Assembly: GCA_031406795.1 (NCBI GenBank)
Contig: JANOHV010000262.1
Location: forward strand, 723 to 64,722
DNA length: 64,000 nucleotides
Direction: 5' to 3'
From: Candidatus Rokuibacteriota bacterium
GTDB lineage: Bacteria > JAUVQV01 > DATDCY01
Part shown: positions 1 to 64,000 of the stretch, piece by piece
How the letters are laid out: each line of letters begins with the position of its first letter
Position numbering within the stretch: position 1 is the stretch's first letter
Position numbers and translations under genes: made by a program
Notes under the pieces: generated by a model
Seen by the model: only the letters and a program-made list of their open reading frames with translations
Told to the model about the DNA's origin: nothing
Database searches by the model: none

Positions 1-1080
1 TCCCCAGACCGCAAGGAGGGAGATGCCGATGTGAGGGAGGTAGGTGTAGCGGTCTGCCCTGGACTGCCACCCGACCTGGACCAGCCCGATCATCGGCAGC
101 AGTCCGCCCAGGAACCAGAGCCAGCCCACCGGCAGCCAGGGTTGCCGGTGGCGAAGGCGCCAGAAGGCGGCGGTGACGGCACTGAGGGTCAGGAAGCTTG
201 CGGTCCAGGAGGGCCAGGGAGGCAGGCCGGTCGGGTGAGGATAGAACACCGCAAGGCGGAAGGGATAGAGCGTGGCGACGAGATACGCCCCATAGGCCAC
301 GACCGCATTGGCCGCGCGTGCCGCGAGCGGGATGGTCCCGCCAGAAACGACCGCCCCGCCACTGGTTTGTGCGAACAATGTCGCGGCACTCGAAGCGGCT
401 GCGAGAAGAAAGAGTGGGACCTTTTCTAGGAAAAGCCTCGCTGGCGGAAAAGCCCCGAGGTTGGCGGGGCGGGAACCCGTGGCTGTGTTGCGCCGAGACC
501 TCCAGCGGCCGAGCGGCCACCAGTCCAGGAGCAGCAGCAGGAAGGGGAGGGATACCGGCATCGGTTTCGCAAGAAGGGCGAGGCTGAAAAAAACCGCAGG
601 CGCCAGTTGCCACCCTGCAGCGGTGCGGCGGAGTCCGCGCACGTAGGCCAGAATCGCAAGGAGCGTGAAGACCATCGCGAGCACGTCCTTGCGCTCGCTG
701 GCCCAGGCCACGGACTCAACCCGCAGCGGGTGGACGGCGAAGAGGGCTGCAGCGAAGAAGCTTCGCCAGAGCGTGCCGGTGGTCGCGTTGAACACCGCAA
801 AAAGCAGGAGCGCGCAGCCGGTGTGGAGCGCCAGGCTCATCAGGTGGTGCCGTCCCGGATTCATTCCGAGCAGCTGGACATCCAGCATGTGCGAGAGCCA
901 GGTCAGCGGGTGCCAGTTGGCGGCGCGCGTCGTGGTGAACGCCCACGTGAAACCCTGTGCGGAGAGCCCCCGGGCGACCATCGGATTCGCCGTGATGTAC
1001 TCAGGGTCGTCGAGGGTGATGAAGCCGTTTTCCCCGACGCCGACAAAGGCGAAGAGACAGAGCAAAATGAGCAGGGCCAT
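1..1080 (-). CDS. TPR-containing GT-C membrane glycosyltransferase, DUF1736/PMT-like (partial; C-terminus lies beyond window start)
   Basis: Not in the ORF track because the frame runs off the window edge. Manual reverse translation of 1-1080 gives MALLILLCLFAFVGVGENGFITLDDPEYITANP..WAFTTTRAANWHPLTWLSHMLDV..FAVHPLRVESVAWASERKDVL..LLLLLDWWPLGRW..LPMIGLVQ..RADRYTYLPHIG. This is colinear with the paralogs at 6783-8483, 23431-25206 and 41735-43510. Confidence 0.75.
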   Translation of the reverse strand, partial: MALLILLCLFAFVGVGENGFITLDDPEYITANPMVARGLSAQGFTWAFTTTRAANWHPLTWLSHMLDVQLLGMNPGRHHLMSLALHTGCALLLFAVFNATTGTLWRSFFAAALFAVHPLRVESVAWASERKDVLAMVFTLLAILAYVRGLRRTAAGWQLAPAVFFSLALLAKPMPVSLPFLLLLLDWWPLGRWRSRRNTATGSRPANLGAFPPARLFLEKVPLFLLAAASSAATLFAQTSGGAVVSGGTIPLAARAANAVVAYGAYLVATLYPFRLAVFYPHPTGLPPWPSWTASFLTLSAVTAAFWRLRHRQPWLPVGWLWFLGGLLPMIGLVQVGWQSRADRYTYLPHIGISLLAVWG

Positions 1081-1342
1081 CGCGACCCCGCGCGCGCGGC
1101 CGCCGGGGATCTTCCATCGAGGGGCTGGCGGCTTCAACGCGCGCAACGACCTCCTGTGACGATTGCAGCTGATGCCCGGCGATTCTCCGGCAGGCAGGAT
1201 CCCCTGTCAAGATCACCAAACCGCGCTGTCAAAATGGTGGATTCTTGACTATCATCCGCGAAGCCCTGAAGATTTCCAATCTTCTAGATGAAAGGATCCT
1301 TCGGCCGGTGTTTCGCGGGAAGGGCTCCGGGGGCGGGACAAC

Positions 1343-2131
1343 GTGCCGGGAACTATGAAGAGGCCGAAACCTTCCGAGCGCGCCGGTGAATTCCGGGGCG
1401 TCGCTCCGGTGTGGCTGCCGGAGGTGCACCACGACGCCATCACGCACAGCCTGGCGATCCTCTCCACGGTCTATCAGTACAACCACTGGATCTTCGACAC
1501 CATCCGGGACTTCCTCGGGAGCCGCGTGCTGGAGGTCGGCTCCGGCACGGGCAACATCAGCCAATTTCTGCTCAACGCCGAGAAACTCGTGTGCCTGGAA
1601 CCCTTCGCCCCCTATCATGTCTACCTGACACAGCGCTTTTCCCAGCACCGGAACGTCTCGGTGCTTGGCATCCCCCTCGAGGAGTGCCCGAAGGGGGACG
1701 CCGCCGCGGGTGCGTTCGACTCGGTGGTCTGCCTCAATGTCCTGGAGCATCTCGAGGATGATGCGGGGGCCCTCGCGAAGATGCGCAGCCTCCTGGCCGT
1801 CGGCGGCCGGGTTGTCATCCTGGTCCCGGCCGCGCCGTGGGCATTCGGTTCGATGGACGCCGCGATGGGGCACCATCGGCGGTATTCCCGGAAAAACCTC
1901 GTGTCCCTCTTCAGAAGGTCCGGGCTACGGGTCGAAAAGGCCGCCTACATGAACATGCCGGGCCTGCTGGGGTGGTGGTGGCACGGCCGGCTGCTCAAAC
2001 GCAGCAAGCTGTCCCACGTTTCGGCGCGCGTCTTCGACCGCGTCGTCCCGTTCATCTCCGCGTTGGAGAGGTTGTTCCCGGTGCCGGCGGGGCAGTCGCT
2101 GGTGGTCGTGGGACGCCGGGACGCTGATTGA
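1343..2131 (+). CDS. class I SAM-dependent methyltransferase
   Basis: ORF track 262 aa. Motif LEVGSGTGN (SAM-binding motif I) and VVCLNVLEHLEDD (Methyltransf_11/23-like). GTG start. Confidence 0.8.
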   Translation: MPGTMKRPKPSERAGEFRGVAPVWLPEVHHDAITHSLAILSTVYQYNHWIFDTIRDFLGSRVLEVGSGTGNISQFLLNAEKLVCLEPFAPYHVYLTQRFSQHRNVSVLGIPLEECPKGDAAAGAFDSVVCLNVLEHLEDDAGALAKMRSLLAVGGRVVILVPAAPWAFGSMDAAMGHHRRYSRKNLVSLFRRSGLRVEKAAYMNMPGLLGWWWHGRLLKRSKLSHVSARVFDRVVPFISALERLFPVPAGQSLVVVGRRDAD

Positions 2132-2213
2132 CCTGGCGGTCGGCGAAAGCGGTCGCCGTGAAGAGGCTCCCCGGGTGTTGTGAGCCGCTGCTCGCCGCGC
2201 CTCCTGCCCGAGA

Positions 2214-3689
2214 TCAGAAGGGGCGCGCGGCGGTGTTGAAGGGGATATCCGCCTCCAGGTACCCGAGGGCGCGTGCTGCATCCGCATGGCCGGGCCAGAT
2301 CGCGAGGCAGGCCCGGTAGTCACGCTCCGCTTCTCCCAGACGCCCGAGCCGCACAAGCGTGTTGGCCCGATTGAAAAGCGCGAGCGGGTACGCGGGGAGG
2401 ATCTCAAGAGCGGTTCCATAGTGCGCGACGGCCTGCTCGTCCCGGCCGAGCCACTCGAGATAGGCGCCGCGCTGGTACCAGGCGTTGGCGCTCCGCGGGG
2501 CGGTGCCAAGCTGGGCGGCGGTGAAGCGGTCCGAGTCGGCCCAGGTCAGGTTCCGCGCGAACGTGGCGGTGCCGAGCGTCAGGGCGATTACGACGAGGAC
2601 GGCCCGCCAGCGGCTGCTCCGGGAGAGGAGTTCCGCCGCGCCGAGGGCGACTCCGAGACTCGGCAGGTAGGCCAGGCGTTCACCCATGATGGTGCCGATG
2701 GGGAGCAGAATATTCGCCGTCGGTGCGAAGAGGATCGCGGTGAGGACGACGGGCGTGCGCGCGGCCCGGACGCGGGCCGCCAGCAGCGCCGCCGAGGCCG
2801 CCAGCGCCATTCCCGCCCAGATGCGCGGGTCGGCGAGCGACACGACCGCCGGGATCTGGTTGTAGGAGTAGTCCGCGGACAGGCCGGCGGGGACGACGGT
2901 GCGCGCGAGGTAGAGAACCTGCACCCAGAGCGCGGTGGCGACGCGCCAGAGGACCGGCAGGGACGCGAGGGGGTTGAACAGAGCAAGAAACCCCGGTTCG
3001 TCCGTCATGATCCGATTGGCGGCGAAAGCCGCGGCCATCACGATCGCCGAGGCTGCCAGCGCCCCCCGATGGCGCTGGAGCGCGGCGCGTCCGTCGAAGG
3101 CGAGCAGGACGGCGAAGGGAAACACCACGGCACTCTCCTTCGTCAAAACTGCCCCGGCGAGCAACGCAAGTGCGACGCCCCCCCTGTCGTGCAGGTAGGC
3201 GAGGGCCGCGGCAAAGCACAACAGCGCGGCGAGAAGTTCCGAGGAGCCGACCGCAGGCGCGGTGGCCTCCGTGTGGATCGGCAGGAGCGCAAACAGTGCG
3301 GCGGCGATGAATGCGACGCGCCGCGTACAGCCGAACCGCAGCAGCGTGGCCCGCACGAGCAACACCACGCCGGACCCGAGGACGAGGTTCGCCAGGTGGA
3401 AGATCCAGGGGCGGCCCCCCCCGAGCGTCCACAGGGCTGCCCAGAGAGTCTTGGTGAGCGGCCGATAGAGCAGGCGTTCGCCGAGCGCTCCCGTTACGAA
3501 GGGCTCGGTCCAGATCCGGCCGATATCCGACAGGGAGTGGCCGCCCTCGTTGTCGACGATGTGCGGCAGGTCGTCCCAGACGAACGCGCCGCCGAGCGTG
3601 ACGAGATTCGGGAGCAGAAAGAGCGCGACGAGGAGGATTTGGTCGATCGGGACCTTCCTGCGCAGGGCTGAGAGCGTCAGCGTATGCAA
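2214..3689 (-). CDS. polytopic membrane protein with C-terminal TPR repeats (GT-C glycosyltransferase-like)
   Basis: ORF track 491 aa. Multiple hydrophobic helices, a VWDD motif near the N-terminus, and a C-terminal TPR-like region (AWYQRGAYLEWLGRDEQAVAHY..NRANTLVRLGRLGEAERDYRACL). Confidence 0.7.
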   Translation of the reverse strand: MHTLTLSALRRKVPIDQILLVALFLLPNLVTLGGAFVWDDLPHIVDNEGGHSLSDIGRIWTEPFVTGALGERLLYRPLTKTLWAALWTLGGGRPWIFHLANLVLGSGVVLLVRATLLRFGCTRRVAFIAAALFALLPIHTEATAPAVGSSELLAALLCFAAALAYLHDRGGVALALLAGAVLTKESAVVFPFAVLLAFDGRAALQRHRGALAASAIVMAAAFAANRIMTDEPGFLALFNPLASLPVLWRVATALWVQVLYLARTVVPAGLSADYSYNQIPAVVSLADPRIWAGMALAASAALLAARVRAARTPVVLTAILFAPTANILLPIGTIMGERLAYLPSLGVALGAAELLSRSSRWRAVLVVIALTLGTATFARNLTWADSDRFTAAQLGTAPRSANAWYQRGAYLEWLGRDEQAVAHYGTALEILPAYPLALFNRANTLVRLGRLGEAERDYRACLAIWPGHADAARALGYLEADIPFNTAARPF

Positions 3690-3720
3690 TGGCTGGTCCG
3701 GCCGGGATGTGACGGTCGGT

Positions 3721-3881
3721 CAGAAAAGCGTGTAAATGAACGGCGCCACGACCTGGTGATCCGCAAGCAGGACGAGCACTGCCAGCAAGAGCAGCACCAG
3801 AACGACGGGCATCAGGAAATAGTTCTTCCGCAGCGCCAGGAAACGAAGGAAATCGACGAACGCGAGAAGAGTCTTCAGCAT
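3721..3881 (-). CDS. small hydrophobic membrane protein (53 aa)
   Basis: Not in the ORF track (<60 aa). Reverse translation gives MLKTLLAFVDFLRFLALRKNYFLMPVVLVLLLLAVLVLLADHQVVAPFIYTLF. It sits in the 230-nt gap between two same-strand genes. The only listed ORF in this gap is an antisense low-complexity one. Confidence 0.4.
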
Positions 3882-3919
3882 CCCGAGTGCCTGGGTCGTC
3901 GGCGATTGCGATGCATCGG

Positions 3920-6487
3920 CTATCGGTTTGGCGGCCCGACCGCCTCCGTGTCGCGATAGTGCATGGCGGGAACTTGCTGCAGGAAGGACTCCCGCGACAT
4001 TTGCGGCGCCTCCAGGCGCCTGATGAGGTCGATGTACCGATCGTAGATTCTCCGGGCTTCTTCCTTGCTGAACACCTCTTCCAGTTCGCCGAGCTTCTCG
4101 GCCTGCAACAGGAGCGAATAGTCATGGAGCACCGGATGGATCTGGCGTATGATCTCCATCCCTTGGCGCGCGAACGGCTCCAGGGTGGGGTCTTCCCTCA
4201 TTGCCCGCTCCATGGTTTCGAGATACTGCCGGTACATCCCGTCGAGTTTGTCGTATTGGCGCATGATAAGATACTGGTTGTACAATGATTCGACGGCCCT
4301 TGCCTCGACCGCCGGTTGGAAGTCATACGGTGCCTCGGATTCCAGTTTCTCGACCGGAAGTGCCGGGCTGTCGGGGAGCATCGACCATGCGGTCATGACC
4401 CTGAGCATTTCAACGGCGATCGCTTCCTGGCTGGCGATCGTCGGATGCACATAATCGAGCAGCACGTCCAGGCCGAGGATTCCGTCGGGCGTCAATCGCT
4501 CCAGAGCGCCGATGCTGTCGACAAGGGGGACCCGGTGATCGACTGCAATCTCCCGCAACACCGCCTGCATGCGGGGCAGCGCCCTGAAAGGATAAGCATC
4601 CTTCTCCAGAGCCGAGGAAAAGGCGAGTTTCGCCTCTGCATTCCTGCCCGATCGAAGCAGCGCCACGCCGAGATGGTACCACGTCTCAGCGTGTTCCTCG
4701 TCGGCCGCAACTGCTTGCTCGAGAGAGACGACCGCCGCGGGGAATGCGCCCTGGGCGATCTGGACAACCCCCCTCTTGAATTCGCGCTGCCACACCTTCA
4801 GCGCCGCGGCAGAGAGCCCCGCTTGGTGCCGGGAAGCGTTGGGAATCCAGTCCCTGATATTGACCGGGACATTCAGCAGCAGCACCGGAATGCTCCGGTC
4901 CTGGCAGATTTTCACCATGCGGTCGACATTGTAACGGTATTTGGCCAGGACTTGGCGGTATTGTTCCTGGTCGCGCCGATAGGCGGATGACTTGCCGAAG
5001 GCGAACGCGATGCGATTGGATGCCTGATCTCTCGCCGTATACGTATCCACTTCGTAAGACGGCTTGTTCCGGTGGAAGTGGTCGTAGACGCTCCATCCCA
5101 GGCGGGCGACTGCCAAGCCATTCAGCACTCCCGGCAGGGGCCGCCTTTGAAAGAGAAATGTCTCGAGAAACTCATTGTTGCCGGTGTAAATAAGAACCAG
5201 ATCCGGCTGATAACCGATTACTTCGTCGAACACCGCCTTGACCCTGTGGCTGCCAAAGGTGCCTCCGGCAACGTTGAGTACCTCCACCTGCCGTCCGGGG
5301 AGCAACCGCGCGAGTTTGCGCTCGAGGAATCGTGCCAGATTGTACTTGCCCACGGCAAAAGGCCAGCCACCGGCGGCCGAACCGCCAAGCAGGAAGACCC
5401 GGTAGCCGTTCGGTGGCTTTTCTTTCAAGAAGGTCTGATTCCCGAGAATCAGCCGATGATGACTGGTGCGTCGGTAGACATGACGCCCGTTTTCCAGCAC
5501 CGATTCAAATACCGGCGCGGGATAACGCATTTCAAGATAGGGATTGCTCTCCTGCCCGAGGTAGTTGCGAACCTGCTCGATGACCCGGGCTCCCGCCTCC
5601 AGGAGCAGGAACGAAACAACGACGGCCGTCGCCGGAAAGATCCATCGCCGGTTCCCCGAGAGGCTATCCCGGGCAGCGGCGCCGCGATCCTCGCTCGGCA
5701 CCAAGGCGAACCTCAAACGCAGCCCGAGGGTCCCGAGAAACAAGAACAATCCCAGCCAGAAAAAGGGTCTGCCGGGCGTCTTCTTGACCCGCATAGCGGC
5801 CCGCAGGGTGCCATCGGCCGCATCCTCCCAACTCGCCAGCGAAATTCTGACTCCCCGCCAACCGAAGCTCTCACCCCGTTCCAGCCAGCTTTCGAGCACG
5901 ATATCCGCTCCCTCGAGCACGGCCAGCTGCACCCTGACCCGAGGCTGATCCAAAGCGAAACGGTGCGAGATGAGAGTCACCGTGTTTCCTTCGGCTTCGC
6001 TTCGCCGCACCTGTTGACCAGCCAGAGAGAAGATGAGTTCACGAGTCCCTGCGCCGGTGCGTGAGAGCAGGAAGATCTCACCCGTCTCGTCGTCGAACTT
6101 GTTCAGCTGCAGGTAGAAGTCCTGGCCGGGAACCTGTGTTTCCGCATGTCCCTCGGTGAGTCCGATCTCATGGGGTTCGCCCGCTGCGTCGGTCCTGTCG
6201 ATCCGGACCCGGATCGACAATGGGCCATAATCTGCGACCAAACGTTGCAGGAGCAGGCTGAAAGACCGAACGGACCTTTCTTCGATTTTCGGCGCGTCGG
6301 CGATGGCGGCGGACTCTCCAACGGAGAGCTTCCTGATGTCGTCAAACCCCATGCCGGCATTGACCAACCAACCGCAGAGCAGCGCCAGAATCGCTGCCGT
6401 GAGGCCGTACCTCGTCACGCGGTATGATTGGGGTGCCCCCAATCCGGCGTGCTGCTGTTGAGGGCTGGCCGTGACTTGATTCCTCAT
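3920..6487 (-). CDS. large membrane-anchored protein with SGNH/GDSL-like hydrolase fold region and TPR-like segment
   Basis: ORF track 855 aa. Two N-terminal hydrophobic segments. LLGGSAAGGWPF..VLIYTGNNEF resembles the SGNH hydrolase blocks I/III. AETWYHLGVALLRSGRNAEAKLAFSSALEKD is TPR-like. Confidence 0.6.
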   Translation of the reverse strand: MRNQVTASPQQQHAGLGAPQSYRVTRYGLTAAILALLCGWLVNAGMGFDDIRKLSVGESAAIADAPKIEERSVRSFSLLLQRLVADYGPLSIRVRIDRTDAAGEPHEIGLTEGHAETQVPGQDFYLQLNKFDDETGEIFLLSRTGAGTRELIFSLAGQQVRRSEAEGNTVTLISHRFALDQPRVRVQLAVLEGADIVLESWLERGESFGWRGVRISLASWEDAADGTLRAAMRVKKTPGRPFFWLGLFLFLGTLGLRLRFALVPSEDRGAAARDSLSGNRRWIFPATAVVVSFLLLEAGARVIEQVRNYLGQESNPYLEMRYPAPVFESVLENGRHVYRRTSHHRLILGNQTFLKEKPPNGYRVFLLGGSAAGGWPFAVGKYNLARFLERKLARLLPGRQVEVLNVAGGTFGSHRVKAVFDEVIGYQPDLVLIYTGNNEFLETFLFQRRPLPGVLNGLAVARLGWSVYDHFHRNKPSYEVDTYTARDQASNRIAFAFGKSSAYRRDQEQYRQVLAKYRYNVDRMVKICQDRSIPVLLLNVPVNIRDWIPNASRHQAGLSAAALKVWQREFKRGVVQIAQGAFPAAVVSLEQAVAADEEHAETWYHLGVALLRSGRNAEAKLAFSSALEKDAYPFRALPRMQAVLREIAVDHRVPLVDSIGALERLTPDGILGLDVLLDYVHPTIASQEAIAVEMLRVMTAWSMLPDSPALPVEKLESEAPYDFQPAVEARAVESLYNQYLIMRQYDKLDGMYRQYLETMERAMREDPTLEPFARQGMEIIRQIHPVLHDYSLLLQAEKLGELEEVFSKEEARRIYDRYIDLIRRLEAPQMSRESFLQQVPAMHYRDTEAVGPPNR

Positions 6488-6782
6488 GGTTGGTCAAACG
6501 TAAAGTTTGGCACTGATCCAGAGATTACTCGCACCCTCATGTGGAGTCAAACATCCTCGGAAAGCCACCAAAAACCAGCGGACAAGCCATCCGGGGCTGA
6601 AAGCAATTGATGCTTTTTCGCCCACAGGCAACGTGCAGGCGGGAGATGCAGCAGCTGACGACGACTGGCCGACCTTGACAAGCCGGTGGACTCCCGTGAG
6701 AGTTCCCGGACACGGGACGAAAGGATTCCCGGCGGCGGCGCCGGATAGGAGCAGCGCATTCGATGCCGAGGAGGTTGCATTG

Positions 6783-8483
6783 ATGAATTCGTCGGCGATG
6801 CGGGGGGGCGGTGCACTGATCCGGCTCGCGGTGCTCGCACTGGCCGCCGCGGCGCTCTACGCGGTCTTCGGCGAGGCGCGATCCTTCGGTTTCCTTGATT
6901 ACGATGACGGCGAGTACGTCTTCCGGAATCGGCACCTGATCGAGGGGGGAGCCGTCGAGCGCCTGCGCTGGGCGTTCACCTCCTTCCATGCGGCGAACTG
7001 GCACCCGCTCACCTGGATCTCATTCATCGCGGACCGTGCCCTCTTCGGGCTCGACCCGGAGTGGTATCACCTGGAGAACCTTCTGCTTCACGGTCTTAAC
7101 ACCCTCCTGGCGCTCTGGTTGCTGGTGCGCCTGACCGGGTCTCCGGGGAAGAGTGCACTGGTTGCGGCCCTCTTCGCGCTGCACCCGCTCCGCGTCGAAT
7201 CGGTCGCATGGATCACCGAGCGCAAAGGCCTGCTGATGGCGTTCTTCGCCATGCTGACGTTCCACGCTCACGTTTCTTACACCCGGCGGCCGGCACCCGC
7301 CCGTCTCCTGGCCGTTGCGCTCCTCTTTGCCGGCGCCCTGTTTTCCAAGCCCCAGGCGGTCGCCCTGCCCCTGGTCCTGCTGGTCCTCGACTGGTGGCCG
7401 CTCGGCAGGCTCGGACGGCGTACGGCAGCTGTGGCAGGCAGGGGCGTCGTGCGCGAGAAGGTGCCTCTGCTGCTGCTGGCTGCCGCCGTTACGGCGTTCA
7501 CGGTCGCTGCCCAGCGGCGGGCCGGGGCGATGGCGTCGCTCGAAGGGCTGGCGATCGGGAAAAGGCTGGCGGGCGCCGTGATCGGCCCGGCCGCGTATCT
7601 GGCGAAAACCCTCTGGCCATTCGGGCTCACACCCGAGTACCCGCTCCTCGACCCGCCCTTCTTGCAGGTTGCCGGCGCCGCCTTGACGCTCGCCGGCCTC
7701 ACCGTCGCGGCGGTGCGGGTGCGCGAAACGCAGCCGTGGGTCGCCGCGGGCTGGCTGGTGTTCCTCTTGTTTCTGGCCCCGGTCTCGAACCTTTTCCAGG
7801 CCGGAGGCCAGGCCATGGCGGACCGGTACACCTATCTGCCCCACATCGCGCTATTCTTCGCAGCGGTGTGGTCAGGAGGGCGCGCGCTGCGGAATCATCC
7901 ATGCGCGCGTAACGCAGCCGCCGCCGCCTGTGTCTTGCTCGCGCTCGCCTCAGGTTGGCTTGCGAGCCGGCAGGTGGGATTCTGGCGCGATGAGCTGACG
8001 CTCTTTTCCCACGCTGTCGCGGTGACGCGGGGAAACTGGAAAATGCACTACAACCTGGGCAACACCTTCGAGCGTCTGGGTCGGGACACGGATGCCGAAG
8101 CGCAGTACGGCCTCGCCCTGTCAGTCCGGCCGGATTATGCCGAAGCGCTCAACAATCTGGGAGCCATTCGCGCCCGACACGGCGATGCCGAGACCGCTGC
8201 CGACCTGTTCGCCCGCGCAGTGAGGGTCCGGCCCGAATACGGCCCCGGCTGGTTCAACCTGGGATTTCAGAGCGAACAGCAGGGAGATCTCGCCGCCGCG
8301 CTCCGACAGTACGGCCGGGCGGCAGCCCTGCAGCCCGACGCCGCGGAACCGCGTGTCAGGCTGGGACGGGTCCTCGCGAGGCTGGGGCGCCGGGACGAGG
8401 CAGCCGCTTCCTGTCGAGCGGCGCTGCGGCTCGACCCGTCCTCGGCCGGAGCCGCCGCCTGCCTGCGGGAGGTCTCACGGTGA
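6783..8483 (+). CDS. TPR-containing GT-C membrane glycosyltransferase, DUF1736/PMT-like
   Basis: ORF track 6507-8483. The first ~90 aa are low-complexity, so the start was moved to ATG 6783 (MNSSAMRGG), which is preceded by GGAGG 8 nt upstream. Motifs WHPLTWISF, HPLRVESVAWITERKGLL, LVLLVLDWWPLGRL, ADRYTYLPHIA and C-terminal TPRs (HYNLGNTFERLGRDTDAEAQYGLAL). Confidence 0.8.
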   Translation: MNSSAMRGGGALIRLAVLALAAAALYAVFGEARSFGFLDYDDGEYVFRNRHLIEGGAVERLRWAFTSFHAANWHPLTWISFIADRALFGLDPEWYHLENLLLHGLNTLLALWLLVRLTGSPGKSALVAALFALHPLRVESVAWITERKGLLMAFFAMLTFHAHVSYTRRPAPARLLAVALLFAGALFSKPQAVALPLVLLVLDWWPLGRLGRRTAAVAGRGVVREKVPLLLLAAAVTAFTVAAQRRAGAMASLEGLAIGKRLAGAVIGPAAYLAKTLWPFGLTPEYPLLDPPFLQVAGAALTLAGLTVAAVRVRETQPWVAAGWLVFLLFLAPVSNLFQAGGQAMADRYTYLPHIALFFAAVWSGGRALRNHPCARNAAAAACVLLALASGWLASRQVGFWRDELTLFSHAVAVTRGNWKMHYNLGNTFERLGRDTDAEAQYGLALSVRPDYAEALNNLGAIRARHGDAETAADLFARAVRVRPEYGPGWFNLGFQSEQQGDLAAALRQYGRAAALQPDAAEPRVRLGRVLARLGRRDEAAASCRAALRLDPSSAGAAACLREVSR

Positions 8484-10609
8484 CCGGCGGGCGGCGTCAC
8501 GTCGTCATCGGCTTCGCAGCGTCGTTGGCGGCGCTCGCCGGCGGATTTCTCTGGTTCGGCAATTTTCTCTACCGGGGCATGGACGGGGTGATGGCCGTCT
8601 CCCTCATCCGGGCCGCGCGCGTCTGGAGTTCGCCCTGGGCGCAAAGCCAGATCTCCCACCTCCAGGGGATGGGTGCCCAGCAGGCGCCGACGAATCCATG
8701 GCTCAACCCCGGGTACTCAATTTTCTTCATGGGGACAACGCTGCCGATGGCTGTAGGGTCGTACCTCTTCTTTGCAGCCTGCCTCTTTCTCGCCGTCTAT
8801 GCCTTCGGCCGCGCGCTCGGTCTGGGGCGGGTGATCACGATCCTCGCTGCCCAGGCGGCCTGCGTGCTGACGTTTCCCCCGCTGGAGATCTTCGCCGGCT
8901 TGTACATCCAGACCCGCCTCAACCCGGGCGTCGTCTACCCGATCGCCATCGCGATCGCCATGATTGCGCTGCTCATTCGCATCGGCGACTGTCCCGCGGC
9001 GATCCGCCAGGGGATCATGATCCTCGCCTTTCCCCTGCTCCTTCTCTACAGCCTGCTCTGCGATCCGATCTGGACGATCGTTCCGCAGGTTTCGCTCGCG
9101 ATTTTCTTCGCGGCCGCCCTCGCCTCCGGTCCCGACCGCGCCTCCTTCGGGCGGCGCGGCTTGACAATTCTCGCCACCGGAATCGGCCTCGTCGCACTAT
9201 CCGTCCCCTCCTATCTCCGGCTGCTGCTGGGATATACGGCGCGTAGCCGATTCCGCGTGGAGATCATCGGCGAGATCCAGGACCGCTCCTACGCCTTCTT
9301 GCCGTTCCTGAACTCGAAAGCGGCGGTGCTGTTCGCGCTGCTGCTCGCGGGGATCGTGCTGGCGGCCGCGCGGGGGGAGCGGCGCGTGCGGCTCTTTGCG
9401 GCCGCCGCGCTGGCGCACATGGCGCTGCTGACCGGGCTGAGCGCCGTCTACCTCTTCACCGGCGTCAACTGGACCTACCCGGTCCCGGCGTACTTCCAGC
9501 TCGGGGCCCTCCCCATCTACCTGCTGCTGGCCGCGGCGGGCTGGCATGCGGGCCTTCGTGAACTGCGGCAGAAATTCCCGGGGCTGCCGATGCCCTATTG
9601 GCTGCGCGTTCCGGCCTTGCTTGTCTGCCTCCTCCCGGCGGTCTGTCTGGTCTATATCACCGGGCGGGCACTGGTCGAGAAGCGAGTTCTGTTGCAGGAC
9701 CGCGACACGAACTATGCACAGCGGGTCCCGCTGGATCACCCGTATCTCTGGCTTCTCGAACAGCAATTGGCTGCGGAGCCCGGCCGGCCGTTTCGGGGAA
9801 GCCTCGCTATGGTCATCCCCGAGGCGAAGAACGCTCTGAAGCTGCAGATCATCATGTGGGGGGCGGGGATCCCGACACTCGAGGAGTACAACCAACTCGT
9901 CTCCCCCCCTCTGTACTACCTGGCCACCCGGGCTTTGGGAGAGGCGGGGGACGAGCCATCGGACCGCAATCGCCTGCGAGTGACCACCCCGCGGGTCGGC
10001 CTCCTCCGGGCGCTCGGGGTGCGGTATGTCTGGGCTTCCACATTCCGAAGCGCGCCTCTCGAGCGGTCGGCCGACGCGCGGCTTGCGGCCGCCCCTTTTT
10101 CGACGTACCAGCTCTATGAGCTGCGGGCTCCGAACACCGGGACCTTCTCGCCGGTGCGCGTGCTCACGGCTCGATCGGCGCGCGAAACCGTGCAGCTGCT
10201 GACCGCGTCGGATGTCGATCTGGAGCGGGACATCGTGCTGGACGAGCCGCTGGCGGGCCTCTTCGTGCCGGTGCGCCGCTCGGCGATCAGCTTCGGCGAC
10301 GGCAGCGTCCGGGTGACGGCGGAATCGGACGGTAGGTCGATCGTGCTGCTCCCTTTGCAGTTCTCGCACGCGCTGCGCCTGCGCGACGCGCGCGGCGGGG
10401 CACGTCTGCTACGGGCTAACCTGGCACAGACGGCGCTGGTGTTCGAGCGCGAGGTCGATGCCGTGATCTCGCTTGACTTCGGTTTTGGCCGGACGGCCGG
10501 CCGGGCACGGGACCTCGCCGACCTGGATTCGCTCGGCATCAGCGCGGATGAGCTGCCCCGCCGAATCGACCATCGCTTGCCGGCCATCCAAAAGCCGATA
10601 GAATACTGA
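8480..10609 (+). CDS. large polytopic membrane protein with C-terminal soluble domain (GT-C/YfhO-like architecture, function unknown)
   Basis: ORF track 709 aa. About 10-12 hydrophobic helices in the first 400 aa, then a ~300-aa hydrophilic domain. GTG start overlaps the upstream TGA (GTGA), suggesting translational coupling to the preceding glycosyltransferase. Confidence 0.5.
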   Translation: MTGGRRHVVIGFAASLAALAGGFLWFGNFLYRGMDGVMAVSLIRAARVWSSPWAQSQISHLQGMGAQQAPTNPWLNPGYSIFFMGTTLPMAVGSYLFFAACLFLAVYAFGRALGLGRVITILAAQAACVLTFPPLEIFAGLYIQTRLNPGVVYPIAIAIAMIALLIRIGDCPAAIRQGIMILAFPLLLLYSLLCDPIWTIVPQVSLAIFFAAALASGPDRASFGRRGLTILATGIGLVALSVPSYLRLLLGYTARSRFRVEIIGEIQDRSYAFLPFLNSKAAVLFALLLAGIVLAAARGERRVRLFAAAALAHMALLTGLSAVYLFTGVNWTYPVPAYFQLGALPIYLLLAAAGWHAGLRELRQKFPGLPMPYWLRVPALLVCLLPAVCLVYITGRALVEKRVLLQDRDTNYAQRVPLDHPYLWLLEQQLAAEPGRPFRGSLAMVIPEAKNALKLQIIMWGAGIPTLEEYNQLVSPPLYYLATRALGEAGDEPSDRNRLRVTTPRVGLLRALGVRYVWASTFRSAPLERSADARLAAAPFSTYQLYELRAPNTGTFSPVRVLTARSARETVQLLTASDVDLERDIVLDEPLAGLFVPVRRSAISFGDGSVRVTAESDGRSIVLLPLQFSHALRLRDARGGARLLRANLAQTALVFEREVDAVISLDFGFGRTAGRARDLADLDSLGISADELPRRIDHRLPAIQKPIEY

Positions 10610-10680
10610 GACTTGCCGTTTTCGGGGCAGCGCGGTAACCGAACCGCCGGCGCCGGTGTACCAGTCAAGAGGGAGCGAGC

Positions 10681-11643
10681 ATGGGAACGACGGGGAAGAG
10701 AGCAGTGAACGAGGCGGCGGACCCGGGCCGGCGCGAGGTGTGCCGGAGGCTGGGCCAGGTCGCGCTAGCCGGTGCGGCTGCGGCCGCGGCTTTTTCGCTG
10801 CGGGAGCTGGTGCCGGCCGCAGCGGCGCCCACGCCTCCGGGTCTGGCCGCCGTCAAAGGCGCCCCCGAGGCGGCCGCGCGCCGGGCCGTGGCGCTGCTCG
10901 GCGGGATGGGGCGGTTCGTCCGCCCCGGCCAGAAGGTCGTCGTCAAGCCGAACATCGGCTGGGACCGCACGGTGGAGCAGGCGGCGAACACCCACCCCGC
11001 GGTCGTCGTCGCGGTGGTGCGGCTGTGCCTCGAGGCCGGCGCCGGGGAGGTTCTCGTCTTCGACCGCACCTGCAACGACCAGCGCCTCTGCTATCGGCGC
11101 AGCGGGATCGAGGCCGCGCTCGAGGGGGTCGCCGACCGGAAGGTGCGGCTTTTCCACCCCGACGAGCGGCGCTACCGCTCGGTGCCGATCCCGGGCGGAA
11201 AGGCGCTGACCTCGTGGGAGTTCTACGAGGACGCGCTGGCCGCGGATGTCTTCATCAACGTGCCGATCGCCAAACACCACGGGCTGAGCGTCCTGACGCT
11301 GAGCCTGAAGAACATCATGGGCGTCGCGGGCGGCAACCGCGGCCGCCTCCACACGGATTTCGACGACAAGATCGTGGATCTGAACCTCGGGCGGCCTTCC
11401 GACCTCGTCGTGCTCGACGCGACGCGCATCCTGCTGGCGCACGGGCCGCAGGGGGGGAACCTGGCGGACGTCGGCCACCCCGGCGTCGTGGTCGCGGGGA
11501 CGGACGTCGTCGCCGTCGACGCGTATGCGACGCGCTTCTTCGCCAAGACGCCCCAGGACGTGCCCCACATCGTGCGGGCAGCCGAGCGCGGGCTCGGGAC
11601 GCTGGACCTGGCCCGGGTTGCGCCCAGGGAAGAGACCCTCTGA
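10681..11643 (+). CDS. DUF362 domain protein with twin-arginine (TAT) signal
   Basis: ORF track 320 aa. The N-terminal GRREVCRRLGQVALAGAAAAAAF looks like a TAT signal. KVVVKPNIGW..VFINVPIAKHHGLSVLTLSLKNIMG is typical of DUF362. The alternative-frame ORF 10656-11657 is rejected as low complexity. Confidence 0.75.
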   Translation: MGTTGKRAVNEAADPGRREVCRRLGQVALAGAAAAAAFSLRELVPAAAAPTPPGLAAVKGAPEAAARRAVALLGGMGRFVRPGQKVVVKPNIGWDRTVEQAANTHPAVVVAVVRLCLEAGAGEVLVFDRTCNDQRLCYRRSGIEAALEGVADRKVRLFHPDERRYRSVPIPGGKALTSWEFYEDALAADVFINVPIAKHHGLSVLTLSLKNIMGVAGGNRGRLHTDFDDKIVDLNLGRPSDLVVLDATRILLAHGPQGGNLADVGHPGVVVAGTDVVAVDAYATRFFAKTPQDVPHIVRAAERGLGTLDLARVAPREETL

Positions 11644-11712
11644 TCGCTGGCGAATGAACTCTTTCCGCATTGACGCAGTCAAAACAAGGATGGACATGAG
11701 ACCAGGTTCGAA

Positions 11713-13254
11713 ATGAGCCCCCGGCGCTGGCTTCTGCTGCGCCGTGTTTCGCAGCTGGTCTTTCTCGTCACGTTCGTCTTCCTGCTGCTGCGCACCGAAT
11801 ATCGCGGTTTCGACGTCATCCGCTACCCGGTCAACACCTTCTTCCAGCTCGACCCGCTGCTCGGTCTGGCTACCTTGATCGGACTGCGCGAGGCGATCGG
11901 GCACTTCTGGCCCGCGCTGCTGACCGTCGCGGTGACGCTTGCGCTCGGACGGGTCTTCTGCGGCTGGTTCTGCCCGCTGGGGGCGACGCTGGATCTGACG
12001 CGTCGCCTGCTCCGGACGCTCCCCGCGCCGCGCCGCCCGCTGCGCTGGGAGGGCCGCCGCGTGAAGTACTACCTGCTGGCCGCCGTGCTGGCCGCCGCGG
12101 TCTTCAACTGGCAAGCGGCGTGGCTGCTCGACCCCTTCAGCCTGCTCACGCGCGGACTCTCGGTCGGGGTCGTCCCGGCGGTCAACGGCGCAGTGAGCGC
12201 GGTCTTCAACAGCGTCTACTTCGGCCTGCCGGCGTTGCGCCCGCTCTCCGAGCCGGTGTTCGACCTGCTCAAGGCGCACGTGCTGACCTACGAGCAGCAG
12301 TACTTCCGCTGGGCCTGGCTCTCGCTCGGGGTGCTGCTCGCGGTGCTCGCGCTGGAGCGCTGGCAGCCGCGCTTCTGGTGCCGCAACCTCTGCCCGCTCG
12401 GCGGGCTGCTCTCGCTCTGCGCGCGAGGCCGGACGCTCTCCAGGAAGGTGAGCGGCGCCTGCACAGACTGCGGCACCTGCTGGGGCACCTGCCCGGTCGG
12501 CCTGATCGAGGATGGCACGCATCGCCGTTCACAGGCCGAGTGCACCGCCTGCATGCGCTGCCCGCCGGTTTGTCCCGAGGAAGCGATCGGCTTTGCGTGG
12601 GGGTATCGCCGCGCCGAGGCGCCGCTGGACATCGATCGCCGCCGCCTGATCGGCTCGGTCGTCGCGGGGATGGCGCTCGTGCCGTTGACGCGAATGCACC
12701 CGGCGCGCGCGACGGTGCCGCCCGAGCGGCTGCGGCCGCCGGGCGCGCGCCCGGAAGCGGACTTTCTCAACCGCTGTCTGCGCTGCGGGGCCTGCATGAA
12801 GGTCTGCATGCGCAATGCGATCCACCCGGCGCTGCACGAAGCGGGGTGGGAGGGCGTGTTCACCCCGATCATGGATTTCGAGATCGGCTACTGCGAGTAC
12901 AACTGCACGCTCTGCGGCCAGGTCTGCCCGTCGGAGGCGATCCGACGCCTGCCGCTGCAGCAGAAGCAGAAGTACGTCATCGGCACCGCGGTCTTCGACA
13001 AGGGCCGCTGTCTGCCGTGGGCCAATCACATCAACTGCCTGGTCTGCGAGGAGCACTGCCCGACCGGCGAGAAGGCGATCGTCTTCGAAGAGCAGGACGC
13101 CGTGGGGCGCGACGGCAAGACGATCCGCGTCAAACTCCCGATCGTGGTCCCCGAGCGCTGTATCGGCTGCGGGATCTGTCAGCAGAAATGCCCGGTCGAG
13201 GGGCGCGCTGCGGTCTTCGTCACTCCCCAGGGCGAGTCGCGGGCGGCCGGGTGA
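11713..13254 (+). CDS. membrane-bound polyferredoxin (NapH/MauN-like 4Fe-4S binding protein)
   Basis: ORF track 513 aa. N-terminal TM helices with a CGWFCPLG motif, then multiple CxxCxxCxxxCP ferredoxin motifs (CTDCGTCWGTCP, CTACMRCPPVCP, CLRCGACMKVCM, CTLCGQVCP, CLVCEEHCP, CIGCGICQQKCP). Confidence 0.85.
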   Translation: MSPRRWLLLRRVSQLVFLVTFVFLLLRTEYRGFDVIRYPVNTFFQLDPLLGLATLIGLREAIGHFWPALLTVAVTLALGRVFCGWFCPLGATLDLTRRLLRTLPAPRRPLRWEGRRVKYYLLAAVLAAAVFNWQAAWLLDPFSLLTRGLSVGVVPAVNGAVSAVFNSVYFGLPALRPLSEPVFDLLKAHVLTYEQQYFRWAWLSLGVLLAVLALERWQPRFWCRNLCPLGGLLSLCARGRTLSRKVSGACTDCGTCWGTCPVGLIEDGTHRRSQAECTACMRCPPVCPEEAIGFAWGYRRAEAPLDIDRRRLIGSVVAGMALVPLTRMHPARATVPPERLRPPGARPEADFLNRCLRCGACMKVCMRNAIHPALHEAGWEGVFTPIMDFEIGYCEYNCTLCGQVCPSEAIRRLPLQQKQKYVIGTAVFDKGRCLPWANHINCLVCEEHCPTGEKAIVFEEQDAVGRDGKTIRVKLPIVVPERCIGCGICQQKCPVEGRAAVFVTPQGESRAAG

Positions 13255-13277
13255 AGCGCCGTGAGGCAGGTTTCGGC

Positions 13278-14333
13278 ATGACACCGGGCGAAGGGATCCC
13301 CGGAACGCGGCTGCTGCTCGCGTGCGGCGTTCTGCTCGTCGGATTCGCCGCGTCGTGCTCCCGGATCGACGCGGATGCCGTCTATGCGGTGCGGCTCGCC
13401 GCGCCGCCGACCGACGCCGCGTGGGACCTGGCGATGCCGCGCCGCGTGAAGGCCGGCGGCGGCAGCGTGCACGGGCGGACCCCGGTGCTCGCCGGCCTCG
13501 AGCTGGACACCGACGCGGTGCACGGCGCGTCGGCCTCCTGCCACCACGGCCCGCCGGTCACCCACCCGACGCCGGTGCAGCTCCGGGCGTACCACACGGC
13601 TGCCGATCTCTATCTCGACGTGCGCTGGGAGGATGCCACGGCAGACCTCGTTCCCCGCTCCTGGAAGCGCACCGACGGCGGCTGGGAGATCGCGCCCGAC
13701 GACGAAGACGGCGTCGCGATCCTCTGGAGCAGCGGCGCCGGACGCTTCGGCTGCCAGGCGGCCTGCCACCAGAGCGATTTCGCCGTCCGCGGCGGCTCGC
13801 TGGTGGACGTGCGCTCGATGTTCCTCGCGGAGGAGGGGGTCCGGGAGGAGGCCTGGGTCTGGAAGCCGTCTCTCGGCGGCCGCCAGCTGCTGATTGACCG
13901 CACGGGTTTCGTGACCCCCGGCGGGGCGCCCTACAGCGCGGTGAATTCGCGGTTGGCTCACGACGCCGCGCTCGGGCCCGAGGCCAGGCGCGCCGGCATG
14001 TTCGGGAAGCAGGACGCACCGGTGACCGACGGGGAGGGGCGACCCGTCACGGCTGCCACGCGCACTGCCCCCGCTAGCCGCTGGGCCCCTGCGGGCGAGG
14101 AAAACCGCGTCACCGCCCGTGCCGAACGGTGGCGCCGGGGCTGGCGTGTGGTGTTCACCCGGCCTCTCGCCCCCGGGGACGGACTCGCGGCCTTCCGGCC
14201 CGGGGAGCGCCACCGGTTCGGCGTCGCGATCTTCGACGGCACCTCGGTGAACCACCACGTCGTCCGCGACACCCAGATCTTCGAGATCGTGGCGCCGCCT
14301 GCTCCGGGCGTGGCGTCGGAGGAGGCGGAGTGA
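13278..14333 (+). CDS. putative heme-binding lipoprotein (CxxCH motif; ethylbenzene-dehydrogenase-gamma/DOMON-like domain suspected)
   Basis: Embedded in track ORF 12120-14333; the real start is ATG 13278 (MTPGEGIPGTRLLLACGVLLVGFAASC). Lipobox-like AASC, and a CQAACH heme c motif. The rest is a hydrophilic periplasmic domain. Confidence 0.55.
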   Translation: MTPGEGIPGTRLLLACGVLLVGFAASCSRIDADAVYAVRLAAPPTDAAWDLAMPRRVKAGGGSVHGRTPVLAGLELDTDAVHGASASCHHGPPVTHPTPVQLRAYHTAADLYLDVRWEDATADLVPRSWKRTDGGWEIAPDDEDGVAILWSSGAGRFGCQAACHQSDFAVRGGSLVDVRSMFLAEEGVREEAWVWKPSLGGRQLLIDRTGFVTPGGAPYSAVNSRLAHDAALGPEARRAGMFGKQDAPVTDGEGRPVTAATRTAPASRWAPAGEENRVTARAERWRRGWRVVFTRPLAPGDGLAAFRPGERHRFGVAIFDGTSVNHHVVRDTQIFEIVAPPAPGVASEEAE

Positions 14334-15829
14334 CGGATCGTTTCCGACTCGCCGGCGCGCCGCTTGCATTCGCGCTGGCGACCTGCCTGACGCTCCACTC
14401 TGTGCCGTGCCGGGCGGCGTCCGATCCGCCGGTCCCGCTACCCATCCTCGCCGTCGACCCGCTGGTCCGCGGCACGGTCCTGGAAAACCACACCGACGCC
14501 CTCGCCCACTGGGTCGGGCGCGGCGATGCCCGCGCCGTTCTCCTTCATGTCGCCGCAGGCCACGGGATGAAGGTCCTCAGTGGCGAGAGCCTGTCCGCGC
14601 TCAAGGGACTTGCCGGACGCAAGGACCTTCCGGCACTGTCCCGGGCCGGGCGCGGCGGGAGCGAGGGGCTGTATGACGATGGGAACTTTATTCGAGCCGC
14701 CGCGGGGCTGGGGATCATCCGCGAGGTGGTCTGGATCGCCCCTATCCCGATGCCGGAGGGGAAGGACGCGGGGGTGCAGATGAAGAAGTTTCTGGGAAGA
14801 ACCGGTCTTTCGGCACTGGAGCAGGAAAGTTTCCACCCGGCGGCTGGCTGTTATCAGGGCAAAGCCGGGGGAATCCCTGTGAAAGTGTGCAGCCAGGAAC
14901 GGCTTCCCGCCCTCGGCGAAACCGTGCTGCTGAGCATCGGCGCCGACTACTTTCCGCACGCCGCCGGGCAGCGCGGGCTCACGCTGATCACCGAGATCCG
15001 GGCGCTCTTCAGGGCGCTGCGAAAAGCCCGTTACGCCGTCCGGGACACGGTGGTGGCCCACTCGGTGCTGGGAGGTTACCTCTCACCGGACCTGCGCTGG
15101 GTTGGCGAGTCGGTCCTGGAGGTGCTCAAAGATCCTTCGGTCACCCTGGCCGAGATGCCGCCTCAGCGGTGGAATGTCCTGCAGAAGCTCGCCGGCCTTG
15201 GCGCGGGAGGCGAGCCGGAGGGGGTCGAGATGCTGGGCCTCGCACTCTCGGCGCTGGAGGAGCAACCGCACGATCCCGCGTTGCTGCTGTACGCGGCGGA
15301 GGCCGCGGCCGGGCACACCGGCGCCGGCGACCGGGCGCTGGCGTACGCCGAGGAGGCCTGCCGGATCGACCGCGGCCGCTGTGTCGGCTTGCGCGAGGTC
15401 GGCCTCCGGTACCTGGAGCGCGGAGAGATCGAAACCGGACTGCGATTCATCGCCGCCGCGGAGAGCCACATGCCGGGGACGGAGTACGGCCAGCTCGACC
15501 TGGGAATTGCGCTGATGAAGGCGGGCAGAGACGAGGAGGCGGTGGCGGCTCTCGAGGTGCACCGGGCGCGGCACGGGAACTTCCCGTCCGGTTTTCTGAT
15601 TGGGGCTATCCATCAGTTCAAGGGCGATCGCGCGGCCGCGCGGCGCTCGTTCGATGGCGCCGTGGCCGCGATCGGGTCTGCCGACGGGCTCCAGGTCGTG
15701 CGGGGGGAGATCGCTCACGTCATTGCGACCGCCGCGGCGTTCTACCGCGAGGAAGGGCTGAAGCAGCAAGCCGAGCAGCTCGAGCGGGATCCGCGCCTGC
15801 GTCTTCCCTCACCGCGTGTCGGGCCCTAG
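14330..15829 (+). CDS. secreted hypothetical protein with C-terminal TPR-like repeats
   Basis: Track ORF 14129-15829. The N-terminal extension is low complexity, so I use GTG 14330, which overlaps the upstream TGA. From that start the protein begins VTDRFRLAGAPLAFALATCLTLHSVPCRAAS (signal peptide). The C-terminal region has TPR-like helices. Confidence 0.5.
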   Translation: MTDRFRLAGAPLAFALATCLTLHSVPCRAASDPPVPLPILAVDPLVRGTVLENHTDALAHWVGRGDARAVLLHVAAGHGMKVLSGESLSALKGLAGRKDLPALSRAGRGGSEGLYDDGNFIRAAAGLGIIREVVWIAPIPMPEGKDAGVQMKKFLGRTGLSALEQESFHPAAGCYQGKAGGIPVKVCSQERLPALGETVLLSIGADYFPHAAGQRGLTLITEIRALFRALRKARYAVRDTVVAHSVLGGYLSPDLRWVGESVLEVLKDPSVTLAEMPPQRWNVLQKLAGLGAGGEPEGVEMLGLALSALEEQPHDPALLLYAAEAAAGHTGAGDRALAYAEEACRIDRGRCVGLREVGLRYLERGEIETGLRFIAAAESHMPGTEYGQLDLGIALMKAGRDEEAVAALEVHRARHGNFPSGFLIGAIHQFKGDRAAARRSFDGAVAAIGSADGLQVVRGEIAHVIATAAAFYREEGLKQQAEQLERDPRLRLPSPRVGP

Positions 15830-15882
15830 CGGCGTGTGGTGCGCGGTATATACTGAGACGATGACCCGGGGGAGATGAAGAG

Positions 15883-16644
15883 ATGAGCATGGAAGGGATA
15901 CCGAAGCTGTCCGCGTCGGCCGCGCTGCTGCTCGCGGTTCTCGCTGCCACGGCGGCCTGCGGCGGGTCGAAGCAGGAGTCCGGCCAGGCGATGGTGCGGG
16001 GGAAGGCGCTGACGCCGCTGGCCGAGGCGTACGTCTCGGTCTACCGCGAGGGCATGGACCTGAAGGGCCCCCCCTACACGACCTCCCAGCCCACCGGGCC
16101 GGAGGGCGACTTCTCGATCTCGCTGCCGCCGGGGAAGTATTTCTTCGTGCTGCGCCAGCGGGCGGCGGGCGACAGCGTGGGCCCGGTGCGGACGGGGGAC
16201 CTTCACAGCGAGGTCGTCGGGCCGGTCACCGTGCGCGGCGGCGAGGACATCACCCGCGATCTGATCGCCGTGCGCAAGATCGGCGAGACGAAGGATCTCC
16301 CCTCCACGACCCCGGCGCCGACGACCACCGGGATCAGCGGGGTGATCACCGACCCCGACGGCAAGCCGGTCAAGGACGCGCGGCTCCACGCCTACACCTA
16401 CCCGCAGATGTCCGAGCGGCCGAAGTACGTCTCGGAGGCGACCGGTGCGGACGGGCGGTACGTGCTCTTCTTCCCCGAAGGGGGCACCTACTACCTGGCC
16501 GCGCGCAGCCGCTTCGGGGGGCCCCCGAAGATCGGCGAGTTGTACGGCCGCTACGACGACGGCACGGTCGAGCCCTCGGCGATCCACGTCAAGGACAACG
16601 AGATCATCGAGCATGTCGACATCACGGTCCACAAGATCTGGTAG
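15883..16644 (+). CDS. lipoprotein with two carboxypeptidase-regulatory-like (CarbopepD_reg) repeats
   Basis: ORF track 253 aa. Signal plus lipobox AACGGS. Repeats end in GKYFFVLRQRAAGD and GTYYLAARSRFGGPP, with a TGADGRY motif. An AT-rich TATATACT box lies about 25 nt upstream. Confidence 0.8.
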   Translation: MSMEGIPKLSASAALLLAVLAATAACGGSKQESGQAMVRGKALTPLAEAYVSVYREGMDLKGPPYTTSQPTGPEGDFSISLPPGKYFFVLRQRAAGDSVGPVRTGDLHSEVVGPVTVRGGEDITRDLIAVRKIGETKDLPSTTPAPTTTGISGVITDPDGKPVKDARLHAYTYPQMSERPKYVSEATGADGRYVLFFPEGGTYYLAARSRFGGPPKIGELYGRYDDGTVEPSAIHVKDNEIIEHVDITVHKIW

Positions 16645-16702
16645 ACCGGAGCCCACCTCTGATTCCCCCTTGGGCAAAGGGGGAGCAAGGGGGGGTGAAA
16701 AA

Positions 16703-17611
16703 ATGCGCCTTCTGCTCGTCTCGGCGTGCTGTGCGGTGCTCCTGCTCGCCGCGGGCGGTTGCGGCCGCGGTCTGTCCGACCGACCGCTCGCCGAGGTGAT
16801 CGCCGCTGCCGAGAAGGGTGGGGGACCGGCAATCCGCGAACTCGTCAACCGCTTCGGCGACCCGGACCCCGCGCTCGCCCAGCAGGCCTGGGAGGCCGCG
16901 GTGCAGATCGGCGCGCCGGTCGTCCCCGAGTGCATCCGCGCGCTCGCAGCCAGGGACCGGGTCATCGGCGAGCACGCCGCCGGGGCCCTCGGCGCGCTGC
17001 AGGCGAAGGAGGCGGTCGACGGGCTCGTTGCGGCGCTCGCCCGCCCCGACTTCCGGCGCTACGCGGCGGCCTGGGCGCTCGGCGAAATCGCCGACCCCCG
17101 CGCGATCCCGCCGCTGGTGCGCGCACTCGGCGACAGCGATCCCGAGACGCGCAAGTTCGCCACGCGTTCGCTGACCAAGTTCGGTCCGCTCGCCTCGGAC
17201 GCCCTGCTCGCGGCGCTGGCCGACCCGTCGGCGCCGGTGCGCCGGTACGCGGTGCGGGCGCTCGGCCAGATGCAGGAGCGCCGGGCGGTCGAGCCGCTGC
17301 TCGCACTCGAGGGGAAGGTCGACCTGGACGTGCTCCTCTGGGCCTTCGGGCGGCTCGGCGACCTGCGCGGGCTGCCGCTGCTCGAGCGAGAGGCCGGCGC
17401 GACCGACTGGAAGGTGCGCCTCGCCGCGGTGCAGGGCCTCGGGGACCTGGCGGATCCCGCATCGGTCCCGGCGTTGAAGAAGGCGCTCGCCGACCCGGAG
17501 TGGATCGTGCGCGAGTGGGCGGCGCGCGGGCTCGAGAGCGTGACCGGGGAGCGTTTCACCTACCGGGACCAGCATGGGCAGGACGTCGCCCCCTACAGCC
17601 TCTACCGCTAG
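16703..17611 (+). CDS. HEAT-repeat (PBS-lyase-like) lipoprotein
   Basis: Track ORF 16445-17611. Real start is ATG 16703 after GGGAGCAAGGGGGGTGA. MRLLLVSACCAVLLLAAGGCG lipoprotein signal, then repeated A(L/V)xALGxxxDPxAVxPLxxAL units. Confidence 0.8.
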   Translation: MRLLLVSACCAVLLLAAGGCGRGLSDRPLAEVIAAAEKGGGPAIRELVNRFGDPDPALAQQAWEAAVQIGAPVVPECIRALAARDRVIGEHAAGALGALQAKEAVDGLVAALARPDFRRYAAAWALGEIADPRAIPPLVRALGDSDPETRKFATRSLTKFGPLASDALLAALADPSAPVRRYAVRALGQMQERRAVEPLLALEGKVDLDVLLWAFGRLGDLRGLPLLEREAGATDWKVRLAAVQGLGDLADPASVPALKKALADPEWIVREWAARGLESVTGERFTYRDQHGQDVAPYSLYR

Positions 17612-19193
17612 CGCCGCCGCGCAGCTGCCCACGGCCGCGGCGGGGCGGCTCGTGCGCCTCTGGCGCTCGCCGGCCTTCCCGGCGGTTCTCCAGGCGGCGG
17701 CGCTCGCCGTGCTGATCGCGCTGATCGCGGCCGGCTGGGGCCGCACCGGGTTGCCCGGCAGCGGCGCCGCGGTGCCCCTGCTCTACACGAACCTCGCCGC
17801 TCTCGGCTTCTGGACGCTCTGGCTGATGAGCCTGATCCTGCTGCTGCCCGGCGTCGGGCGTCTCTGGTGCACGGTCTGCCCCGTCGGTTGGTGCAACGAC
17901 CTCGCCTCGCGCGCCGGCGCGAAGGCCGACTACCCGCGGCGGCTGCAGCACCTGGGCCTGATGGCGCTGCTGCTGTTCGGCTTCAACGCCGCCGCGGAAC
18001 TCTGGGCGCTGAACCGCTCGCCGGATGCGACCGCGAAGCTGCTGGCTCTCGCGCTCGCCGCAGCGGTCGTCGCCGGGCTGGCATTTCGCGGGCGCGTCTT
18101 CTGCCGCTACTGGTGCCCGGTCGGCGGGATGATCGCGCTGACCTCGCGCCTCGCGCCGGTGGAGGTCGCCGTCCGCGACCTCGGCGTCTGCCGCCGTTGC
18201 GAGACCAAGGCCTGCTTCTTCGGCTCGACCCGCTGGCACCGGCTCTCCTGGGCGGCTTGGCACACCGTCTTCCCCCACAAACGGCCGGGGTGTCCCGCGT
18301 ACCTCTTCCCCCCCGAGGCGGCCCAGGGCCCGCACTGCCTGATGTGCACCGGCTGCATCAAGAACTGCCCGCACGACAACGTCCGCTGGGGTTTGCGGCC
18401 CTTCGCGTCGGGGCTCTGGCCCGCCGCGGCGCGCGACCGGGGCGAGGCGCTGCTGCTGGTCGTGATGACGGGGCTGGTCTTCCACCGGCTGGCGCGGTTC
18501 TGGGGCGGGCTGCGCGCCGTCGTGGAGTGGCCGACGGAACTGCTGGCGGCCGCCGTCCCGTCGCTGCCGACGCTCGCGCTCAAGGGAGCGAACCTGCTCT
18601 GCGGCTTCGTGCTCTGGCCGCTCGCGTTCTACCTCGTCCTCGGGGTCGTCGCCCGGGCGGCCGCGCAGATCAGCGTCGCGCCGTGGCCCGCGCCGGGGGA
18701 GGAGCCGGACGGGTTGCTCTACGATGTCGCCGAGGTCGACCGCGAGCAGCGCGGACGCGAGAGCGGCTGGGCGGCGCGGCGACAGAGCGTCTGGGGCTTC
18801 ATCGCGGTCTACGGGTATGCGTTCGTCCCGCTCGTCGCCGGGGCCTACGCGGCGTTCGCTCTCGTCAAACTCAACGAGAAGGCGGGCTACCTGCCGCTGG
18901 CGCTCGCCGATCCCGCCGGCGTGAAGACCTCGGTCGCGATCAACCAGCTGCGCCTGCTCTCCGGCCCGGAGAGCATCGTGGCGCTCGCGGTGGCGCGCTG
19001 GGGCGCGGTGGCGCTCGCCGCGGCCGGGCTCGCGATCGGGCTCTGGTCCGCCGGGCGCATCGGCGCGCGGGCCTACGGCGAGGCCACGCCGGCGGCGCGT
19101 CGCGGCGCCGCGGTCTTTCGTGTCGGGCTGCTCGCGCTTGGCACGCTGCTGCTGCTCTGCTTGCGGGCCTGGCTGTTCCGCGGCGGGCGCTGA
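17574..19193 (+). CDS. membrane polyferredoxin, NapH/NosR-C-terminal-like 4Fe-4S binding protein
   Basis: ORF track 539 aa. CTVCPVGWC and CRYWCPVGG motifs within TM helices, and CLMCTGCIKNCP ferredoxin motif. The start may instead be GTG 17652 (VRLWRSPAFP), because 17574 overlaps the upstream gene by 38 nt. Confidence 0.75.
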   Translation: MGRTSPPTASTASAAAQLPTAAAGRLVRLWRSPAFPAVLQAAALAVLIALIAAGWGRTGLPGSGAAVPLLYTNLAALGFWTLWLMSLILLLPGVGRLWCTVCPVGWCNDLASRAGAKADYPRRLQHLGLMALLLFGFNAAAELWALNRSPDATAKLLALALAAAVVAGLAFRGRVFCRYWCPVGGMIALTSRLAPVEVAVRDLGVCRRCETKACFFGSTRWHRLSWAAWHTVFPHKRPGCPAYLFPPEAAQGPHCLMCTGCIKNCPHDNVRWGLRPFASGLWPAAARDRGEALLLVVMTGLVFHRLARFWGGLRAVVEWPTELLAAAVPSLPTLALKGANLLCGFVLWPLAFYLVLGVVARAAAQISVAPWPAPGEEPDGLLYDVAEVDREQRGRESGWAARRQSVWGFIAVYGYAFVPLVAGAYAAFALVKLNEKAGYLPLALADPAGVKTSVAINQLRLLSGPESIVALAVARWGAVALAAAGLAIGLWSAGRIGARAYGEATPAARRGAAVFRVGLLALGTLLLLCLRAWLFRGGR

Positions 19194-19215
19194 CGATGGG
19201 GGAGGTGGGCCTGCC

Positions 19216-20349
19216 ATGAGGTGCGGCGTGCTGTCGGGGACGGCTGTCCGGGCGGCGCTCTTCTGCCTGCTCTATGCGGCCGCCGGCCCGCGTGAGGCGC
19301 TCGGACAGGCGGCGGCCGAGAAGGCGCCCGGGACCGCGCGTCTCTTCGGAAAGATCACCCGGGACACGCGCGGCGTGGCCGGTGCCCGCGTGCTGGCGTA
19401 CGCCTCGTTCGCCGATCTGCTCGCCTTTCGCAGCGCCGCCGTCTCGGCGCCTTCCGGCGCGGACGGCAGCTATCAGCTTTCGCTCCCGGCGGGAACCTAC
19501 CAGCTCGTGGCCCGCGCGCAGGACGGGCCGCCCGACGGGCCGGTGCCGGTCGGGGGACTCCACGCATTCCACGGCTCCAACCCGTTCACCCTGTCCCCGG
19601 ACAGTTCGACCGGAGTCAATTTTTCGCTGGCTCGCAAGACGGCCGAGCCGGTCGTCAGGACGGCGGCCGACCCGGGTTCGGGGACGCTCGGCGGCGTCGT
19701 GACCTCGGAGGGCGCCGGAGTCGCCGGGGTCCAGGTCAAGCTCTACCTCGACCCGGAGAGCGCGTTTCGGGGCATGGGCTACGCCGCGGCCCCGCCGACC
19801 GACGAGCGCGGCGTGTTCAGCTTCGATTACCTGCCGCAGAGCGCTTACTACGTGGTCGCCCGCAAGCGGGCGGGGGGAGGGCCGGGTCCGCTCGTCGAAG
19901 GCGATTTCTACGGCTACTACCCCGACAACCCGGTGCAGGTGCGGGGCGGGACCGCCGTCGAGATCGCGCTGGAGCTCGTGACCCGGGGCCGCGAGGTCGG
20001 GACCGCCGACGGACGGCCCCACCCGTCGGAGACCCGCATCGCGGGCCGCATCACGGATGCCGCGGGGGGGGTCGTTCGGGGCGTCTACGCCTTCGCGTAC
20101 GAGGAGAAGGTCATGGCCCACAAGAAACCGGCGTTCATCTCGCCGGAGGTCGACGACCAGGGCCGCTATGTCATCCACCTGTCGCGGCCGGGCACCTTCT
20201 ACGTCGGCGCGCGCTCGGCCTACGGCGACTCCCCCGGCCGGGGGGAGTGGTACGGGCGCTATGACGGGACGAGCGATCACGGGGTGACGGTCGCGGCGGG
20301 CGCGAGTGCGGAGGGGATCGACATCCGTGTCGAGCGCATTCTGCCGTGA
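19216..20349 (+). CDS. secreted protein with three carboxypeptidase-regulatory-like repeats
   Basis: Track ORF 19120-20349. ATG 19216 is preceded by GGAGGTGGG. Signal peptide, then repeats ending TYQLVARAQDG, AYYVVARKRAGGGP and TFYVGARSAYGD. Confidence 0.8.
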   Translation: MRCGVLSGTAVRAALFCLLYAAAGPREALGQAAAEKAPGTARLFGKITRDTRGVAGARVLAYASFADLLAFRSAAVSAPSGADGSYQLSLPAGTYQLVARAQDGPPDGPVPVGGLHAFHGSNPFTLSPDSSTGVNFSLARKTAEPVVRTAADPGSGTLGGVVTSEGAGVAGVQVKLYLDPESAFRGMGYAAAPPTDERGVFSFDYLPQSAYYVVARKRAGGGPGPLVEGDFYGYYPDNPVQVRGGTAVEIALELVTRGREVGTADGRPHPSETRIAGRITDAAGGVVRGVYAFAYEEKVMAHKKPAFISPEVDDQGRYVIHLSRPGTFYVGARSAYGDSPGRGEWYGRYDGTSDHGVTVAAGASAEGIDIRVERILP

Positions 20350-20356
20350 GCGGCTG

Positions 20357-21208
20357 ATGCGCGCCGCGCGCCGGGGCCTGTTGCCGGCCGTCCTCGCGGC
20401 CGGTCTGCTTCCCGCGGCGGCCGCCGCCGGGGAGCTCGTCGTCCGCGGCGGCGTCGCGGCGGACGAGACCTGGGACGGAGCGGTGACCGTCGTCGGCCAG
20501 GTCGTCGTCAGAAAAGGGGTGACCCTGACGATCCGGCCGGGGACGACGGTGCGCTTCGCGTGGAGCGACGAGGACGGCAACGGCATCGGCGACGGGGAAC
20601 TCGCCGTCGAGGGGCGCCTGGTCGCCCGCGGCACCCGGGAGCAGCCGATCACGTTCACGTCCGCGCGGGAGCAGCCGGCGCCCAAGGACTGGACCTACGT
20701 GATCATCAGCACGAGCCGCGAGAGCCTCATGGAACGCTGCATCTTCGAGTACGGCTTCACCGGGCTGCAGGTGCACCTGTCGTCGGCAACGGTGCGCAAT
20801 TGCCGCTTCCGACGCAACTTCGAGGCGCTGCGGTTTTCGACCTCCGAGATCCTCGTGGAACGCAACGAGATCGCGGAGAACACCTACGGCATACGCTACG
20901 AGTCCCGGGGCTCGAGCGGCAGTATCACCCGCAACACCATCTCCCAGAACGAGTACGGCTTCTTCCCGGTCGTCAAGAACGCGGCAGGGGTGCGGATTTT
21001 CGAGAACAACGTCGTCAACCGCGAGTACAATGTCAAGATGGGCGCCGAGCAGCGAGAGGACCTCGATTTCAGCGCAAACTGGTGGGGCACCACCGTCCCG
21101 GAGGAGATCGCGGCAGGATTCTTCGACGGGCGGCGGGAAGCGTCGATCGGCCGGGTGCTTTTCGAGCCGTTCCTGGACAAGGCGGTCGTGCCGTGCGGAC
21201 CCTTCTGA
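20357..21208 (+). CDS. right-handed parallel beta-helix repeat protein (NosD-like), secreted
   Basis: Track ORF 20306-21208; internal ATG 20357 (MRAARRGLLPAVLAAGLLPAAAAAG signal). Repeated ..N.I..N..G motifs (VRNCRFRRNFEALRF, VERNEIAENTYGIRY, ITRNTISQNEYGFF, FENNVVNREYNV). Its closest paralog in this window is 57163-58005. Confidence 0.8.
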   Translation: MRAARRGLLPAVLAAGLLPAAAAAGELVVRGGVAADETWDGAVTVVGQVVVRKGVTLTIRPGTTVRFAWSDEDGNGIGDGELAVEGRLVARGTREQPITFTSAREQPAPKDWTYVIISTSRESLMERCIFEYGFTGLQVHLSSATVRNCRFRRNFEALRFSTSEILVERNEIAENTYGIRYESRGSSGSITRNTISQNEYGFFPVVKNAAGVRIFENNVVNREYNVKMGAEQREDLDFSANWWGTTVPEEIAAGFFDGRREASIGRVLFEPFLDKAVVPCGPF

Positions 21209-22296
21209 TAGGTCTGGCAGTTTCCGTGGCGGTTGCGCTCTGGCAGCCGGCAGCTGCCGTGTCTGCGACCCACCCCGCCGGCCCGCTGCCGGCCCCGCTG
21301 CCCGGGGTCGTCGGACCCGGGGTCGAGGGACTGGCGGCGCTGCGCGGCGAGTTCGTCCCCGGCGTGGTCGTGCTCGCCTTCACCGAGCCGGGACCGGGGC
21401 CGAAGGCCGTCCCGCTCGCGGTGTCGGGAGAGACCGACGAGAGCGGCCGCTACCGGCTTGCCCTCAAGCCGGGCAGCTACTACCTCGTCGCGGTGAAGTC
21501 TGCCGGGGCGCCGTGGCCGTTTTCGGGAAAGAAGGGCGACCTGTTCTGCTACTACCTCGGCAATCCGATCGTCGTCGAGCCCGGGAAGATGACGCGGGTC
21601 GGCTTCAACATGGTCCGGGTCGGCGAGATGCAGGCGCCGATCGCGGGCGAGGGCGCCGGGATCGCCGGACAGGTGCTCTTCGAGGACAAGCCGCTCGGCC
21701 GCGCCTACGTCCACGTGTACAGCGACGCCGGCACGAATTTCCGCGGGATGGGCCTGGCGTCCGTCCCCACCGGCGAAGATGGGCGCTTCCGGATCAAGCT
21801 GCCGCCGGGCAGCTATTACGTGCTCGCGAGGAAGCGCCAGGGCGGCGGGATGTACGGCCCGCCGGGCAAGGACGACTACATCGGTTATCTGCCGGGAAAT
21901 CCCGTCACGGTGCGCCCGGGGGTGTTCTCGCCGCTGCGGTTGGAGGCCACGACCCGGGTCGATTTGCTCGAGGAGATCTGGTTCACCGAAGGGGCGAGCG
22001 CGGGGTGGTTCGAAGGGAGCGTGACCGATCCCGCGGGGAAGCCGGCCGCCGGTCTGTACGTGCTGTTCTACACCGACGCGGCGATGACCGGGACGCCGGC
22101 TTTCGTCGCCGGCCCGACCGACGCGAAGGGGCACTTCAAAGTCCGCGCCGCCGCGGGAAAGTTCCACCTGCTCGCCCGCTCGAACCTCGGGGGGCCGCTC
22201 GAGGCCGGGGAGTGGTTCGGCAAAGCCATCCTTGCCGGCGGCACCGCACCGGCGGAGGGGATCCGGATCGGCGTTTCGCGCTTCACCGGCAAGTGA
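21193..22296 (+). CDS. secreted protein with three carboxypeptidase-regulatory-like repeats
   Basis: In-frame part of track ORF 20560-22296. GTG 21193 (VRTLLIGLAVSVAVALW signal) overlaps the upstream gene by 16 nt. Repeats end in SYYLVAVKSAGAP, SYYVLARKRQGGG and KFHLLARSNLGGP. Confidence 0.75.
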   Translation: MRTLLIGLAVSVAVALWQPAAAVSATHPAGPLPAPLPGVVGPGVEGLAALRGEFVPGVVVLAFTEPGPGPKAVPLAVSGETDESGRYRLALKPGSYYLVAVKSAGAPWPFSGKKGDLFCYYLGNPIVVEPGKMTRVGFNMVRVGEMQAPIAGEGAGIAGQVLFEDKPLGRAYVHVYSDAGTNFRGMGLASVPTGEDGRFRIKLPPGSYYVLARKRQGGGMYGPPGKDDYIGYLPGNPVTVRPGVFSPLRLEATTRVDLLEEIWFTEGASAGWFEGSVTDPAGKPAAGLYVLFYTDAAMTGTPAFVAGPTDAKGHFKVRAAAGKFHLLARSNLGGPLEAGEWFGKAILAGGTAPAEGIRIGVSRFTGK

Positions 22297-22317
22297 ACCA
22301 CCGATGATGGTTCGCCC

Positions 22318-23370
22318 GTGAAGCACGGCCGCGGTGCCCTCGCGGCGCTGGGAATGATCGTTGCCTTCTCTGCCGGTCTCGCGGCGGGGCGGCTGATCGA
22401 GTTCGGGGAGACGCCTCAGAACGGCGAGGATTTCCAGATTCGGGAAGGCCGGCAGGGATACACGAACCCGCTGCTGGAGTGCGAGATCGCCAACGAGCGG
22501 CTCGTCGCGCCGCTGCGGCCGTTCGGCAGCCGGCTGAGGGAGCTGGTAGCGTCTCTCGAGCAGGACGAGCGGACCGCCAGGGTGGCCGTCTACTTCCGCG
22601 ACCTGAACAACGGGCCCTGGGTCGGGCATCGCGAGAAGCGGCCCCACGCACCCGCCAGCCTGGCCAAGGTGCCGATCGTGATTGCCGGCTTCCGCCAGGC
22701 CGAAATCGATCCGGGCTTCCTCTCCCGCGGGATGGTGTACGAAGGGAGCGAATCGGAGCGGGAGCCCGGTTTCCTGAACCCGGAATCGAATCTGCAGCGG
22801 GGAAGGACCTACACCGTCAACGAGTTGCTGCTGCAGATCGCCAAGTACTCGGACAACGCCGCTGCGCAGTTGCTGCAGCAGGCGATTCCCCCGCGGCTGC
22901 TGCAGAAGGTCTATTTCGATCTCGGCATCGACCCGGAGCGCCTGAAGGACCCGCAGTTCGCGCTCTCGCCGAAAGAGTACGGCGCGTTCTTCCGGGTCCT
23001 GTACAACGCGAGCTACCTGAGCCGGGAGTTTTCCGAGCGGGCCCTGAGCTACTTCGACCAGAGCACGTTCGAACTCGGTCTTGTCGCCGGGGTCCCGGCG
23101 GGGCTTCCCGTGGCGCACAAGTTCGGTGTCTGGGAGGATCCGGCGCCCGGTTCGCGCCCCCCGCTTCAACTCCACGACTGCGGCATCGTCTATCACCCGC
23201 GTCGCCCCTACCTGCTGTGCGTGATGACAACAGGGGAAAACTACGTGCAGATGGCGTCGGCCATAGCCGCCGTCTCCCGCTTCGTCTACGGGGAGGTCGA
23301 CAGCGATCCGCGGCGGCCCGGCGAGAGGGCCGGGCTGCCGGACGGTGCGGACACCGTTGGTGGTCGGTAA
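22318..23370 (+). CDS. serine hydrolase, class A beta-lactamase-like
   Basis: ORF track 350 aa. SxxK (ASLAK), SDN (YSDNAAA) and K(T/F)G-like (HKFGVW) motifs in the canonical order. Confidence 0.75.
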   Translation: MKHGRGALAALGMIVAFSAGLAAGRLIEFGETPQNGEDFQIREGRQGYTNPLLECEIANERLVAPLRPFGSRLRELVASLEQDERTARVAVYFRDLNNGPWVGHREKRPHAPASLAKVPIVIAGFRQAEIDPGFLSRGMVYEGSESEREPGFLNPESNLQRGRTYTVNELLLQIAKYSDNAAAQLLQQAIPPRLLQKVYFDLGIDPERLKDPQFALSPKEYGAFFRVLYNASYLSREFSERALSYFDQSTFELGLVAGVPAGLPVAHKFGVWEDPAPGSRPPLQLHDCGIVYHPRRPYLLCVMTTGENYVQMASAIAAVSRFVYGEVDSDPRRPGERAGLPDGADTVGGR

Positions 23371-23430
23371 CGGGTCGCGGGAATCGGCCGGCGCACTATT
23401 TCGTGGCGGCACCGCGGGCGAGCCCGGGGG

Positions 23431-25206
23431 TCAGGGCCCGCCCCGCTTCGCCAGACCGGCCGCGAGTTGTGCCTTGGCCACAGCGAGGTGCTCGCGGATC
23501 GACGGGTTCCCCGGTTCAAGCGCCGCCGCCTTCTCGAGGAGCGGCACGGCCTCCCAAGCTCGTCCGGTCCGGGCGAGCGCTACTCCCAGCGCATCCAGCG
23601 TGCGCGAATTCCCCGGCTCGAGCAGCAGCGACTCGCGGTAGGCGCCGATCGCCTCGGCAGGGCGGCCGAGCCGCTCGAGCGACCTGCCGCGAAGGCGGTA
23701 CGGCGCGGGGTCGTCCCCGTCGCGGGCGCTGGCGTCGGCATACCAGGAGAGGGCCTCCTCGTGTCGCCCGAGATCCGAGAGCGCGCGGCCGAGGTTGAGA
23801 TAGCCCTTTGCTGATTCGGGGGCCAGCCGGACCGTTTCTTCAAAGTGGGGCAGTGCGGCCCGGGCGTCCCCGCGCGCGAGAAGAGCGGTGCCGAGATTGT
23901 TGTGCGCGATCCGGTTGCCCGCAGTCACCTCGAGCGCCCGCGTGAACAGCGTCACGCCGTCGCGCCAGGTGGCAACTTGCCGCGCGGTGACGACACCGAG
24001 GCACCCGACGGCGACCAGGGACGCTGCGGCGAAGGCCGGCCCCAGTCGCCCCCGCCCTGCGATCTCTCCCAGCCCCCAGGCCGCGGCCACGAAAACGCCG
24101 ACGAGCGGGAGATAGGTGTAGCGGTCGGCCATGGCCTGCACGCCGACCTGTACGATACCGATCACCGGCACGAGTGACACGAGGTACCAGAGCAGCCCCA
24201 CGAGGATCCAGGGCCTTTGGCGGGACTGACGGATGCCGATTGCGGCCAGCGTGGACAACAGAGCCAACGAGACCACGAATACGAGCGGCGGGTGCCCGTC
24301 CCAGGGGTATGGGTAGAAGACCGCGAGATCTTCGGGCCAGAGCGCCTTGCGCAGATAACCGGCCCAGGCGACAACCGCGTTGACGGCGCGCGCCGGCAGG
24401 GGAATACCCGTGGCGGCCAGCATCGCGCCGGCGCCGGCCTGCACCACCCAGGTGACGATCGCTGAAGCAACGGTGAGCACCAGCAGGGGCGCTTTTTCGA
24501 GCCAGAGGCGCGCCGGCGGCAGAGAGCCGACGAGAGGGCCGGCTGCTCGCGCGGCGCCGGGCGTCGACGCCCACCGGCCGAGAGGCCACCAGTCGAGCAT
24601 CAGCAGCAACAGCGGGAGCGTCAGCGGCATCGGCTTGGCCAGCAGCGCCAGCGCAAAGAGCAGCGGCGTCGCGAGCTTCGGAGCAACGCTGTCCGGGCGG
24701 CGCACGCCCCGGACGTACGCGAGGGCCGCCCCGAGAGCGAAGAGCGTCGAGAGCACGTCCTTTCTCTCAGCCGCCCAGGCGACGGACTCGACGTGCAGCG
24801 GGTGGACGGCGAAGAGAGCGGCAACGAGGGCGCTCGGCCAGAGCGCGCCGGTGAGGCCGCGCAGCAGCGCGAACAGCAGCACGGCGTTGACGCTGTGGAG
24901 CCCGAGACTGACCGCGTGGTGCGCTCCCGGGTTCAGGCCGAAGAGTCGCACGTCGATCTGATGCGAAATCCACGTGAGCGGGTGCCAATTCCCGCCCCGG
25001 GTCGTCGTGAAGGCCCACTTCAGCCCGGCGAGGCTCGGGCCGTTGGCGAGGTTGGGATTCGCCGTCAGGTACAGATCGTCGTCGTAATTGACGAACCCGT
25101 TGCGCAGGACCCCGCCGAGGGCGGCCCAAGTCAGCAGGACGAGAACGAGGGAAACCGTCCAACCGGATCGCCCGGCAGTCGAACGAGGCCTCGGGTCGCT
25201 GGTCAT
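23431..25206 (-). CDS. TPR-containing GT-C membrane glycosyltransferase, DUF1736/PMT-like
   Basis: Track ORF 23431-25380; trimmed to ATG 25206 (MTSDPRPRSTAGRSGWTVSLVLVLL). Motifs WHPLTWISH, HPLHVESVAWAAERKDVL, LLLMLDWWPLGRW, ADRYTYLPLVG, and C-terminal TPRs (AHNNLGTALLARGDARAALPHFEETVRLAP..). Confidence 0.8.
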   Translation of the reverse strand: MTSDPRPRSTAGRSGWTVSLVLVLLTWAALGGVLRNGFVNYDDDLYLTANPNLANGPSLAGLKWAFTTTRGGNWHPLTWISHQIDVRLFGLNPGAHHAVSLGLHSVNAVLLFALLRGLTGALWPSALVAALFAVHPLHVESVAWAAERKDVLSTLFALGAALAYVRGVRRPDSVAPKLATPLLFALALLAKPMPLTLPLLLLMLDWWPLGRWASTPGAARAAGPLVGSLPPARLWLEKAPLLVLTVASAIVTWVVQAGAGAMLAATGIPLPARAVNAVVAWAGYLRKALWPEDLAVFYPYPWDGHPPLVFVVSLALLSTLAAIGIRQSRQRPWILVGLLWYLVSLVPVIGIVQVGVQAMADRYTYLPLVGVFVAAAWGLGEIAGRGRLGPAFAAASLVAVGCLGVVTARQVATWRDGVTLFTRALEVTAGNRIAHNNLGTALLARGDARAALPHFEETVRLAPESAKGYLNLGRALSDLGRHEEALSWYADASARDGDDPAPYRLRGRSLERLGRPAEAIGAYRESLLLEPGNSRTLDALGVALARTGRAWEAVPLLEKAAALEPGNPSIREHLAVAKAQLAAGLAKRGGP

Positions 25207-25292
25207 CCGGGGATTCTCGACGCGGGGGCCGGGGTTGTCAACGACACCCGTGGCCACTGAGGGGACCAGGCGGGGTGCGTCGGTGGAGGGGC

Positions 25293-25321
25293 TTGACAAT
25301 GATGCGGATTGGCGAAAAGAT
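25293..25321 (+). promoter_or_regulatory. candidate sigma70-like promoter (perfect TTGACA, 17-nt spacer, weak -10 AAAGAT) upstream of the tiny ORF
   Basis: TTGACA at 25293-25298 in a locally lower-GC intergenic island, followed 17 nt later by AAAGAT. Confidence 0.3.
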
Positions 25322-25366
25322 GGTGCCAGACGTGAAAAAAAACACCGTGGACAAGGAGGATGGCGC

Positions 25367-25429
25367 ATGCGCAAGGTCAAGTACGTGAAGCCCGGCGTGG
25401 TGGGCGGCTCCAGCGTTCACCCCTGCTGA
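25367..25429 (+). CDS. tiny 20-aa ORF MRKVKYVKPGVVGGSSVHPC with near-consensus Shine-Dalgarno
   Basis: AAGGAGG sits 7 nt upstream of the ATG, which is unusual strength for this genome. It lies about 100 nt upstream of a four-gene coupled operon. Below the ORF-track length cutoff. Confidence 0.35.
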   Translation: MRKVKYVKPGVVGGSSVHPC

Positions 25430-25532
25430 GCCTGGTTTCGGTCGCGTTTTCCGGGCCGGCCCCCCGCGGTGTGCCGGCTCGTCTCACCTCATGAATTCTT
25501 CCGAGGCCCTCTCGGATGCGGAGGGCGCCATC

Positions 25533-26135
25533 GTGTCTCGTCTTCTGCGCCTCGTCGCCTCGCTCTGTTTCGGCGTCGTCGCGGTCGCGCTGTGTGCCGG
25601 CGGCAGCCTGGCGCACGGCGGTCCGCCGCTGCGTATCGGGGTGACGCCGGACCCCGTCGTTTCAGCCGTGGCTAGGCTCGCCCTGGTGCACCTGCGCGAG
25701 GGAGTCGGGTTCGCGGTCGACTGGCGCGAGTTCCCCGACGAAGCCGCGCTGCGGGCAGCTTTTGCCGGCGGCAAGCTCGACATCGCCGTCGCGCTGGCGG
25801 AGCCCGCACCTCCTGCACAGCCGCAGCCGGCAGCCGATTGCCCGCGCGAGACGCTTGCCGCTCTGGGCGAAGGCCTGGGCCGGCGCTGGGGCGGCGAGGC
25901 GTTTCTTCTCGGGTTCTCCGTCGGCCCGTCGGTCTGCGCCCGGCCGGCGCTGATCGTCTCTCGCGCCGTGTTGGAGGACCTGCGCTTCGGCATCCTCCGG
26001 AAAGAGAGCGGGAGGATGGCGGCGCTCATCACGCGGGAGGACGTCGCCGCGGTCCGGGCCGCGGCCGGGAGCGGCGGCGAAAGAACGGCCACGGCTGCCG
26101 CGCGCGCGGCGCTGGCGACGAAGCCGAAACCGTGA
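25533..26135 (+). CDS. secreted substrate-binding-like protein (hypothetical)
   Basis: Track ORF 25491-26135. ATG 25491 is preceded by CACCTC (the anti-SD sequence), whereas in-frame GTG 25533 is preceded by GGAGGG 7 nt upstream. Signal peptide LLRLVASLCFGVVAVALCAGG. LRIGVTPDPV..GFAVDWREFPDEAALRAAFAGGKLDIAV resembles periplasmic binding proteins. Confidence 0.5.
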   Translation: MSRLLRLVASLCFGVVAVALCAGGSLAHGGPPLRIGVTPDPVVSAVARLALVHLREGVGFAVDWREFPDEAALRAAFAGGKLDIAVALAEPAPPAQPQPAADCPRETLAALGEGLGRRWGGEAFLLGFSVGPSVCARPALIVSRAVLEDLRFGILRKESGRMAALITREDVAAVRAAAGSGGERTATAAARAALATKPKP

Positions 26136-27088
26136 AGATCCTCTGTCCGGTCGACTCGGCCGCCGAGGCCGAGACGCTCGCGGGGCTCGGCGCCGACGAA
26201 CTTTACGGCGGCTACCTGCCGGCTCAGTGGACGGAGCGGTTCGCCCTTGCGGCACCGCCGAACCGGCGAACCTTCGCCGAGGCTCAGATCAGCGACGCCG
26301 GGGAGCTGCGTGCGGTCGTCGCGGCCGCGCACGCCGGCGGGGCGGAGTTCTTTCTGACGGTCAACAGCCCGTTCTACGCGAGCGGGCAATATCCGGCGCT
26401 GCTGGCGCTGGCCGAGGAGGCTCTGGCCGCCGGGACCGACGCCTTCATCGCCGCCGACCCCGGATTCATCCTCGCGGCCCGGGCTCGCTGGCCGGGGGTG
26501 CGCATTCACCTCTCGACGCTCGCCGACGCTGCCAACAGCGGCGCGGCGGCGTTCTGGGGCCGGCTCGGCGTGGAGCGCATCACCCTGCCGCGGCATCTGA
26601 CGCTGGCCGCGACCGCCGCGCTTCTTGCCGCGAGCCCCGGCCGGCGTTTCGACGCTTTTGTGCTGTATGGGCAGTGCCCGAACGACGAGGGGCAGTGCAC
26701 CTTCTCGCACGATCACCCTGGCCGCGTCTGGCCTTGCGTCCAGCCGTACACGGCGACCCCGCTGCCGGACACCCCCCGGGCGCGCCGGGCGGCGGCCGCG
26801 CACGCCGGCTGGGCGGGCCTCTCCCGCGCCGACGCCTGCGGGCTCTGCGCGCTCTGGGATCTGGAGCGCCTCGGCGTCGAGGCCGCGAAGATCGTCGGCC
26901 GTGGGACGCCGACCGGGCGCAAGGCCTGGGCGGTGACCACGGTCAAGGAGTTGCTCGGAATTATCGCCGCCGGCTGCGGCCGCGAGGAGTTCCGCGCCGA
27001 GGCGCGGCGGCGCTCGCACGGTCGTTTCGCGCACCGGTGCGATCCGCGGCTCTGCTACGTACCGGAACTGATCCCGGTCGAGGGGTGA
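26132..27088 (+). CDS. peptidase U32 family protein (UbiU/RlhA/PrtC-like)
   Basis: In-frame part of track ORF 25838-27088. GTG 26132 overlaps the upstream TGA. N-terminal KILCPVDSAAEAETLAGLGADELYGG matches the U32 N-terminal block. Cys cluster QCPNDEGQCTFS, plus CGLCALWD. Confidence 0.7.
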   Translation: MKILCPVDSAAEAETLAGLGADELYGGYLPAQWTERFALAAPPNRRTFAEAQISDAGELRAVVAAAHAGGAEFFLTVNSPFYASGQYPALLALAEEALAAGTDAFIAADPGFILAARARWPGVRIHLSTLADAANSGAAAFWGRLGVERITLPRHLTLAATAALLAASPGRRFDAFVLYGQCPNDEGQCTFSHDHPGRVWPCVQPYTATPLPDTPRARRAAAAHAGWAGLSRADACGLCALWDLERLGVEAAKIVGRGTPTGRKAWAVTTVKELLGIIAAGCGREEFRAEARRRSHGRFAHRCDPRLCYVPELIPVEG

Positions 27089-27876
27089 GCGTGGAGCGCG
27101 CCGTCTTCGTGGCCGATCTGGACAGGCTCCCCCCCGAGGGCGAGCCGTATGACCGTCTCTACCTCGGCAGCGAGTTCTGCGCCTGGCGCCTCCCGGAGGA
27201 ACGCGAGCTCCAGGAGGCGCGCGGTGTCGCCGCCCGCAGGGGGGTCGGCTTTTCGCTGGTGACACCCTTCCTCGACGAGCCCGGCCTGGCGCGCACGCTA
27301 GCACTGGTTCGCGCGCTCCCGGAGGACCCGGCGACCGAAGTCGTCGCCAACGACCTCGGCCTGATCGAGGTGCTGCGCGGTGCCGGGTGGGGAGGGACGG
27401 TGGTCGCCGGCCGCCTGCTCACGCGCCAGCGCCGGGGCCCGGGGTTCCAATCGTTCGGCGACGTCACCGCCGCGGCAGCAGCCGCGCTGCGCGGTTCCGC
27501 CCTCGACTCGCCGGCCTTCGTCGAGCTGCTCGGTTCGTACGGCGTCAAGCGCTTCGAGCTCGACGACCTCGTCCAGGGCGCTTCGATCCCCGTTCTGCCC
27601 GCGGGAGTCCACCTCTCGCTCTACCGGCCGTACCTGCTCGTCACCGCGACCCGCAACTGCCCGTGGATCTTCGACGGCCGCACCTGGGACCGCAGTCGCG
27701 GCTGCGCCCGCCCCTGCCGCGGTCAGGAGCTTCACCTGGTTCCGCAGCGACGGGACCCCGAAGCCCAGCACGGTCTCCACCTGGGCGGCTGCGCGCAGTT
27801 TCTCGAGCATCGGAGCGATGCCCCGCCCCCGGCGGGCGTCGACAGGATCGTCTGGCAACCGGAGATACCGGCGTGA
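27085..27876 (+). CDS. second U32-family-like protein (UbiV-like partner)
   Basis: In-frame part of track ORF 26227-27876. GTG 27085 overlaps the upstream TGA. DRLYLGSEFCAWRLP is U32-like. Cys cluster RNCPWIFDGRTWDRSRGCARPCRG. Confidence 0.6.
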   Translation: MSVERAVFVADLDRLPPEGEPYDRLYLGSEFCAWRLPEERELQEARGVAARRGVGFSLVTPFLDEPGLARTLALVRALPEDPATEVVANDLGLIEVLRGAGWGGTVVAGRLLTRQRRGPGFQSFGDVTAAAAAALRGSALDSPAFVELLGSYGVKRFELDDLVQGASIPVLPAGVHLSLYRPYLLVTATRNCPWIFDGRTWDRSRGCARPCRGQELHLVPQRRDPEAQHGLHLGGCAQFLEHRSDAPPPAGVDRIVWQPEIPA

Positions 27877-28811
27877 TGAATCTCGACTGGAGTCGTTTCT
27901 GGCTCGTCCTGCTTGATGAGGCCACCCGGATGTGGTGGGTCTTCGGCCTCGGCGTGCTCGTGGCCGCGCTGATCAAGACTTTCAAGTGGGACAAGAAGAT
28001 CCGCAAGCGGCTCAAGGGGAGCCGGCACGGGGCGATTGCGCTGGCGACCGGCGTCGGCCTCGTCTCGCCGCTCTGCTCCTGCGGCATCGTGCCGCTCGTG
28101 ATCTCGCTGATCTTCGGCGGCGTCCCGCTCGCGCCGGTCTTCGCGCTGCTGATCACCTCGCCGCTGATGAGCATCGACGCGTTCGTGATCACGCTCGGCG
28201 GCCTCGGCCCGACCCTGGCCTGGGGCAAGCTCGCGAGCGCCGTCTTCGCCGGCCTCGCGGGCGGCTACGCGGTGCTCGGGATGCAGAGGCTCGGGTGGAT
28301 CCGGGAGGAGGGCCTTCTCGGCCGCGAGCGCCCGAACATCCGCGAGAAGTGCCTCGACGACGCCGCGCCCGACGACCCCCGCCGCGGCCTCGAGGTCCCG
28401 GAGCGGCGGCTCTGGTACTTCGGCCTGATGGTCAAGGACATGACCTGGATCATCGGCCGCTTTCTCGTGCCCGCGCTCGTGCTGGAGGCAGCGATCGTCG
28501 CGTTCGTCCCGCTCGGCTGGATGAAGGCGCTGGCCGGTGCGCCCGAGCCGGTCGCGGTGATCGTCGGCGCGTTCGCCGGCATCCCGGTGCCGCTGCCCCA
28601 GATCGCCGCGGTGCCGCTGCTGCGCGGGCTGCGCGAGCTGGGCCTGGGGGACGCCGGGGCGATGGCGCTGCTGGTCTCCGGCCCGGTGACCAGCATCCCG
28701 GCGATCGCGCTGCTCGCGGCGGTCTTCCAGCGCCCGGTGCTCGCGCTGTACGTCACCACCGGACTGACCACCGCCCTTCTCGCAGGTTTCACGATCCTCG
28801 CGCTCGGTTAG
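27876..28811 (+). CDS. permease, ArsP/DUF318 (YraQ-like) family
   Basis: In-frame part of track ORF 27387-28811. ATG 27876 overlaps the upstream TGA (TGATG). About 8 TM helices, and an SPLCSCGIVP motif like the ArsP TPxCSC motif. Confidence 0.75.
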   Translation: MNLDWSRFWLVLLDEATRMWWVFGLGVLVAALIKTFKWDKKIRKRLKGSRHGAIALATGVGLVSPLCSCGIVPLVISLIFGGVPLAPVFALLITSPLMSIDAFVITLGGLGPTLAWGKLASAVFAGLAGGYAVLGMQRLGWIREEGLLGRERPNIREKCLDDAAPDDPRRGLEVPERRLWYFGLMVKDMTWIIGRFLVPALVLEAAIVAFVPLGWMKALAGAPEPVAVIVGAFAGIPVPLPQIAAVPLLRGLRELGLGDAGAMALLVSGPVTSIPAIALLAAVFQRPVLALYVTTGLTTALLAGFTILALG

Positions 28812-28921
28812 CACTCCAGCAGATGATTCGGTCCTTTTTCGTCATTCCCGACTACAACCTCGGGAACGACGGGAAGGTCTGCTGTAGTGTTCGCCTGGCT
28901 TCAGGCTCGAAGGACCGTCCT

Positions 28922-29014
28922 GGCGGAGGGGTGGCGCGGAGGGGAGGTCTCCGTCGCGCGGAGCGAAGGGAGCACGATGGAGTCCCGCAGCGACAGGACC
29001 CCGCAGCCTGCACG
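28922..29014 (+). repeat. conserved ~93-nt intergenic element, copy A (about 85% identical to 60448-60539)
   Basis: Direct sequence comparison: GGCGGAGGGGTGGCGCGGAGG ... GGTCTCCGTC ... AGGGAGCACG ... TCCGCAGCG ... GCCTGCACG is shared. The CTCCG/CGGAG stem is conserved, with a different loop in each copy. Confidence 0.6.
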
Positions 29015-29030
29015 GGAACGGTCGAACGGC

Positions 29031-29805
29031 TCAGCCGACGTCCGTGACCTCGAGCTTCCTGCCTCCCGGCGAGAACAGCCCACCTCCGCCGATGCCCGCC
29101 CGGTGCAACACGAACTTCGCGGTCGTCGCGAGCACCCCCAGGCCGTACTGCACGCTGCGGCGGAAGTTGATCGAGGAGGCCTCGGGGAAGTACTTGGTCG
29201 GGCAGCTGACCTCGCCGATCGTGAAGCCGAAGGCGACGGCCTGCACGAGCAGCTCGTTGTCGAAGACGAAGTCGTCCGAGTTCTCGCCGAGCGGGAGCGT
29301 CTCGAGCACGCTGCGGCGGTAGGCGCGAAAGCCGGTGTGGTACTCCGACAGCTTCACCCCCAGCGCGAGGTTCTCGACGAGGGTCAGGAACCGGTTCGCG
29401 AGGTACTTGTAGCGCGGCATCCCGCCGAGCAACGCCCCCCCCGCCGAGGATGCGCGAGCCGAGCACGATGTCGTAGTGGCCGGAGGCGACCATCGAGGCC
29501 ATCGCGGTGACCAGGCGCGGCGAGTACTGGTAGTCGGGGTGGAGCATCACGACGATGTCCGCCCCCGCGGCCAGCGCCGCGGCGTAGCAGGTCTTCTGGT
29601 TGCCGCCGTAGCCGCGATTGGCCGGGTGGATGATCGTGCGCGGCCCCAGCTCGCGGGCGACCGCCGCGGTTGCGTCCGGCGAGGCGTCGTCGACGAGGAT
29701 CGTCTCGTCCACGTAGTCGTGCGGCAATTCGGCGTGCGTCCGCCGCAGGGTGCGTTCGGCGTTGTACGCCGGCATTACCACGAGGAGCCGTTGTCCGTTG
29801 ATCAT
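29031..29805 (-). pseudogene. GT2 family glycosyltransferase (DPM1/GtrB-like polyprenyl-phosphate sugar synthase) interrupted by a frameshift in a C8 homopolymer
   Basis: N-terminal part is in track ORF 28852-29805 ([38 protein letters not shown]). C-terminal part is in track ORF 29031-29432 in another frame ([24 protein letters not shown]). Removing one C from the run at 29445-29452 restores [16 protein letters not shown] strong GAGGAGGG RBS precedes ATG 29805. Confidence 0.75.
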
Positions 29806-29905
29806 GTCCCTCCTCGGGGCGCGTTTCTGCTAGATTATAGAGACTTTGCCCGGGGCGAGATAGCGCGAAGGCGCACCGTGCCGGTTGCCGCGCAGGGAGG
29901 GTGAG

Positions 29906-30877
29906 ATGCAGGACGGGGAGGTGTTCGACCGCGGCCGGCTGCGGCTGCAGCCGCTCGCAGAGCGGTCCCACGATCTGGCCGCGGCGGATCTGCAGCCGCT
30001 CGGCTGGGAGGGACCGATTCCCGGCGAACTGCGCGCGCTCTCCCGGCGCATCCTGGCCGCCCGGGACGCGGGCCGCCCCGTGATCCTGATGATTGGCGCC
30101 CACGTGCTGCGCGCCGGGGTGCAGCGCCACCTGATCGATCTGCTCGAGCGCGGGCTGATCACCCTGGTCGCGATGAACGGCGCCGGCGTGATCCACGACT
30201 ACGAGCTCGCCCTCGTCGGGGCCACGACCGAGAGCGTGGCGCGCTACATCGCCACCGGGGAATTCGGTCTCTGGGAGGAGACGGGGCGGATCAACGACAT
30301 CGTGAACGCCGCCCACGCCCGGGGGGGCGCCGGCATGGGCGAGGCGGTTGGCGCGGCGATTCTTGCCGGCGAATTCCCCCACGCCGACATCAGCGTCCTG
30401 GCGGCCTGCCGGCGCCTCGGTGTGCCGGCGACGGTCCACGTCGGCATCGGCTACGATATCATCCACGAGCATCCGAACTTCGACGGCGCGGCCGCCGGCG
30501 CGACCTCCTACCGCGATTTCCTGCGGTTTGCCGCCGAAGTCGAGCGCCTCGAGGGCGGCGTGCTGCTGTGCTTCGGCAGCGCCGTGATGGCGCCCGAGGT
30601 GTTTCTCAAGGCGCTGGCGATGGCACGCAACGTCGCCGCAGGGGAGGGCCGGGTGATCAGCCGGTTCGACGTGCTCGTCGCCGACATCCGGGAGCTGCGC
30701 GGCGATCTTGCCGCGGAGCCCGACCGCGCCGACCCCGCCTATTATTTCCGCCCCTGGAAGACGCTGCTGGCGCGCACCGTGGCCGGGGGCGGCGAGAGCC
30801 GCTACCTGCGGGGCAGGCACGAACAGACGATTCCGGCCCTCTGGCGCGCGCTCGCCGCGGCGGCGCAGGACGCCTGA
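29906..30877 (+). CDS. deoxyhypusine-synthase-like family protein (putative)
   Basis: Track ORF 29885-30877; ATG 29906 follows GGGAGGG. VILMIGAHVLRAGVQRHLIDLLERGLITLVAMNGAGVIHDYELAL and GGVLLCFGSAVMAPEVF resemble the DHS/homospermidine-synthase NAD-binding blocks. This assignment comes from pattern memory only. Confidence 0.4.
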   Translation: MQDGEVFDRGRLRLQPLAERSHDLAAADLQPLGWEGPIPGELRALSRRILAARDAGRPVILMIGAHVLRAGVQRHLIDLLERGLITLVAMNGAGVIHDYELALVGATTESVARYIATGEFGLWEETGRINDIVNAAHARGGAGMGEAVGAAILAGEFPHADISVLAACRRLGVPATVHVGIGYDIIHEHPNFDGAAAGATSYRDFLRFAAEVERLEGGVLLCFGSAVMAPEVFLKALAMARNVAAGEGRVISRFDVLVADIRELRGDLAAEPDRADPAYYFRPWKTLLARTVAGGGESRYLRGRHEQTIPALWRALAAAAQDA

Positions 30878-31365
30878 TGCGCGAGGGCAAGGTCGTGACC
30901 GTCGGGGAGCTCGCGGAGCGGGTGGCCGCGCTTCGCGCCGCCGGCAAGCGCGTGGCGCACTGCCACGGCTGCTTCGACCTCGTGCACCCCGGCCACATCA
31001 AGCACCTGCAGGCCGCCCGCCGGCTCGCGGACGCGCTGGTGGTTACCGTGTCCCCCGACCGCTTCGTCGACAAGGGCCCGGGGCGCCCGGCGTTCCCCGA
31101 GCTGCTGCGCGCCGAGTCGGTCGCCGCGCTGGAGTGCGTGGACTACGCCGCCGTGAACCAGTGGCCCACCGCCGAGGAGACGATCCGCCTGCTACGGCCG
31201 GACTACTACGTCAAGGGGCAGGAGTTCGAGCGCACGGAGGATCGGACCGACAAGCTGCGGCGCGAGGTCGATGCGGTGCGCGAAGTGGGGGGAGAGATGC
31301 GCTTCACGCACGAATTCGTTTCATCATCAACGGCGCTGCTCAAGAAGCATTTCGGCGGTGCGTAG
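30877..31365 (+). CDS. cytidylyltransferase-like nucleotidyltransferase (RfaE domain II / HldE C-terminal-like, HxGH motif intact)
   Basis: In-frame part of track ORF 30568-31365. ATG 30877 overlaps the upstream TGA. Motif HCHGCFDLVHPGHIKHL. Confidence 0.8.
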   Translation: MREGKVVTVGELAERVAALRAAGKRVAHCHGCFDLVHPGHIKHLQAARRLADALVVTVSPDRFVDKGPGRPAFPELLRAESVAALECVDYAAVNQWPTAEETIRLLRPDYYVKGQEFERTEDRTDKLRREVDAVREVGGEMRFTHEFVSSSTALLKKHFGGA

Positions 31366-31393
31366 CAGTTCTTCAAGGAAGGCACGGGAGACC

Positions 31394-32914
31394 ATGGGAT
31401 CGATTCTGACGCTCGCGGAGGCCGGGGCGCGCTGCGCGGCGCACCGGGCCGCCGGCAAGACCGTAGTCCAGAGCCACGGGGTCTTCGACCTGGTGCACCC
31501 GGGGATCGTCCGCCACCTCGAGGGGGCCCGGCGCCAGGGAGACGTCCTCGTCGTGACCGTCGCCGGCGACCGCGCGCTCGCCGAGGGGCCGGTGCGGCCG
31601 ATCTTCCCCGAGCAGCTGCGGGCCGAGAACGCGGCCGCTCTCTCTCCGGTGGACATCGTCTGCATCGTGGACGAGGCGGCCCCCCGCGAGAGCTTGCGCG
31701 TGCTCAAGCCCGACGTCTTCGCCCAGGGTCAGCCCGTGACGAGCGCGGAGCGGCGCATGCACCAGCACCTCTTCGGCGGCTCCGGCACGGGGTTCGAGCT
31801 CGGGGCGACCGGGCTCTACGAGACGCTCGAGCTGATCACGAGCTCGCCGACCCTGCTCGGGACGTTCCTCGACATCTACCCCGACGAGACCCGCGGCTTT
31901 CTCCAGGACTTCTCGCGGCGCCATACCTTCGAGCAGGTGCGCGCGGGCATCGACGCGCTCGGCGAGCTGTCGGTCACGCTGGTCGGCGACACGATCATCG
32001 ACGAGTATCACTACTGCCGGGCGCTCGGCAAGTCCGCGAAGTCGAACCTCGTGGTGAACCAGTACCTCTCGCACGAGGTCTTCGCCGGCGGCGCCCTCGC
32101 GATCGCCAACCATCTCGCCGGCATCTGCCGCGAGGTCCGGCTCGTGACGCTTCTCGGCGACACCGACCCGCGGGAGGAGTTCATCCGCGCGCACCTGCGG
32201 CCGAATGTCGCCCCGGTCTTCTTCCGCCGCCCGGACGGCCCGACGATCGTGAAGAAGCGCTACCTGGACCTTTACCTGAACCAGAAGCTCTTCGAAGTGA
32301 ACTACCTGAAGACCCAGCCGGTCGGCGCGGCGGTCGAAGGGGCGCTGCTCGAGCACCTCACGGCGGCGCTGCCGGCCACCGACCTGGTGCTCGTCTCGGA
32401 CTACGGGCACGGCTTCATCACGGCGCCGGTGATGCGCGCGCTCGAGCGCCAGGCGCCGGCGCTCGCCGTGAACACGCAGAACAACGGCGCGAACGTCGGC
32501 TACAACATGATCACGAAGTACCGGAACCCGACGTTCGTCTGCCTCGACGAGTCCGAGCTGCGGTGGGCCGCCCAGGACAAGGAGGGCCCGATCGAGGAGG
32601 TGCTCGAGCGGATGGCCGCGGCCGTGGGCTGCGACTGCCTGATCACGACGCTCGGCAAGAGCGGCTCGATCGGCGTCAGTCGCGGGGGCGCCGTCAACCG
32701 GACCCCGATCTTCTCGTCCAAGGTGGTCGACACGATCGGCGCCGGGGACGCGTACTTCGCCTTCACGGCGCCGCTCGCGCTGCGCGGCGTCCCGCTCGAC
32801 CTGGTCTCGTTCGTCGGCAACGCCGCCGGGGCGATCGCCGTCAAGATCGTCGGCAACCGCCGCCCGGTCGAGAAGGGCGAGCTGCTCGAGTTCGTCGCGA
32901 CGCTGTTGCGCTAG
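31394..32914 (+). CDS. bifunctional-type protein: N-terminal cytidylyltransferase-like domain (degenerate HxGH) fused to C-terminal PfkB/RfaE-domain-I sugar kinase
   Basis: In-frame part of track ORF 31271-32914; ATG 31394. N-terminal QSHGVFDLVHPGIVRHL. Kinase motifs LVGDTIIDEYHYC and VVDTIGAGDAYFA. Confidence 0.8.
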   Translation: MGSILTLAEAGARCAAHRAAGKTVVQSHGVFDLVHPGIVRHLEGARRQGDVLVVTVAGDRALAEGPVRPIFPEQLRAENAAALSPVDIVCIVDEAAPRESLRVLKPDVFAQGQPVTSAERRMHQHLFGGSGTGFELGATGLYETLELITSSPTLLGTFLDIYPDETRGFLQDFSRRHTFEQVRAGIDALGELSVTLVGDTIIDEYHYCRALGKSAKSNLVVNQYLSHEVFAGGALAIANHLAGICREVRLVTLLGDTDPREEFIRAHLRPNVAPVFFRRPDGPTIVKKRYLDLYLNQKLFEVNYLKTQPVGAAVEGALLEHLTAALPATDLVLVSDYGHGFITAPVMRALERQAPALAVNTQNNGANVGYNMITKYRNPTFVCLDESELRWAAQDKEGPIEEVLERMAAAVGCDCLITTLGKSGSIGVSRGGAVNRTPIFSSKVVDTIGAGDAYFAFTAPLALRGVPLDLVSFVGNAAGAIAVKIVGNRRPVEKGELLEFVATLLR

Positions 32915-32923
32915 GGGCAGGCG

Positions 32924-33499
32924 ATGACGACGACCCTCTCCCAGACCCTCGAGGCCCTGGCCGCGCTCGCGCGCAGCGCCGCGTGCACCGACCGCGCCGG
33001 GGCGGCCTGCGACCCCGATGCCGCGTTCGACCGCTGCGTCGACCTGCTCGCCGGCTGCGGCGGCGCCGGCGGCACCGTGCTCTGGATCGGCAACGGCGGC
33101 AGCGCCGCACTGGCGAGCCATTTCGCGGTGGACGTCTTCAACGCCGGGGTGCGCAGCACCGCCTTCAACGACGCGGCGCTGCTGACCTGCATGGGCAACG
33201 ACTGCGGGTACGAGCAGGTGTTCGCCCGGCCGGTCGCGCTGTTCGCCTCCCCCGGCGATGTGCTGATCGCGATCAGCAGCTCCGGGCGCTCGCCGAACAT
33301 CATCGCGGCGGTCGGCGCCGCCCGCGAGCGCGGCTGCGCGGTGATCACCCTCTCCGGCTTCTTGCCGGACAACCCGCTGCGCGGCCTGGGCGACTGGAAC
33401 TTCTACCTGCCGTCCGGGTCCTACGGTCCGGTCGAGATGGCCCACGCGTTCATCTGCCACGCGCTCGTGGACGCGCTGAAGGAGCGGCGCCGTGGCTGA
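32924..33499 (+). CDS. gmhA: D-sedoheptulose 7-phosphate isomerase (SIS domain)
   Basis: ORF track 191 aa. SIS-domain blocks WIGNGGSAALASHFAVD, ISSSGRSPNI and VITLSGF. Confidence 0.8.
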   Translation: MTTTLSQTLEALAALARSAACTDRAGAACDPDAAFDRCVDLLAGCGGAGGTVLWIGNGGSAALASHFAVDVFNAGVRSTAFNDAALLTCMGNDCGYEQVFARPVALFASPGDVLIAISSSGRSPNIIAAVGAARERGCAVITLSGFLPDNPLRGLGDWNFYLPSGSYGPVEMAHAFICHALVDALKERRRG

Positions 33500-34562
33500 C
33501 CGCTTCCGCATCGACGGCCACAAGCTGATGTACCACCTGCCGCGGGTCGCCGCGTGGGTTGAGGGCCGGCCGGTCTACCCGATCGCGATGGAGGTCGGCC
33601 CCTCCGGTTCCTGCAACCACCGCTGCCTCTTCTGCGCGGTCGACTACCTCGAGTACCAGCCGCGCTTCCTCGACGCGGCGGTCCTCGGGCAGCGGCTGAG
33701 CGAACTGGCCGGGCTCGGCCTCAAGAGCGTGATGTTCGCCGGCGAGGGCGAGCCGCTGCTGCACCGGGAGATCGCCGGGATCGTCGCGCACACGCGCGCC
33801 GCGGGCATCGAGGCCGCGCTCGTCTCCAACGCCGTGCTGCTGGGCGAGGAGCTCTGCCGCGCGCTGCTCCCGAACCTCACCTGGCTCAAGGTCAGCTGCA
33901 ACGCCGGCACGCCCGCGACGTACGCCGCGGTGCACCGCACGCGACCGGAGGACTTCGAGCGGGTCATGGCGAACCTCGCCGCCGCGGTCCGGATCCGGCG
34001 CGAGGCGGGGCTCGCCTGCACGATCGGGATCCAGCTGCTGCTGCTGCCCGAGAACGCGCACGAGGTGGCTGCGCTCGCCGCGCGCGCCCGGGAGATCGGG
34101 CTCGACTATCTGGTGATAAAGCCCTACTCGCACTTCGACCGCAGCCGCACCACCCGGTACCGCGACATCCGCTACGAGGAGTACCGCGGTCTGGCCGCCG
34201 CGGTGAGGGCCTGCGCGACGGCGTCGTTCGACGTGGTCTTCCGCGAGGAGACGATGCGCCTGCACGACGAGGGGGAGCGCACCTACGGCCGCTGCCTGGC
34301 GCTGCCGTTCTACTCCTACATCGACGCCGGCGGCACGGTCTGGGGGTGCAAGGAGTACCTCGGCGACGAGCGCTTCGCCTTCGGGAACATCAACGAGCAG
34401 AGTTTCCGCGAAATCTGGGACGGGCCGCGCCGCGCCGCGGTGCTGCGGTTCGTCGCCGAGGAGCTCGACGTGCGCGGCTGTCGCACCAACTGCCGCCTCG
34501 ACAAGATGAACCGCTGGCTCTGGGAGATCTCCCACCCGGCCGAGCACGCGAACTTTATTTAG
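33492..34562 (+). CDS. radical SAM protein
   Basis: ORF track 356 aa. CNHRCLFC (CxxxCxxC) and GEGEPLL motifs. The GTG start overlaps the gmhA 3' end by 8 nt. Confidence 0.8.
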   Translation: MADRFRIDGHKLMYHLPRVAAWVEGRPVYPIAMEVGPSGSCNHRCLFCAVDYLEYQPRFLDAAVLGQRLSELAGLGLKSVMFAGEGEPLLHREIAGIVAHTRAAGIEAALVSNAVLLGEELCRALLPNLTWLKVSCNAGTPATYAAVHRTRPEDFERVMANLAAAVRIRREAGLACTIGIQLLLLPENAHEVAALAARAREIGLDYLVIKPYSHFDRSRTTRYRDIRYEEYRGLAAAVRACATASFDVVFREETMRLHDEGERTYGRCLALPFYSYIDAGGTVWGCKEYLGDERFAFGNINEQSFREIWDGPRRAAVLRFVAEELDVRGCRTNCRLDKMNRWLWEISHPAEHANFI

Positions 34563-34576
34563 GCAGGCGGCTGAAA

Positions 34577-35575
34577 ATGACCCATCTGCGGCGGGTTTTC
34601 GTGCTGGGCAGCAACTCGTTTTCGGGGAGCGATTTCGTCGACCTGCTCCTCGAGCGCGGCGGCTACGAGGTCCACGGGGTCAGCCGCTCGCCCGAGAAGT
34701 CAGCGCTCTTCCTGCCCTACCTGCGACGCGCGGGCGCCCCGTTCACGTTTCACCGCCTCGATATGAACGGCGACCGCCCGCGGCTGCTGTCGCTGCTCGA
34801 TCAGCTGCAGCCGGCGTTCGTCGTGAACTTCGCGGCGCAATCCGAGGTGGCGCCGAGCTGGGAGCACCCCGAGCAGTGGTTCCAGACGAACGCGGTGGCC
34901 CTCACCGGGCTCGTGCACCACCTGGCGCGCCGCGCCTGGCTGCGCCGCTACGTGCACATCTCCTCGCCCGAGGTCTACGGCGCCTGCGTCGGCACCGTGC
35001 GCGAGGACGCGCCGCTGAACCCCTCGACCCCGTACGCCGCCTCCAAGGCGGCGGGGGACCTCTCGATCTTCACGTACCACAAGCAGTACGGCTTCCCGTA
35101 CGTGATGATCCGCGCGACGAACGTCTACGGCGCCCACCAGCAGCTCTTCAAGATCATCCCGCGCGCCTTCATCAGGATCCGCCGCGGCGAGCCGATCGAG
35201 CTGCACGGCGGCGGCAGCGCGGTGAAGTCGTACATCCACATCCGGGACGTCTCGCGCGGCGAACTCGCGGCTCTGGAGTCCGGCCGGCCCGGCGAAATCT
35301 ACCACCTCTCCCCGGACGCCGGGATCAGCGTGCGCGAGCTGGTGGGCCGGATCTGCACGCTCTCGGGCGTCGCATTCGCGGCGGCGACCCGCGACGTGGG
35401 CGAGCGCCCGGGGCAGGATGCGGCCTACGTGATCGACTCCGCGAAGGCTCGGGCCGAATTCGGCTGGGCGCCGCGCGTCGGGCTCGACGAAGGGCTCGCC
35501 GGGGTGCGCGACTGGATCGACGCGAATTGGGCCGCGATCGAGCGCGAACCGCACGAGTACCGCCACCAGCCGTAG
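34577..35575 (+). CDS. NAD-dependent epimerase/dehydratase (extended SDR)
   Basis: In-frame part of track ORF 34346-35575; ATG 34577. VLGSNSFSGSDF Rossmann motif and YAASK catalytic YxxxK. Confidence 0.85.
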   Translation: MTHLRRVFVLGSNSFSGSDFVDLLLERGGYEVHGVSRSPEKSALFLPYLRRAGAPFTFHRLDMNGDRPRLLSLLDQLQPAFVVNFAAQSEVAPSWEHPEQWFQTNAVALTGLVHHLARRAWLRRYVHISSPEVYGACVGTVREDAPLNPSTPYAASKAAGDLSIFTYHKQYGFPYVMIRATNVYGAHQQLFKIIPRAFIRIRRGEPIELHGGGSAVKSYIHIRDVSRGELAALESGRPGEIYHLSPDAGISVRELVGRICTLSGVAFAAATRDVGERPGQDAAYVIDSAKARAEFGWAPRVGLDEGLAGVRDWIDANWAAIEREPHEYRHQP

Positions 35576-35579
35576 CCTG

Positions 35580-36188
35580 ATGCACATCGGGCTGGATTTC
35601 GACAACACGATCGTCATCTACGACCGTCTCTTCCACGGCGCCGCCCTCGAGCGCGGGCTGATTGCCGCCGGCGTGCCGCAGAGCAAGCGCGCGGTGCGCG
35701 ACGCGATCCGGCTGCTCCCCGGGGGCGAGAGCGCCTGGACCGAGTTGCAGGGCGTGGTCTACGGGCGGCGCATGGCGCAGGCCGAGGCCGCCCCGGGGGT
35801 GGAGGCCTTCCTTGCCGCCTGCAGCGCCGCCGGCGTCCGGGTCTCGATCATCAGCCACAAGACCGAGTTCCCGGCGCTCGGCGCGCGGGTGAACCTGCGC
35901 GATGCGGCGCGGGCGTGGCTCGCGGCGCGGGGGCTCCTCGCCCGCCACGGCATCGCCGCCGACGACGTCCTCTTCCTCGACACGCTTGCCGAGAAGCTCG
36001 CCGCGATCGCCGCTCGCGCCTGCACGCACTTCGTCGACGATCTCATCGAGGTCCTCGGGCACCCGGCGTTCCCCCCCCGGGTGGAGCGCATCCTCTACGC
36101 CCCCGTGGGCGGCGAGCTTCCGCCGGGCGTCATCGCGTTCGACACCTGGGAGAGCATCCGGGGCCACCTGCTCGGGGGGAGGCCGTGA
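35580..36188 (+). CDS. HAD superfamily hydrolase (candidate sugar-phosphate phosphatase)
   Basis: ORF track 202 aa. N-terminal LDFDNT (DxDxT) motif. Confidence 0.7.
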   Translation: MHIGLDFDNTIVIYDRLFHGAALERGLIAAGVPQSKRAVRDAIRLLPGGESAWTELQGVVYGRRMAQAEAAPGVEAFLAACSAAGVRVSIISHKTEFPALGARVNLRDAARAWLAARGLLARHGIAADDVLFLDTLAEKLAAIAARACTHFVDDLIEVLGHPAFPPRVERILYAPVGGELPPGVIAFDTWESIRGHLLGGRP

Positions 36189-37204
36189 CGCCGTTGCCCG
36201 GGGGCGTCCGCGAGGCGCTCGAGCGGGCGTACGGCGAGACGGTGAGCGCCGCGCACTCTCGCGCCGCCGGGGCGAACAGCGAGGTCTGGGAGGTCGCGAC
36301 GGCCGCCGGGGCGCGGTATCTCGTCAAACGCTATCCGCCGGCAAGAGCGGGGGAGTCCGATCGCCTCGCCACCGAGTGCGCGGCGCTCGCCTTCATGGCC
36401 CGGCACGGGGTGCTCCCGGTGCCCGCTGTCGTCTGCACGCTCCCGGCGGCGCGGGTCGGGATTTTCAGCTTCGTCGCCGGGACGCCGCTCGAGCCGGGCG
36501 ACGTCGGGGAGAGCGAGGTGGCCGCGGCCGCCGGTTTTCTCGCGCGGCTGCACGGGCTGCGCGGCGCCGCGCGCGCCCGCGAGCTGCCGGTGGCGAAGGA
36601 GGCCTGTTTCTCGATCGCCGCGCACGAGGCGCTCGTGCGCGCGCGGCTGGCGCGGCTGCGCGAGGGGGGGAGCTGCTCCGGCCTGCGGGATTTTCTCGAC
36701 CGGGACCTCGCCCCGCACCTCGAACGCGTCGGTGCCTGGATCGGCGCGACGGCCGACGCGGGCGCGGTCGACCCGCGCGCCGAGCTGCCCGATGCCGCCC
36801 GGACGTTGAGCCCGTCGGATTTCGGTTTTCACAACGCGCTGCGCCTGCCCGACGGGACCCTCGTCTTCATCGACTTCGAGTATTTCGGGTGGGACGACCC
36901 GGCGAAAACCGTGGCCGATTTCCTGCTCCAGCCCGCCGTTCCGTTGCCGGAGCGGCTCCGGGGCCCCGCGTGCGTCCGGCTAAGCGGCATCTACGGGCCG
37001 GAGGCCGATCTCGACTGCCGGCTGCCGCCGGTCTACGCGCTGCTGTCCGTCAAGTGGTGCCTGATCGTCCTGAACCCCTTTTTGCGTGCCGCGCCGGAAG
37101 CCGCCGCCTCGGTGCGCTCCGAGCGTCTGGCCCGGGCGCGCGGCCTGCTCGGTCGCGCCCGGCGCGAGTTCGAGTCCCGGGCGTTCCCATTCGCTGGGAT
37201 TTGA
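36185..37204 (+). CDS. phosphotransferase (APH/choline-kinase-like kinase family)
   Basis: In-frame part of track ORF 35915-37204. GTG 36185 overlaps the upstream TGA. Motifs DFGFHNAL and FIDFEYFGWDD. Confidence 0.7.
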   Translation: MTPLPGGVREALERAYGETVSAAHSRAAGANSEVWEVATAAGARYLVKRYPPARAGESDRLATECAALAFMARHGVLPVPAVVCTLPAARVGIFSFVAGTPLEPGDVGESEVAAAAGFLARLHGLRGAARARELPVAKEACFSIAAHEALVRARLARLREGGSCSGLRDFLDRDLAPHLERVGAWIGATADAGAVDPRAELPDAARTLSPSDFGFHNALRLPDGTLVFIDFEYFGWDDPAKTVADFLLQPAVPLPERLRGPACVRLSGIYGPEADLDCRLPPVYALLSVKWCLIVLNPFLRAAPEAAASVRSERLARARGLLGRARREFESRAFPFAGI

Positions 37205-37210
37205 ATTAGC

Positions 37211-38089
37211 ATGGCGCCCGCAATGATCGGCCCACAGGCGAAACGAGGCGAGAGCCGGGCGGCGTTGGATGCGCGCTCTGCGCACCTGCGCCGCGCGATC
37301 CTCGACGTGGTCCGCAGCGCCCGCCGCGGCCACGTCGGGTCCGCGTTCTCCATCGTCGAGATCCTGCGGGTGCTCTACGACGAGATCCTGCGGGTCGACC
37401 CCGCCCACCCGGACCGCCACGACCGTGACCGCTTCATCCTGAGCAAGGGGCACGGCTGCCTGGCGCTGTACGTCCAGCTGGCCGAGCGGGGCTTCTTCCC
37501 GCGCGAGGCACTCGCGAGCTTCTGCGAGGACGGGTCGCTGCTCGGGGGCCACCCGCAGGCCGGGAAGGTCCCCGGGGTGGAGGCCTCCACCGGGTCGCTC
37601 GGCCACGGCCTGCCGGTCGGGGTCGGCATCGCGCTTCACGGCAAGCTCACCGGCCGCGACTTCCGCACCGTCGTGCTGCTCGGCGACGGGGAGTGCAACG
37701 AGGGCTCCGTCTGGGAGGCGGCCCTCTGCGCCGCCAAACACCGGCTCGAGAATCTCGTCGTCCTGGTGGACTACAACAAGATGCAGTGCTACGCCGCCAC
37801 CGCCGAGGTGCTGGACCTGGAACCCCTCGCCGCCAAGTGGCGCAGCTTCGGTTTCGCCGTGCGCGAGGTCGACGGGCACGCGCTGCCCGCGCTGCGCCGC
37901 GCGCTGCGCGCGCTGCCCTTCGCGGCGGGGCGTCCGTCGGCGCTGATCTGCCACACCGTCAAGGGGCGGGGGATCGCGCGGTGCGAGGGCAACCCGCACT
38001 GGCACCACAAGAGCCGGATCTCGGACGCCGAGCTCGGCGAGCTCGAGGGCGAGCTCGAGGCCGGGCGCGACGGGAGGTGCGCGTCGTGA
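37211..38089 (+). CDS. transketolase, N-terminal (TPP-binding) subunit
   Basis: ORF track 292 aa. HVGSAFSIVEIL, LSKGHG and GSLGHGLPVGVGIA motifs. Confidence 0.9.
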   Translation: MAPAMIGPQAKRGESRAALDARSAHLRRAILDVVRSARRGHVGSAFSIVEILRVLYDEILRVDPAHPDRHDRDRFILSKGHGCLALYVQLAERGFFPREALASFCEDGSLLGGHPQAGKVPGVEASTGSLGHGLPVGVGIALHGKLTGRDFRTVVLLGDGECNEGSVWEAALCAAKHRLENLVVLVDYNKMQCYAATAEVLDLEPLAAKWRSFGFAVREVDGHALPALRRALRALPFAAGRPSALICHTVKGRGIARCEGNPHWHHKSRISDAELGELEGELEAGRDGRCAS

Positions 38090-39021
38090 GAAAGGCCTGT
38101 CTCGAGAGCATCCACGAGCTCGCGCGCCGCGACCAGCGCGTGCTCTTCTTCGGCTCGGACATCGGCGCCGGCACGCTCGAGGGCTTCCGCACGGAGTTCC
38201 CGGCGCGCTTTTTCATGGAGGGGGTTTCGGAGGCGAACATCGTCGGGGTCATGTCCGGCCTCGCGATGAACGGCTGGATCCCCTACCTGAACACGCTCGC
38301 GGTCTTTTTGACCCGGCGCTGCTACGAGCAGACGCTCCTCGACGCGGCGATGCACCGGCTGCCCGTGCGCCTCTGCGGCAGCGGCGGCGGCGTGGTCTAT
38401 GCGCCGCTCGGGCCGACCCACCTGGCATTCGAGGACCTGGCGCTGATGCGCGCGATCCCCGGCATGACGATCCTTGCCCCCTGCGACGCCGGGGAGATGC
38501 GCCGGCTGATGGCGCAGACCCTCGACTGGGAAGGGCCCGTCTACGTCCGCCTCGCCAAGGGCGGCGACGCAGTCGTCAGCGACGCGGCGCTGCCCTGCCG
38601 CATCGGGCGCGGCGTGCTGATGCGCGGCGGCGCCGACGCGCTGCTGGTGACCACCGGCATCACCGCGCAGATCGCGCTGGCGGCGCACGCGCAGCTGGCG
38701 CGGGACGGGATTGCCGCGGGAGTGCTGCACCTGCACACCGTCGCGCCGCTCGACACGGCGCTGCTGCTCGAGAGCGCCGCCGGCGTGCGCGCCGTGGTCA
38801 GCGTCGAGGAGCACAACCTCACCGGGGGGCTCGGCAGCGCGGTGGCCGAGGTCCTCGCCGAGGCGAACTTGCCGCGTGCGCCGCGGTTCCGGCGGATCGC
38901 GCTCGCCGACGGCTTCCACCCGGAGTACGGCTCCCAGGCGAGCCTGCTGCGCCGCGGCGGCGTCACGGCCGAGGCGGTCGCGGGCGCCGTGCTGACGCTT
39001 CTCGAAACGAAGGAGGGCTGA
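38086..39021 (+). CDS. transketolase, C-terminal subunit
   Basis: In-frame part of track ORF 37693-39021. GTG 38086 overlaps the upstream TGA. Pyrimidine-binding and C-terminal domain pattern (FFMEGVSEANIVGVMSGLAMNGWIPY). Confidence 0.9.
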   Translation: MRKACLESIHELARRDQRVLFFGSDIGAGTLEGFRTEFPARFFMEGVSEANIVGVMSGLAMNGWIPYLNTLAVFLTRRCYEQTLLDAAMHRLPVRLCGSGGGVVYAPLGPTHLAFEDLALMRAIPGMTILAPCDAGEMRRLMAQTLDWEGPVYVRLAKGGDAVVSDAALPCRIGRGVLMRGGADALLVTTGITAQIALAAHAQLARDGIAAGVLHLHTVAPLDTALLLESAAGVRAVVSVEEHNLTGGLGSAVAEVLAEANLPRAPRFRRIALADGFHPEYGSQASLLRRGGVTAEAVAGAVLTLLETKEG

Positions 39022-39683
39022 TGGCCTACGTGGATTTTCTGTCGGCGATTCACACGAGCACGAAGCGCGATTACCTGGCGCGCGTCAACGAGTACCCGAA
39101 GGCGGAGGCGATGAAGATCGCCCGGCGCTACGACCAGGAGTACTGGGACGGCGACCGCAAGTTCGGCTACGGCGGCTACCGCTACGACGGCCGCTGGCGC
39201 AAGGTCGCCCGCGCGATGGCCGACCACTACGGGCTCAAGGCCGGCGACCGCATCCTCGACGTCGGTTGCGGCAAGGCCTTTCTGCTGCACGACCTCACGC
39301 TCGAGGTGCCGGGCGTCGAGGTCGTCGGCATCGACATCTCGGCGTACGGTATCGCCCACGCCAAGGAGGAGGTCCGTCCGCACCTGCAGGTCGCCGACGC
39401 GAAGCAGCTGCCCTTTCCCGACAAGAGCTTCGACTTCGTCTACTCGATCAACACGCTGCACAATCTCTACGCCTTCGACATGGTGGCGGCCGTCAAGGAG
39501 ATCGAACGCGTGAGCCGCCGGCACAAGTACATCGTGGTCGAGTCCTTTCGCAACGAGGAGGAGCAGGTGAACCTGATGTACTGGGTGCTCACCGGGCGCT
39601 GCTTCCTGGCGCCGGTGGAGTGGGACTGGTTCTACGGCCTCGCCGGCTACACCGGCGACCACTCCTTCATCTACTTTGAATAA
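39021..39683 (+). CDS. class I SAM-dependent methyltransferase
   Basis: ORF track 220 aa. ILDVGCGKAFL motif. ATG overlaps the upstream TGA and is preceded by AAGGAGGG. Confidence 0.85.
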   Translation: MAYVDFLSAIHTSTKRDYLARVNEYPKAEAMKIARRYDQEYWDGDRKFGYGGYRYDGRWRKVARAMADHYGLKAGDRILDVGCGKAFLLHDLTLEVPGVEVVGIDISAYGIAHAKEEVRPHLQVADAKQLPFPDKSFDFVYSINTLHNLYAFDMVAAVKEIERVSRRHKYIVVESFRNEEEQVNLMYWVLTGRCFLAPVEWDWFYGLAGYTGDHSFIYFE

Positions 39684-39827
39684 GCCGATGCCGCTTCATC
39701 GGCCTGCAACTGCGTTGCACTCCTCGTGCCGTCCTGCGACGTACGCTCGTACGTCTCGGCCATCACTCGTCGTGCGCCTTGTTTCGGCTCAATGCTGCGA
39801 CATCGGCGGGCAGATTCAGGTGCTGCG

Positions 39828-40856
39828 ATGAAGGCGGCGATCCTCGTCGAGTCCGGGAGGCCGCTCGTGGTGGCACAGTTAGAGCTGCCGGAGCGCCTCG
39901 AGTACGGCCAGGTGCTCGTGCGGGTGCACGCGAGCGGGATCTGCGGCTCCCAGATCGGCGAGATCGACGCCGTGAAGGGGCCGGACAAGTTCCTGCCGCA
40001 CCTGCTCGGGCACGAGGGGGGCGGCGTCGTCGAGGAGATCGGCCCGGGAGTGCGCTTCGTCAAGCCGGGCGACCGCGTCGTGCTGCACTGGCGCAAGGGC
40101 CGGGGCATCGAGTCGCCGACGCCGCGCTACCGCTGGGGCGACCGTACGGTCAACGCCGGCTGGGTCACGACCTTCAACGAGCGCGCCGTCGTCTCCGAAA
40201 ACCGCGTGACGCCGATCCCCGACGACATCGACTTCGGCGTGGCGGCCCTGCTCGGCTGCGCGGTCACGACCGGCCTCGGGGTGGTCGTCAACGACGCGAA
40301 GCTGCGGATCGGCGAGTCGATCGCCGTCTACGGCGCCGGCGGGGTCGGCCTCTCGGTCGTGCAGGGGGCGGCGCTCGTTTCGGCCTGGCCGATCATCGCG
40401 ATCGACCGCGACGAGGCGAAGCTGGCGATGGCGAAGGCCTTCGGGGCGACCCACGTGATCAACACCGCGACGGGCGGCACCGCGGAGCAGGTGCGCGGGA
40501 TCGCCGGGGCGGCCGGCGTGGACGTCGCGGTGGACACCACCGGGGCGGTCGCGCTGATCGAGGAGGCCTGGGGGGTGACGTCGGCGCGGGGGCGGACCGT
40601 GCTGGTCGGGGTGCCGCGGGCAGGCGAGCGCGTGCGGATCAACACCCTGCCGCTGCACTTCGAGAAGCGGATCGTCGGCTCGCACGGCGGCCAGGCCGAG
40701 CCGGCCGAGGACATCCCGCGGTACGTGAATCTCGTGCGCCAGGGGCGACTGCGCCTCGCCGGGATGATCACCCACACGTTCGCGCTGGATCAGATCAACG
40801 ACGCGGTAGCGCTGATGCGCGCCGGCGGGGGCGGCCGGTGCCTGATCAAGCTGTGA
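39828..40856 (+). CDS. zinc-dependent alcohol dehydrogenase (MDR family)
   Basis: Track ORF 39726-40856; ATG 39828 (MKAAILVE). GHEGGGVVEEIGPGV and GAGGVGLSVVQGAAL motifs. Confidence 0.85.
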   Translation: MKAAILVESGRPLVVAQLELPERLEYGQVLVRVHASGICGSQIGEIDAVKGPDKFLPHLLGHEGGGVVEEIGPGVRFVKPGDRVVLHWRKGRGIESPTPRYRWGDRTVNAGWVTTFNERAVVSENRVTPIPDDIDFGVAALLGCAVTTGLGVVVNDAKLRIGESIAVYGAGGVGLSVVQGAALVSAWPIIAIDRDEAKLAMAKAFGATHVINTATGGTAEQVRGIAGAAGVDVAVDTTGAVALIEEAWGVTSARGRTVLVGVPRAGERVRINTLPLHFEKRIVGSHGGQAEPAEDIPRYVNLVRQGRLRLAGMITHTFALDQINDAVALMRAGGGGRCLIKL

Positions 40857-41641
40857 GCGCGGGCGCGGCGCCGGCGACTCCGGCCCCGGCGCCCCGGTCC
40901 CCGGGCCTGGGCGTCGACAGCATCCCCTACGGCTGCGACATCAGCTTCTTCGTCCCCGCCCTCAACGAGCAGGACCTCATCGTCCCGACCCTCGAGACGC
41001 TGCTCGGCGCGCTCTCGCGCTTTCGCCACTCCTACGAGATCATCGTCGTGGACGACGGCTCGACCGATGCCACCGCGGCCCGGGTCGGGCAGTTCATCGC
41101 CGCGCATCCCGGCGAGCCGGTCCGCCTGATCCGCAACCCGGCCAACCGCGGGCTGGGGCGCAACTACGTCGACGCCGCGTTCGTCGCCACCGGCCGGTAC
41201 TACAAGCTCGTCTGCGGCGACAACCCGGAGCCGCAGCACACGATCGAGGCCCTTCTCGCGCACCTGGGCGAGGCGGACATCATCACCCCGTACCTGCGCG
41301 CCGACCCGCGGGACTGGCAGCGCCGGCACCTCTCGGTGCTCTTCACGAAGCTCGTCAACCTGGTCGGCGGCTACCGGCTGCGCTACTACAACGGGACGGC
41401 GATCCACCTGCGCTACAACGTGATGCGCTGGCACTCGGACACCTACGGCTTCGCGTTCAACGCGGAGATTCTCACGCGGCTGCTCAACGAGGGGGCGAGC
41501 ATCATCGAGGTGCCGATCGACGTCGTCGAGGCGCCCGGCAGGACATCGCGCGCCTTCAGCTTCCACAACATCCTCTCCGTCCCGCACAGCCTCCTGCAGA
41601 TCTTCCTCCGTCGCCTCCGCCGCGCACTGTTTCACGTGTAA
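40853..41641 (+). CDS. GT2 family glycosyltransferase (DPM1/GtrB/CsbB-like)
   Basis: In-frame part of track ORF 39779-41641. GTG 40853 overlaps the upstream TGA. DISFFVPALNEQD, IIVVDDGSTD and NRGLGRNYVDA motifs. Confidence 0.8.
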   Translation: MSAGAAPATPAPAPRSPGLGVDSIPYGCDISFFVPALNEQDLIVPTLETLLGALSRFRHSYEIIVVDDGSTDATAARVGQFIAAHPGEPVRLIRNPANRGLGRNYVDAAFVATGRYYKLVCGDNPEPQHTIEALLAHLGEADIITPYLRADPRDWQRRHLSVLFTKLVNLVGGYRLRYYNGTAIHLRYNVMRWHSDTYGFAFNAEILTRLLNEGASIIEVPIDVVEAPGRTSRAFSFHNILSVPHSLLQIFLRRLRRALFHV

Positions 41642-41734
41642 CCTGACCGCGTAACCTGGACGGCGCGCTTGCGCCGGGTCTGCCGGCGCTGCTCGGCGCA
41701 GCGCGTCTCCCCTGTGCTATTCTTTCGACAGACC

Positions 41735-43510
41735 ATGAATTATCGTGCCCTCGTCGTCGTGCTGGGGTTGATCGCCCTGGCGGCATTGGTGTATGCGCCC
41801 GCGGTGCACCACGGCTTCATCTCTCTCGACGACGAGGTCTACGTCACCGGCAATCCGCCGGTGCAGGCCGGCCTCACGGCAGCGGGTGTCCGATGGGCCT
41901 TCTCGTCGTTCCGGGCCGGCTTCTGGATTCCCATGACGTGGCTTTCCCTGATGGCCGACGCCACGATCTACGGCGGGTGGCCGGGGGGGTATCACCTGAC
42001 CAACCTGCTCCTGCACGCGGCCGGGGCTGCTTTGTTGTTCCTGGCACTTCGCTCGCTGACCGGCTCCACCTGGCGAAGCGCGGCGGCGGCGGCCCTCTTC
42101 GCGGTCCACCCCATCCACGTGGAGTCGGTGGCCTGGGTCACCGAGCGAAAGGACGTGCTGGCGGGAGTGTTCTTTATGGCGACCCTGTTGGCCGCGGACC
42201 GCTACGCGCGACGGCCGGGCCGGGCGCGCTACCTGGTGCTGGCTGGGCTTTTCCTCCTCGGCCTGATGTCCAAGCCGATGCTGGTGACCCTGCCGTTCGT
42301 GCTGCTGCTGCTGGACTGGTGGCCGCTCGGGAGGTTCGTCCCGGGCGCCGCTGTGCGCCTCCTGGCTGAAAAGCTGCCGCTCCTGCTCCTGTCGATCGGC
42401 GCGTCCGTGATGACCCTCGTCGCCCACCGACACGTGCAGGGTCTGGTCTCGGTGGAGAGCATTCCCATAGCCGCGCGGGTGACCAACGCCCTGGTTTCGC
42501 CAGTCCGTTACCTGCAAAAGCTGGTACTGCCCTGGGATCTCGCGCTTTACTATCCGCACCCCAAGGAGGCGCTGCCGCTCCTGACGGTGGCGGGAGCGGC
42601 GGCCCTGCTCGGGCTCTTCACCTGCCTCGCTCTTGCCGGCAGGAGGAATCGGCCGTTCCAGGCGGTCGGGTGGCTCTGGTTTCTCGTCATGCTCCTCCCG
42701 GTCATCGGACTCGTGCAGGCGGGGGGTCAGGCGCTGGCCTATCGCTTCGTCTACCTGCCGCTGATCGGTGTCTACCTTGCGCTCACCTGGAGCGTCGCCT
42801 CCTGGCCGCCGGCCGGCAATGTGCTGAAGCGGCTTCTCCCCGTGGCGGCCTTCGGGGTGATCGCGGCCCTCGCCGTGGGCGCCAGGGCGCAACTGCGCTA
42901 CTGGGAGGACAGCGTCGAGCTCAGTCTCCACACCATCGCCCTGACGGGCGACAACAGTTTCATCCGTCACAATCTCGGCCTCGAACTCGTCCGCCGGGGC
43001 CGCTACGCCGAGGCCGTCACCCACCTCGCCGAGGAAGTCCGCATGGTGCCGCGATCACCGGAGGCGCGCACGGCGCTTGCCATGTCCCTGCTGCGCGCCG
43101 GGAGAATCGAGGAGGCCAGCCGGCAGCTCGAGATCTCGCTTCAGCTCGATTCGAAGAATCCTGAGACCTTGTTTCTCGGGGGCGTCCTGCTGACCAGACA
43201 GGGCCGGTTCGCCGATTCGATTCCGTGGTTCTCCCGCACGCTCGCCCACCGTCCCGACCATGCCGACGCGCGCTACAATCTCGCTCGGGCGCTCAAACTC
43301 GCCGGGAGAACGCCGGAGGCGGTCGAGGCCTATCGGAACGCGGTCCGGCTTCGACCCTCGGACAGCGATGCCCGGCTCGAACTGGGAGCTCTTCTGGCCG
43401 GTCTGGGCCGGTTCGACGAAGCGGCCGAACACTATCGCGCCGTGCTTCGGAAGAAGCCTGACAGCGAAGCGGCCCGGACCGGGCTGCGGGAGATCGGCTT
43501 TGGACGCTGA
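41735..43510 (+). CDS. TPR-containing GT-C membrane glycosyltransferase, DUF1736/PMT-like
   Basis: Track ORF 41669-43510; ATG 41735 (MNYRALVVVLGL). Motifs FWIPMTWLSLM, HPIHVESVAWVTERKDVL, LLLLDWWPLGRF, AYRFVYLPLIG, and 5-6 C-terminal TPRs. Confidence 0.8.
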   Translation: MNYRALVVVLGLIALAALVYAPAVHHGFISLDDEVYVTGNPPVQAGLTAAGVRWAFSSFRAGFWIPMTWLSLMADATIYGGWPGGYHLTNLLLHAAGAALLFLALRSLTGSTWRSAAAAALFAVHPIHVESVAWVTERKDVLAGVFFMATLLAADRYARRPGRARYLVLAGLFLLGLMSKPMLVTLPFVLLLLDWWPLGRFVPGAAVRLLAEKLPLLLLSIGASVMTLVAHRHVQGLVSVESIPIAARVTNALVSPVRYLQKLVLPWDLALYYPHPKEALPLLTVAGAAALLGLFTCLALAGRRNRPFQAVGWLWFLVMLLPVIGLVQAGGQALAYRFVYLPLIGVYLALTWSVASWPPAGNVLKRLLPVAAFGVIAALAVGARAQLRYWEDSVELSLHTIALTGDNSFIRHNLGLELVRRGRYAEAVTHLAEEVRMVPRSPEARTALAMSLLRAGRIEEASRQLEISLQLDSKNPETLFLGGVLLTRQGRFADSIPWFSRTLAHRPDHADARYNLARALKLAGRTPEAVEAYRNAVRLRPSDSDARLELGALLAGLGRFDEAAEHYRAVLRKKPDSEAARTGLREIGFGR

Positions 43511-43530
43511 CCTCGCGGACCCGCCGCTGG

Positions 43531-45024
43531 TCAGTGCTGCGGCGTCCCCGGTGCCGGTTCCTTGGCCGTCGCGACATGCACCCCGAGCTTGCGGCGGGTC
43601 TGGCGGCGGTGTTCGGCGAGCTCCTCGAGCGTCATGTTCATCATCCGGGCGGCCTTCGCGGTCCGCTCCGGGGTGCAGAAGTTGATCCGGTCCCACTCGA
43701 ACGCGCGCAGCACCATCAGCTCGAACGGCGTGAACTCGTCCGTCGCGATGAACGCCTGGGCGTAGCCGAGGTACTTCGGGTCGCGGAAGTCGAAGTCCGC
43801 GGGCAGCACGCCGGCGTCCTTCGCGAGGCGGTAGAGGTCGGTCTTCGGCAGCGGCGTGGCGATGTGGAAGTGCACGAGGTCGAACGCACACCGGTCGGCG
43901 AACGCGAAGGTCATCCGCAGCTCCTCCCAGGTTTCCCCGGGGAAGCCGATCACGAAGTTCGCGCCGAGATCGATGCCGATCTCCCTGCACCAGCGCACGA
44001 CCGGCTCCACGCTCGCCAGCTTGAGCGGCTTGCGGATCACCTGGTTGAGCACGCGCGGACTGCCCGACTCCACCGAGATCGTCAGCTGCACGCAGCCGCT
44101 GGCCTTCATCAGCTTGAGCAGCGGCTCGTCGAGGTGCCAGGCCGCGACGCTCGCGGCCTTCCAGGTCAGGCCCCAGCCGCGCGACAGCATCGCGCCGAGC
44201 AGCGCCTCGATGCGCGGCCGGTTGCCGAGCAGGCAGTCGTCGATGAAGACCAGGTGGCGTACGCCGAACTTCGTGCGCAGGAAGTCGATCTCCTCGAGGA
44301 CCTCCTCGACGGGCCGGTAGACCACGCCGCGGCCGCTGATCGTGCGCGTCGCGCAGAAGAGGCAGTTGTACGGGCACCCGTACGAGGAGATGATCGGCGC
44401 CGAGCGCTCGCGGGCGTTAAACTGGTAGTCCTTCGAGGCCTGGTCGACGTAGGCCGCGACGTCGATCAGCGAGTAGTCCGGCCGCTCGAGCTTCTTGACG
44501 GCGGTGATGTAGCTCGCCACCGGGTTGATGACCGGCTCGCCGCGCTCGTCGCGGTAGCCGACGCCCGGCAGCGCCCGGACGCGTTCGGTCTCGCCGGCGA
44601 GCACCTGCTTCAGGAAATCAACGGCGCGCTCCTCGGCGTGGCCGACGAAGATCCAGTCGATGTTCGGGTCGCGGAGGACCTCCTCGCCGAGGACGGTCGG
44701 GTAGACGCCGCCGAGGATGGTGACGGCGTCCGGGCAGCTCTCCCGCACCAGCGCGGGGACCGCGTGGTACTGCCGGTGGTACTCCACCGCGAGCGCCGAG
44801 ACCAGCACCGCGCGCGGCTGGTGCTCGCGCAGCCAGGAGCGCACGTCGTCCTCGGAGAGGTCGGCGGCGTTGGCGTCGAGGATCCGGAAGTCGAACTCCT
44901 CCTTGAGCAGGGCGGTGAGGATCAGCGCTGCGTGCGGCAGGATCATCCAGCCCTTCTTCCCCTGCCAGCGCGAGTTGGGGATCACCAGCGCGACCAGCGC
45001 GGCCTGGTGCGGGACGGTAGTCAT
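43531..45024 (-). CDS. B12-binding radical SAM protein (class B radical SAM, probable methyltransferase)
   Basis: ORF track 497 aa. N-terminal cobalamin-binding-like domain, CPYNCLFC radical SAM motif, and GGAGGAG RBS. Confidence 0.85.
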   Translation of the reverse strand: MTTVPHQAALVALVIPNSRWQGKKGWMILPHAALILTALLKEEFDFRILDANAADLSEDDVRSWLREHQPRAVLVSALAVEYHRQYHAVPALVRESCPDAVTILGGVYPTVLGEEVLRDPNIDWIFVGHAEERAVDFLKQVLAGETERVRALPGVGYRDERGEPVINPVASYITAVKKLERPDYSLIDVAAYVDQASKDYQFNARERSAPIISSYGCPYNCLFCATRTISGRGVVYRPVEEVLEEIDFLRTKFGVRHLVFIDDCLLGNRPRIEALLGAMLSRGWGLTWKAASVAAWHLDEPLLKLMKASGCVQLTISVESGSPRVLNQVIRKPLKLASVEPVVRWCREIGIDLGANFVIGFPGETWEELRMTFAFADRCAFDLVHFHIATPLPKTDLYRLAKDAGVLPADFDFRDPKYLGYAQAFIATDEFTPFELMVLRAFEWDRINFCTPERTAKAARMMNMTLEELAEHRRQTRRKLGVHVATAKEPAPGTPQH

Positions 45025-45100
45025 GGACGCTTCACTCCTCCTGCCCGTTTCTCGTTTTCAGAATCTTCATAGTCTACCAGATGCCCGGCGCGCCGCGCCC

Positions 45101-45640
45101 TCACCCTCCCGGCGGCTCGAATTCGCTGCGGGTCCCGAGGAACAGCACTTTGAGCAGGATGATGACGCGCGCCGCGGTCAGCAGCAGCGGCGCGCCGATC
45201 GTGTAGCGTCCGCCCGACTCGCGGACCTGCCCGCCGGCCAGCAGGCGGCCGAGGCGGGCGTGGACCATCTGTGCCGCGCCATAGCGCTGCAGGATCTCCT
45301 CCCAGCAGAGGCCGCCGGGGGCCTCGAGCAACTCGATCAGCAGCCGGATCCGCCGCGCGGTGATCCCGAGGTTCAAAAAATTGAAGTAGCAGTAGGAGAG
45401 GCAGAGGTACGCGAGCAGGTCCGCCAGCGCGGTCGCGGCGCCGTCGAGCAGGGTCGCCGGCGCTCCGGCGGGGGGGAATGCCGCCCCGGCGGCGACGGCG
45501 ACGAGCCCGGCGAGAAAGCCCCCCCCGATCGAGGGCGCAATGCCCCGCCCCGGGAAGCTCCGGACCAGCAGCAGCTGCGTCGCGGCGTTGACCGCGAGGG
45601 CGGCCACCGGGAGCAGGGGCGCGAGCAGTGCGGCGCTCAC
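45101..45640 (-). CDS. small membrane protein with C-terminal winged-helix-like domain (hypothetical)
   Basis: ORF track 179 aa. About 4 TM helices, then GRLLAGGQVRESGGRYTIG. Confidence 0.45.
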   Translation of the reverse strand: MSAALLAPLLPVAALAVNAATQLLLVRSFPGRGIAPSIGGGFLAGLVAVAAGAAFPPAGAPATLLDGAATALADLLAYLCLSYCYFNFLNLGITARRIRLLIELLEAPGGLCWEEILQRYGAAQMVHARLGRLLAGGQVRESGGRYTIGAPLLLTAARVIILLKVLFLGTRSEFEPPGG

Positions 45641-45644
45641 CTGC

Positions 45645-46172
45645 TCACCCCCCGCGCACCGGCAGCCGCATCAGCAGCCGGTAGCGGGCGAAGAGCGTCG
45701 CGTAGCGCCGGCCCGGCCCGGTCAGGGCGTACCGGCCGCGGCGGAGCTCGACCATTTCCTCCCGAACGAGGTCCGCGAGGCGGGGCCGCACGAGCACCTC
45801 GTCGGTCAGCAGGCGCTCCAGATCGGCGGCGGGCAGCCCGGCGGGTCCGGCTGCGGCGATGTTCAGCAGCATCGTCAGCGAGGGGCTGTCGACCGGCAGC
45901 GCGGTGTAGGTGACGATCCAGGCGAGGGCGAGCGCGATGAAGAGCACGCCGACGTGGATCAGCTCGGCGGCCGTGCGCGGCGGCGGCACGCCGAGCAGCG
46001 ACACCCGCGTGGGGAGCAGCGGCAGCGCCAGCAGCCCGGCCGCCAGGACGCCGGCATGCAGCCGCAGCAGCACCGCGATGTGGTGGCGCGGCAGGTGCAC
46101 CCGCCAGAGGGCGAGGTGGGCGAAAAAGGCGATCAGGAAGAGCGCGAGGCCCCAGACGAGGACCGTCATGTC
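45645..46172 (-). CDS. small membrane protein, tandem paralog of 45101-45640 (hypothetical)
   Basis: Track ORF 45645-46217; start at MTVLVWGLALFL (46172). The C-terminus ADLVREEMVELRRGRYALTG parallels the downstream paralog. Confidence 0.45.
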   Translation of the reverse strand, partial: DMTVLVWGLALFLIAFFAHLALWRVHLPRHHIAVLLRLHAGVLAAGLLALPLLPTRVSLLGVPPPRTAAELIHVGVLFIALALAWIVTYTALPVDSPSLTMLLNIAAAGPAGLPAADLERLLTDEVLVRPRLADLVREEMVELRRGRYALTGPGRRYATLFARYRLLMRLPVRGG

Positions 46173-46339
46173 CCCGGCCGAACCCGAGCCGGCGGGTCCA
46201 GCCCCACCCCGATGCACCGCGGCTCGAAGGGGATGCTGCCGGAATCCGGGGTCCCTGATGTTTTCATCATCCGTGCGGCGAAGAATAGTGCGCGGCGCCG
46301 CCGCCTGTCAACGCCGCCCCGCCGGCGGGGGAGCCGGAA

Positions 46340-48214
46340 TCACGGCGGCGCGCCGCCGCGTCTGGCGCCGTGCCGCGCGCCATGGATCCCGATCGCCGCG
46401 GCCATGACGATGAGGAGATAAACGGGGTCCGAGTAGCGCTGGTGGGCCTGGGCCATGACGCTGACGACCGCGTACTGGGAGAAGCCGAGGAGCAGCAGCA
46501 GGCACAGCAGCGGGCGTGCGCGGCCGGCCCAGCCGAAGGGGAGGAAGATCAGGCACGCCGCAAGGACGAGCGGCTTGAGGAGGTAGCCGCCGCGATACAG
46601 AAAATCGAAGAAAGGGGTGGAAGGCTTCCCGCCGCTGACCTCGGCCCGCAGCTCTTCCGGCAGCTTTTCGAGACCGGAGCTCAGATAGGGGATTCCCGCC
46701 AGGTCGGTGGTGCGCACCGCCTTCCCGTACCGTACGTCGTTCGGGCCGGCCGCGAGCATCAGGAAATTGTCCCAGAAGAGCAGGGCGCTCTTCGGGTAGG
46801 CCCGCAACGCCTCGAATGCCACGTCCTTCAGGAGCCGATCGGCTGCGGCCGATCCGTACAGCTGCCAGGCGGCGTTCCAGATCAAGGGATAGTAGCCGGC
46901 CTCTTGGTCCTCAATGAACAGAGGGGCGTCTGCGCTGTCGTAACCTCCCGAGGACATGCCGTAGTTCGCGACCGCCTGATACAGCTGTCGCGTGGCCGGA
47001 CCGTTTTCCGGCCTGATCAGCCGGAATGGCCGGTCGGGATCGTAGGCCCCGTGGTGGCGCCCCGCGACGTACACTTCCCAGAACAGACTCGCGCCACCCA
47101 GGCGGCTGGGAACGCCCAGTGAGAGATGGGCGCCGAGCCCCCGCAACCCGGTCTGGCCGTACTCGCCGGGAATGGCGGCGAACAGATCCGCGGCCCCCTT
47201 CGGGCCCAGTTCCGCCGCGGCCACGACAGACATGAAGCGGAAGTATTCGGCGTTCGGCCTGAGGAAGATCTCCCTGAGCAACCCGTCGGGGTCCCCGGCA
47301 TAGGCGGCGAACCACGGCTGCGGCGTGCGGAAGCTCCACAACCCCGGCTTCTCGTGCAGGAAGCGCGACAGGCAATCGTACAGCGCCCGGCTCGCCGGCC
47401 CCCGCTCCGGGGTGATGAGCGGCCGCGGCTGCTCGTAATCCCGGAAGTTCTTCGACCAGGTCGAGTAGTAGGTCTCCACGAATCGCTGCTCGGTGAGCTC
47501 GCGAGAGAGGCGCAGTTCATGGGGCAGCCGGTCGCAGTGGCCGAGCAGGAGCCAGTCCACCCCGGACCACGCCACCAGGAGGGAGCAGTACAGGCCCGCG
47601 GCCAGCAGCGGGTGCCTGATGCGGCGCGGAGCGGCCAGCATCGCGACGGGGAGGAACACCCAGAAGACCAGGCCGGCGGCGGGCCGCGTGAACACCATGG
47701 CGAACGCCGTCAGGGTGGCGAGGTACAGGAAGATCGGCGCGCGCCGCCCGGAGAAGTAGCGCGAGGCGAGGAAGACGAAGAGGAACTGGAGGAACAGGTT
47801 CAGGTGGTCGGTCATCACCATGTTGGCGTAGATGAAGGGGATCGGCACGCCGATCGCGACGAGCGCCGCCGCACGCGCCGCCGTTCGGCCGACCGGGAGC
47901 AGCGTGCCGTAGATCAGCAGGGGAATGGCCAGGCCCAGCAGAGCCTGGACCGCCACCAGGCCCCGGAACGTGTCGAACCAGGTGACGCCGGTCAGGACCA
48001 GGAAGAGGGGATACCCCGGCGGACGGTGGTCGGCGTAGTTCTGGTGGGGGTTTGCCGCGAGGTTCCTGGCATTGGCGAGGTACTGGGTGGAGTCCATGGT
48101 GAAATGCGTGTGGGTGGTCGCCAGCCACCAGAGCATCATCGCCGAGCCGAGGGCGACAAGGATGACGAGGTCCCTGCCGGATGCTGCGGCGGATGCACGG
48201 GGCGCTTCAGCCAT
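46340..48214 (-). CDS. GT-C membrane glycosyltransferase (GT39/GT83, PMT_2/ArnT-like)
   Basis: Track ORF 46340-48241; ATG 48214 is preceded by AGAGGAA. The N-terminal motif DSTQYLANARNL..HRPPGYPLFL resembles the GT39/83 D(E)..Y....KPPL block. More than 10 TM helices. Confidence 0.6.
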   Translation of the reverse strand: MAEAPRASAAASGRDLVILVALGSAMMLWWLATTHTHFTMDSTQYLANARNLAANPHQNYADHRPPGYPLFLVLTGVTWFDTFRGLVAVQALLGLAIPLLIYGTLLPVGRTAARAAALVAIGVPIPFIYANMVMTDHLNLFLQFLFVFLASRYFSGRRAPIFLYLATLTAFAMVFTRPAAGLVFWVFLPVAMLAAPRRIRHPLLAAGLYCSLLVAWSGVDWLLLGHCDRLPHELRLSRELTEQRFVETYYSTWSKNFRDYEQPRPLITPERGPASRALYDCLSRFLHEKPGLWSFRTPQPWFAAYAGDPDGLLREIFLRPNAEYFRFMSVVAAAELGPKGAADLFAAIPGEYGQTGLRGLGAHLSLGVPSRLGGASLFWEVYVAGRHHGAYDPDRPFRLIRPENGPATRQLYQAVANYGMSSGGYDSADAPLFIEDQEAGYYPLIWNAAWQLYGSAAADRLLKDVAFEALRAYPKSALLFWDNFLMLAAGPNDVRYGKAVRTTDLAGIPYLSSGLEKLPEELRAEVSGGKPSTPFFDFLYRGGYLLKPLVLAACLIFLPFGWAGRARPLLCLLLLLGFSQYAVVSVMAQAHQRYSDPVYLLIVMAAAIGIHGARHGARRGGAPP

Positions 48215-48632
48215 GCTCGGTTCCTCTTCTCGGTGGCACACGATCCCGCGACGGGACTGCGATCCCGCCCTGGTTCTTGTACTTGAAACGGTTCCGGCGC
48301 GTCAAAGCAATACTGCCGGTCCGCATTCCGCGCGCAACGCGGATGAGTGAAGGCAGCTTGTCAAATCGGCCTGAAATCGCTGGCTTCTTCTGTTGCACGA
48401 CCGACCTTCATGACCCACGTGTTCCTTGATCTGAACAAAGTCAGGTTTCAGGAGGTTGAAATGCGGTCGACCGCAGGCCGGCAAGTTCCGGCGGCGCTCT
48501 GCGCCCAAATCCGCGCGTAACGCGCGGTTCAGTCGAGGCAGGCTGCGCGATTCCCGTTGACAAGACGTGTCCCGACGGAGAAAACTTCACAATTCGGTAT
48601 ACGGCAGGTCCGCGGCAGGCGGGAGGGATGCG

Positions 48633-49337
48633 ATGGCCGGTGGCGAGGGGAAGATGAAAGAGGCGCAGTACGATTTTCTTCTCGATCAGGAGGCGTCCGC
48701 GGGAGCGGAGACGCTGGGCCTGATGGCCAGCCACGTCTGGCGGGACGACCCGAAGCGGCTCTGCTTCCTGCTCGCCCGCTACAAGTTCGTCGCCAAGATG
48801 CTCGCCGGCTCCGCGTCGGCGCTCGAGGTCGGGTGCGCCGACGCCTTCGGCACGCGCCTGGTGCGCCAGGAGGTCCCCCGGGTGGTGGCCACGGACTTCG
48901 ACCCGGAATTCATCGAGCGCAACCGGGCGCGCGACCAGGGGCGCTGGGGCATCGAGTTCCGCGTGCACGATCTGCTCGCCGGGCCGGTGGCAGAGGGCTT
49001 CGACTCCGCCTACGCCGTGGATGTCCTCGAGCACGTCCAGGCCGCGGACGAGGAGCGCTTCGTGGCCAATCTCGCGGCGTCGCTCGGCCCGCACGGCGTC
49101 GGGATCATCGGCACGCCGACGATCCAGTCCCAGGCCTACGCCTCCGCCGCCAGCCGCGCGGGCCACGTCAACTGCAAGGACGCGCCCGGCCTTTCGCGCC
49201 TGCTGCGGGGCTTCTTCCGCAACGTCTTCATCTTCTCGATGAACGACGAGGTGGTGCACACCGGCTTCACGCCGCTGGCCCACTATCTCTTCGCGTTGTG
49301 CTGCGGTCCGGTCCCGGGCGGCCTGCCGCGGCGCTAG
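48633..49337 (+). CDS. SAM-dependent methyltransferase
   Basis: Track ORF 48567-49337; ATG 48633 follows GGGAGGG. ALEVGCADAFGTRL and AYAVDVLEHV motifs. Confidence 0.75.
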   Translation: MAGGEGKMKEAQYDFLLDQEASAGAETLGLMASHVWRDDPKRLCFLLARYKFVAKMLAGSASALEVGCADAFGTRLVRQEVPRVVATDFDPEFIERNRARDQGRWGIEFRVHDLLAGPVAEGFDSAYAVDVLEHVQAADEERFVANLAASLGPHGVGIIGTPTIQSQAYASAASRAGHVNCKDAPGLSRLLRGFFRNVFIFSMNDEVVHTGFTPLAHYLFALCCGPVPGGLPRR

Positions 49338-49353
49338 CGGCGGGGGAGGAGGG

Positions 49354-51858
49354 GTGACGCAACCGGCCGCGGCGACCCGATCCGCCGCCCTGCCAGCCGC
49401 CGGTCTGCCCGCCGCCCGTCAGCACCTGCTGGCGCTCGCCGTGCTGCTCGCGATCACTCTCGGCTTCTTCTCCCCCTACCTCTTCCAGGGGAGAGTCTTC
49501 CTCGCGGGCGACGCGCTGTACTCCTACCTGCCCTGGAGCGGCTACGCGACGCCGGGCCAGCGGCCGAAGAACACCCTGATCACTGATCCGGTCAACGCGA
49601 ACTTCGCGGGTCTCTACAACGAGCAGCTCAAGTCCGGTGGCCTGCAGCACTGGAACCCCTGGATTCTGACCGGGCTGCCGAGCACCGGGGTGACGTCGAT
49701 GAGCGGCGGCGCGCCCGGCCGCTATTACCCGCTCAAGCTGCTGCTGCACCGCTGGCTGCCGACTCTCCACGCGTTCATGTGGCTGCTGATCATCCACGTG
49801 TTCCTCGCCGGCGCCCTCCAGTACTGGTACCTGCGGGAGATCGGCGCGGGCTTCGCGGGAGCGCTCTTCGGCGGGGTTGCGTTCATGCTCAACGGCTACG
49901 CGCTGGTCTGGCTGGAGTTCGAGAGCGTGGTCGCCGTCGCGGCCTTCCTGCCGCTGCTGCTGCTGATCATGGAGCGCTACCGGCGCCGGCCGGCGCGCTA
50001 CGGGCTGCTCGGGGCGGTGGTGCTCGGCATCGTCGCCCTCTCCGGCCAGATCCAGTACCTGATCTACACCGCGCTGCTGCTGCTCTGCTACGCCGCCTTC
50101 CTGCTCGTCCGCTCCTGGCGCGAGCGCCGCGACCCCCGCGAACTGCGCGCGATCGCGCTGGCCTTCTGCGGCACCTGCGCGCTCGGAGCGCTGATCGGGG
50201 CCGTGGAGCTGCTGCCGACGCTCGACCTGATCCAACACAGCAGCCGCATCGCGCGCACTTTCACGTTTTCGACCTTCTTCGAGACCCTCGGGCGGGTCCC
50301 CTGGCGCTATTTCGTCACGCTGCTCTTCCCGGATTTCTTCGGCAGCCCGGTCCTCGGCTTCAACCTCGTGCCCCGCCTGCCGACCCAGGAGTACATGAAC
50401 TACAACGAGCTTTGCGTCTATCTCGGGGTGCCGACTCTCTTCGCGCTGGTGGCGCTCCCGCTGGGCCCGAAGCGGCCCCACGCGCAGCTGTATCTCGCGC
50501 TGACGGCGGTCGTGGCGCTGCTGCTGGCCGGGACGGTCCTGTACTACCCGCTCTTCGCCCTCTTCCCGGGGATGGACAGGATGAATCCGACGCGGCTGAT
50601 CTTCCTGTTCGTCTTCGTCGCCTCCGCCGCGGCGGGGCTCGGCCTCGACGGGCTCGCGGGGCTCTCGCGGCGACGCCGGCTCGTCTTCTCGGCGCTGGCG
50701 CTCGCGCTGCTGGGGGGGGCGGCGGCCCTGGCCGTTGCGGGAGGGTCGAGCGGGGCTCTGGCCGTCTGGTTCAACGCCGAGGCGTTTGCCGGCGGCACCG
50801 ACCCGGTCCTGCTCGACGCGCTGGTGCGCCTGCGGGCCTGGCCCGCGGCGCTGGTGGTCAAGCCGGTGCTGCTCGCTCTTAGCGCCGCCGCGCTGCTGAT
50901 CGCGTACGCCTGGTGGCAAAACCGCGCGGCGCGCCAGGCGGCACTGGCTCTGCTCGTCGCGCTGCTCGGCTACGACCTGGGGAGCTTCGGCTGGGGCTAC
51001 AACGCGATCGTCGAGCCGCGGCAGGTCTACCCGCGCACGCCCGCCATCGATTTTCTGACCAGCCGGCCCGGGCCGTTCCGGGTCGTGCTCGACGGCCGGC
51101 AGCCGTTCCTGATCAACTCGCTGGCCCCGTACGGCATCCAGGAGGTGGGTGGCTACAGCAGCTTCTACCCGGCGGCAGCCGGACGCTATCTCTCGTTCAT
51201 GCAGTACGGGGAGGACGCGGCGCGCGGCGCGCGGTTCGACCGGTGGGTGGCGTTCAGCCGCCCGCAGGCCGCGCTGCTCAACCTGGCGAACGCCCGGTAC
51301 CTGCTCACCGCGCCCGGCGTCGTCGTGAACAATCCGATCTATCGCCTCGTCTTCCGCGAGGACCTGGCGGTCTACGAGAACACCGCGGCCCTGCCCCGGG
51401 CCTTTGCGGTGCACCGCGCGCGGGCGGTCCCCGACGCCGACCAGGCGCTGCGCCTGCTCGGGTCCGGCGGTGTCGATCCCGGCGCGGAGGTCATCCTCGA
51501 GCGGCTGCCCGACGCGGCCTTTCTCGCCGGGGTGCGCGAGGGGGCGGGTGGCGATCGGGTGAGCATCGAGCGGTACACGCCGGACCGCGTCGAGGTGCTC
51601 GCGGAGCTGGGAGCGGCGGGGTGGCTGGTGCTCTCCGACGCCTGGGACCCCGGGTGGCGCGCCGAGGTCGACGGCTCGCCGGCCGCGATTGAGCGGGCCG
51701 ATACCTGTTTCCGGGCGGTGGCGCTCGGCCCGGGGCGGCACACGGTGACGTTTGCCTACGTCCCCCGCGCCTTTCACCTCGGCCTGCTGCTCACCGGCGT
51801 CGCACTGGCGCTCGTCGCCGGCGGGATCGCCTGGGACTCGCGCGGGCGGCGGGCGTGA
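49354..51858 (+). CDS. YfhO family membrane protein (GT-C glycosyltransferase of GtrB/GtrA/YfhO-type three-component systems)
   Basis: ORF track 834 aa. GTG start after GGGGGAGGAGGG. Many TM helices, and a characteristic YfhO C-terminus (GWRAEVDGSPAAIERADTCFRAVALGPGRHTVTFAYVP). Confidence 0.8.
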   Translation: MTQPAAATRSAALPAAGLPAARQHLLALAVLLAITLGFFSPYLFQGRVFLAGDALYSYLPWSGYATPGQRPKNTLITDPVNANFAGLYNEQLKSGGLQHWNPWILTGLPSTGVTSMSGGAPGRYYPLKLLLHRWLPTLHAFMWLLIIHVFLAGALQYWYLREIGAGFAGALFGGVAFMLNGYALVWLEFESVVAVAAFLPLLLLIMERYRRRPARYGLLGAVVLGIVALSGQIQYLIYTALLLLCYAAFLLVRSWRERRDPRELRAIALAFCGTCALGALIGAVELLPTLDLIQHSSRIARTFTFSTFFETLGRVPWRYFVTLLFPDFFGSPVLGFNLVPRLPTQEYMNYNELCVYLGVPTLFALVALPLGPKRPHAQLYLALTAVVALLLAGTVLYYPLFALFPGMDRMNPTRLIFLFVFVASAAAGLGLDGLAGLSRRRRLVFSALALALLGGAAALAVAGGSSGALAVWFNAEAFAGGTDPVLLDALVRLRAWPAALVVKPVLLALSAAALLIAYAWWQNRAARQAALALLVALLGYDLGSFGWGYNAIVEPRQVYPRTPAIDFLTSRPGPFRVVLDGRQPFLINSLAPYGIQEVGGYSSFYPAAAGRYLSFMQYGEDAARGARFDRWVAFSRPQAALLNLANARYLLTAPGVVVNNPIYRLVFREDLAVYENTAALPRAFAVHRARAVPDADQALRLLGSGGVDPGAEVILERLPDAAFLAGVREGAGGDRVSIERYTPDRVEVLAELGAAGWLVLSDAWDPGWRAEVDGSPAAIERADTCFRAVALGPGRHTVTFAYVPRAFHLGLLLTGVALALVAGGIAWDSRGRRA

Positions 51859-51886
51859 GCCCGGGCGCAACGGCAGCGGCCTCGCC

Positions 51887-53011
51887 GTGACCGAACCGAT
51901 CCGCTCCCTCGACGAGATCCCCCGCGGGCTGCGCCTCTGCCTCTACGGCGCGGGAGAGGGGGGCGCGCACTTCCTCGAAGTGCTCCGGGCGCAGCGGCCC
52001 GACCTGGCCGTCGTCCGGTTCGTCGACGACGAGCGCCGCGGCGCGCGCGGTGGCGTGCCGATCGCTTCCCCCGGCGACGAGGGGGCGCTCACGGCGGTCG
52101 ATCTGGTGCTGATCACCTCCTCCTGGTGGCGTGCAATCGTAGCCCGTCTCGCCGGGCAGGGCGTTGCCGGCTTCCGCGTGGTGGACCCGTCGCTCTTCTT
52201 TCTCCAGCACGTCTTCACCGCCGCGGAGCAGGCGGCGGCGGCCCCGCTCGCCGTGCGCGCCGAAGCCCTCCTCGCGTTGCCGGAGGACCGCGCGCTCTAC
52301 CGCGCAGTGCTCGCCAATCGCGGTCTGTTCGGGAGCGGCGGCGCGGTCGACCCGTACCGGCTTTTCACCGCGGGCGCTCCCCCGCGGGCGGAGTACCTCG
52401 ATTTCATCGTCTGGGAGCGCGTGCGCCGTGCCGTCGACGGGGGGGCGCTCGACGGGAAGAACACGCTCGAATTCCTCGGCCGCATGCCCCCGGGCGGCGA
52501 GGTCTGGGCGTTCGAGCCGGGAGCCGACGCACTGCGGCACGGCCCGCACGCTGCGGCGCTCGCCCGCTCGCCGGGCGCGCATCTGTGTCCCGCGGCGCTC
52601 TGGAGCAGCTCGGGTTCGGTCGTCTTCCGCGCGGACAGCGGCAACCCCGCCGGCTCGACGGTCCTCGGCGGCGGGTCGGCCCCGGCGGCGGGCCGCACGG
52701 TGCCGGCGGTGGCGATCGACGACTTCGCCGCCGCCCCCGGGATCGGCCGCCTCGACTTCATCAAGCTCGACGTGGAGGGGGCGGAGCCGGAGGTCCTCGC
52801 CGGGGCTGCCCGGACGCTCGCATTGTGCCGGCCGCAGCTGGCCGTCTGCATCTACCACCGCAAGGAACACCTCTACGGCATCCCGCTGCAGCTCGCCGCG
52901 CTGCTGCCGCGGTACGTGCACCGCATCGGGCACTACTCGCCCTCGTTCTGGGACACGGTCTGGTACGCGATCCCCGCGGAGCTGCTCGACGGCGGGGGGG
53001 GCTCGCCGTGA
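51887..53011 (+). CDS. FkbM family methyltransferase
   Basis: In-frame part of track ORF 51752-53011; GTG 51887. FIKLDVEGAEPEVL is the FkbM signature region. Confidence 0.75.
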   Translation: MTEPIRSLDEIPRGLRLCLYGAGEGGAHFLEVLRAQRPDLAVVRFVDDERRGARGGVPIASPGDEGALTAVDLVLITSSWWRAIVARLAGQGVAGFRVVDPSLFFLQHVFTAAEQAAAAPLAVRAEALLALPEDRALYRAVLANRGLFGSGGAVDPYRLFTAGAPPRAEYLDFIVWERVRRAVDGGALDGKNTLEFLGRMPPGGEVWAFEPGADALRHGPHAAALARSPGAHLCPAALWSSSGSVVFRADSGNPAGSTVLGGGSAPAAGRTVPAVAIDDFAAAPGIGRLDFIKLDVEGAEPEVLAGAARTLALCRPQLAVCIYHRKEHLYGIPLQLAALLPRYVHRIGHYSPSFWDTVWYAIPAELLDGGGGSP

Positions 53012-53934
53012 GCGGCAGCGCGCCGGCGCCGCTGCCGCTGCCGGCGGGGTTGCCCCGCACCGCGATCATCGGCGCGGCGGGTTTTCTCGGCCGGGCCTTC
53101 CTCGCGGCCTACCGGCGCGAGCACCCCGGCACGATCGGGGCCGCGCGGGCGGCCGGGCCGGGGCTGCTGCCGCTGGACCTGGCGTCGCCGGGACCCCTGG
53201 CAGCCCGGCTGGCCGAGACCGGGCACCGCGAGGCGCTGATTCTCGCCGGCGTCGCCTCGATCGTGCGCTGCGAGCGCGACCCGGCAGGAACGCGCGCGGT
53301 CAACGTCGAGGGGACGCTGCGGCTCACCAAAGCGCTGCGGGCGGTCGGGGTCCGCCCGGTCTTCGCGTCGAGCGACTACGTCTTCGACGGTGCGCGCGGG
53401 GGCTACCGCGAGGGGGACCGCCCGGCGCCGGGCACCGAGTACGGGCGGCAGAAGGCCGAGACCGGGGCGCGCCTGCTCGAGGCCTGCGGGGGGGATTGCC
53501 GCATCCTGCGCCTGAGCAAGGTCTTCGCCCTCGAGCGCGGCGGGGGGACCCTGCTCGACGAGCTGGCCGCGCGGCTGGTCTCGGGCGCGGGTGTCGACGC
53601 CGCGGACGACAACATCTTCTGCCCGACGCGGCTCGAGGATCTCATCACTGCGGTCGCGCTCGTCCAGGCGCGCGATCTGCGCGGCCTCGTCCACGTCTGC
53701 GGCTCCGAGGCGCGCTCCTGGCACGATCTGGCCGCCGCGCTGGCGGCGGCGCTCGGCGTCGATCCGCTGCTCGTGCGCCGCTGCTCGATCGACGACATCC
53801 AGCGCGACCCGCGGCGGCCGAAGGACATCAGCATGAACAACGAGCGGCTCGTGCAGGCGACCGGGTGCGCCTTCACGCCGGTCGCGGCCAGCGTCGAGCG
53901 CGTCGCCGCGCAGTGGCGGGAGCCTGGCCGGTGA
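53008..53934 (+). CDS. NAD(P)-dependent sugar-nucleotide reductase/epimerase, RmlD-like
   Basis: In-frame part of track ORF 52126-53934. GTG 53008 overlaps the upstream TGA. AIIGAAGFLGRAF Rossmann motif and YGRQK (YxxxK). Confidence 0.7.
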   Translation: MSGSAPAPLPLPAGLPRTAIIGAAGFLGRAFLAAYRREHPGTIGAARAAGPGLLPLDLASPGPLAARLAETGHREALILAGVASIVRCERDPAGTRAVNVEGTLRLTKALRAVGVRPVFASSDYVFDGARGGYREGDRPAPGTEYGRQKAETGARLLEACGGDCRILRLSKVFALERGGGTLLDELAARLVSGAGVDAADDNIFCPTRLEDLITAVALVQARDLRGLVHVCGSEARSWHDLAAALAAALGVDPLLVRRCSIDDIQRDPRRPKDISMNNERLVQATGCAFTPVAASVERVAAQWREPGR

Positions 53935-54362
53935 GTCCGCGCAGGCTCGTCCGGCGGCTCGCGCACTCGACACTGGCGCGCTTCGTCGCGGTCGGCGTGC
54001 TCAATACCGCGTTCAGCTACCTGCTCTATGCGGCGCTCGTGCTCGCCCGCATCGACTACCGCTGGGCCCTGACGATCTGCAGCGCCGTCACGATCATCTG
54101 GAACTTCAACACGACCGGGAGGCTGGTCTTCGGCAACCGGCGCCAGGCGCTGATCTTCAAGTTCATCGCCGGCTACGGCGCGATCTATCTGGTCAACCTC
54201 GGGCTGCTGATCCTGCTGGCCCGCCTCGGGGTCGGCGAGCTGGCCCGCCAGGCGGTCGCGCTGCCGTTCATCGTCGTCTTCTCCTTCATCCTCAACCGCG
54301 CCTGGGTCTTCCGGGATCACCGCCACCCGACGTTCGGACACCGGCACCCGCCCGTCGGCTGA
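53931..54362 (+). CDS. GtrA family membrane protein (lipid-linked sugar flippase-like)
   Basis: In-frame part of track ORF 52164-54362. GTG 53931 overlaps the upstream TGA. Four TM helices and a GtrA-like pattern (RFVAVGVLNTAFSYLLY..IIWNF). Confidence 0.8.
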   Translation: MSPRRLVRRLAHSTLARFVAVGVLNTAFSYLLYAALVLARIDYRWALTICSAVTIIWNFNTTGRLVFGNRRQALIFKFIAGYGAIYLVNLGLLILLARLGVGELARQAVALPFIVVFSFILNRAWVFRDHRHPTFGHRHPPVG

Positions 54363-54472
54363 TGTAACCGCCGCCCCCCGGAGGCGTACTATCTATTGTG
54401 AAATTGACCCGCGGGATTCCGCGGTGGTATGGTGTTTCCGGGGTAGTCAGGCTGGCACGAAAGGAGCAGAGC

Positions 54473-55996
54473 ATGGCGAAGTCAAAATCTCTTGTCTTTT
54501 TAGGCATGTACCTTGTCGTAGCCGCATTCGTCGCCGGACCGGCCCTGGCTCTGTCGTTCACGGACGTGACCAAGGGGTCCGGCGCCGACGACAAGGGGCG
54601 CGGCAAGGGCGTGGCCTTCGCCGACATCGACGGTGACGGCGATTACGACCTCTACGTCTCGAACAAGGGGGGCGCCAACAAGCTCTACCGGAACGACAGC
54701 ACCCCCGGGGACATCAAGTTCACCGACATCACGGCTGCGGTCGGCGACAACCTCGGCGACGTCGGCTTTTCCATGGGTTCCGCCTTCGCCGACGTCGACA
54801 ACGACGGCCGGCCGGACCTGTTCATTGCCAAGGGCGGTCAGGGCGAAGTCGAGGCCAACCGGCTCCTCCGCAACGTGAGCACCCCCGGACGCATCAAGTT
54901 CGTCGACATCTCCGTCGAGGCCGGCGTCAACACGAAGGACTTCACCTATCAGGGCGCTTTCGCGGACTACGACAACGACGGCCGGCTCGACCTGTTCATG
55001 GCGAACTACGGCGTCGGCGTCAAGAACCGCCTCTTTCACAACGACAGCACGTCCGGCCGCGTCAGGTTCACCGAGGTCAGCGCCAAGGCGGGCGTCGGCG
55101 CACCGGGCTGGTCCTGGGCGGCGACCTGGGCCGACGTCGATGGTGACGGCTTCCAGGATCTCTATGTCGTTCGCGGGCGCTATCCGGCCGGCGAGCCGAA
55201 CCTGATGTACCGCAACAACCACGACGGCACGTTCACCGAGATCGGTCGCGAGACCGGCCTGAACGACCCGAACTGGGGTCTCGGCGCCGCGTGGGCCGAC
55301 GTCGACAACGACGGCGATTTCGATCTCTATCTCTCGAACTACGTCGGCGGCAACAAGCTCTTCCTCAACGAGGGCGGCTGGAAGTTCACGGACGCCACGA
55401 AGACCGCGAAGCTCGACTTCCACGGCTGGGGCAAGGGCCCGACCTTCGCAGACGCCGACCACGACGGCGACCTCGACCTTTACGAGGGGGACTGCAAGAT
55501 CGGCAACCAGCTGTACATCAACGACGGCCGTGGGACGTTCGCGAACGTCATCGAGAAATTCCCCTTCATGAAGAACGAGGGCGTCCGCACGAAGGGCACC
55601 GCGTTCACCGATCTCGACAGCGACGGCGACATGGATCTCTTCGTCGTGCAGTGGAACGTGCCGAACAAGATTTACCGCAACGACCAGAACGACAAGGGCT
55701 TTCTCAAGGTGCGTCTCGCCGGGACGATCAGCAACCGGATGGCGATCGGCAGCCTCGCCCGGGTCTATGACGCCGGGTTCGCCGAGGACCAGAAGCACTT
55801 CCGCGGCGTCCGCGAGCTGCGCACGGCCACCGGTTTCTGCGCCCAGGAGGGCCAGGAGCTGCACTTCGGCGTGCCCGCTGCCGGGACCTACGACGTGGTC
55901 GTGAACTTCCCGAGCGGCGTGAAGGTCATCCAGCGCGGCGTGAAGGCCGGCCAGGTCCTGAGGATCGAGGAGCCGAACGCCATCGCCAGCAAGTAG
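54473..55996 (+). CDS. secreted FG-GAP/VCBS repeat protein with C-terminal ASPIC/UnbV domain (CRTAC1-like)
   Basis: Track ORF 54398-55996; ATG 54473 follows AAGGAG. Repeated FADIDGDGDYDLYV, FADVDNDGRPDLFI, WADVDGDGFQDLYV motifs. Confidence 0.8.
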   Translation: MAKSKSLVFLGMYLVVAAFVAGPALALSFTDVTKGSGADDKGRGKGVAFADIDGDGDYDLYVSNKGGANKLYRNDSTPGDIKFTDITAAVGDNLGDVGFSMGSAFADVDNDGRPDLFIAKGGQGEVEANRLLRNVSTPGRIKFVDISVEAGVNTKDFTYQGAFADYDNDGRLDLFMANYGVGVKNRLFHNDSTSGRVRFTEVSAKAGVGAPGWSWAATWADVDGDGFQDLYVVRGRYPAGEPNLMYRNNHDGTFTEIGRETGLNDPNWGLGAAWADVDNDGDFDLYLSNYVGGNKLFLNEGGWKFTDATKTAKLDFHGWGKGPTFADADHDGDLDLYEGDCKIGNQLYINDGRGTFANVIEKFPFMKNEGVRTKGTAFTDLDSDGDMDLFVVQWNVPNKIYRNDQNDKGFLKVRLAGTISNRMAIGSLARVYDAGFAEDQKHFRGVRELRTATGFCAQEGQELHFGVPAAGTYDVVVNFPSGVKVIQRGVKAGQVLRIEEPNAIASK

Positions 55997-56023
55997 CCGG
56001 TCGGTTCCCCGGCTCGTTCATCC

Positions 56024-56064
56024 GGCTGCCCGCGTGTTCACGAAACGCGGGCAGCTTTCTTTTC
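56024..56064 (+). terminator. rho-independent terminator
   Basis: GGCTGCCCGCG-tgttcacgaaa-CGCGGGCAGC hairpin followed by TTTCTTTTCG, immediately after the 55996 stop. Confidence 0.75.
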
Positions 56065-56086
56065 GCCTTCCGGCAAGGGGGAGTAG

Positions 56087-57166
56087 TTGACGACGCATAT
56101 CCCCGCCAATCCCGCCATCGCAGTTGCCGCGCTCTTTGCCGTCGCTCTCGCCGGCTGCGCCGTGAACCGGCCGCCGGTTGCGAGCACCGTCCCGACCGTT
56201 GGCCTGGTGCAGGTCCGGCTCATGCACCGGGAGCACGCGGTCCCGGGAATCAGGGTGACCGCGGTGCGAAACCTCGGGGTCGCCCTGCTGGAGGAGCGGA
56301 TCGTCGCTGACGCCACCGCGGACGGCCCTGCGCGACTCGGCCTCGCGCCGGGGAGCTGGTATCTCTCGGCGTCGACCGGCGAGCCGGCGCTCTTCGGCTG
56401 GTACGGATCAAATCCCGTCATGGTCCGCGCCGGGGAGACGGTCGAGGTCACTATCCCGGCGGTCCCCGCTCCAGGCGCCATCACGGTGACCTCCGTCTCG
56501 CCGGGAGAGGAAGCGGTCGCGGGAGAGGTCCTTGGCGACACCGGAGCCATCCCCGGAGCCGGGGTGGCATTCTATCTGGACGCGTCGACCCAGTTTCGGG
56601 GGCCGGGTTACATCGAGGCCCGGGCGGACGAGCGCGGTATCTTCGAGACGCGCCTCTCCCCGGGGCGCTACTGGATCTTTGTCCGCCGCCGCTCGAGACC
56701 GCAGGTTTTCGGTCCGCTGGAGGCGGGAGACGACTTCGGCTCCTACCCCGGCAACCCACTCGAGATCCGGGCGGGGGAGCGGGTGGCGATCCGCATCCCG
56801 ACCGTGCGCGTCCTGAAGAAGAGCGGCTGGAGCGCCCCCTCGGCGTTGCGCACCCGCGTCAGCGGCACGATTCGCGACACGGCCGGGCGCCCGCTCCCCG
56901 GGTTCCGCGCCTTTCTCCACGCGAAAACTACGATGCTCGGCAAGCCGGAGTTCGTTTCGGAGCCGAGCGGGGCGGACGGCTCCTACCTGGTCTGGGTCGA
57001 CCGCGAAGGCGTCTATTACCTGGGCGCGCGAGCGGAGATTGGGCGTGCACGCGAGGAGCGCGAGCTGATCGGCCTCTACGCGGGCTCCCCCGACCACGCG
57101 ATCGAGGTGCGGCTGGACGCGGGCGCGCTCCCGGCGATGGACATTGTCGTGGGCGGCGCGCCATGA
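56087..57166 (+). CDS. lipoprotein with three carboxypeptidase-regulatory-like repeats
   Basis: ORF track 359 aa. TTG start after AAGGGGGAG. Lipobox LAGC. Repeats end in SWYLSASTGEP, RYWIFVRRRSRP and VYYLGARAEIGRA. Confidence 0.75.
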   Translation: MTTHIPANPAIAVAALFAVALAGCAVNRPPVASTVPTVGLVQVRLMHREHAVPGIRVTAVRNLGVALLEERIVADATADGPARLGLAPGSWYLSASTGEPALFGWYGSNPVMVRAGETVEVTIPAVPAPGAITVTSVSPGEEAVAGEVLGDTGAIPGAGVAFYLDASTQFRGPGYIEARADERGIFETRLSPGRYWIFVRRRSRPQVFGPLEAGDDFGSYPGNPLEIRAGERVAIRIPTVRVLKKSGWSAPSALRTRVSGTIRDTAGRPLPGFRAFLHAKTTMLGKPEFVSEPSGADGSYLVWVDREGVYYLGARAEIGRAREERELIGLYAGSPDHAIEVRLDAGALPAMDIVVGGAP

Positions 57167-58005
57167 GGTATTTATGGGTGTGCTTTGTCGCGGCCTGCCT
57201 GGCTCCCCTGACGGGGTGTGCTACGAACCAACCGCGTAACGGCTCTGCCCCGGGGGCGATTTGGACTTGGTCGGGCGAGCGCCGGATCGCCAACTACGTC
57301 GAGATCCCCGCCGGCGTCACGCTGCTGATCGCGCCGGGCACTACCCTGCGCTTCGCTTTCATCGACCGCGACGGTGACGGCATCGGAGACGCGGGCCTGC
57401 ACGTGCTCGGTCGCATCGAGGCCGTCGGGACGCCGACCGCACCGATTGTCTTCACCTCGGCGGAGGCCGACCCCCAGCCCGGCGACTGGCAGGGATTGGT
57501 CTTCGACGCATCGAAAGACAATCTCTTCCTGGAGAGCCGTTTCGAGTACGCGCAGCACGCGCTGCACGCGCACTTCTCCTCGGCGCGCCTGGAGCGCTGC
57601 CGGCTCGAACGCAACATCGAGGGAACCCGCCTCGGCAATTCAAGCTTCACGCTCGAGCGCTGCCTCGTGCGCGGCAACATCAGCAAGGGGCTCAATTTCT
57701 TCGGCTGCTCGAACATCATCCGCCGCAACTTGATCACCGGCAACACGGACGGGGTGTTCCTCTTCGAGACCGACACCAACTCGGTCGTCGAGGCCAACAA
57801 CATCGTCGGCAACCTGCGCTTCGACGTGCGTCTCGGCGATTTCTATCGCGGGGGCAAGACCATCGGCGAGAACTGGTTCGGGACCACCGATGTCGCCGCG
57901 ATCCGGGAGCGGGTTTTCGACGGGAAAAACGACCCGGGTCTCGGCCGGCTCGATTTCATCCCCGCGCCGCTGCCCTTCGACACCGGATGGGAGGGCGAAC
58001 CGTGA
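57163..58005 (+). CDS. right-handed parallel beta-helix repeat lipoprotein (NosD-like), paralog of 20357-21208
   Basis: ORF track 280 aa. Lipoprotein signal LTGC. TLRFAFIDRDGDGIGDAGLHV..IVFTSAE is colinear with TVRFAWSDEDGNGIGDGELAV..ITFTSAR in the paralog. Confidence 0.8.
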   Translation: MRYLWVCFVAACLAPLTGCATNQPRNGSAPGAIWTWSGERRIANYVEIPAGVTLLIAPGTTLRFAFIDRDGDGIGDAGLHVLGRIEAVGTPTAPIVFTSAEADPQPGDWQGLVFDASKDNLFLESRFEYAQHALHAHFSSARLERCRLERNIEGTRLGNSSFTLERCLVRGNISKGLNFFGCSNIIRRNLITGNTDGVFLFETDTNSVVEANNIVGNLRFDVRLGDFYRGGKTIGENWFGTTDVAAIRERVFDGKNDPGLGRLDFIPAPLPFDTGWEGEP

Positions 58006-60416
58006 GCACCCCGGCGCTCGCGGGCTGGAACCAGCGACTCGGCGTCGGGCTGCTGATCAGCTCGCTCTGCCTGCTGGCTCTGGAACTGACGCTCTCGCGC
58101 ATCTTCTCGGTGCTGATGTGGTACCACTTCGTCTCGCTCATCGTCTCGCTGGCGCTCTTCGGCATCACGGTCAGCGGGCTGGCGGTCTTTCTCGTCCCTG
58201 AGCGCTTCCCCCGCGAGGCGACGGCCACCTGGATGGGGCGAGCCTCGCTGGCGCTGACCCTCGCGCTGCTCGCGCTCTGGACCTTCTTCCTGCTGCTCGC
58301 CCGCTCGCCGCAGCTGGCCTACCGCATTCTCGCCCCCTTTCACCAACCGCAGTACGAGCCCTTCGGCGCCGACAAGGTCACGCTCCTGGACGGCGGCCAG
58401 ATTCTGCCGCTGGCGGTGCTCTACCTGGTCTCCGCGCTGCCCTTCATTTTCGGCGGGTTCGTCGCGACGCTGGCCCTGACGCGGTATCAGGAACGAGTCG
58501 CGTCGGTGTACGCCTGGGACCTGGTCGGCGCCGGCCTCGGCTGCGTCGCGGCCTTCGCCCTGCTGACCTGGCTCGACCCCTTCGCCACGCTGGCGGCGCT
58601 GGCCGTTTTCGCGGCGCTTGCGGCCTGGGTCTTCTTCCGGGAGAGCGGCGGCCGCGGCGGCGCGCTCGGCGCGCTGGCGCTCGGGGCGCTCTCGCTCGCT
58701 CTCGTCGCGGCGACCGCGAGCGGCGGGATCGTGGAGTTGAAGTTCGTGCGCGGCCGCTATCAGCCGGACCTGCTGCTGACGCGCTGGAACTCCTACTCCC
58801 GGGTCGCGGTCTGGCCGCTGCGCACCGGCCAGGGCGAGGCCTCGTGGGGGATGAGCCGCGGCTACCGCGGACCGATCCCGGAGCAGTACGGTCTGGTGGT
58901 CGACGACACCGGCTACACCACGATCGCGCGCTACCGCCCCGGCGACGACCTGGGCTGGGCCCGCGCGAACCTGCTGTCGCTCCCCTACGCGGTTCGCGAG
59001 GACGCGCGGGCGCTGATCATCGGACCGGGTGGCGGCAAGGACATCCTGATCGCGCTGGCGAGCGGGGCAGCCGCGGTGCGTGCGGTCGAACTCAACCCGC
59101 TGGTCGTGCGCGCCGTCCAGGACGACTTCGGGGACTTTTCCGGCCGCCCGTACACGCTGCCGGGCGTCGAGAAGGTCGTGGACGAGGGGCGCACCTTCCT
59201 CGCGCACGACACCTCGCTCTACGACGTCATCCAGGCCACGGTCGTCTACGGCCGGCTCGCCCCGGCGGCCGGGGCTTTCACGTTCACCGAAGACCACCTC
59301 TACACGACCGAGGCGTTCCAGACCTACCTCGACCGGCTGGCGCCCGGGGGGATGCTGGCCTTCTCGCGCTTCATCTACGAGAAGCGCATCCTGCGGCTGG
59401 TTGCAACGGCGCGGGCGGCGCTCGAGGCGCGCGGTATCGCGGCGGCTCCCGGGTGCATCTTCATCGCGGCCGAGCGCGGCCTGGCCTCGGTGCTCATCAA
59501 GAACGCGCCGTTCACGGCGACGGAGCTTGCGGAGCTGCAGGGCCGCTGTCGCGAGCTGGGCTTCCAGGTGCTCTATGCTCCCGGCGGAGCGGGCGACAGC
59601 GCCATTGCCGACCTGCTGCGCGCGCCGGATCCGGCGGCGTACCTGGCCGCGCTGCCCTTCGACGCCACGCCGGTCGGCGACGACCGGCCGTTCTTCTACT
59701 ACCTGATGCGGCCAGGGGATTTCCTGCGCAGCGGCGCCGCCCGAGCGCCCGATTTCGAGGACCGGGGTCTGCTGCTGATGCGCAATCTGCTCGGCACGGT
59801 GTTTGGCCTGGTCATGCTGTGTATCGCGCTGCCGCTGGCGCGCTACGGTCGCCTGCGAGAGATCCGCTGGGGGCGCGCCTGGGCTGCGGTCGGGTATTTC
59901 GCGGCGATCGGACTGGGGTTCATCGTCGTCGAGATCGGCCTGCTCAAGCGCTTTCTGCTGCTGCTCGGCAAGCCGGCGTACACGCTGGCCGTGACGCTGG
60001 CGATCTTTCTCGCGGCCGGCGCGTTGGGCAGCGCCCGGGCCCGGTTGATGGCGGGAAACGCGCGCCTCGTTCGCCGCAGCTGCGCGCGCCTGACCATCGT
60101 CCTGCTCCTCACGGCCGTTCTGTTGCCGCCGCTGCTCGAGACGCTGCTTGCCGCGCCGCTCTGGGCCCGGCTTGCTGCGACCGTGGCGGTCATGGCGCCG
60201 CTGGGGTACCTCATGGGCCAGCCGTTGCCGGCCGGCCTCTCGCTGCTGCGCCAGCAGCGTCTCGTTCCCTGGGTCTGGAGCATCAACGGGGCGCTCTCGG
60301 TGCTCGGCTCGGTCGGGGCGCTCGTCCTCGCGGTCAACTTCGGCTACACGACGACGATGCTCGTCGGCCCGGCCTGCTACCTCGTCGCCGGCGCCCTCGC
60401 CGAACTGGTCGAATGA
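58002..60416 (+). CDS. spermidine-synthase-like (aminopropyltransferase/methyltransferase fold) domain fused between two polytopic membrane domains
   Basis: In-frame part of track ORF 57987-60416. GTG 58002 overlaps the upstream TGA. About 7 N-terminal and 7 C-terminal TM helices flank ALIIGPGGGKDI..VELNPLVV..GGMLAF (spermine/spermidine synthase-like). Confidence 0.65.
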   Translation: MSTPALAGWNQRLGVGLLISSLCLLALELTLSRIFSVLMWYHFVSLIVSLALFGITVSGLAVFLVPERFPREATATWMGRASLALTLALLALWTFFLLLARSPQLAYRILAPFHQPQYEPFGADKVTLLDGGQILPLAVLYLVSALPFIFGGFVATLALTRYQERVASVYAWDLVGAGLGCVAAFALLTWLDPFATLAALAVFAALAAWVFFRESGGRGGALGALALGALSLALVAATASGGIVELKFVRGRYQPDLLLTRWNSYSRVAVWPLRTGQGEASWGMSRGYRGPIPEQYGLVVDDTGYTTIARYRPGDDLGWARANLLSLPYAVREDARALIIGPGGGKDILIALASGAAAVRAVELNPLVVRAVQDDFGDFSGRPYTLPGVEKVVDEGRTFLAHDTSLYDVIQATVVYGRLAPAAGAFTFTEDHLYTTEAFQTYLDRLAPGGMLAFSRFIYEKRILRLVATARAALEARGIAAAPGCIFIAAERGLASVLIKNAPFTATELAELQGRCRELGFQVLYAPGGAGDSAIADLLRAPDPAAYLAALPFDATPVGDDRPFFYYLMRPGDFLRSGAARAPDFEDRGLLLMRNLLGTVFGLVMLCIALPLARYGRLREIRWGRAWAAVGYFAAIGLGFIVVEIGLLKRFLLLLGKPAYTLAVTLAIFLAAGALGSARARLMAGNARLVRRSCARLTIVLLLTAVLLPPLLETLLAAPLWARLAATVAVMAPLGYLMGQPLPAGLSLLRQQRLVPWVWSINGALSVLGSVGALVLAVNFGYTTTMLVGPACYLVAGALAELVE

Positions 60417-60447
60417 GCCCGGTGATGGAATTCGATTGCGAGAGTCA

Positions 60448-60539
60448 GGCGGAGGGGTGGCGCGGAGGTGTGGTCTCCGTCGGCGGACCGGAGGGAGCAC
60501 GCTGGAGGTCCGCAGCGTCAGGATCCCGGAGCCTGCACG
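60448..60539 (+). repeat. conserved ~93-nt intergenic element, copy B (5' of CarbopepD lipoprotein gene)
   Basis: About 85% identical to 28922-29014. Ends 17 nt before ATG 60557. Confidence 0.6.
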
Positions 60540-60556
60540 AGCCCGGGGGGACAAAG

Positions 60557-61618
60557 ATGAATCGTGCTATCGCGGTGATGGTCTCGATCTTGGTGCTGAC
60601 TGCGTCCGGGTGCGGCGCGCGGCCCGGAAACATCGAGGGGCGCGCTGTGTCGCGCGGGACCGCGGTCGCGGGCGCCACGGTGGAGGTCTATCTCTCCGGC
60701 GGACGCGGCAGGGAGTCCGTTCCCTTTTCCACCGCGTCGACGGCAGCAGACGGTTCGTTCCGGCTGGAGCTTCCCGCCGGGAGTTATTGGGTCTGGGTGA
60801 AAGATCTTGCGAGCACCCAGGGGCCTCGTCGCCTGGCCGAGTACGCTGGCAACCCGGTGAACCTTGCGGCCGGGACGGCACGGCCTCTCGGTGAAATCGA
60901 ACTGCACGCCGTCGGTGCTTCGCGCGAGTCGTCGGCCAGTCCCGGCGCCGGCGTCCGCGGGCGCGTCCTGTACGCCGGCCTCCCCGCCGACGAGACGGCT
61001 GTCATGATCTATGACCCCGCCAGTACCAGGTTGGCCGGCCCCGGTTACGTCGCGCTGGTGCGCACCGATGCGGAAGGTCGCTTTCAGATCGATCTGGCAC
61101 CGGGCCCCTATCGATTCGCTGCTCGCCGGCGTCGCGACGGAGCGACGTCGGGGCACCTGCAGGGAGGTGACCTGAGCGCAACGGCGTCCATGGACCCGAT
61201 CGTCGTCCCCGCGAACGGTTACCTCGACCTTGGCGACCTGCCGCTGCACGAGGTCAACGCCGAGCGGCTGGCTGCGAACGGAGCGCAGAGGCTTCAGGAG
61301 CCGGCGACGACCGTGCTCGAGGGGCGCGTCCTCGATCCCGAGGCCAGGCCGCGCATCGGACAATTCGTGTTCGCCTACCGGGACGAGGGGATGATCGGAA
61401 GGCCCGAGTCGATGGCCCGCACTGGCGTCGACGGCGAGTTCGCACTCTCGCTCCCCGGGGGGGGCAAATACTACCTAGGGGCCCGCAGCCGCCACGGCGG
61501 GCCGCGCCAGCCCGGCGAGTGGGCGGGCAAATTGGCCGGTTCGTCCGACAGCGGTCTGTCCGTGCTCGCCGGCAGACGGGTGAAGGGTTTGACGATCGTC
61601 ATGGAGCAGGTGTGGTAA
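60557..61618 (+). CDS. lipoprotein with three carboxypeptidase-regulatory-like repeats
   Basis: In-frame part of track ORF 58844-61618; ATG 60557. Lipobox TASGCG. Repeats end in SYWVWVKDLAST, PYRFAARRRRDG and KYYLGARSRHGGP. Confidence 0.8.
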   Translation: MNRAIAVMVSILVLTASGCGARPGNIEGRAVSRGTAVAGATVEVYLSGGRGRESVPFSTASTAADGSFRLELPAGSYWVWVKDLASTQGPRRLAEYAGNPVNLAAGTARPLGEIELHAVGASRESSASPGAGVRGRVLYAGLPADETAVMIYDPASTRLAGPGYVALVRTDAEGRFQIDLAPGPYRFAARRRRDGATSGHLQGGDLSATASMDPIVVPANGYLDLGDLPLHEVNAERLAANGAQRLQEPATTVLEGRVLDPEARPRIGQFVFAYRDEGMIGRPESMARTGVDGEFALSLPGGGKYYLGARSRHGGPRQPGEWAGKLAGSSDSGLSVLAGRRVKGLTIVMEQVW

Positions 61619-61688
61619 AGAGCGATTGGGGAGCTTATATTATAAAAGAGCCGGAAAAATCCCGGCGCAGAATTGCTGGAGGGCTTCG

Positions 61689-62312
61689 ATGAAGAGGGTT
61701 CTTCTGACGGTGGTTGCGGCGGGGCTGGTTGCGGCGATGGCGGCGATGAGCTGGCCGGTTGAGGCCTGCGTCGGCAAGACGGTGTTCCTCGGGCGTCTGC
61801 CGGGCCGGGAGCAGGAAATCCTGACGGAGATGTTTTCCTGGATGGTCAGCGAGCGAACCGGGACCACGATCCAGGTCAAGGCGCTGCCGGACAGCCGGGC
61901 GATGCACGCTGCGCTGCAGACCGCCGATGTCGATTTGTACCTCGAGGACCAGAGCCTGGCGTTGCGCGAGTTGCTCGGCCAGCCTGCGAGCGGCACCGTC
62001 ATGGACCAGCGTGAGACGGTCCGCCGGGAATACGAGCAGCGGTTCAACCTCATCTGGCTCGAGCCGTGGGGCATGATCGGGCGGCCCGCACCCGTCGCCG
62101 TGGCGGGACCCGGCGGGCCGGTCGCGCCCGGATTCGTGGCTCCGGTGATCCGTAAAGATACGCTGAAGAAGTTTCCGGCGCTGAGCCGGCTCGTGAACAA
62201 GCTCTCGGGCGTGGTCGACAACGCCACGCTGGCGCGGCTCGTACAGGAGAGCGAGAAGCGGCCGGCACGCGAGGTCGCGAAGCAGTTTCTGAAGGAAAAG
62301 CGGCTGATCTAG
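61689..62312 (+). CDS. periplasmic substrate-binding domain protein (OpuAC/glycine-betaine-binding-like)
   Basis: Track ORF 61626-62312; ATG 61689 follows GGAGGG. Signal peptide. An AT-rich TTATATTATAAAAG box lies 35 nt upstream. Confidence 0.55.
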   Translation: MKRVLLTVVAAGLVAAMAAMSWPVEACVGKTVFLGRLPGREQEILTEMFSWMVSERTGTTIQVKALPDSRAMHAALQTADVDLYLEDQSLALRELLGQPASGTVMDQRETVRREYEQRFNLIWLEPWGMIGRPAPVAVAGPGGPVAPGFVAPVIRKDTLKKFPALSRLVNKLSGVVDNATLARLVQESEKRPAREVAKQFLKEKRLI

Positions 62313-62335
62313 CTGGCTGCGGATTCTGTCACCGC

Positions 62336-63990
62336 GTGTCCAGAATCCTCGTCTTCGTCGCGCTGATTCTCTGCGGGGCCTGCGCAGCTTCGCGGAACCT
62401 GGTCCCGGAGAACGTCGCGTCGCCGGTGACGGTTCAGGGCACGCTCGTTGCCGATGGCGTCTGGAGCGGCACCATTGTCGTTGCCGATGATTTTCAGGTG
62501 CCGCGCGGCCGCACGCTGCGGATTCTCGCCGGGACACGGGTTCTCGTCCGTCCGGCCGACACTACGAAGACCGAGCCGGAATTCCTCGACAACGCCACGG
62601 AGTTCCTGATCCGCGGCCGACTGCTCGTCGAAGGGACCGCGGCTCGTCCGGTGGTCTTCGAGCCTCTCGCCGTCGAGGCGGGAGGGGAGGCAGCGGTCCG
62701 CTGGGGCGGCCTGATTTTCGATGGGGGAGAAGGACAGATTCGCCACGGGCGGCTCTCCGGCGCCGAAACCGGGGTCACGCTGCTTGGTTCATCGCCATCC
62801 ATCGCCGACCTGCTGATCTCCGGTGCTCGCCAGGGCATCGTCGTTCACGCCGGTTCCGCCCCACGCCTGGCACGGGTCACCGTGGCCGCCGAGGATGGCG
62901 GTGTGGCTTGCTGGTCCGGGTCGAGTCCGATTCTGGAATCGGTCACCGTTCATGCCGGCGAACACGAGGGCCTGCTGGTCGCGCCGGGTGCCGCCCCGCA
63001 CATCAAGGGCTCCTCGTTCCGGGGGAAGTCCTTCGACGTTCTCTGGGGCGCGAGCGGCGCTCCGCCGACGGAGCTGACGGGGGCCCGGGTGCTCAGGACG
63101 CGCCCCGCGGTTCATCAACCGGGCGAACGGGAGGGTGGCCGGAGTCAGGACCTCGCCGATGCGGACGGCCCGCTGCTTCCGCCGCCGCTGCCGTTCGCAC
63201 CGCAGGTGCCGCCTCCGGGCGCCGTCCCGACGCGGGTTTACCGCGGCGAGCGCTTCATCGGCGAGGACACGACCTGGGAGGGGGAGATCCTGATCGACGG
63301 CACCGTCATGGTGTCGCCGGTCGCGCGCCTGACGATCGCGCCGGGAACGATTGTCCGGTTCGGCTTCGTCGACACGGACGCCGACGGCGTCGGCGAGAGC
63401 GAACTCTTCATCCAGGGCCGCCTGCTCGCCGAGGGGACGCGCGAGGCGCCGATCGTCTTCACCGCGGTCGACGGCGAGGGACGCGGGCGCTGGGGCGCGA
63501 TCAACCTGATGGGGACCGACGCCGAGGAGAGCCGTCTGGCGTGGTGCCTGGTGGAGAAGGGGTTCCGCGGCCTGCACAGCCACTTTTCGCGCTTTCGCGC
63601 CGAACACTCGATCTTCAGGAACAACTACCGCTCGATCCAGTTTCAGGAGTCGACTGCGGCGATCACGGACTGTGCGGTGACCGGCAGCGCCAGCGCGCTG
63701 CGCTTTCGCGACTCGACCGCCGCGATCGATGGGCTGGTCGTCTTCGGCAACACCCTGGGGATCCAGATCCTGAGATCGTCCTTTTCGCTGGTCGGATCGA
63801 GCCTCATCGGCAATGCGCTCGCCGGGATGCACGTGCGCGAGTCCGAGGGGACGATTGCCGGCAGCCGCTTCGAGTCGAACTCGCCCGGCCTGCGCGTCAG
63901 CGACTGCCGCGTGAGCATCGAAAGCAGCCGGTTCCGGGCGAACAATGGCGCCGGCCTGCAATTGCGCCGCACGCAGGGGCGCGTCGAGGG
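62336..63990 (+). CDS. large right-handed parallel beta-helix repeat protein (NosD-like), 3' partial at window end
   Basis: Not in the ORF track because it runs off the window end. Translation from GTG 62336 gives VSRILVFVALILCGACAAS.. then repeated beta-helix units (TLRILAGTRVLVRPAD; PGTIVRFGFVDTDADGVGESELFIQGRLLAEGTREAPIVFTAVDGEGRGRWGAINLMG; ..SRFESNSPGLRVSDCRVSIESSRFRANNGAGLQL). Colinear with the 20357 and 57163 paralogs. Confidence 0.75.
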
Positions 63991-64000
63991 GAACCGGATC

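What the first reader, a model, noticed from the sequence alone, without database searches (positions are those of the whole stretch)
15883..22296. Recurring cassette: CarbopepD-like lipoprotein / NosD-like beta-helix lipoprotein / CarbopepD-like protein, next to polyferredoxins (copy 1)
The order CarbopepD(15883) - HEAT lipoprotein - NapH-like polyferredoxin(17574) - CarbopepD(19216) - beta-helix(20357) - CarbopepD(21193) is mirrored at 56087-63990. The second copy has CarbopepD, beta-helix, a spermidine-synthase-like membrane protein, CarbopepD, a binding protein, then a big beta-helix. NosD-like beta-helix proteins plus NosR/NapH-like polyferredoxins normally belong to periplasmic metallo-cofactor assembly (N2O reductase). 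Here they are paired with multi-repeat lipoproteins carrying a conserved G(T/S)YYL(A/V)AR terminal motif and no NosZ/F/Y/L, suggesting an undescribed periplasmic assembly or modification system.
Basis: partly seen in the sequence, partly recalled or inferred. Interest (0 to 1): 0.7.

Follow-up and report, generated by a model that had tools for sequence, protein, structure and literature searches.

The report
Conserved envelope operon: beta-helix/transthyretin-like pairs plus polyferredoxin
The flagged genes are real, and together with a second locus 34 kb away they form one undescribed set of exported proteins, conserved across several phyla of anaerobic sediment and groundwater bacteria, that is tied to a membrane electron-transfer protein and is not nitrous-oxide reductase maturation despite its "NosD" labels.

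Summary
Window 15883-22296 encodes CarboxypepD_reg-repeat protein (CPD) / HEAT lipoprotein / Fer4_5 membrane polyferredoxin / CPD / 283-aa beta-helix (BH) / CPD. Window 56087-64000 holds CPD / BH / 809-aa polytopic protein / CPD / OpuAC-like protein / large BH.

The five CPDs are old paralogs (26-35% identity) with no DNA similarity, so these are not two cassette copies. In Desulfuromonadales-type and other deltaproteobacterial MAGs, each window paralog has its own ortholog in a single operon: FG-GAP-CPD-BH-polytopic-CPD-(BH)-CPD-(BH)-CPD-BH-OpuAC-DUF362-polyferredoxin. Nitrospirota carry most of these families in one co-directional array.

- **CPD-BH pairing:** the two are adjacent in 66 of 82 evaluable cases, overlap start/stop, and are fused into one protein in Geobacter.
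- **Redox partners:** the DUF362 partner carries Tat signals. The upstream polyferredoxin has the NapH-NapG fusion architecture with an internal twin-arginine motif (the dual Sec/Tat type of Tooke et al. 2017).
- **Not Nos:** NosD membership fails (19-20 bits against a cutoff of 300), and there is no NosZ/F/Y/L.

Best reading, mostly inferred: a quinol-linked periplasmic redox system whose CPD-BH pairs bind or scaffold an unknown substrate. I found no literature on it. Interest 0.6.

The parts
10705..11643 (+). DUF362 protein with a twin-arginine-type signal peptide; the likely periplasmic partner of the polyferredoxin
   Evidence: PF04015 at 173.5 bits. Homologs in related loci carry canonical Tat motifs such as DRRTFLKG and NRRNFLKT. 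Invariant K-P-N, K190, H192, K202 and H216, with no four-Cys set.
11713..13254 (+). Membrane polyferredoxin with NapH-NapG fusion architecture and an internal twin-arginine motif (DIDRRRLIGSVVAGMALVPL) ahead of a C-terminal multi-cluster domain
   Evidence: Fer4_5 x2 plus several Fer4 families. Two CX3CP motifs, an internal RR followed by a hydrophobic stretch, and further Cys-cluster motifs on both sides of it; the RR is conserved in most homologs from related loci. The architecture matches the dual Sec/Tat 'PFD' of Tooke et al. 2017 (PMC5449189).
13251..14333 (+). Exported EB_dh (ethylbenzene-dehydrogenase gamma-like, haem-b type) domain protein; specific to this lineage
   Evidence: PF09459 at 69.5 bits. 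No homolog in the other loci.
14330..15829 (+). Exported protein with a weak TPR match; lineage-specific
   Evidence: TPR_19 at E 4.7e-4, below the cutoff. No homolog in the other loci.
15883..16644 (+). CPD_A: two-repeat CarboxypepD_reg lipoprotein
   Evidence: PF13620 at 41 bits. Paralogous to the other CPDs at E 1e-24 to 1e-27. The CPD_A-HEAT-Fer4_5 order recurs in L023.
16703..17611 (+). HEAT-repeat lipoprotein
   Evidence: HEAT_2 at E 2e-37. Lipobox LAAGGC read directly. Homologs in 7 related loci.
17574..19193 (+). Second NapH-type (Fer4_5) polytopic membrane protein, with an extra C-terminal membrane domain
   Evidence: PF12801 at 30.7 bits. TIGR02163 scores only 25 bits against a cutoff of 213. 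About 8 hydrophobic segments. Orthologs in L058 and L023.
19216..20349 (+). CPD_B: three-repeat transthyretin-like exported protein; the partner of the beta-helix protein
20357..21208 (+). BHs1: single-module right-handed beta-helix protein (NosD/Beta_helix Pfam), signal peptide, invariant H140 and R159
21193..22296 (+). CPD_C: three-repeat CPD; its start overlaps the BH stop by 16 nt
   Evidence: PF13620 at 60.2 bits. 33% identical to CPD_B. It has its own ortholog position in single-operon loci.
22318..23370 (+). Beta-lactamase2-family serine-hydrolase-like protein; kept downstream only in the close relative
   Evidence: PF13354 at 103 bits. Same position in L058.
25491..28811 (+). Accessory module: weak OpuAC-like exported protein, peptidase-U32 protein, a 263-aa protein with no family match, and an ArsP_1 permease
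   Evidence: Most of this module lies next to CPD/BH genes in L058, L013 and L002.
54398..55996 (+). FG-GAP / ASPIC-UnbV beta-propeller protein with a signal peptide (probable start 54473)
   Evidence: FG-GAP_3 at 141.5 bits, UnbV_ASPIC at 29 bits. Homologs sit beside the CPD/BH genes in the Nitrospirota loci and in L014/L016.
56087..57166 (+). CPD_D: three-repeat CPD lipoprotein
   Evidence: PF13620 at 33.5 bits. Paralog E-values 1e-24 to 1e-40. Overlaps the BHs2 start by 4 nt.
57163..58005 (+). BHs2: paralogous single-module beta-helix lipoprotein
   Evidence: NosD at 35 bits, Beta_helix at 34 bits. 36% identical to BHs1, with H140 and R159 conserved.
57987..60416 (+). 809-aa polytopic membrane protein with a central Rossmann-like domain ('spermidine-synthase-like' only through its orthologs)
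   Evidence: No significant family or PDB match. About 15 hydrophobic segments. Orthologs score 350-650 bits in 10 loci and carry a weak PF01564 hit.
60557..61618 (+). CPD_E: three-repeat CPD lipoprotein
   Evidence: PF13620 at 59.6 bits, DUF4198 at 49.4 bits. Its ortholog follows the polytopic protein in single-operon loci.
61689..62312 (+). Short (207 aa) OpuAC-like exported protein with an invariant A-C-V-G-K straight after the signal peptide
   Evidence: PF04069 at 50.7 bits. Present in 32 of 41 loci of at least 13 kb. Cys27 is invariant in 37 of 37 sequences.
62336..64000 (+). Large multi-module beta-helix protein, incomplete at the window end
   Evidence: Beta_helix at 48.8 bits, NosD at 30.7 bits. 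816-850-aa counterparts in the Desulfobulbaceae and Geobacter loci.

Best explanation
Region 15883-22296, its upstream genes (10705-15829) and the locus at 54398-64000 belong to one conserved envelope system.

Components:
- three to five paralogous exported proteins built from transthyretin-like CarboxypepD_reg domains (CPD);
- two or three right-handed beta-helix proteins (BH);
- a short OpuAC-like protein;
- a large polytopic membrane protein;
- often an FG-GAP propeller and a HEAT lipoprotein;
- a redox pair: a Tat-exported DUF362 protein and a membrane polyferredoxin with NapH-NapG fusion architecture.

Shown here:
- the gene content, the paralogy and the conservation across phyla;
- each CPD gene sits directly in front of a BH gene with overlapping or near-overlapping stop/start, and the two are fused into one polypeptide in Geobacter, so CPD and BH very probably act as a physical pair;
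- DUF362 carries Tat signals;
- the polyferredoxin has an internal twin-arginine motif ahead of its C-terminal multi-cluster domain.

Inferred mechanism:
- The polyferredoxin works like NapGH/NosGH. It exchanges electrons with the quinone pool and passes them through its periplasmic iron-sulfur domain to the periplasmic DUF362 enzyme. In this lineage the EB_dh haem protein would also sit on that path.
- The CPD-BH pairs are the exported binding or scaffold subunits. They would present a substrate, possibly anionic, polymeric or envelope-bound, on the face that I inferred from the predicted strand register to carry the family-specific invariant His140 and Arg159.
- The OpuAC-like protein, with its invariant N-terminal Cys, would carry or deliver a small ligand.

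The substrate is unknown. The system works somewhat like the NosD + NosGH part of clade II nos clusters, but it is not a Nos system.
For: - **Families and order:**
- **Paralogy:**
- **Conservation:** 54 genome loci from Nitrospirota, Desulfobulbia, Geobacter/Desulfuromonadales, Deferrisomatales and others, plus a Candidatus Methylomirabilia relative. CPD lies within 10 kb in 54 of 57 loci. 66 of 82 BH ORFs with both flanks present have a CPD directly adjacent on the same strand.
- **One system:** single-operon versions carry a separate ortholog for each window paralog.
- **Reciprocal link:** three of three DUF362 homologs chosen only for contig length lie in the operon polytopic-CPD-BH-CPD-BH-CPD-DUF3467-BH-OpuAC-DUF362-polyferredoxin. 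DUF362 and the polyferredoxin occur together in 16 of 41 loci of at least 13 kb and almost never apart.
- **Fusion:** 670-730-aa ORFs in L049, L050, L051 and L055 match CPD_B at E 1e-32 to 1e-38 in the N-terminal part and BHs1 at about E 1e-57 in the C-terminal part. P0442 joins one CPD repeat to a BH module.
- **Tat signals on DUF362 homologs:**
- **Polyferredoxin:** the internal RR motif and cluster motifs match the experimentally tested dual Sec/Tat NapH-NapG fusion (PMC5449189).
- **Family-specific surface:** H140 and R159 are invariant in the small-BH family. They are not conserved in 1069 modules of giant multi-BH proteins, where the structural residues are kept.
Against: - No experiment and no characterised homolog exists for CPD, BH, DUF362 or the OpuAC-like protein, so the electron flow, its direction and the substrate are all inference.
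- DUF362 and the polyferredoxin are absent within 10 kb in 24-25 of 41 long loci, including nearly all Desulfobulbia and Geobacter-type loci. The CPD-BH pair can therefore exist without a nearby redox module, and the two may be separable units.
- The loci were found with one narrow peptide pattern, and three of them were picked through DUF362, so the frequencies are not unbiased.
- DUF362 has no four-Cys motif, and its cofactor, if any, is unknown.
- The BH unit also occurs as a repeated module in giant proteins, which fits a purely structural or adhesive role.
- The position of H140/R159 on the helix surface was read from the predicted strand pattern, not from coordinates.
Confidence: 0.45

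Rival explanations
1. Nos-like periplasmic metal or sulfur cofactor assembly. The beta-helix protein acts like NosD as a docking platform. A CPD lipoprotein acts like NosL as a metal chaperone. The polyferredoxin acts like NosR/NosGH (or like the cupric reductase CcoG) to keep the metal or the target reduced. Together they would mature an unidentified periplasmic metalloenzyme.
For: - PF05048 scores above its cutoff.
- NosD together with NapGH-like NosGH is the arrangement of clade II nos clusters (own knowledge).
- CPD repeats hit DUF4198, and weakly the NikL-type Ni/Co transporter subunit model.
- A HupE_UreJ gene lies next to L003.
Against: - TIGR04247 scores 19-20 bits against a cutoff of 300.
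- No NosF/NosY-type ABC partner, NosL or NosZ is present in the window or in seven annotated related loci.
- The CPD family has no conserved Cys, and no His or Met set conserved across paralogs.
- Three BH and three to five CPD paralogs per system, and BH modules repeated up to 28 times in giant proteins, do not look like a dedicated chaperone.
Confidence: 0.12
2. Periplasmic polysaccharide or envelope-glycan modification. The beta-helix proteins would be AlgG-like epimerases or lyases acting on an acidic polymer. The CPD domains would be carbohydrate-binding modules. The FG-GAP propeller would bind glycan, and DUF362 (LarA clan) would be a hydroxy-acid or sugar-acid epimerase.
For: - An invariant His and an invariant Arg appear to sit on successive rungs. 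This recalls the catalytic His/Arg of AlgG (own knowledge, not tested).
- DUF362 shares a Pfam clan with the LarA 2-hydroxy-acid racemases/epimerases (PMC11770544).
- The window is rich in glycosylation genes: GT-C/TPR proteins, YfhO, GtrA, GT2 and sugar-nucleotide enzymes.
Against: - No pectate-lyase or epimerase Pfam family is hit by the window BH proteins.
- The AlgG-type DPHD motif (own knowledge) is absent from the sequences.
- No glycosyltransferase or sugar gene family recurs among the conserved neighbours in other phyla. The recurring neighbours are OpuAC-like, DUF362, polyferredoxin, FG-GAP and the polytopic protein.
- This reading gives no role to a quinol-dehydrogenase-type polyferredoxin.
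Confidence: 0.15
3. Structural surface or periplasmic scaffold/adhesin proteins with no catalytic role. CPD-BH pairs would be building blocks of an envelope layer or fibre. The redox genes would be neighbours for regulatory or historical reasons only.
For: - The BH unit is a module repeated 5-28 times in proteins of 2000-7000 aa, some with FlgD_ig-type domains.
- CPD folds resemble pilin, adhesin and S-layer Ig-like domains. One source names a homolog 'MSCRAMM family protein'.
- Many loci lack the redox pair nearby.
- Giant multihaem cytochromes or roughly 2450-aa repeat proteins are neighbours in 16 and 10 loci.
Against: - The small-BH family has its own invariant polar residues (H140, R159) that the giant-protein modules lack.
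- The gene order with DUF362-polyferredoxin is kept across phyla with overlapping reading frames.
- Three of three blind DUF362 picks fall in the operon.
Confidence: 0.15
4. A specific version of the redox model: periplasmic sulfur or polysulfide handling. The polyferredoxin would play the part of PsrC+PsrB, DUF362 that of the catalytic subunit, and the OpuAC-like protein with its single invariant Cys that of a Sud-like sulfur carrier. The His/Arg stripe of BH and the Arg-rich CPD loops would bind the anionic sulfur chain.
For: - The mature N-terminus of the OpuAC-like protein has an invariant Cys, 37 of 37.
- A YeeE/Sulf_transp-like membrane protein (weak, E 6e-5) is a neighbour in 7 loci.
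- ArsP_1 permease and thioredoxin-fold genes are neighbours.
- The host groups are largely sulfur- or metal-cycling anaerobes.
- NosD has been linked to sulfur supply for the CuZ site (own knowledge).
Against: All of this is circumstantial. No known sulfur enzyme family is present. The Sulf_transp hit is below its cutoff. The Cys could simply be a lipidation site. The host distribution may reflect only habitat.
Confidence: 0.08

Closest known systems
NosD of the NosDFY-NosL machinery, and the NosGH quinol dehydrogenase of clade II nos clusters
   Different: - It fails the NosD family model (19-20 bits against 300).
- It has 283 aa against about 400-440.
- There is no NosF/NosY ABC transporter, NosL or NosZ.
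- The partner lipoproteins are three-domain transthyretin-like proteins.
- Several paralogous pairs occur per system, and CPD and BH are fused in Geobacter.
Dual Sec/Tat polytopic polyferredoxin 'PFD' (Q1NSB0 of delta proteobacterium MLMS-1; Tooke et al. 2017, eLife, PMC5449189), a NapH-NapG fusion related to the NapGH quinol dehydrogenase
   Same: Gene 11713-13254 has NapH-type CX3CP motifs, cytoplasmic cluster motifs, an internal twin-arginine motif directly ahead of a weakly hydrophobic last transmembrane segment, and a C-terminal NapG-like multi-cluster domain. The same host groups, deltaproteobacteria and Nitrospirae, are listed in the paper.
   Different: That paper studied only membrane insertion. 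It gave neither the function nor the genomic partners of the protein. Direct alignment to Q1NSB0 could not be run here. The second polyferredoxin (17574-19193) lacks the NapG-like domain and has an extra membrane domain instead.
Periplasmic beta-helix polysaccharide epimerases and lyases (AlgG, AlgE A-modules, PL6/PL9-type lyases)
   Different: No hit to their Pfam families. No DPHD motif. No conserved polysaccharide-synthesis neighbours across phyla. A conserved link to Tat-DUF362 and a polyferredoxin.
CarboxypepD_reg / transthyretin-like domain proteins, including DUF4198 periplasmic components of Ni/Co uptake systems
   Different: The DUF4198 matches cover only the last third or so of that profile. 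The three-repeat architecture has its own conserved R-x-R...G-P...G-D-x-x-G-Y...N-P loops. The obligatory beta-helix partner is not a feature of those families.

Membership tests
NosD (nitrous oxide reductase maturation protein, TIGR04247) | Score at or above the curated cutoff of the NosD_copper_fam model (300 bits) | tested here: not met
   19.1 bits (20357-21208) and 20.0 bits (57163-58005).
NosD (nitrous oxide reductase maturation protein, TIGR04247) | Encoded with the NosF ATPase and NosY permease, and with NosZ/NosL | tested here: not met
   No ABC transporter, NosZ or NosL family among the window genes or in the annotated loci L001-L003 and L058-L061.
NosD (nitrous oxide reductase maturation protein, TIGR04247) | Periplasmic right-handed parallel beta-helix with PbH1 repeats (Pfam PF05048) | tested here: met
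NapH / NosH quinol dehydrogenase membrane subunit (TIGR02163) | Score at or above the family cutoff (213 bits) | tested here: not met
   25.1 bits for 17574-19193. The PolyFd gene 11713-13254 was not scanned against NCBIfam.
NapH / NosH quinol dehydrogenase membrane subunit (TIGR02163) | Fer4_5 domain with two CX3CP motifs in a polytopic membrane protein | tested here: met
   PF12801 at 30.7 bits (17574-19193) and 47.2 bits (11713-13254). CGWFCP and CRNLCP at residues 83 and 223 of 11713-13254. CTVCPVG and CRYWCPVG are read in 17574-19193.
Dual Sec/Tat polytopic polyferredoxin (NapH-NapG fusion; Tooke et al. 2017) | A conserved twin-arginine motif directly ahead of the last, weakly hydrophobic transmembrane segment, followed by a C-terminal multi-[4Fe-4S] domain | tested here: met
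   RRR at residues 309-311, followed by LIGSVVAGMALVPL and then several Cys-cluster motifs. The equivalent RR plus hydrophobic stretch is present in most homologs from related loci. Family description.
Dual Sec/Tat polytopic polyferredoxin (NapH-NapG fusion; Tooke et al. 2017) | Sequence homology to Q1NSB0, and Tat-dependent export of the C-terminal domain | not testable with these tools
Export needs an experiment.
CarboxypepD_reg (PF13620) | Score above the gathering cutoff (32.3 bits) and a transthyretin-like beta-sandwich fold | tested here: met
   Only the generic Beta_helix and NosD models are hit by the window BH proteins. PF12708 appears only in giant multi-module relatives.
OpuAC substrate-binding domain (PF04069) | Score above the cutoff (21.2 bits) and a full two-lobe binding protein encoded with an ABC transporter | tested here: inconclusive
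   50.7 bits. However, the protein has only 207 aa, is matched in two short stretches, has no transporter genes nearby, and has no obvious conserved Trp box.
Spermidine/spermine synthase (PF01564) | Significant match of the central domain to the family model | tested here: not met
   No hit for 57987-60416 in Pfam, NCBIfam or PDB. The central domain alone gives only Methyltransf_23 at E 0.21. Orthologs carry a precomputed 'weak' PF01564 hit.

The most novel reading that the evidence does not exclude
A previously undescribed quinol-linked periplasmic enzyme complex, widespread in uncultured anaerobes. Its catalytic subunit would be a Tat-exported member of the LarA clan (DUF362), possibly carrying a pre-assembled organometallic cofactor. 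Its substrate would be captured by dedicated CPD/beta-helix heterodimers. This would amount to a new kind of respiratory or envelope-modifying module, built around a NosD-like fold but unrelated to N2O reduction.
Probability: 0.3. Interest if true: 0.8.

Novelty: new variant of a known kind. Interest (0 to 1): 0.6.

Why it matters
- **A large uncharacterised system.** It is a 10-12 gene, mostly exported system conserved across Methylomirabilota-like, Nitrospirota, Desulfobulbia, Geobacter/Desulfuromonadales and Deferrisomatales MAGs. About 1760 50%-identity cluster representatives match the BH profile at E <= 1e-30 (this count includes multi-module giant proteins). None of its core proteins (CPD, BH, DUF362, OpuAC-like, polytopic protein) has a known function.
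- **A context for an orphan protein.** It gives a genomic setting, and therefore a testable role, to the NapH-NapG fusion polyferredoxin whose unusual Sec/Tat biogenesis was studied without knowing what it does. It does the same for Tat-exported DUF362.
- **A practical annotation problem.** These proteins are annotated as 'NosD domain-containing' or 'periplasmic copper-binding protein (NosD)'. Metagenome surveys that count nosD-like genes could therefore wrongly infer N2O-reduction capacity.

Tried and rejected
- **Recent duplication of a cassette:** rejected. There is no blastn match between 15883-22296 and 56087-64000, and the paralogs are only 26-36% identical.
- **Nos membership:** rejected on the NCBIfam score and on context (and the context calls).
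- **PDB sequence searches:** nothing for the 809-aa protein, for DUF362, or for BHs1 as a single sequence.
- **Pfam on sub-domains** of the 809-aa protein and on the unannotated window genes: nothing significant.
- **Literature searches:** DUF362/NosD/polyferredoxin, Pfam-name combinations, cable bacteria + NosD, and AlgG catalytic residues. The only relevant papers were Tooke et al. 2017 and the LarA-clan statement.
- **Look-up of the window's own BH protein** in the contig index failed, so the source record was not identified. The closest named relative is Candidatus Methylomirabilia, 80% identity.
- **Single-linkage clustering of stop-to-stop ORFs** merged CPD and BH because of overlapping frames in GC-rich DNA. 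I used it only for neighbour families.
- **Metal-site idea for CPD:** dropped. Only Gly, Asn, Pro, Leu and Arg are invariant, and the D-H and M-x-H positions are not kept in the paralogs.

Full report
**1. What is in the sequence**

The window is about 70% G+C, so plain ORF lists are full of shadow frames. I called genes by codon-position G+C and checked them with Pfam and NCBIfam.

The flagged region is the distal part of an uninterrupted co-directional array, 10705-23370, with gaps of at most 70 nt and several overlaps:

| Coordinates | Product |
|---|---|
| 10705-11643 | DUF362 |
| 11713-13254 | membrane polyferredoxin (Fer4_5 plus several Fer4 families) |
| 13251-14333 | EB_dh haem-type domain protein |
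| 14330-15829 | protein with a weak TPR match |
| 15883-16644 | CPD_A, two CarboxypepD_reg repeats, lipobox |
| 16703-17611 | HEAT lipoprotein |
| 17574-19193 | Fer4_5 polytopic protein |
| 19216-20349 | CPD_B, three repeats |
| 20357-21208 | BHs1, Beta_helix/NosD |
| 21193-22296 | CPD_C, three repeats |
| 22318-23370 | Beta-lactamase2-like protein |

The second locus runs as follows:

| Coordinates | Product |
|---|---|
| 54398-55996 | FG-GAP/ASPIC propeller |
| 56087-57166 | CPD_D |
| 57163-58005 | BHs2 |
| 57987-60416 | 809-aa polytopic protein |
| 60557-61618 | CPD_E |
| 61689-62312 | OpuAC-like protein |
| 62336 to window end | large beta-helix protein, cut by the window end |

No NosZ, NosF, NosY or NosL family occurs anywhere in the window.

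**2. Is the repetition real?**

Yes, at the protein level. The five CPD proteins align to each other over full length at 26-35% identity and E 1e-24 to 1e-40. CPD_A corresponds to repeats 2-3 of the others. BHs1 and BHs2 are 36% identical.

There is no nucleotide similarity between the two regions, so these are old paralogs rather than a recent duplication.

The 'terminal motif' is real but degenerate. The literal G(T/S)YYL(A/V)AR occurs once. The family consensus of the last repeat is GGTYYxGARSxYGDSPxxGEWYGRYDGTxDHSV.

**3. Conservation elsewhere**

The BHs1 family has 118 close relatives in the large protein collection. The nearest named one is from Candidatus Methylomirabilia (80% identity), and source names include 'NosD domain-containing' and 'parallel beta-helix repeat protein'.

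A scan of one genome per species returned 54 loci, all but one from MAGs. They come from Nitrospirota, Desulfobulbia, Geobacter/Desulfuromonadales, Deferrisomatales and others.

Searching ORFs of all loci with the window proteins gave these counts:
- CPD in 54 of 57 loci; the exceptions are very short contigs or fusions.
- 66 of 82 BH ORFs with both flanks available have a CPD directly adjacent on the same strand.
- Among loci of at least 13 kb: OpuAC-like in 32 of 41, DUF362 plus polyferredoxin in 16 of 41 (almost never one without the other), FG-GAP in 10, the polytopic protein in 10, ArsP_1 in 9, HEAT in 7.

These frequencies come from a narrow search pattern and include three loci that were chosen through DUF362.

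**4. One system, not two copies**

Several deltaproteobacterial, Desulfuromonadales and Deferrisomatales MAGs (L014, L016, L021, L023, L059-L061) have a single operon:

(FG-GAP)-CPD_D-like-BHs2-like-polytopic-CPD_E-like-(BH)-CPD_C-like-(BH)-CPD_B-like-BHs1-like-OpuAC-DUF362-polyferredoxin.

L023 adds CPD_A-HEAT-Fer4_5 on the other strand. Each window paralog finds its own best match at a fixed position (gene calls).

Nitrospirota have an 18-kb co-directional array that contains most of the same families. It lacks the polytopic protein and has two DUF362 genes.

The window therefore carries the two halves of one system, 34 kb apart.

The link also holds from the other side. Three DUF362 homologs (55-60% identity), picked only for contig length, all lie in this operon.

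**5. CPD and BH act together**

- In the window the CPD_B stop lies 7 nt before the BHs1 start. BHs1 overlaps CPD_C by 16 nt, CPD_D overlaps BHs2 by 4 nt, and BHs2 overlaps the next gene by 19 nt.
- In four Geobacter/Desulfuromonadaceae loci, one 670-730-aa reading frame holds a complete three-repeat CPD (E 1e-32 to 1e-38 to CPD_B) followed by a BH module (about E 1e-57 to BHs1).
- P0442 joins one CPD repeat to a BH module.

Adjacency, coupling and fusion together make a physical CPD-BH pair very likely.

**6. The proteins themselves**

*BHs1.*
- It models confidently (pLDDT 91.5) as a short right-handed beta-helix.
- By sequence profile the only solved relative is NosD (E 5e-5), and only in the PbH1 repeats.
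- A full-library profile search shows that the roughly 240-residue unit is a module. There are 1762 representatives at E <= 1e-30, many of them proteins of 2000-7000 aa with up to 28 copies.
- In 1069 such modules the structural positions are kept (W112, the Asn ladder, NWWG, D257). H140 and R159, invariant in the small-BH family, are replaced mostly by Tyr, Asn and Asp.
- From the predicted strand register, H140 and R159 appear to lie on successive rungs of one sheet. I take this as a candidate family-specific binding surface.

*OpuAC-like protein.* It is short and has an invariant A-C-V-G-K immediately after its signal peptide, in 37 of 37 sequences.

**7. The redox partners**

*DUF362.* Homologs in these loci start with canonical Tat motifs. 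The window copy has a less canonical RR-containing signal. The family has no four-Cys set, but it has invariant Lys and His residues. It belongs to the same Pfam clan as the LarA racemases (PMC11770544).

*Polyferredoxin 11713-13254.* In order, it has:
- NapH-type CX3CP motifs;
- cytoplasmic cluster motifs;
- an internal RRR followed by a weakly hydrophobic segment;
- further cluster motifs.

The internal RR is conserved in most homologs from related loci. This is the architecture of the polytopic polyferredoxin of delta proteobacterium MLMS-1. Tooke et al. showed that its last transmembrane segment and C-terminal domain are handled by Tat. They describe it as a NapH-NapG fusion related to the NapGH quinol dehydrogenase (PMC5449189).

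In the single-operon loci DUF362 and this protein overlap by 4 nt.

**8. Most likely mechanism**

Shown:
- a conserved set of exported proteins;
- CPD-BH pairing;
- Tat export signals on DUF362 and inside the polyferredoxin;
- tight coupling of these two genes, and of the OpuAC-like gene to them.

Inferred:
- The polyferredoxin connects the quinone pool with the periplasm, as NapGH and NosGH do.
- DUF362 is its periplasmic redox partner.
- The CPD-BH pairs bind or scaffold the substrate.
- The OpuAC-like protein carries a small ligand.

The substrate is unknown, and I put 0.45 on this general model.

Rivals:
- a Nos-like metal/sulfur assembly system (0.12);
- polysaccharide or glycan modification (0.15);
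- purely structural surface proteins beside unrelated redox genes (0.15);
- a sulfur/polysulfide-specific version of the redox model (0.08).

The main weakness is that most Desulfobulbia and Geobacter-type loci have CPD-BH and the OpuAC-like gene but no DUF362 or polyferredoxin within 10 kb.

**9. Comparison with known systems and novelty**

The system works most like the NosD + NosGH part of clade II nos clusters, but it fails NosD membership:
- 19-20 bits against a cutoff of 300;
- no NosF, NosY, NosL or NosZ.

It shares a fold with AlgG-type epimerases but not their families or motif. The polyferredoxin fits a described but functionally orphan family.

No paper on the cluster was found. I rate it a new variant of a known kind: a periplasmic NapGH-type electron-transfer module with a NosD-fold accessory. 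There is a 0.3 chance that it is a truly new enzyme complex.

Interest is 0.6. The system is widespread, coherent and testable. It also has a practical consequence, because 'NosD' annotations of these genes can mislead N2O-cycle surveys. Its function is still open, however, and conserved operons of unknown function are not rare.

Noticed in passing
window 61689-62312 and 36 homologs in related loci: The short OpuAC-like protein has an invariant A-C-V-G-K directly after the signal peptide (Cys in 37 of 37). The position before the Cys is always Ala, but the -2 position is W/H/E/Q/N/Y/F, which makes a poor lipobox. The Cys sits right before the first beta-strand. It could be a lipidation site, or a functional N-terminal Cys acting as a ligand or a persulfide carrier.
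   Followed up: partly
L049:8702-10822, L050:8807-10822, L051:8136-10193, L055:8636-10825: In Geobacter/Desulfuromonadaceae MAGs the three-repeat CPD and the beta-helix module are fused into one 670-730-aa reading frame. Proteins of 668-692 aa with the BH module at their C-terminal end, a layout that fits this fusion type, are common in the 50%-identity representative library.
   Followed up: yes
proteins P0341-P0487: The roughly 240-residue beta-helix unit of BHs1 occurs 5-28 times in tandem in giant proteins of 2000-7000 aa, some with FlgD_ig domains. In these modules the surface His/Arg of the small family is replaced, largely by Tyr.
   Followed up: partly
window 25491-28811: A four-gene module: a weak OpuAC-like exported protein, a peptidase-U32 protein, a 263-aa protein with no family match (by eye it resembles the U32 N-terminal region), and an ArsP_1 permease. 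Most of it recurs next to CPD/BH genes in L058, L013 and L002. The two middle proteins might form a UbiU/UbiV-like pair of U32-type enzymes.
   Followed up: partly
window 2214-3689(-), 6780-8483, 8480-10609, 23431-25299(-), 41669-43510, 46340-48241(-), 49354-51858: An unusual density of large polytopic and/or TPR proteins that look like GT-C-type glycosyltransferases: TMTC DUF1736+TPR, a weak PMT_2 hit, and YfhO. They sit together with GtrA (53913-54362), GT2 (40838-41641), an FkbM methyltransferase and RmlD. This suggests periplasmic protein or glycan glycosylation in this organism. These genes are not conserved next to CPD/BH in other phyla.
   Followed up: no
window 29885-40856: A sugar-nucleotide or modified-sugar biosynthesis block: two cytidylyltransferase-like genes (one fused to a PfkB kinase), SIS, radical SAM/SPASM, NAD-epimerase/dehydratase, APH-type kinase, split transketolase, a methyltransferase and a Zn-ADH. 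A B12-binding radical SAM gene lies at 43531-45024(-).
   Followed up: no
window 13251-14333: An EB_dh (ethylbenzene dehydrogenase gamma-like, haem-b type) domain protein with an N-terminal hydrophobic segment is inserted between the polyferredoxin and the CPD genes. It has no counterpart in the other loci. In the close relative L058 a multihaem cytochrome c lies inside the cluster instead.
   Followed up: partly
L015, L020, L022, L024, L028, L031-L036, L038, L039, L041, L042, L044, L052, L054: In Desulfobulbia-type loci the CPD-BH pair sits in a different conserved context: a 195-aa protein with no Pfam match, then CPD-BH, a Glu/Leu-dehydrogenase-like gene, two adenylosuccinate-lyase-like genes, an OpuAC-like gene and a PhnD-like binding protein. 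Giant multihaem cytochromes lie next door in 16 loci overall, and roughly 2450-aa repeat proteins in 10 mostly Geobacter/Nitrospirota loci.
   Followed up: partly
window 10705-11643 and 103 homologs: The DUF362 proteins of this cluster have no Fe-S-type Cys set. They do have invariant K81-P-N, K190, H192, K202 and H216. Together with Tat export and the shared Pfam clan with LarA, this raises the question of whether they carry a pre-assembled cofactor.
   Followed up: partly
window 3920-6487(-): An 855-aa protein that combines a GDSL/SGNH lipase-acylhydrolase domain with TPR repeats.
   Followed up: no

Follow-up and report, generated by a model that had tools for sequence, protein, structure and literature searches.

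A conserved 20-residue peptide gene in a Candidatus Rokuibacteriota genome, probably encoding a substrate of the GeoRSP radical-SAM maturase

The peptide gene and its surroundings

The window considered here, a stretch of 64,000 nucleotides from a Candidatus Rokuibacteriota genome, carries on its forward strand a 20-codon ORF (25367..25429, stop included) that begins with ATG at 25367, ends with TGA at 25427-25429 and has MRKVKYVKPGVVGGSSVHPC as its product. Its recognition draws on reading of the sequence, on conservation, on a wider family of peptides and on a complex model. A Shine-Dalgarno sequence, AAGGAGG, occupies 25353..25359 on the same strand, with the ATG 7 nt further on; both the position of the frame and this well-spaced ribosome-binding site had been pointed out in an earlier note on the same DNA, and both are borne out. 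The note had also drawn attention to a TTGACA −35 hexamer upstream. This is present at 25293..25298 (forward strand) as the −35-like box of what would be the gene's own promoter, and alignment shows it unchanged in three of three genomes of the genus. The best −10 candidate, however, is merely AAAGAT (25316-25321, after a 17-nt spacer), and since a consensus scan of the peptide-gene region lists no promoter on the forward strand, this hexamer is a putative −10 box. One sequencing run guessed to be RNA contributed only two short contigs on the stretch, identical to 25340-25494, which are unusable as evidence of transcription.

The peptide ORF is separated from the next gene by 61 nt, and not by the roughly 100 nt first estimated: the ATG of that gene, at 25491, is aligned in all three genus genomes. 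The CCGAG/CTCGG stem that had been placed between the ORF and the operon thus lies within the downstream gene. What the spacer does contain is a hairpin on the forward strand at 25453..25480, in which GGGCCGGC (25453-25460) and GCCGGCTC (25473-25480) flank a 12-nt loop; the GGCCGGCC palindrome noticed earlier is the 5' arm of this structure. The hairpin stands 3' of the peptide stop codon and is terminator-like, without a U run. In a three-genome alignment it is retained by the two other genus members, G002 and G003, and in G002 the stem measures 10 bp, includes a compensatory G-to-A substitution and leads into a T6 run. It is probably a partial terminator or a 3'-end stabiliser. Structure prediction, proposed at the time for a region thought to be hairpin-capable, found 25325-25540 no more stable than shuffled sequences (z = +0.94). 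Searches against Rfam returned five matches for positions 25000-25800, all far below gathering (best E 0.16), and none at E up to 0.1 for eight loci of the wider family.

Four genes follow on the forward strand. The first (25491..26135) encodes an OpuAC-like envelope protein of 214 aa; the "binding protein" of the earlier note survives in this form, although the Pfam OpuAC match is weak (E 0.019). A Geobacter homolog of the protein matches OpuAC at E 1.9e-7, and profile-profile comparison with the lipoproteins (approximately 190 aa) of peptide operons in Geobacter and Nitrospirota gives a probability of 83.7% (E 8e-6, 172 columns); pairwise BLASTP against the Geobacter lipoproteins is weak (E 0.077 and 0.012). 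These profiles make the OpuAC-like protein and the Geobacter and Nitrospirota operon lipoproteins remote homologs. The next two genes had been read as a U32 pair, a description that holds for the first of them only. The product of 26132..27088 is a UbiU/TrhP-like member of the U32 family (96.9 bits on PF01136, whose cut-off is 22.4), with NCBIfam scores of 70 bits for UbiU and 69 bits for TrhP, both far under their cut-offs. The 262-aa product of 27085..27876 matches no Pfam or NCBIfam model and has no BLASTP similarity to the first U32 protein. Its structural model, of low confidence (pLDDT 58.9), looks TIM-barrel-like, and the best TM-score among its weak hits is 0.39, to the U32 peptidase Mk0906 (E 0.015); BLASTP, a PDB sequence search and Foldseek give no firm assignment. 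The last gene (27873..28811) encodes an ArsP_1-type permease, as had been suggested (PF03773, 118.5 bits against 32.3), with distant, sub-cut-off resemblance to the NCBIfam SO_0444 Cu/Zn efflux and SaoE models (80 and 61 bits).

The peptide gene stands directly upstream of this four-gene module in three genus genomes. In a class-level relative, G005, the module lies approximately 13 kb downstream of the only peptide gene, on the same strand, with no peptide gene immediately ahead of it. The earlier note had asked whether the peptide recurs upstream of U32 pairs in other genomes; outside this class it does not do so regularly, as U32 genes are not among the frequent neighbours of the at least 134 other sites described below. 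Likewise, no homolog of the 27085..27876 product was found in one Geobacter and one Nitrospirota genome, both peptide-bearing. Conservation of the U32/permease operon reaches class level, and the operon is a probable accessory module specific to this lineage. Further upstream in the window, a divergent gene for a TPR/PMT-like membrane protein (23431..25206, reverse strand) provides context only, its paralogs recurring at the peptide loci of relatives. An array of envelope genes on the forward strand (13296..22269) was traced by tblastn with relatives' proteins and comprises EB_dh-like, three TTR-like, HEAT, Fer4_5 and NosD-like members, with Pfam names taken from the G005 and Geobacter homologs. 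Genes of this array accompany the peptide in other lineages.

Conservation and the wider peptide family

The frame is kept at syntenic loci, as the earlier note had required of a real gene: the two same-genus genomes possessing the locus both retain it, and order- and class-level relatives carry 19-aa versions of the peptide. G002 encodes an identical peptide with one synonymous change. The G003 ORF differs from that of the window at 9 of 63 nucleotides, 7 of them at third codon positions, which amounts to six synonymous and two replacement codons; the flanks diverge among the genus genomes while the ORF stays conserved. The source genome contains two copies of the gene, on contigs C116 (that of the window) and C43. 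The second copy is 80% identical, lies after a Big_1 surface protein gene and before a ResB-like gene, and has a Shine-Dalgarno sequence and a clean terminator where the window gene has its hairpin. On this comparative evidence, the ORF at 25367-25429 is a genuine, conserved gene.

A degenerate DNA scan uncovered at least 128 loci, with at least 134 sites beyond the window copy, in Geobacter relatives, Nitrospirota and others. The peptides are 18-21 residues long and end in an invariant V-H-P-C, and the N-terminal half is equally conserved. Among the matches listed, 132 of 134 have a start codon with a Shine-Dalgarno-like motif, and a hairpin plus T run follows the gene in 68 of 129. Gly13, which the scan pattern left free, is Gly in 128 of 132 listed sites, with all four codons in use. 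Selenocysteine at the TGA stop was considered and ruled out because the family uses all three stop codons (TGA 80, TAA 38 and TAG 16 among the matches listed). The family, which ends in His-Pro-Cys, is one that has never been annotated before. Indeed, Pfam holds no family for the window peptide, and NCBIfam returned none for seven peptides tried at E up to 1 or 10, and thus no PqqA or MftA model match. An exact look-up of ten family peptides in a collection of 15 billion proteins found none present, and a literature search, with supplements outside its reach, found none of the family's sequences.

The genomic settings of the gene are varied. Where an ORF of at least 100 aa lies within 1 kb downstream, it is on the same strand at 62 of 86 listed sites and convergent at the other 24. 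Upstream, among 74 listed sites with a close gene, 25 + 8 + 3 follow a gene for a giant multihaem cytochrome or another large secreted protein, which is commoner than adjacency to the maturase discussed below and may indicate an additional or different role; with fn3/Ig giants, Big_1 and TTR-like secreted proteins counted alongside the giant multihaem cytochromes, 55 of the 74 follow such genes. Other neighbours include NosD-like, NicO-like, ResB-like and ArsP-type proteins.

Association with the GeoRSP maturase and competing explanations

In genomes of the Geobacter type, the peptide gene lies within the GeoRSP cassette or at its head. We take GeoRSP to consist of the NCBIfam proteins TIGR04302 (a PqqD-family chaperone), TIGR04303 (radical SAM/SPASM) and TIGR04304 (a SPASM domain protein). 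In Geobacter sp. AOG1, for example, a peptide copy heads an operon that ends in genes for TIGR04302 (164.8 bits, cut-off 100), TIGR04303 (614.9, cut-off 400) and TIGR04304 (339.4, cut-off 300). Among the compact cassettes fetched, 13 of 14 have an 18-20-aa copy between the radical-SAM and SPASM genes. Coordinates in the class of genome G041 tell a similar story: 24 of its 59 radical-SAM-positive genomes have a copy at most 250 nt downstream of the radical-SAM gene, and in a further 15 a copy in the same orientation lies 5.7-11 kb upstream.

Peptide and radical-SAM gene also track one another between genomes. Across three samples totalling 313 genomes, whose related members are non-independent observations, both genes occur in 76, the peptide alone in 1, the radical-SAM gene alone in 2 and neither in 234. 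The class of G041 (151 genomes) contributes 58 with both, 1 with the radical-SAM gene only and 92 with neither; the phylum of G044 (121 genomes) contributes 12 with both, 1 with the peptide only and 108 with neither; and the relatives of the source genome (41 genomes) contribute 6 with both, 1 with the radical-SAM gene only and 34 with neither. The doubly positive genomes of the last sample include an unrelated low-GC genome, G012. As for the exceptions, G149 and G001 (the latter 78% complete) have the radical-SAM gene but no peptide was found in them, and G214 has the peptide but no radical-SAM gene was found in it.

The source genome itself encodes a TIGR04303 match (contig C84, 1310-2281) at 455.3 bits against the cut-off of 400, a threshold exceeded in none of 14 control genomes and in all five relatives G001-G005 (438-456 bits). 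The cassette on C84 has genes for a NosD-like lipoprotein and a PqqD homolog before the radical-SAM gene and a SPASM-domain gene after it. The PqqD gene (987-1277) overlaps the start of the radical-SAM gene, and homologs adjoin the radical-SAM gene in five of five relatives; its product scores 85.7 bits against TIGR04302 (E 8.7e-24), below the curated cut-off of 100. The SPASM-domain protein (2296-3231) reaches 55.7 bits against TIGR04304, where the cut-off is 300, and over its SPASM part only (Pfam SPASM, E 6.2e-5); its sequence is divergent, but its gene occupies the position that synteny assigns to TIGR04304. There is no direct adjacency of peptide and maturase in this genome because the genes sit on different contigs: the peptide genes on C116 and C43, the cassette on C84. 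A NosD-like gene lies at the end of the window, and C84 begins with one. Contig C116, which ends 2.1 kb past the window, may continue into C84.

A structural model of the genome's own PqqD protein with the peptide scores 0.79 (0.79, 0.81 and 0.79 in three runs) against 0.02 for the best control, in a job beyond the calibration of the tool (a partner of fewer than 30 residues, with its own alignments); of solved complexes, 116 of 157 attain that mark, whereas 2 of 215 mismatched pairs do so. Contact agreement between runs is at least 88%, and the partner pLDDT at least 65. The interface comprises peptide residues 2-14 and PqqD residues 26-39, 50-59, 78-82 and 87-97; residues 15-20 of the peptide (SSVHPC) lie outside it. 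The model thus predicts that residues 2-14 are a PqqD-binding leader, and the C-terminal V-H-P-C is presumed to be the core. Because complexes of leaders with RRE proteins have already been solved, the pass may reflect likeness to these and not binding of this particular pair.

Taken together, these observations make it likely that the ORF is the gene of a 20-residue precursor peptide and that the peptide is a substrate of the GeoRSP radical-SAM maturase. The PqqD protein would recognise and hold the basic N-terminal part (approximately residues 2-14, K-x-K-Y-x-K-P-x-V-V-G), leaving Val-His-Pro-Cys at the C-terminus accessible to the radical-SAM enzyme, which would modify it. The likeliest chemistry, by analogy with the action of MftC on the C-terminus of MftA, would be an oxidative change or a cross-link at or near the C-terminal Cys. 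The maturase would be supplied from C84, and the window copy would use its own promoter at the head of the OpuAC-like/U32/TIM-barrel-like/ArsP operon. The hairpin probably makes the short peptide transcript outnumber read-through, as with pqqA, and the downstream proteins are probably accessory, serving in the handling, tailoring or export of the product. Of the three identities floated in the earlier note, a leader peptide, a small regulatory protein and a peptide substrate, the last is the one favoured by the co-occurrence counts (76 with both genes, 3 with one, 234 with neither) and by placement in cassettes, with the amendment that the enzyme would be GeoRSP and not primarily the adjacent U32 pair.

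A leader peptide, taken as a cis-acting one whose translation or arrest at the C-terminus or stop controls the hairpin, and hence read-through into the operon, is an improbable account. Its appeal is that only 61 nt, occupied in part by a conserved hairpin and leaving no space for a separate promoter, lie between the ORF and the operon, that most of the listed sites with a downstream ORF (62 of 86) have it on the same strand within 1 kb, and that conservation extends to the final residue of the peptide, a feature of those arrest peptides, such as TnaC and SpeFL, whose ribosomes stall when translation terminates. Set against this are a full terminator after the own-genome paralog and after many members, the convergent downstream gene at 24 of the 86 sites, and compact cassettes in which the gene sits between two enzyme genes. 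The N-terminal half is moreover conserved as much as the C-terminal half and is modelled on PqqD, the ORF has no run of regulatory codons, the region lacks a fold signal, and the G005 module has no peptide gene directly ahead. That the frame arose by chance in GC-rich intergenic sequence, a view for which only the shortness of 20 codons and the abundance of open frames in such genomes would speak, has a negligible probability: as far as computation can do so, the conservation data refute it, because substitutions are biased toward synonymous ones and at least 134 family sites exist elsewhere, in other phyla, with starts, Shine-Dalgarno motifs and three different stop codons, besides the genome's own paralog.

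Of the readings that accept a functional peptide without GeoRSP, the less implausible, though still unlikely, is an unmodified microprotein, for instance one that binds thiols, metals or haem through His-Pro-Cys and partners the neighbouring envelope proteins and giant cytochromes, its co-occurrence with GeoRSP arising from membership of one larger gene array. The 55 of 74 listed sites directly behind cytochromes, fn3/Ig giants, Big_1 or TTR-like proteins would fit, as would the NosD-like, NicO-like, ResB-like and ArsP-type neighbours, families tied to metal and haem handling. Yet the peptide, unlike these secreted neighbours, has no signal sequence, the complex model places its N-terminal motif on PqqD with a large margin over controls, the gene is inside the radical-SAM cassette in 13 of 14 compact loci, and it is the maturase itself with which the peptide co-occurs almost without exception. 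Highly improbable, finally, is that the peptide is a substrate of the adjacent U32 pair (for oxygen-independent hydroxylation or proteolysis) and unrelated to GeoRSP. The gene order in three genus genomes and the retention of the module on the same strand in G005 speak for such a link, but the frequent neighbours of the other sites include no U32 gene, the search for the second protein was empty in peptide-bearing Geobacter and Nitrospirota genomes, and that protein lacks confirmation as a U32 member. A tailoring role after GeoRSP is conceivable and belongs to the favoured explanation, that of a GeoRSP precursor.

Significance and comparison with known systems

GeoRSP is a catalogued yet unstudied radical-SAM system of Geobacter and many sediment bacteria, with no substrate on record in the literature searched. 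No paper on it was found by system name or TIGR accession, supplements being outside the search, and the passage of PMC9204691 that came up concerns SbtM, not GeoRSP. A conserved peptide of 18-21 residues that tracks the system offers a testable substrate for the enzyme. A further lesson is that standard gene callers overlook a gene that model metal reducers carry in several copies per genome. The window widens the range of the family to a little-sampled lineage, illustrates that a precursor gene can be unlinked from its maturase, and suggests possible accessory roles for the OpuAC-like protein, the U32 protein and the ArsP-type permease.

The copies behind multihaem cytochromes, together with haem- and metal-handling neighbours, point to a possible cofactor or partner in extracellular electron transfer. 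A bolder proposal, which we regard as doubtful on balance but worth stating, is that GeoRSP turns these peptides into a new cofactor or prosthetic group similar to PQQ or mycofactocin, which giant multihaem cytochromes and other large surface proteins would use outside the cytoplasm in metal-reducing and sediment bacteria; here it would be tailored by a U32-type enzyme (the U32 family is one of oxygen-independent hydroxylases) and exported by the ArsP-type permease. Such a cofactor would account for the extra, strongly expressed copies behind cytochrome and surface-protein genes, and for the NosD-, ResB-, OpuAC- and metal-transporter-like genes that travel with the system.

The closest parallels come from several quarters. 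With TnaC-type leaders the locus shares a short ORF conserved to its stop, then a hairpin, then an operon, but 24 of 86 listed sites have no same-strand downstream gene, and the gene also occurs inside enzyme cassettes. Leaders of lasso peptides contain a YxxPxL motif that is bound by an RRE or PqqD-like protein; the peptide has Y6-x-x-P9-x-V11 at the same spacing, modelled on PqqD strand 50-59, and lasso PqqD models give weak hits from the GeoRSP PqqD homolog. The approximately 6-8 residues after the motif are, however, too short for a lasso, and genes for a lasso cyclase and protease are absent.

Mycofactocin offers a likeness at the other end of the peptide: the invariant last residues of MftA are a C-terminal Val-Tyr, and here, too, the invariant residues are the last ones. 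The MftC model scores 172.5 bits against the GeoRSP maturase, among the best non-GeoRSP hits and below its cut-off of 265. The systems differ in the terminal residue, Cys here as opposed to Tyr, and in their neighbours, which are envelope and cytochrome genes here and dehydrogenases there.

In the PQQ system, PqqA is a very short precursor with K-P in its N-terminal part, encoded by a small gene ahead of larger ones, with a hairpin behind it and sometimes in several copies. Shared with GeoRSP are a precursor of approximately 20-24 aa, a PqqD chaperone and a radical-SAM/SPASM enzyme. The PqqE model nevertheless scores only 119.5 bits against TIGR04303 members and the PQQ_PqqD model 33 bits against the PqqD homolog, both far below cut-offs; the core Glu and Tyr of PqqA are absent from the peptide, whose core would be V-H-P-C at the extreme C-terminus; and no PqqB or PqqC genes lie near the GeoRSP peptide.

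The nearest known system is GeoRSP itself: the source genome has a TIGR04303 member whose gene is flanked, in the order of the cassette, by those for a PqqD homolog and a SPASM protein. This genome's version departs from the catalogued form in that the PqqD and SPASM-only proteins score under the curated cut-offs and the peptide gene is unlinked. The catalogued system comprises three proteins; the peptide gene would be its fourth, unannotated part.

Conservation and local signals of the window ORF

The 20-codon ORF MRKVKYVKPGVVGGSSVHPC runs from an ATG at 25367 to a TGA at 25429 (+ strand), with the Shine-Dalgarno sequence AAGGAGG (25353-25359, +) located 7 nt 5' of the ATG and a TTGACA box at 25293-25298 (+); our reading of the sequence places all three where the earlier note had them. 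That note had also made conservation in syntenic loci of related genomes the check on the ORF, and here it was borne out, in a sparsely sampled lineage that offers three more genomes from the genus and one each from the order and the class. Genus member G002 retains the ORF with a single synonymous change. In G003, also of the genus, 9 of 63 bases differ, seven of them at third codon positions (six synonymous and two replacement codons), while the flanks diverge, leaving a DNA match limited almost exactly to the Shine-Dalgarno sequence and the ORF. The order- and class-level relatives carry 19-residue versions, and a search for the ORF in the third genus member, G001 (78% complete), returned no significant match. 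By these comparisons, the window ORF is shown to be a conserved coding gene. In two public metagenomic DNA runs, contigs of other organisms match only the Shine-Dalgarno sequence and the ORF (window 25353-25432) and then diverge, for example matching over 25353-25429 with 4-7 differences; this pattern fits the ORF as a confined island of conservation.

The regulatory signals proposed in the earlier note fared less evenly. The TTGACA box is present and, like the hairpin, conserved in the genus alignment, but the best candidate for a -10 element at 17-nt spacing is no more than AAAGAT, and a consensus promoter scan of the region listed no site on the + strand. The one site it listed lies on the - strand (25241-25213; TTGACA, 17-nt spacer, GAGAAT) and faces a divergent TPR/PMT-like gene, so that each gene of the divergent pair has one TTGACA box, about 60 nt or less apart. 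The next gene downstream begins at an ATG at 25491, aligned in three genomes; thus, the spacer is 61 nt rather than the roughly 100 nt claimed, and the supposed CCGAG/CTCGG stem is coding sequence. Of the hairpin-capable region, what stands is a hairpin at 25453-25480 (+) with GGCCGGCC as one arm, which in G002 shows a compensatory change plus a T6 run; taken whole, the region is no more stable when folded than its shuffled versions (z = +0.94). An Rfam search of this window region matched no family.

A widespread peptide family and its gene neighbourhoods

One genome per species was scanned with a degenerate DNA pattern that fixed only K3, Y6, P9, Val/Ile/Met at position 11, T as the second base of codon 12, a C-terminal VHPC, and a stop codon. 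The scan matched at least 134 distinct sites in at least 128 loci, where about one chance match is expected by our own estimate, based on how much information the pattern carries. Among the matches listed, a start codon lies 1-3 codons upstream at 132 of 134 sites (ATG 117, GTG 12, TTG 3), all 132 of these are preceded by an SD-like motif, and the peptides measure 20 (104 sites), 19 (26), or 21 aa (2). Position 13, free in the pattern, is Gly at 128 of 132 listed sites through all four codons, and a hairpin with a T run stands behind 68 of 129. Because TGA (80), TAA (38), and TAG (16) are all in use among these matches, a selenocysteine reading of the TGA is excluded. Judged by record title, the listed hosts belong to Geobacter and the wider Desulfuromonadia and to Nitrospirota/Thermodesulfovibrionia, with isolated MAGs of Polyangia, Deferrisomatales, and other groups; each cultured genome of the Geobacter group has 3-6 copies. 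Sequence comparison thus shows the window peptide to be one member of a widespread family.

Variants ending in IHPC, MEKKIKYFSPKIVASSYIHPC (L205 4030-4092) and MKIKYMKPAIIKTSYIHPC (L206 3994-4056), occur in G012, a low-GC genome (about 40%) unrelated to the window's lineage, indicating that the family is wider than the VHPC pattern. Nitrospirae MAGs contain a two-cysteine subfamily (..GSVCVHPC, ..GFVCVHPC; L023, L028, L065, L074, L094, L098, L102-L105, L128) whose arrays pack as many as four copies into some 4 kb, with transthyretin-like genes in between. Seven peptides compared with NCBIfam gave no match, nor did the window peptide in Pfam or eight family loci in Rfam. All ten exact peptide sequences queried were absent from a collection of 15 billion proteins, and our literature searches found no paper on the family.

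Clustering of neighbouring genes revealed a recurrent setting. At 74 sites, an ORF of 100 aa or more stops no further than 300 nt upstream, and at 69 of these it is on the same strand. Giant multihaem cytochromes (as many as 37 CxxCH motifs) account for 25 of the 69, secreted proteins of ~270 aa carrying transthyretin-like domains for 19, fn3/Ig giants for 8, and Big_1 proteins for 3; the remaining 14 are of other kinds. The fn3/Ig giants (neighbour cluster 2, e.g., L038, L043, L055, L057) have a Cys no more than three residues from the end, counting the final one (..VCP, ..ICRP, ..TCQ, ..TCTP), resembling the peptide's own terminal Cys. Downstream, a recurrent operon encodes a ~850-aa NosD-like beta-helix protein, a transthyretin-like protein, a ~190-aa OpuAC-like lipoprotein, and a ResB-like membrane protein. 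In Geobacter sp. AOG1, it extends via a NicO-like transporter, a TPR protein, and a second NosD-like protein to the three GeoRSP genes, which score above the NCBIfam curated cut-offs (TIGR04302, 164.8 against 100; TIGR04303, 614.9 against 400; TIGR04304, 339.4 against 300). Directly behind this cassette (L172 4133-6894) are genes for a PhnD-like binding protein and a YedE-family putative selenium transporter (TIGR04112, 410 bits), which hint at sulfur or selenium chemistry.

Association with the GeoRSP maturase

A more compact architecture places an 18-20-residue copy, usually MKKYMKPRVVGSSNVHPC, between the radical SAM (rSAM)/SPASM gene and the SPASM-only gene in 13 of 14 loci fetched; in the exception, genome G149, the two genes abut. 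Co-occurrence was scored in identical genome samples (E of at most 1e-3 for the peptide profile and at most 1e-80 for TIGR04303). The class of G. hydrogenophilus (G041; 151 genomes) gave 58 genomes with both, one with the rSAM enzyme only (G149), none with the peptide only, and 92 with neither; the phylum of Nitrospirota genome G044 (121) gave 12, none, one (G214), and 108; and the window genome with its 40 "relatives", mostly from unrelated phyla (41), gave 6 (the window genome, G002-G005, and the unrelated G012), one (G001), none, and 34. Over all 313 genomes, 76 have both, two the enzyme only, one the peptide only, and 234 neither; related genomes are not independent in these counts, and the pattern recurs in two phyla, the window's own lineage, and G012, whose TIGR04303 member scores 419.8 bits. 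The first sample includes 59 genomes with the rSAM enzyme; by our own coordinate reading, a peptide gene lies at most 250 nt downstream of the rSAM gene in 24 of them and 5.7-11 kb upstream on the same strand in 15 more. At the sequence level, the family is therefore shown to be linked to GeoRSP and to co-occur with it.

The window genome itself is shown by its gene content to carry the cassette, on contig C84, where four genes follow the cassette arrangement: a NosD-like lipoprotein (47-979), a PqqD homolog (966-1289; E 8.7e-24, its 85.7 bits falling short of the 100-bit cut-off), a TIGR04303 member (1286-2299; 455.3 bits, over the cut-off and exceeded in 0 of 14 control genomes), and an abutting SPASM-domain protein (2296-3231; TIGR04304 match in the SPASM part only, 55.7 bits). 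The predicted maturase is thus present, but unlinked from both peptide copies. A separate radical-SAM ORF in the window (33492-34562, +; CNHRCLFC motif, sugar-nucleotide/cytidylyltransferase-like surroundings) is unrelated to GeoRSP, with only a 36-bit partial match to TIGR04303. The second peptide copy, MKKVKYTKPMVVKGSSVHPC, has a Shine-Dalgarno sequence and a clean intrinsic terminator on contig C43, where it is flanked (L019 439-4109) by genes for a Big_1/invasin-like protein of 790 aa with the C-terminus ...FKFF and for a ResB-like membrane protein of 351 aa, a trio common to this genome, G002, and G005.

Homology likewise places the window copy in the usual company of GeoRSP despite the unlinked maturase. 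Homologs (by tblastn) of genes that neighbour the peptide in G005 and in Geobacter form an upstream envelope array (13296-22269, +): EB_dh-like (13296-14294), three transthyretin-like (15964-16641, 19390-20340, 21415-22269), HEAT (16703-17440), Fer4_5 membrane protein (17649-19178), and NosD-like (20441-21199). A second array (tblastn; 56450-64000, +) holds transthyretin-like genes (56450-57151, 60902-61615), a NosD-like gene (57178-57975), and an 850-aa-type NosD-like gene that starts near 62336 and extends beyond the window. The window contig ends 2.1 kb past the window; this array may continue into C84, which begins with the NosD-like gene ahead of its GeoRSP genes.

Family searches confirmed the first U32 protein and the ArsP_1 permease that the earlier note read downstream. 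Its "binding protein" gave only a weak OpuAC-like match, and profile-profile comparison (probability 83.7%, E 8e-6, 172 columns) identifies it as a remote homolog of the OpuAC-like lipoprotein of the Geobacter operons. The second "U32" has no family match and no similarity to the first; its low-confidence model is TIM-barrel-like, with U32 peptidase Mk0906 the best among weak structure matches. In the class-level relative G005, Big_1, peptide, ResB-like, and other genes occupy one strand within about 25 kb, ending in the same four-gene module (OpuAC-like, U32, unassigned protein, ArsP permease). The association of the peptide with the U32/permease module therefore predates the genus, within which an additional peptide copy, the one seen in the window, came to stand directly before the module.

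Could the U32 pair be the primary enzyme of the peptide? This association fails outside the window's class, as judged by neighbour clustering and a search with the second protein. A cis-acting leader peptide of the downstream operon agrees with the local layout but not with the family, in which 24 of 86 members face a convergent downstream gene, many are followed by full terminators, and some lie inside enzyme cassettes. Less probably, the peptide may be an unmodified microprotein partnering cytochromes or envelope proteins; this would leave unexplained both its placement inside the cassette and its modelled fit to the chaperone.

Proposed maturation and comparison with known systems

That fit comes from a complex model of the genome's own PqqD protein and the window peptide, both supplied as alignments. 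The pair scored 0.79 (three runs: 0.79, 0.81, 0.79) against 0.02 for the best control, a level that 116 of 157 solved complexes but just 2 of 215 mismatched pairs attained; no partner in this calibration is as short, and own alignments were used. Contacts agree in at least 88% between runs, with partner pLDDT at least 65, and the modelled interface joins peptide residues 2-14 to PqqD residues 26-39, 50-59, 78-82, and 87-97, leaving SSVHPC outside. The model supports binding, although the pass may reflect likeness to leader-RRE complexes, since such complexes have already been solved.

The peptide is probably a GeoRSP precursor, whose residues 2-14 the PqqD protein would hold and whose invariant C-terminus the rSAM enzyme would modify. 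The best non-GeoRSP model matches of this enzyme include haem b synthase AhbD, NirJ2, and MftC, the last of which acts on the C-terminal residues of a peptide. The hairpin would yield a surplus of short transcript, and the downstream proteins may handle, tailor, or export the product.

The Y-x-x-P-x-V spacing of the window peptide matches a motif of lasso peptide leaders. A short precursor served by a PqqD chaperone and an rSAM/SPASM enzyme is an already known type, and the GeoRSP system is catalogued; its peptide is not on record in the libraries or papers searched, supplements aside. What the window adds is a lineage of which few genomes are sampled, a precursor copy that is not linked to its maturase, and the OpuAC-like/U32/ArsP module as conserved company.

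Follow-up and report, generated by a model that had tools for sequence, protein, structure and literature searches.

A probable non-autonomous interspersed repeat with a conserved hairpin fold in Methylomirabilota (Rokubacteria-type) genomes

Two similar intergenic elements, here called copies A and B, in a 64,000-nucleotide stretch of Candidatus Rokuibacteriota DNA (hereafter the window) probably belong to a family of non-coding, non-autonomous interspersed repeats that is present in many copies in Methylomirabilota (Rokubacteria-type) genomes. The element is of the REP/REPIN, ERIC and MITE kind, with a behavior closest to that of REPINs, and the family appears to be previously undescribed, with no match in Rfam, among plasmid or viral sequences, or in the literature. 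Literature searches returned no paper that contains an arm sequence of the element or that ties Rokubacteria or Methylomirabilis to such repeats, and found nothing on the non-coding repertoire of Methylomirabilota/Rokubacteria, which are uncultured bacteria of soil and sediment.

A defined repeat with its covariance model aids annotation, in that fewer spurious ORFs are called over the G-rich arms; it also flags assembly and binning problems, marks synteny breakpoints, and can serve as a lineage marker. The family further offers a REPIN-like population for study beyond Proteobacteria, as well as an example of how such repeats can become part of proteins in frame. If the arms bind a dedicated enzyme or RNA-binding protein, hairpin mobility or 3'-end biology would reach a new phylum.

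Two full copies and a remnant in the window

When copy A was used as a BLASTN query against the window, positions 28922–29014 matched 60448–60539 with 88.2% identity over 93 columns (E = 2.7e-28), and in MAFFT alignments the likeness stopped sharply at both edges, beyond which the flanks are unrelated. An earlier note on this DNA, which had described a pair of about 85% identity in otherwise unrelated contexts, is thus borne out in this respect. Its account of a ~93-nt element that is present twice was refined: the similarity itself was confirmed, but the full units delimited by nhmmer are slightly larger, and although there are exactly two full copies, the 3'-half remnant of a third (~27734–27774) had been overlooked. 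A covariance model (R1) built on 97 other family members scored copy A at 94.0 bits (E = 3e-20) and copy B at 92.9 bits (E = 6e-20), with the third-ranked window match reaching only 16.6 bits, and therefore exactly two full copies lie in the window. The corresponding nhmmer scores are 93.7 bits for copy A and 89.0 bits for copy B. The remnant was detected by BLAST (E = 6e-5) and nhmmer (E = 0.009) and is backed by synteny with L023, a retrieved locus from CAZEOK01. The features in question are as follows.

28915–29021, + strand: full unit of copy A, with semi-conserved 5' flank, core and 3' flank (nhmmer, R1)
28922–29008, + strand: hairpin core of copy A, inside the full unit
28922–28952, + strand: 5' arm of copy A, GGCGGAGGGGTGGCGCGGAGGGGAGGTCTCC, G-rich and near-invariant family-wide (family alignments)
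28953–28978, + strand: variable apical stem of copy A, GTCG.../...CGAT (pair table, covariance-model alignment)
28979–29008, + strand: 3' arm of copy A, GGAGTCCCGCAGCGACAGGACCCCGCAGCC (family alignments, covariance-model alignment)
29009–29021, + strand: 3' flank motif of copy A, TGCACGGGAACGG (sequence)
60442–60543, + strand: full unit of copy B (nhmmer, covariance model)
60448–60533, + strand: hairpin core of copy B, within the full unit
60448–60478, 60479–60503 and 60504–60533, + strand: 5' arm, apex and 3' arm of copy B
27734–27774, + strand: 3'-half remnant of a third copy, TCCGCAGCGACGGGACCCCGAAGCCCAGCACGG, in frame within gene 27088–27876 (BLAST, L023 alignment)
27876–28811, + strand: ArsP_1-family permease, co-oriented with and upstream of copy A (Pfam PF03773, E = 4e-34)
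29031–29805, − strand: frameshifted GT2 glycosyltransferase, convergent on copy A (Pfam PF00535, E = 3e-18, N-terminal frame)
57987–60416, + strand: 809-aa ORF without Pfam match, co-oriented with and upstream of copy B
60557–61618, + strand: CarboxypepD_reg/DUF4198 lipoprotein gene with a signal-peptide-like start, directly downstream of copy B (Pfam)

Since the family consensus of the 3' arm is GGAGGTCCGC..., the 3' arm of copy A has two changes. Its apex ends in a C-GAA-G triloop at 28964–28968, where the closing pair that covaries in the family is a G-G mismatch (28963/28969); copy B carries a C-GGA-G triloop at 60489–60493.

The G+C content of the window (69.7%) makes long spurious ORFs common, so substitution phase, Pfam matches and third-position GC were used to assign coding frames. 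Both full copies are located in intergenic DNA, copy A between the convergent ends of the permease and the frameshifted GT2 gene, where the earlier note had placed it; this is supported by the Pfam matches, the stops at 28811 and 29031, and the switch in third-position GC (GC3). The permease, whose start was placed at ATG 27876 from sequence and substitution phase, stops 110 nt ahead of the hairpin, and the GT2 stop at 29031 falls 22 nt past the hairpin core and 9 nt past the full unit. Within the GT2 gene, third-position GC moves to another frame near 29430–29450: the Pfam domain is in the frame from 29805, and the coding signal (GC3 0.95–1.0) carries on in the frame ending at 29031. The split reflects either a pseudogene or misassembly of a G-run. 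Copy B begins 31 nt past the stop of the 809-aa ORF and ends 17 nt ahead of the lipoprotein ATG (60557).

A separate hairpin of 12 bp (CGTCATTCCCGA...TCGGGAACGACG) occupies positions 28829–28871, past the permease stop and ahead of copy A; the TTTTT that precedes it is misplaced for a terminator, whichever strand is read. L023 is syntenic with window positions 26206–28801 at 80–86% identity; this synteny stops exactly at the permease stop (28801/28811 vs L023:2803), just ahead of copy A, which is thus located at a rearrangement boundary between the two sequences.

The remnant is the one window occurrence that is translated. The gene that contains it (27088–27876) encodes a hypothetical protein without Pfam match, lies directly upstream of the permease and overlaps its start (TGATG); its frame was confirmed by third-position substitutions relative to L023, where the orthologue (832–1878) retains a further 87+33 nt of the element without loss of frame. 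Distant homologues of the protein have no insert at this point, and Methylomirabilia-type homologues contain 10–60 extra residues that correspond to translated element (e.g., GEGEGVTRRGGLRRADRREHDGGQQRQDPEAC), with a length that varies by orthologue. The element can thus be tolerated within a protein. Some orthologues translate the 5' arm in another frame, and because the element is read in different frames, its conservation is at the nucleotide level. Given this conservation and the intergenic position of both full copies, the similarity does not stem from a shared coding segment, which the earlier note had named as a possible source.

Distribution and copy number

A 21-mer from the 5' arm (GGCGGAGGGGTGGCGCGGAGG) that is common to both window copies gave 27 exact matches in a scan of GTDB genomes (one genome per GTDB species): 17 in MAG CAZEOK01, 8 in the related Candidatus Rokubacteria MAG CAVOVE01, and 1 each in two other MAGs, whose contigs share 99.6% identity. 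For the 3' arm, an independent 22-mer (GGAGGTCCGCAGCGNCAGGACC) was found in >120 JGI metagenome contigs among the matches listed, and the 5' arm proved to be conserved in copies retrieved by the 3' arm alone. Altogether, nhmmer searches with an HMM of the element located 179 copies or fragments in 708 kb of retrieved loci, 114 of them full length. Only 21% of the copies retrieved via the 3' arm contain the exact 5' 21-mer, and the 8 and 17 exact matches per MAG therefore translate into several tens of copies per genome or more. The earlier note had proposed that copies be counted; these scans revealed many further copies, and their alignment revealed the covariation described below, so that the element is neither confined to its two loci in the window nor devoid of covariation.

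As for the host range, homologues of a window protein carry the label Candidatus Methylomirabilia. Taken with the synteny to L023, this assigns the window to a Rokubacteria/Methylomirabilota-type organism with a genome outside the set scanned. BLAST searches of PLSDB plasmids gave no match to the element and neither arm is present in IMG/VR viral sequences, and a plasmid or phage origin was accordingly rejected. Two loci stand apart: L021 and L026, binned as an Anaerolineaceae MAG and a Chitinivibrionia MAG, respectively, are 99.6% identical over 2.5 kb, each contain a near-consensus copy, and have a G+C content of 59% compared to a median of 68.5% in the remaining loci. This oddity likely reflects mis-binning or a different host lineage.

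A conserved rod-like hairpin

Each unit consists of an imperfect hairpin of ~87 nt and semi-conserved flanks of ~10 nt (~110 nt with flanks), and its core runs from the G-rich 5' arm through a variable apex of ~25 nt to the 3' arm (GGAGGTCCGCAGCGNCAGGACCCCGCAGCC). The 5' flank (GAGCACGTRCTG) is moderately conserved, at 45–75% per position, and the 3' flank (YGCACGGGAACG) is better conserved, at up to 88%. The two arms are near-invariant and contain fixed internal loops, and the apical stem changes fast yet stays paired.

RNAalifold, which the earlier note had suggested as a check, predicts a single rod-like hairpin for the whole unit when run over family copies. Fold statistics were computed for 97 distinct copies in a structure-blind MAFFT alignment, where 94.5% of the cells are paired in the long-hairpin fold, as opposed to 37–45% in partner-slid controls; 10 pairs vary on both sides, and the observed pairing or covariation was matched by none of 500 shuffles. 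Strong covariation is found mostly in the apex: for example, the pair closing the tip (columns 47–54) is GC in 38 copies, CG in 28 and AU in 27, and the tip is always a C-GNA-G triloop with tandem G-A/A-G mismatches beneath. The basal helices give no covariation evidence either way because they are nearly invariant; in keeping with the fold, G and A interchange freely at their unpaired positions. The arms pair at only ~20 of 31 positions, and the unpaired bases of the internal loops are conserved as strongly as the paired ones. G-U pairs outnumber A-C mismatches (39 vs 17) and one U-G wobble is kept in 89 of the 97 copies, indicating that the G-rich strand as written is the structurally constrained strand. 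Folded as RNA, the consensus reaches −39.6 kcal/mol (z = −3.0), and it beats its own complement under RNA and DNA parameters alike. When the window copies are folded singly, their z-scores of −1.1 and −0.1 are not significant, since shuffles of such G-rich sequence are stable too; information on the fold came from the family alignment alone and not from single-sequence folding.

The CTCCG...CGGAG stem that the earlier note had seen preserved in both copies did not withstand this analysis, with 69.6% of its cells paired over the 97 copies, no covariation above shuffles, and the two outer pairs unpaired in 54 and 74 copies. Within the element-spanning hairpin, CTCC pairs with a downstream GGAG (28979–28982 in copy A). 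The absence of a recognizable riboswitch, which had also been remarked, agrees with the Rfam searches: the whole window gave no match in Rfam 15 at gathering thresholds, and permissive scans, run on both copies and on the long form described below, returned noise only (E above 1).

Copy turnover and variant forms

Comparison of contigs with coding flanks of 80–96% identity revealed that copies come and go at orthologous spacers. Two spacers of the window are empty:

57166–57248, no strand: empty orthologous spacer in the window, where L082 and L098 each have the element
13220–13432, no strand: empty orthologous spacer in the window, where L087 has two tandem copies

Similarly, two genes that abut in L024 are separated in L079 by a ~155-nt insertion that includes the element; one spacer contains 0, 1 or 2 copies across L062, L038 and L071; at one spacer, the copies of L062 and L071 are oppositely oriented; and one copy is intact in L065 and a fragment in L090. 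Orthologous spacers thus differ in copy number, orientation and subfamily, from which it follows that copies turn over. The exchange of subfamilies is best seen in three orthologues with coding flanks of 92–96% identity, which have identical arms and three different, internally compensated apices at the same site; each of these apex types is also seen at other loci, and the most frequent apex occurs at 10 loci that are unrelated. Over nine orthologous pairs, the arms are 95–98% and the apex 77% identical (for a sample biased toward well-preserved copies, since an intact 21–22-mer was required), compared to ~55% for the adjacent intergenic flanks and 82–94% for the neighboring coding sequence. 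We read this pattern of arms and apex as turnover, by re-copying or overwriting from active subfamilies, and not as in-place conservation; overwriting of this kind in conserved extragenic spaces has been described for REPINs (bioRxiv 10.1101/2024.10.14.618302). An arm constancy above that of neighboring coding sequence would also fit selection for a host function.

No target-site duplication was detected: there is no diagonal mutual information between 5' and 3' flanks above the null, and the longest direct repeat in the flanks averages 5.23 compared to a null of 5.18, duplications of 2–4 bp being below the reach of this analysis. Empty and filled pairs come from genomes of ~85% identity, which are too diverged for base-exact junctions. 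Extra inverted repeats in the flanks were not found.

The element occurs in solo, tandem, head-to-head and internally deleted forms and in a long form of ~215 nt. Internal deletions fall between GGAGG(TC) direct repeats (e.g., L008, L011, L023, L034, L092 and L107), and 5' stubs of 26–33 nt lie beside gene ends in L003, L006, L007, L009 and L013. Directly adjacent tandem copies are present in L041 and L087, and head-to-head pairs in L071, L101, L044 and L066. In L071 (1–11174), six copies or fragments are spread over 11 kb in nearly every spacer of a same-strand gene run, with mixed orientations, and its head-to-head pair is separated by 1 nt (7639–7747 on the − strand, 7749–7848 on the + strand).

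Position relative to genes

Copies are nearly all intergenic; approximately 11 were flagged in ORF calls, and one is confirmed as coding. The flanking genes are of the housekeeping type, including adk, clpB, cmk, ddl, trpE, the H+-pyrophosphatase (H+-PPase) gene and hycI, and no transposase was found among the flanking genes examined. Genes enclosed by inverted copies were considered as transposase candidates and rejected, as they encode adk, a holin-like protein and HycI.

Orientation was counted with a simple GC3-based gene caller. Where the upstream gene ends within 150 nt, 48 copies are co-oriented with it and 18 are not (73%, p = 3e-4), and between co-directional genes 23 copies are sense and 9 antisense (p = 0.02). 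Co-oriented copies are also nearer to the consensus, with a median of 88 vs 75 bits (p = 0.005). The usual position is 4–100 nt past a stop codon, and divergent spacers are least used.

Several known functions were tried on this arrangement and rejected. An intrinsic terminator would suit the GC-rich hairpin but lacks the T-run in the flank: no U-tract is conserved after the hairpin in either orientation (cf. the 3' flank consensus), and neither window copy has a promoter-like or terminator-like site. The 5' flank resembles a sigma-54 site by eye (GAGCACG-N5-GGGC), but AG mostly stands in place of the critical GG, and conservation of the flank is just 45–75%. Finally, a CsrA sponge was considered for the 7 GGA motifs of the + strand, but these lie outside hairpin loops, and copy number and decay pattern do not fit.

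Comparison with known repeat families

The closest parallels are found in the REPIN/RAYT systems of Pseudomonas and Enterobacteriaceae, which share with the present element an intergenic hairpin of ~70–110 nt in which the arms are conserved and the apex less so, a copy number in the tens to hundreds, with singlets, tandem arrays and inverted clusters, the lack of a target-site duplication, and an apparently lineage-restricted distribution. Variants are likewise replaced in conserved extragenic spaces (bioRxiv 10.1101/2024.10.14.618302). The hallmark of a REP, however, is a 5' GT(A/G)G with the palindrome straight after it (PMC3686654), whereas the element has no terminal GT(A/G)G, starts with GGCGGAGGGG, and contains GTGG only internally (28931–28934 in copy A). 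A local hairpin after this internal GTGG (CGGAG/CTCCG) is contradicted by a G-to-A change that is frequent and uncompensated at one position of this hairpin. Moreover, the arms are not recognizably two inverted copies of one ~25-nt REP, no RAYT gene is linked to the element in the 708 kb of loci, and the host phylum differs. Because the REP sequence definition fails and no RAYT is linked, we do not file the element as a REPIN.

ERIC/IRU sequences of Enterobacteriaceae are imperfect palindromes of ~100–130 bp that reside in transcribed intergenic regions in either orientation, with shorter forms arising by internal deletion and longer ones by insertion at a fixed internal site. The present element is alike in its imperfect hairpin, its deletions between GGAGG(TC) repeats and its ~115-nt apex insert in 5 loci; unlike ERIC, it resides in Methylomirabilota hosts and has an apex that covaries strongly and defines subfamilies, and no sequence relationship was recognized (the comparison being by description). 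Correia/NEMIS elements of Neisseria and the RUP elements of Streptococcus pneumoniae are MITEs, that is, short, non-coding, hairpin-forming intergenic sequences that are co-transcribed with their neighbors, derive from a parent insertion-sequence family, end in clear terminal inverted repeats and are flanked by target-site duplications. The element is equally short, non-coding, hairpin-forming and intergenic, and presumably co-transcribed as well, but clear terminal inverted repeats, a target-site duplication and a parent insertion sequence were not found in the retrieved loci. Rickettsia palindromic elements (RPE), in turn, are inserted in frame in protein genes and translated. One copy of the present element is likewise in frame and translated, with orthologue inserts of different length, but this coding copy is an exception in a family whose copies are nearly all intergenic.

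Mechanism and alternative explanations

Under the interpretation that we consider probable, namely a non-autonomous repeat family, copies would be made and replaced by a trans-acting enzyme that recognizes the folded top strand, through a single-strand, hairpin-recognizing mechanism like that of REPIN/RAYT systems or of IS200-IS605 elements (HUH tyrosine transposases). Four features fit such a mechanism and suit a cut-and-paste DDE transposase less well: no target-site duplication is seen, the G-T wobbles are strand-specific, unpaired bases are conserved, and the triloop is of the GNA type. No Y1 transposase was found in the 708 kb of loci by tblastn with RayT and IS200 TnpA queries, and a global RayT search yielded only Enterobacteriaceae proteins among the best 120 listed, with no RAYT linked to the element.

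Copies just past stop codons are presumed to be co-transcribed and would then form a very stable stem-loop, with a modeled energy of approximately −40 kcal/mol as RNA. Since most copies follow stop codons and are presumably co-transcribed, the main local effect would be a stem-loop in 3' UTRs and intercistronic spacers, which, by analogy with REP and ERIC, may block 3' exonucleases or decouple neighboring genes. Copy A would thereby contribute to the permease 3' UTR and its antisense to the GT2 3' UTR, and copy B would be placed in the spacer right before the ribosome-binding site of the lipoprotein gene.

The main rival, which keeps some support and which we nonetheless regard as rather unlikely, is a functional structured RNA family in which the hairpin is host-selected as RNA and its spread is secondary, either as a module of 3' UTRs or intercistronic spacers to which a specific protein binds, or as a multi-copy small RNA. 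The strand-specific fold would be expected of such a family, as would the significant preference for the sense strand of the upstream gene, the greater intactness of sense copies, the conservation of unpaired internal-loop bases like paired ones, the arms that exceed flanking coding DNA in conservation at orthologous sites, and the extra multi-hairpin domain of the ~215-nt long form, which is found only inside the element. However, ~27% of the gene-near copies are antisense to the upstream gene and the operon-like run of L071 has mixed orientations; the window copies are without promoter-like or terminator-like signals, no U-tract is conserved, and no Rfam family matches. Deletion stubs and decaying copies are common, and the same orthologous spacer has different subfamilies and often no element at all; this subfamily exchange and the empty orthologous spacers argue against a locus-specific function. 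Thus, where the earlier note had left the choice between a structured RNA and a repeat element, a repeat with conserved secondary structure is upheld, and a dedicated regulatory RNA gene is unlikely, given that copies number in the tens to hundreds, lie in both orientations, include deletion derivatives, and come and go at orthologous sites.

Still less probable is a classical MITE, an internally deleted DDE-transposase insertion sequence with the arms as terminal inverted repeats, spread by cut-and-paste with target-site duplication. The outer arms are indeed partly complementary (GGC.../...GCC, GGGGT/ACCCC), and the size of ~100 nt, intergenic sites, and long and short forms suit MITE families, but the flank correlation and direct-repeat length gave no sign of target-site duplication, no copy contains a long internal coding segment or has a transposase beside it, and the strand asymmetry of the wobbles is unexpected for a double-strand substrate. 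A longer element with matching ends was not present in the retrieved 708 kb. It is of negligible probability that the similarity arose by chance, by local segmental duplication or from protein-coding sequence in common: the translated remnant at 27734–27774 does lie in a gene, but the BLAST E of 3e-28, the unrelated flanks, the >140 further copies in other genomes, the intergenic position of both full window copies, and the different frames in which orthologues read the sole element-containing gene all tell against it.

Long forms and companion repeats

The long form of ~215 nt is found at five loci and has ~115 nt in place of part of the apex, with three extra hairpins and conserved blocks in the order CGATCCGATCG...GAACGAG...ATGAGC...GCGAATGGTCGAGTCC; this insert was never seen outside the element in the retrieved DNA.

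L101:3484–3706, + strand: long form
L139:930–1152, + strand: long form
L083:916–1132, − strand: long form
L044:~3850–4052, + strand: long form
L115:957–1080, − strand: long form

A second, unrelated repeat of ~205 nt (CGTGCGCGAGGCGAC...CTCAAACAACGAG...CATCTTCCCTCAG...GCCGCCTCGC) forms a rod-like hairpin with 65 predicted pairs, 18 of which covary; it has no Rfam match, even in permissive mode, and is not present in the window. At at least nine loci, it lies 25–50 nt upstream of the element in the same orientation, giving a composite of ~350 nt. The following loci of this repeat are examples, and others exist.

L010:6436–6639, − strand: 205-nt repeat
L011:2013–2214, − strand: 205-nt repeat
L116:885–1088, + strand: 205-nt repeat
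L002:1389–1594 and 2273–2474, + strand: 205-nt repeats

Taken together, the element, its 205-nt neighbor and the long form could tentatively be seen as the substrate of an as yet undescribed, hairpin-recognizing mobilization system in an uncultured phylum, or as a host-selected RNA or DNA module with a dedicated binding protein, a proposal that we think improbable. As a host module, it may be kept more constant in its arms than the neighboring genes by a use in the cell, such as the marking of RNA 3' ends in a lineage without U-tract terminators.

A third kind of intergenic repeat, consisting of three tandem short GC-rich hairpins (GGGGCGGGGTTGAYCCCCRCCC-like), was observed in L063 (~860–990), where it adjoins the element in one of three orthologous spacers.
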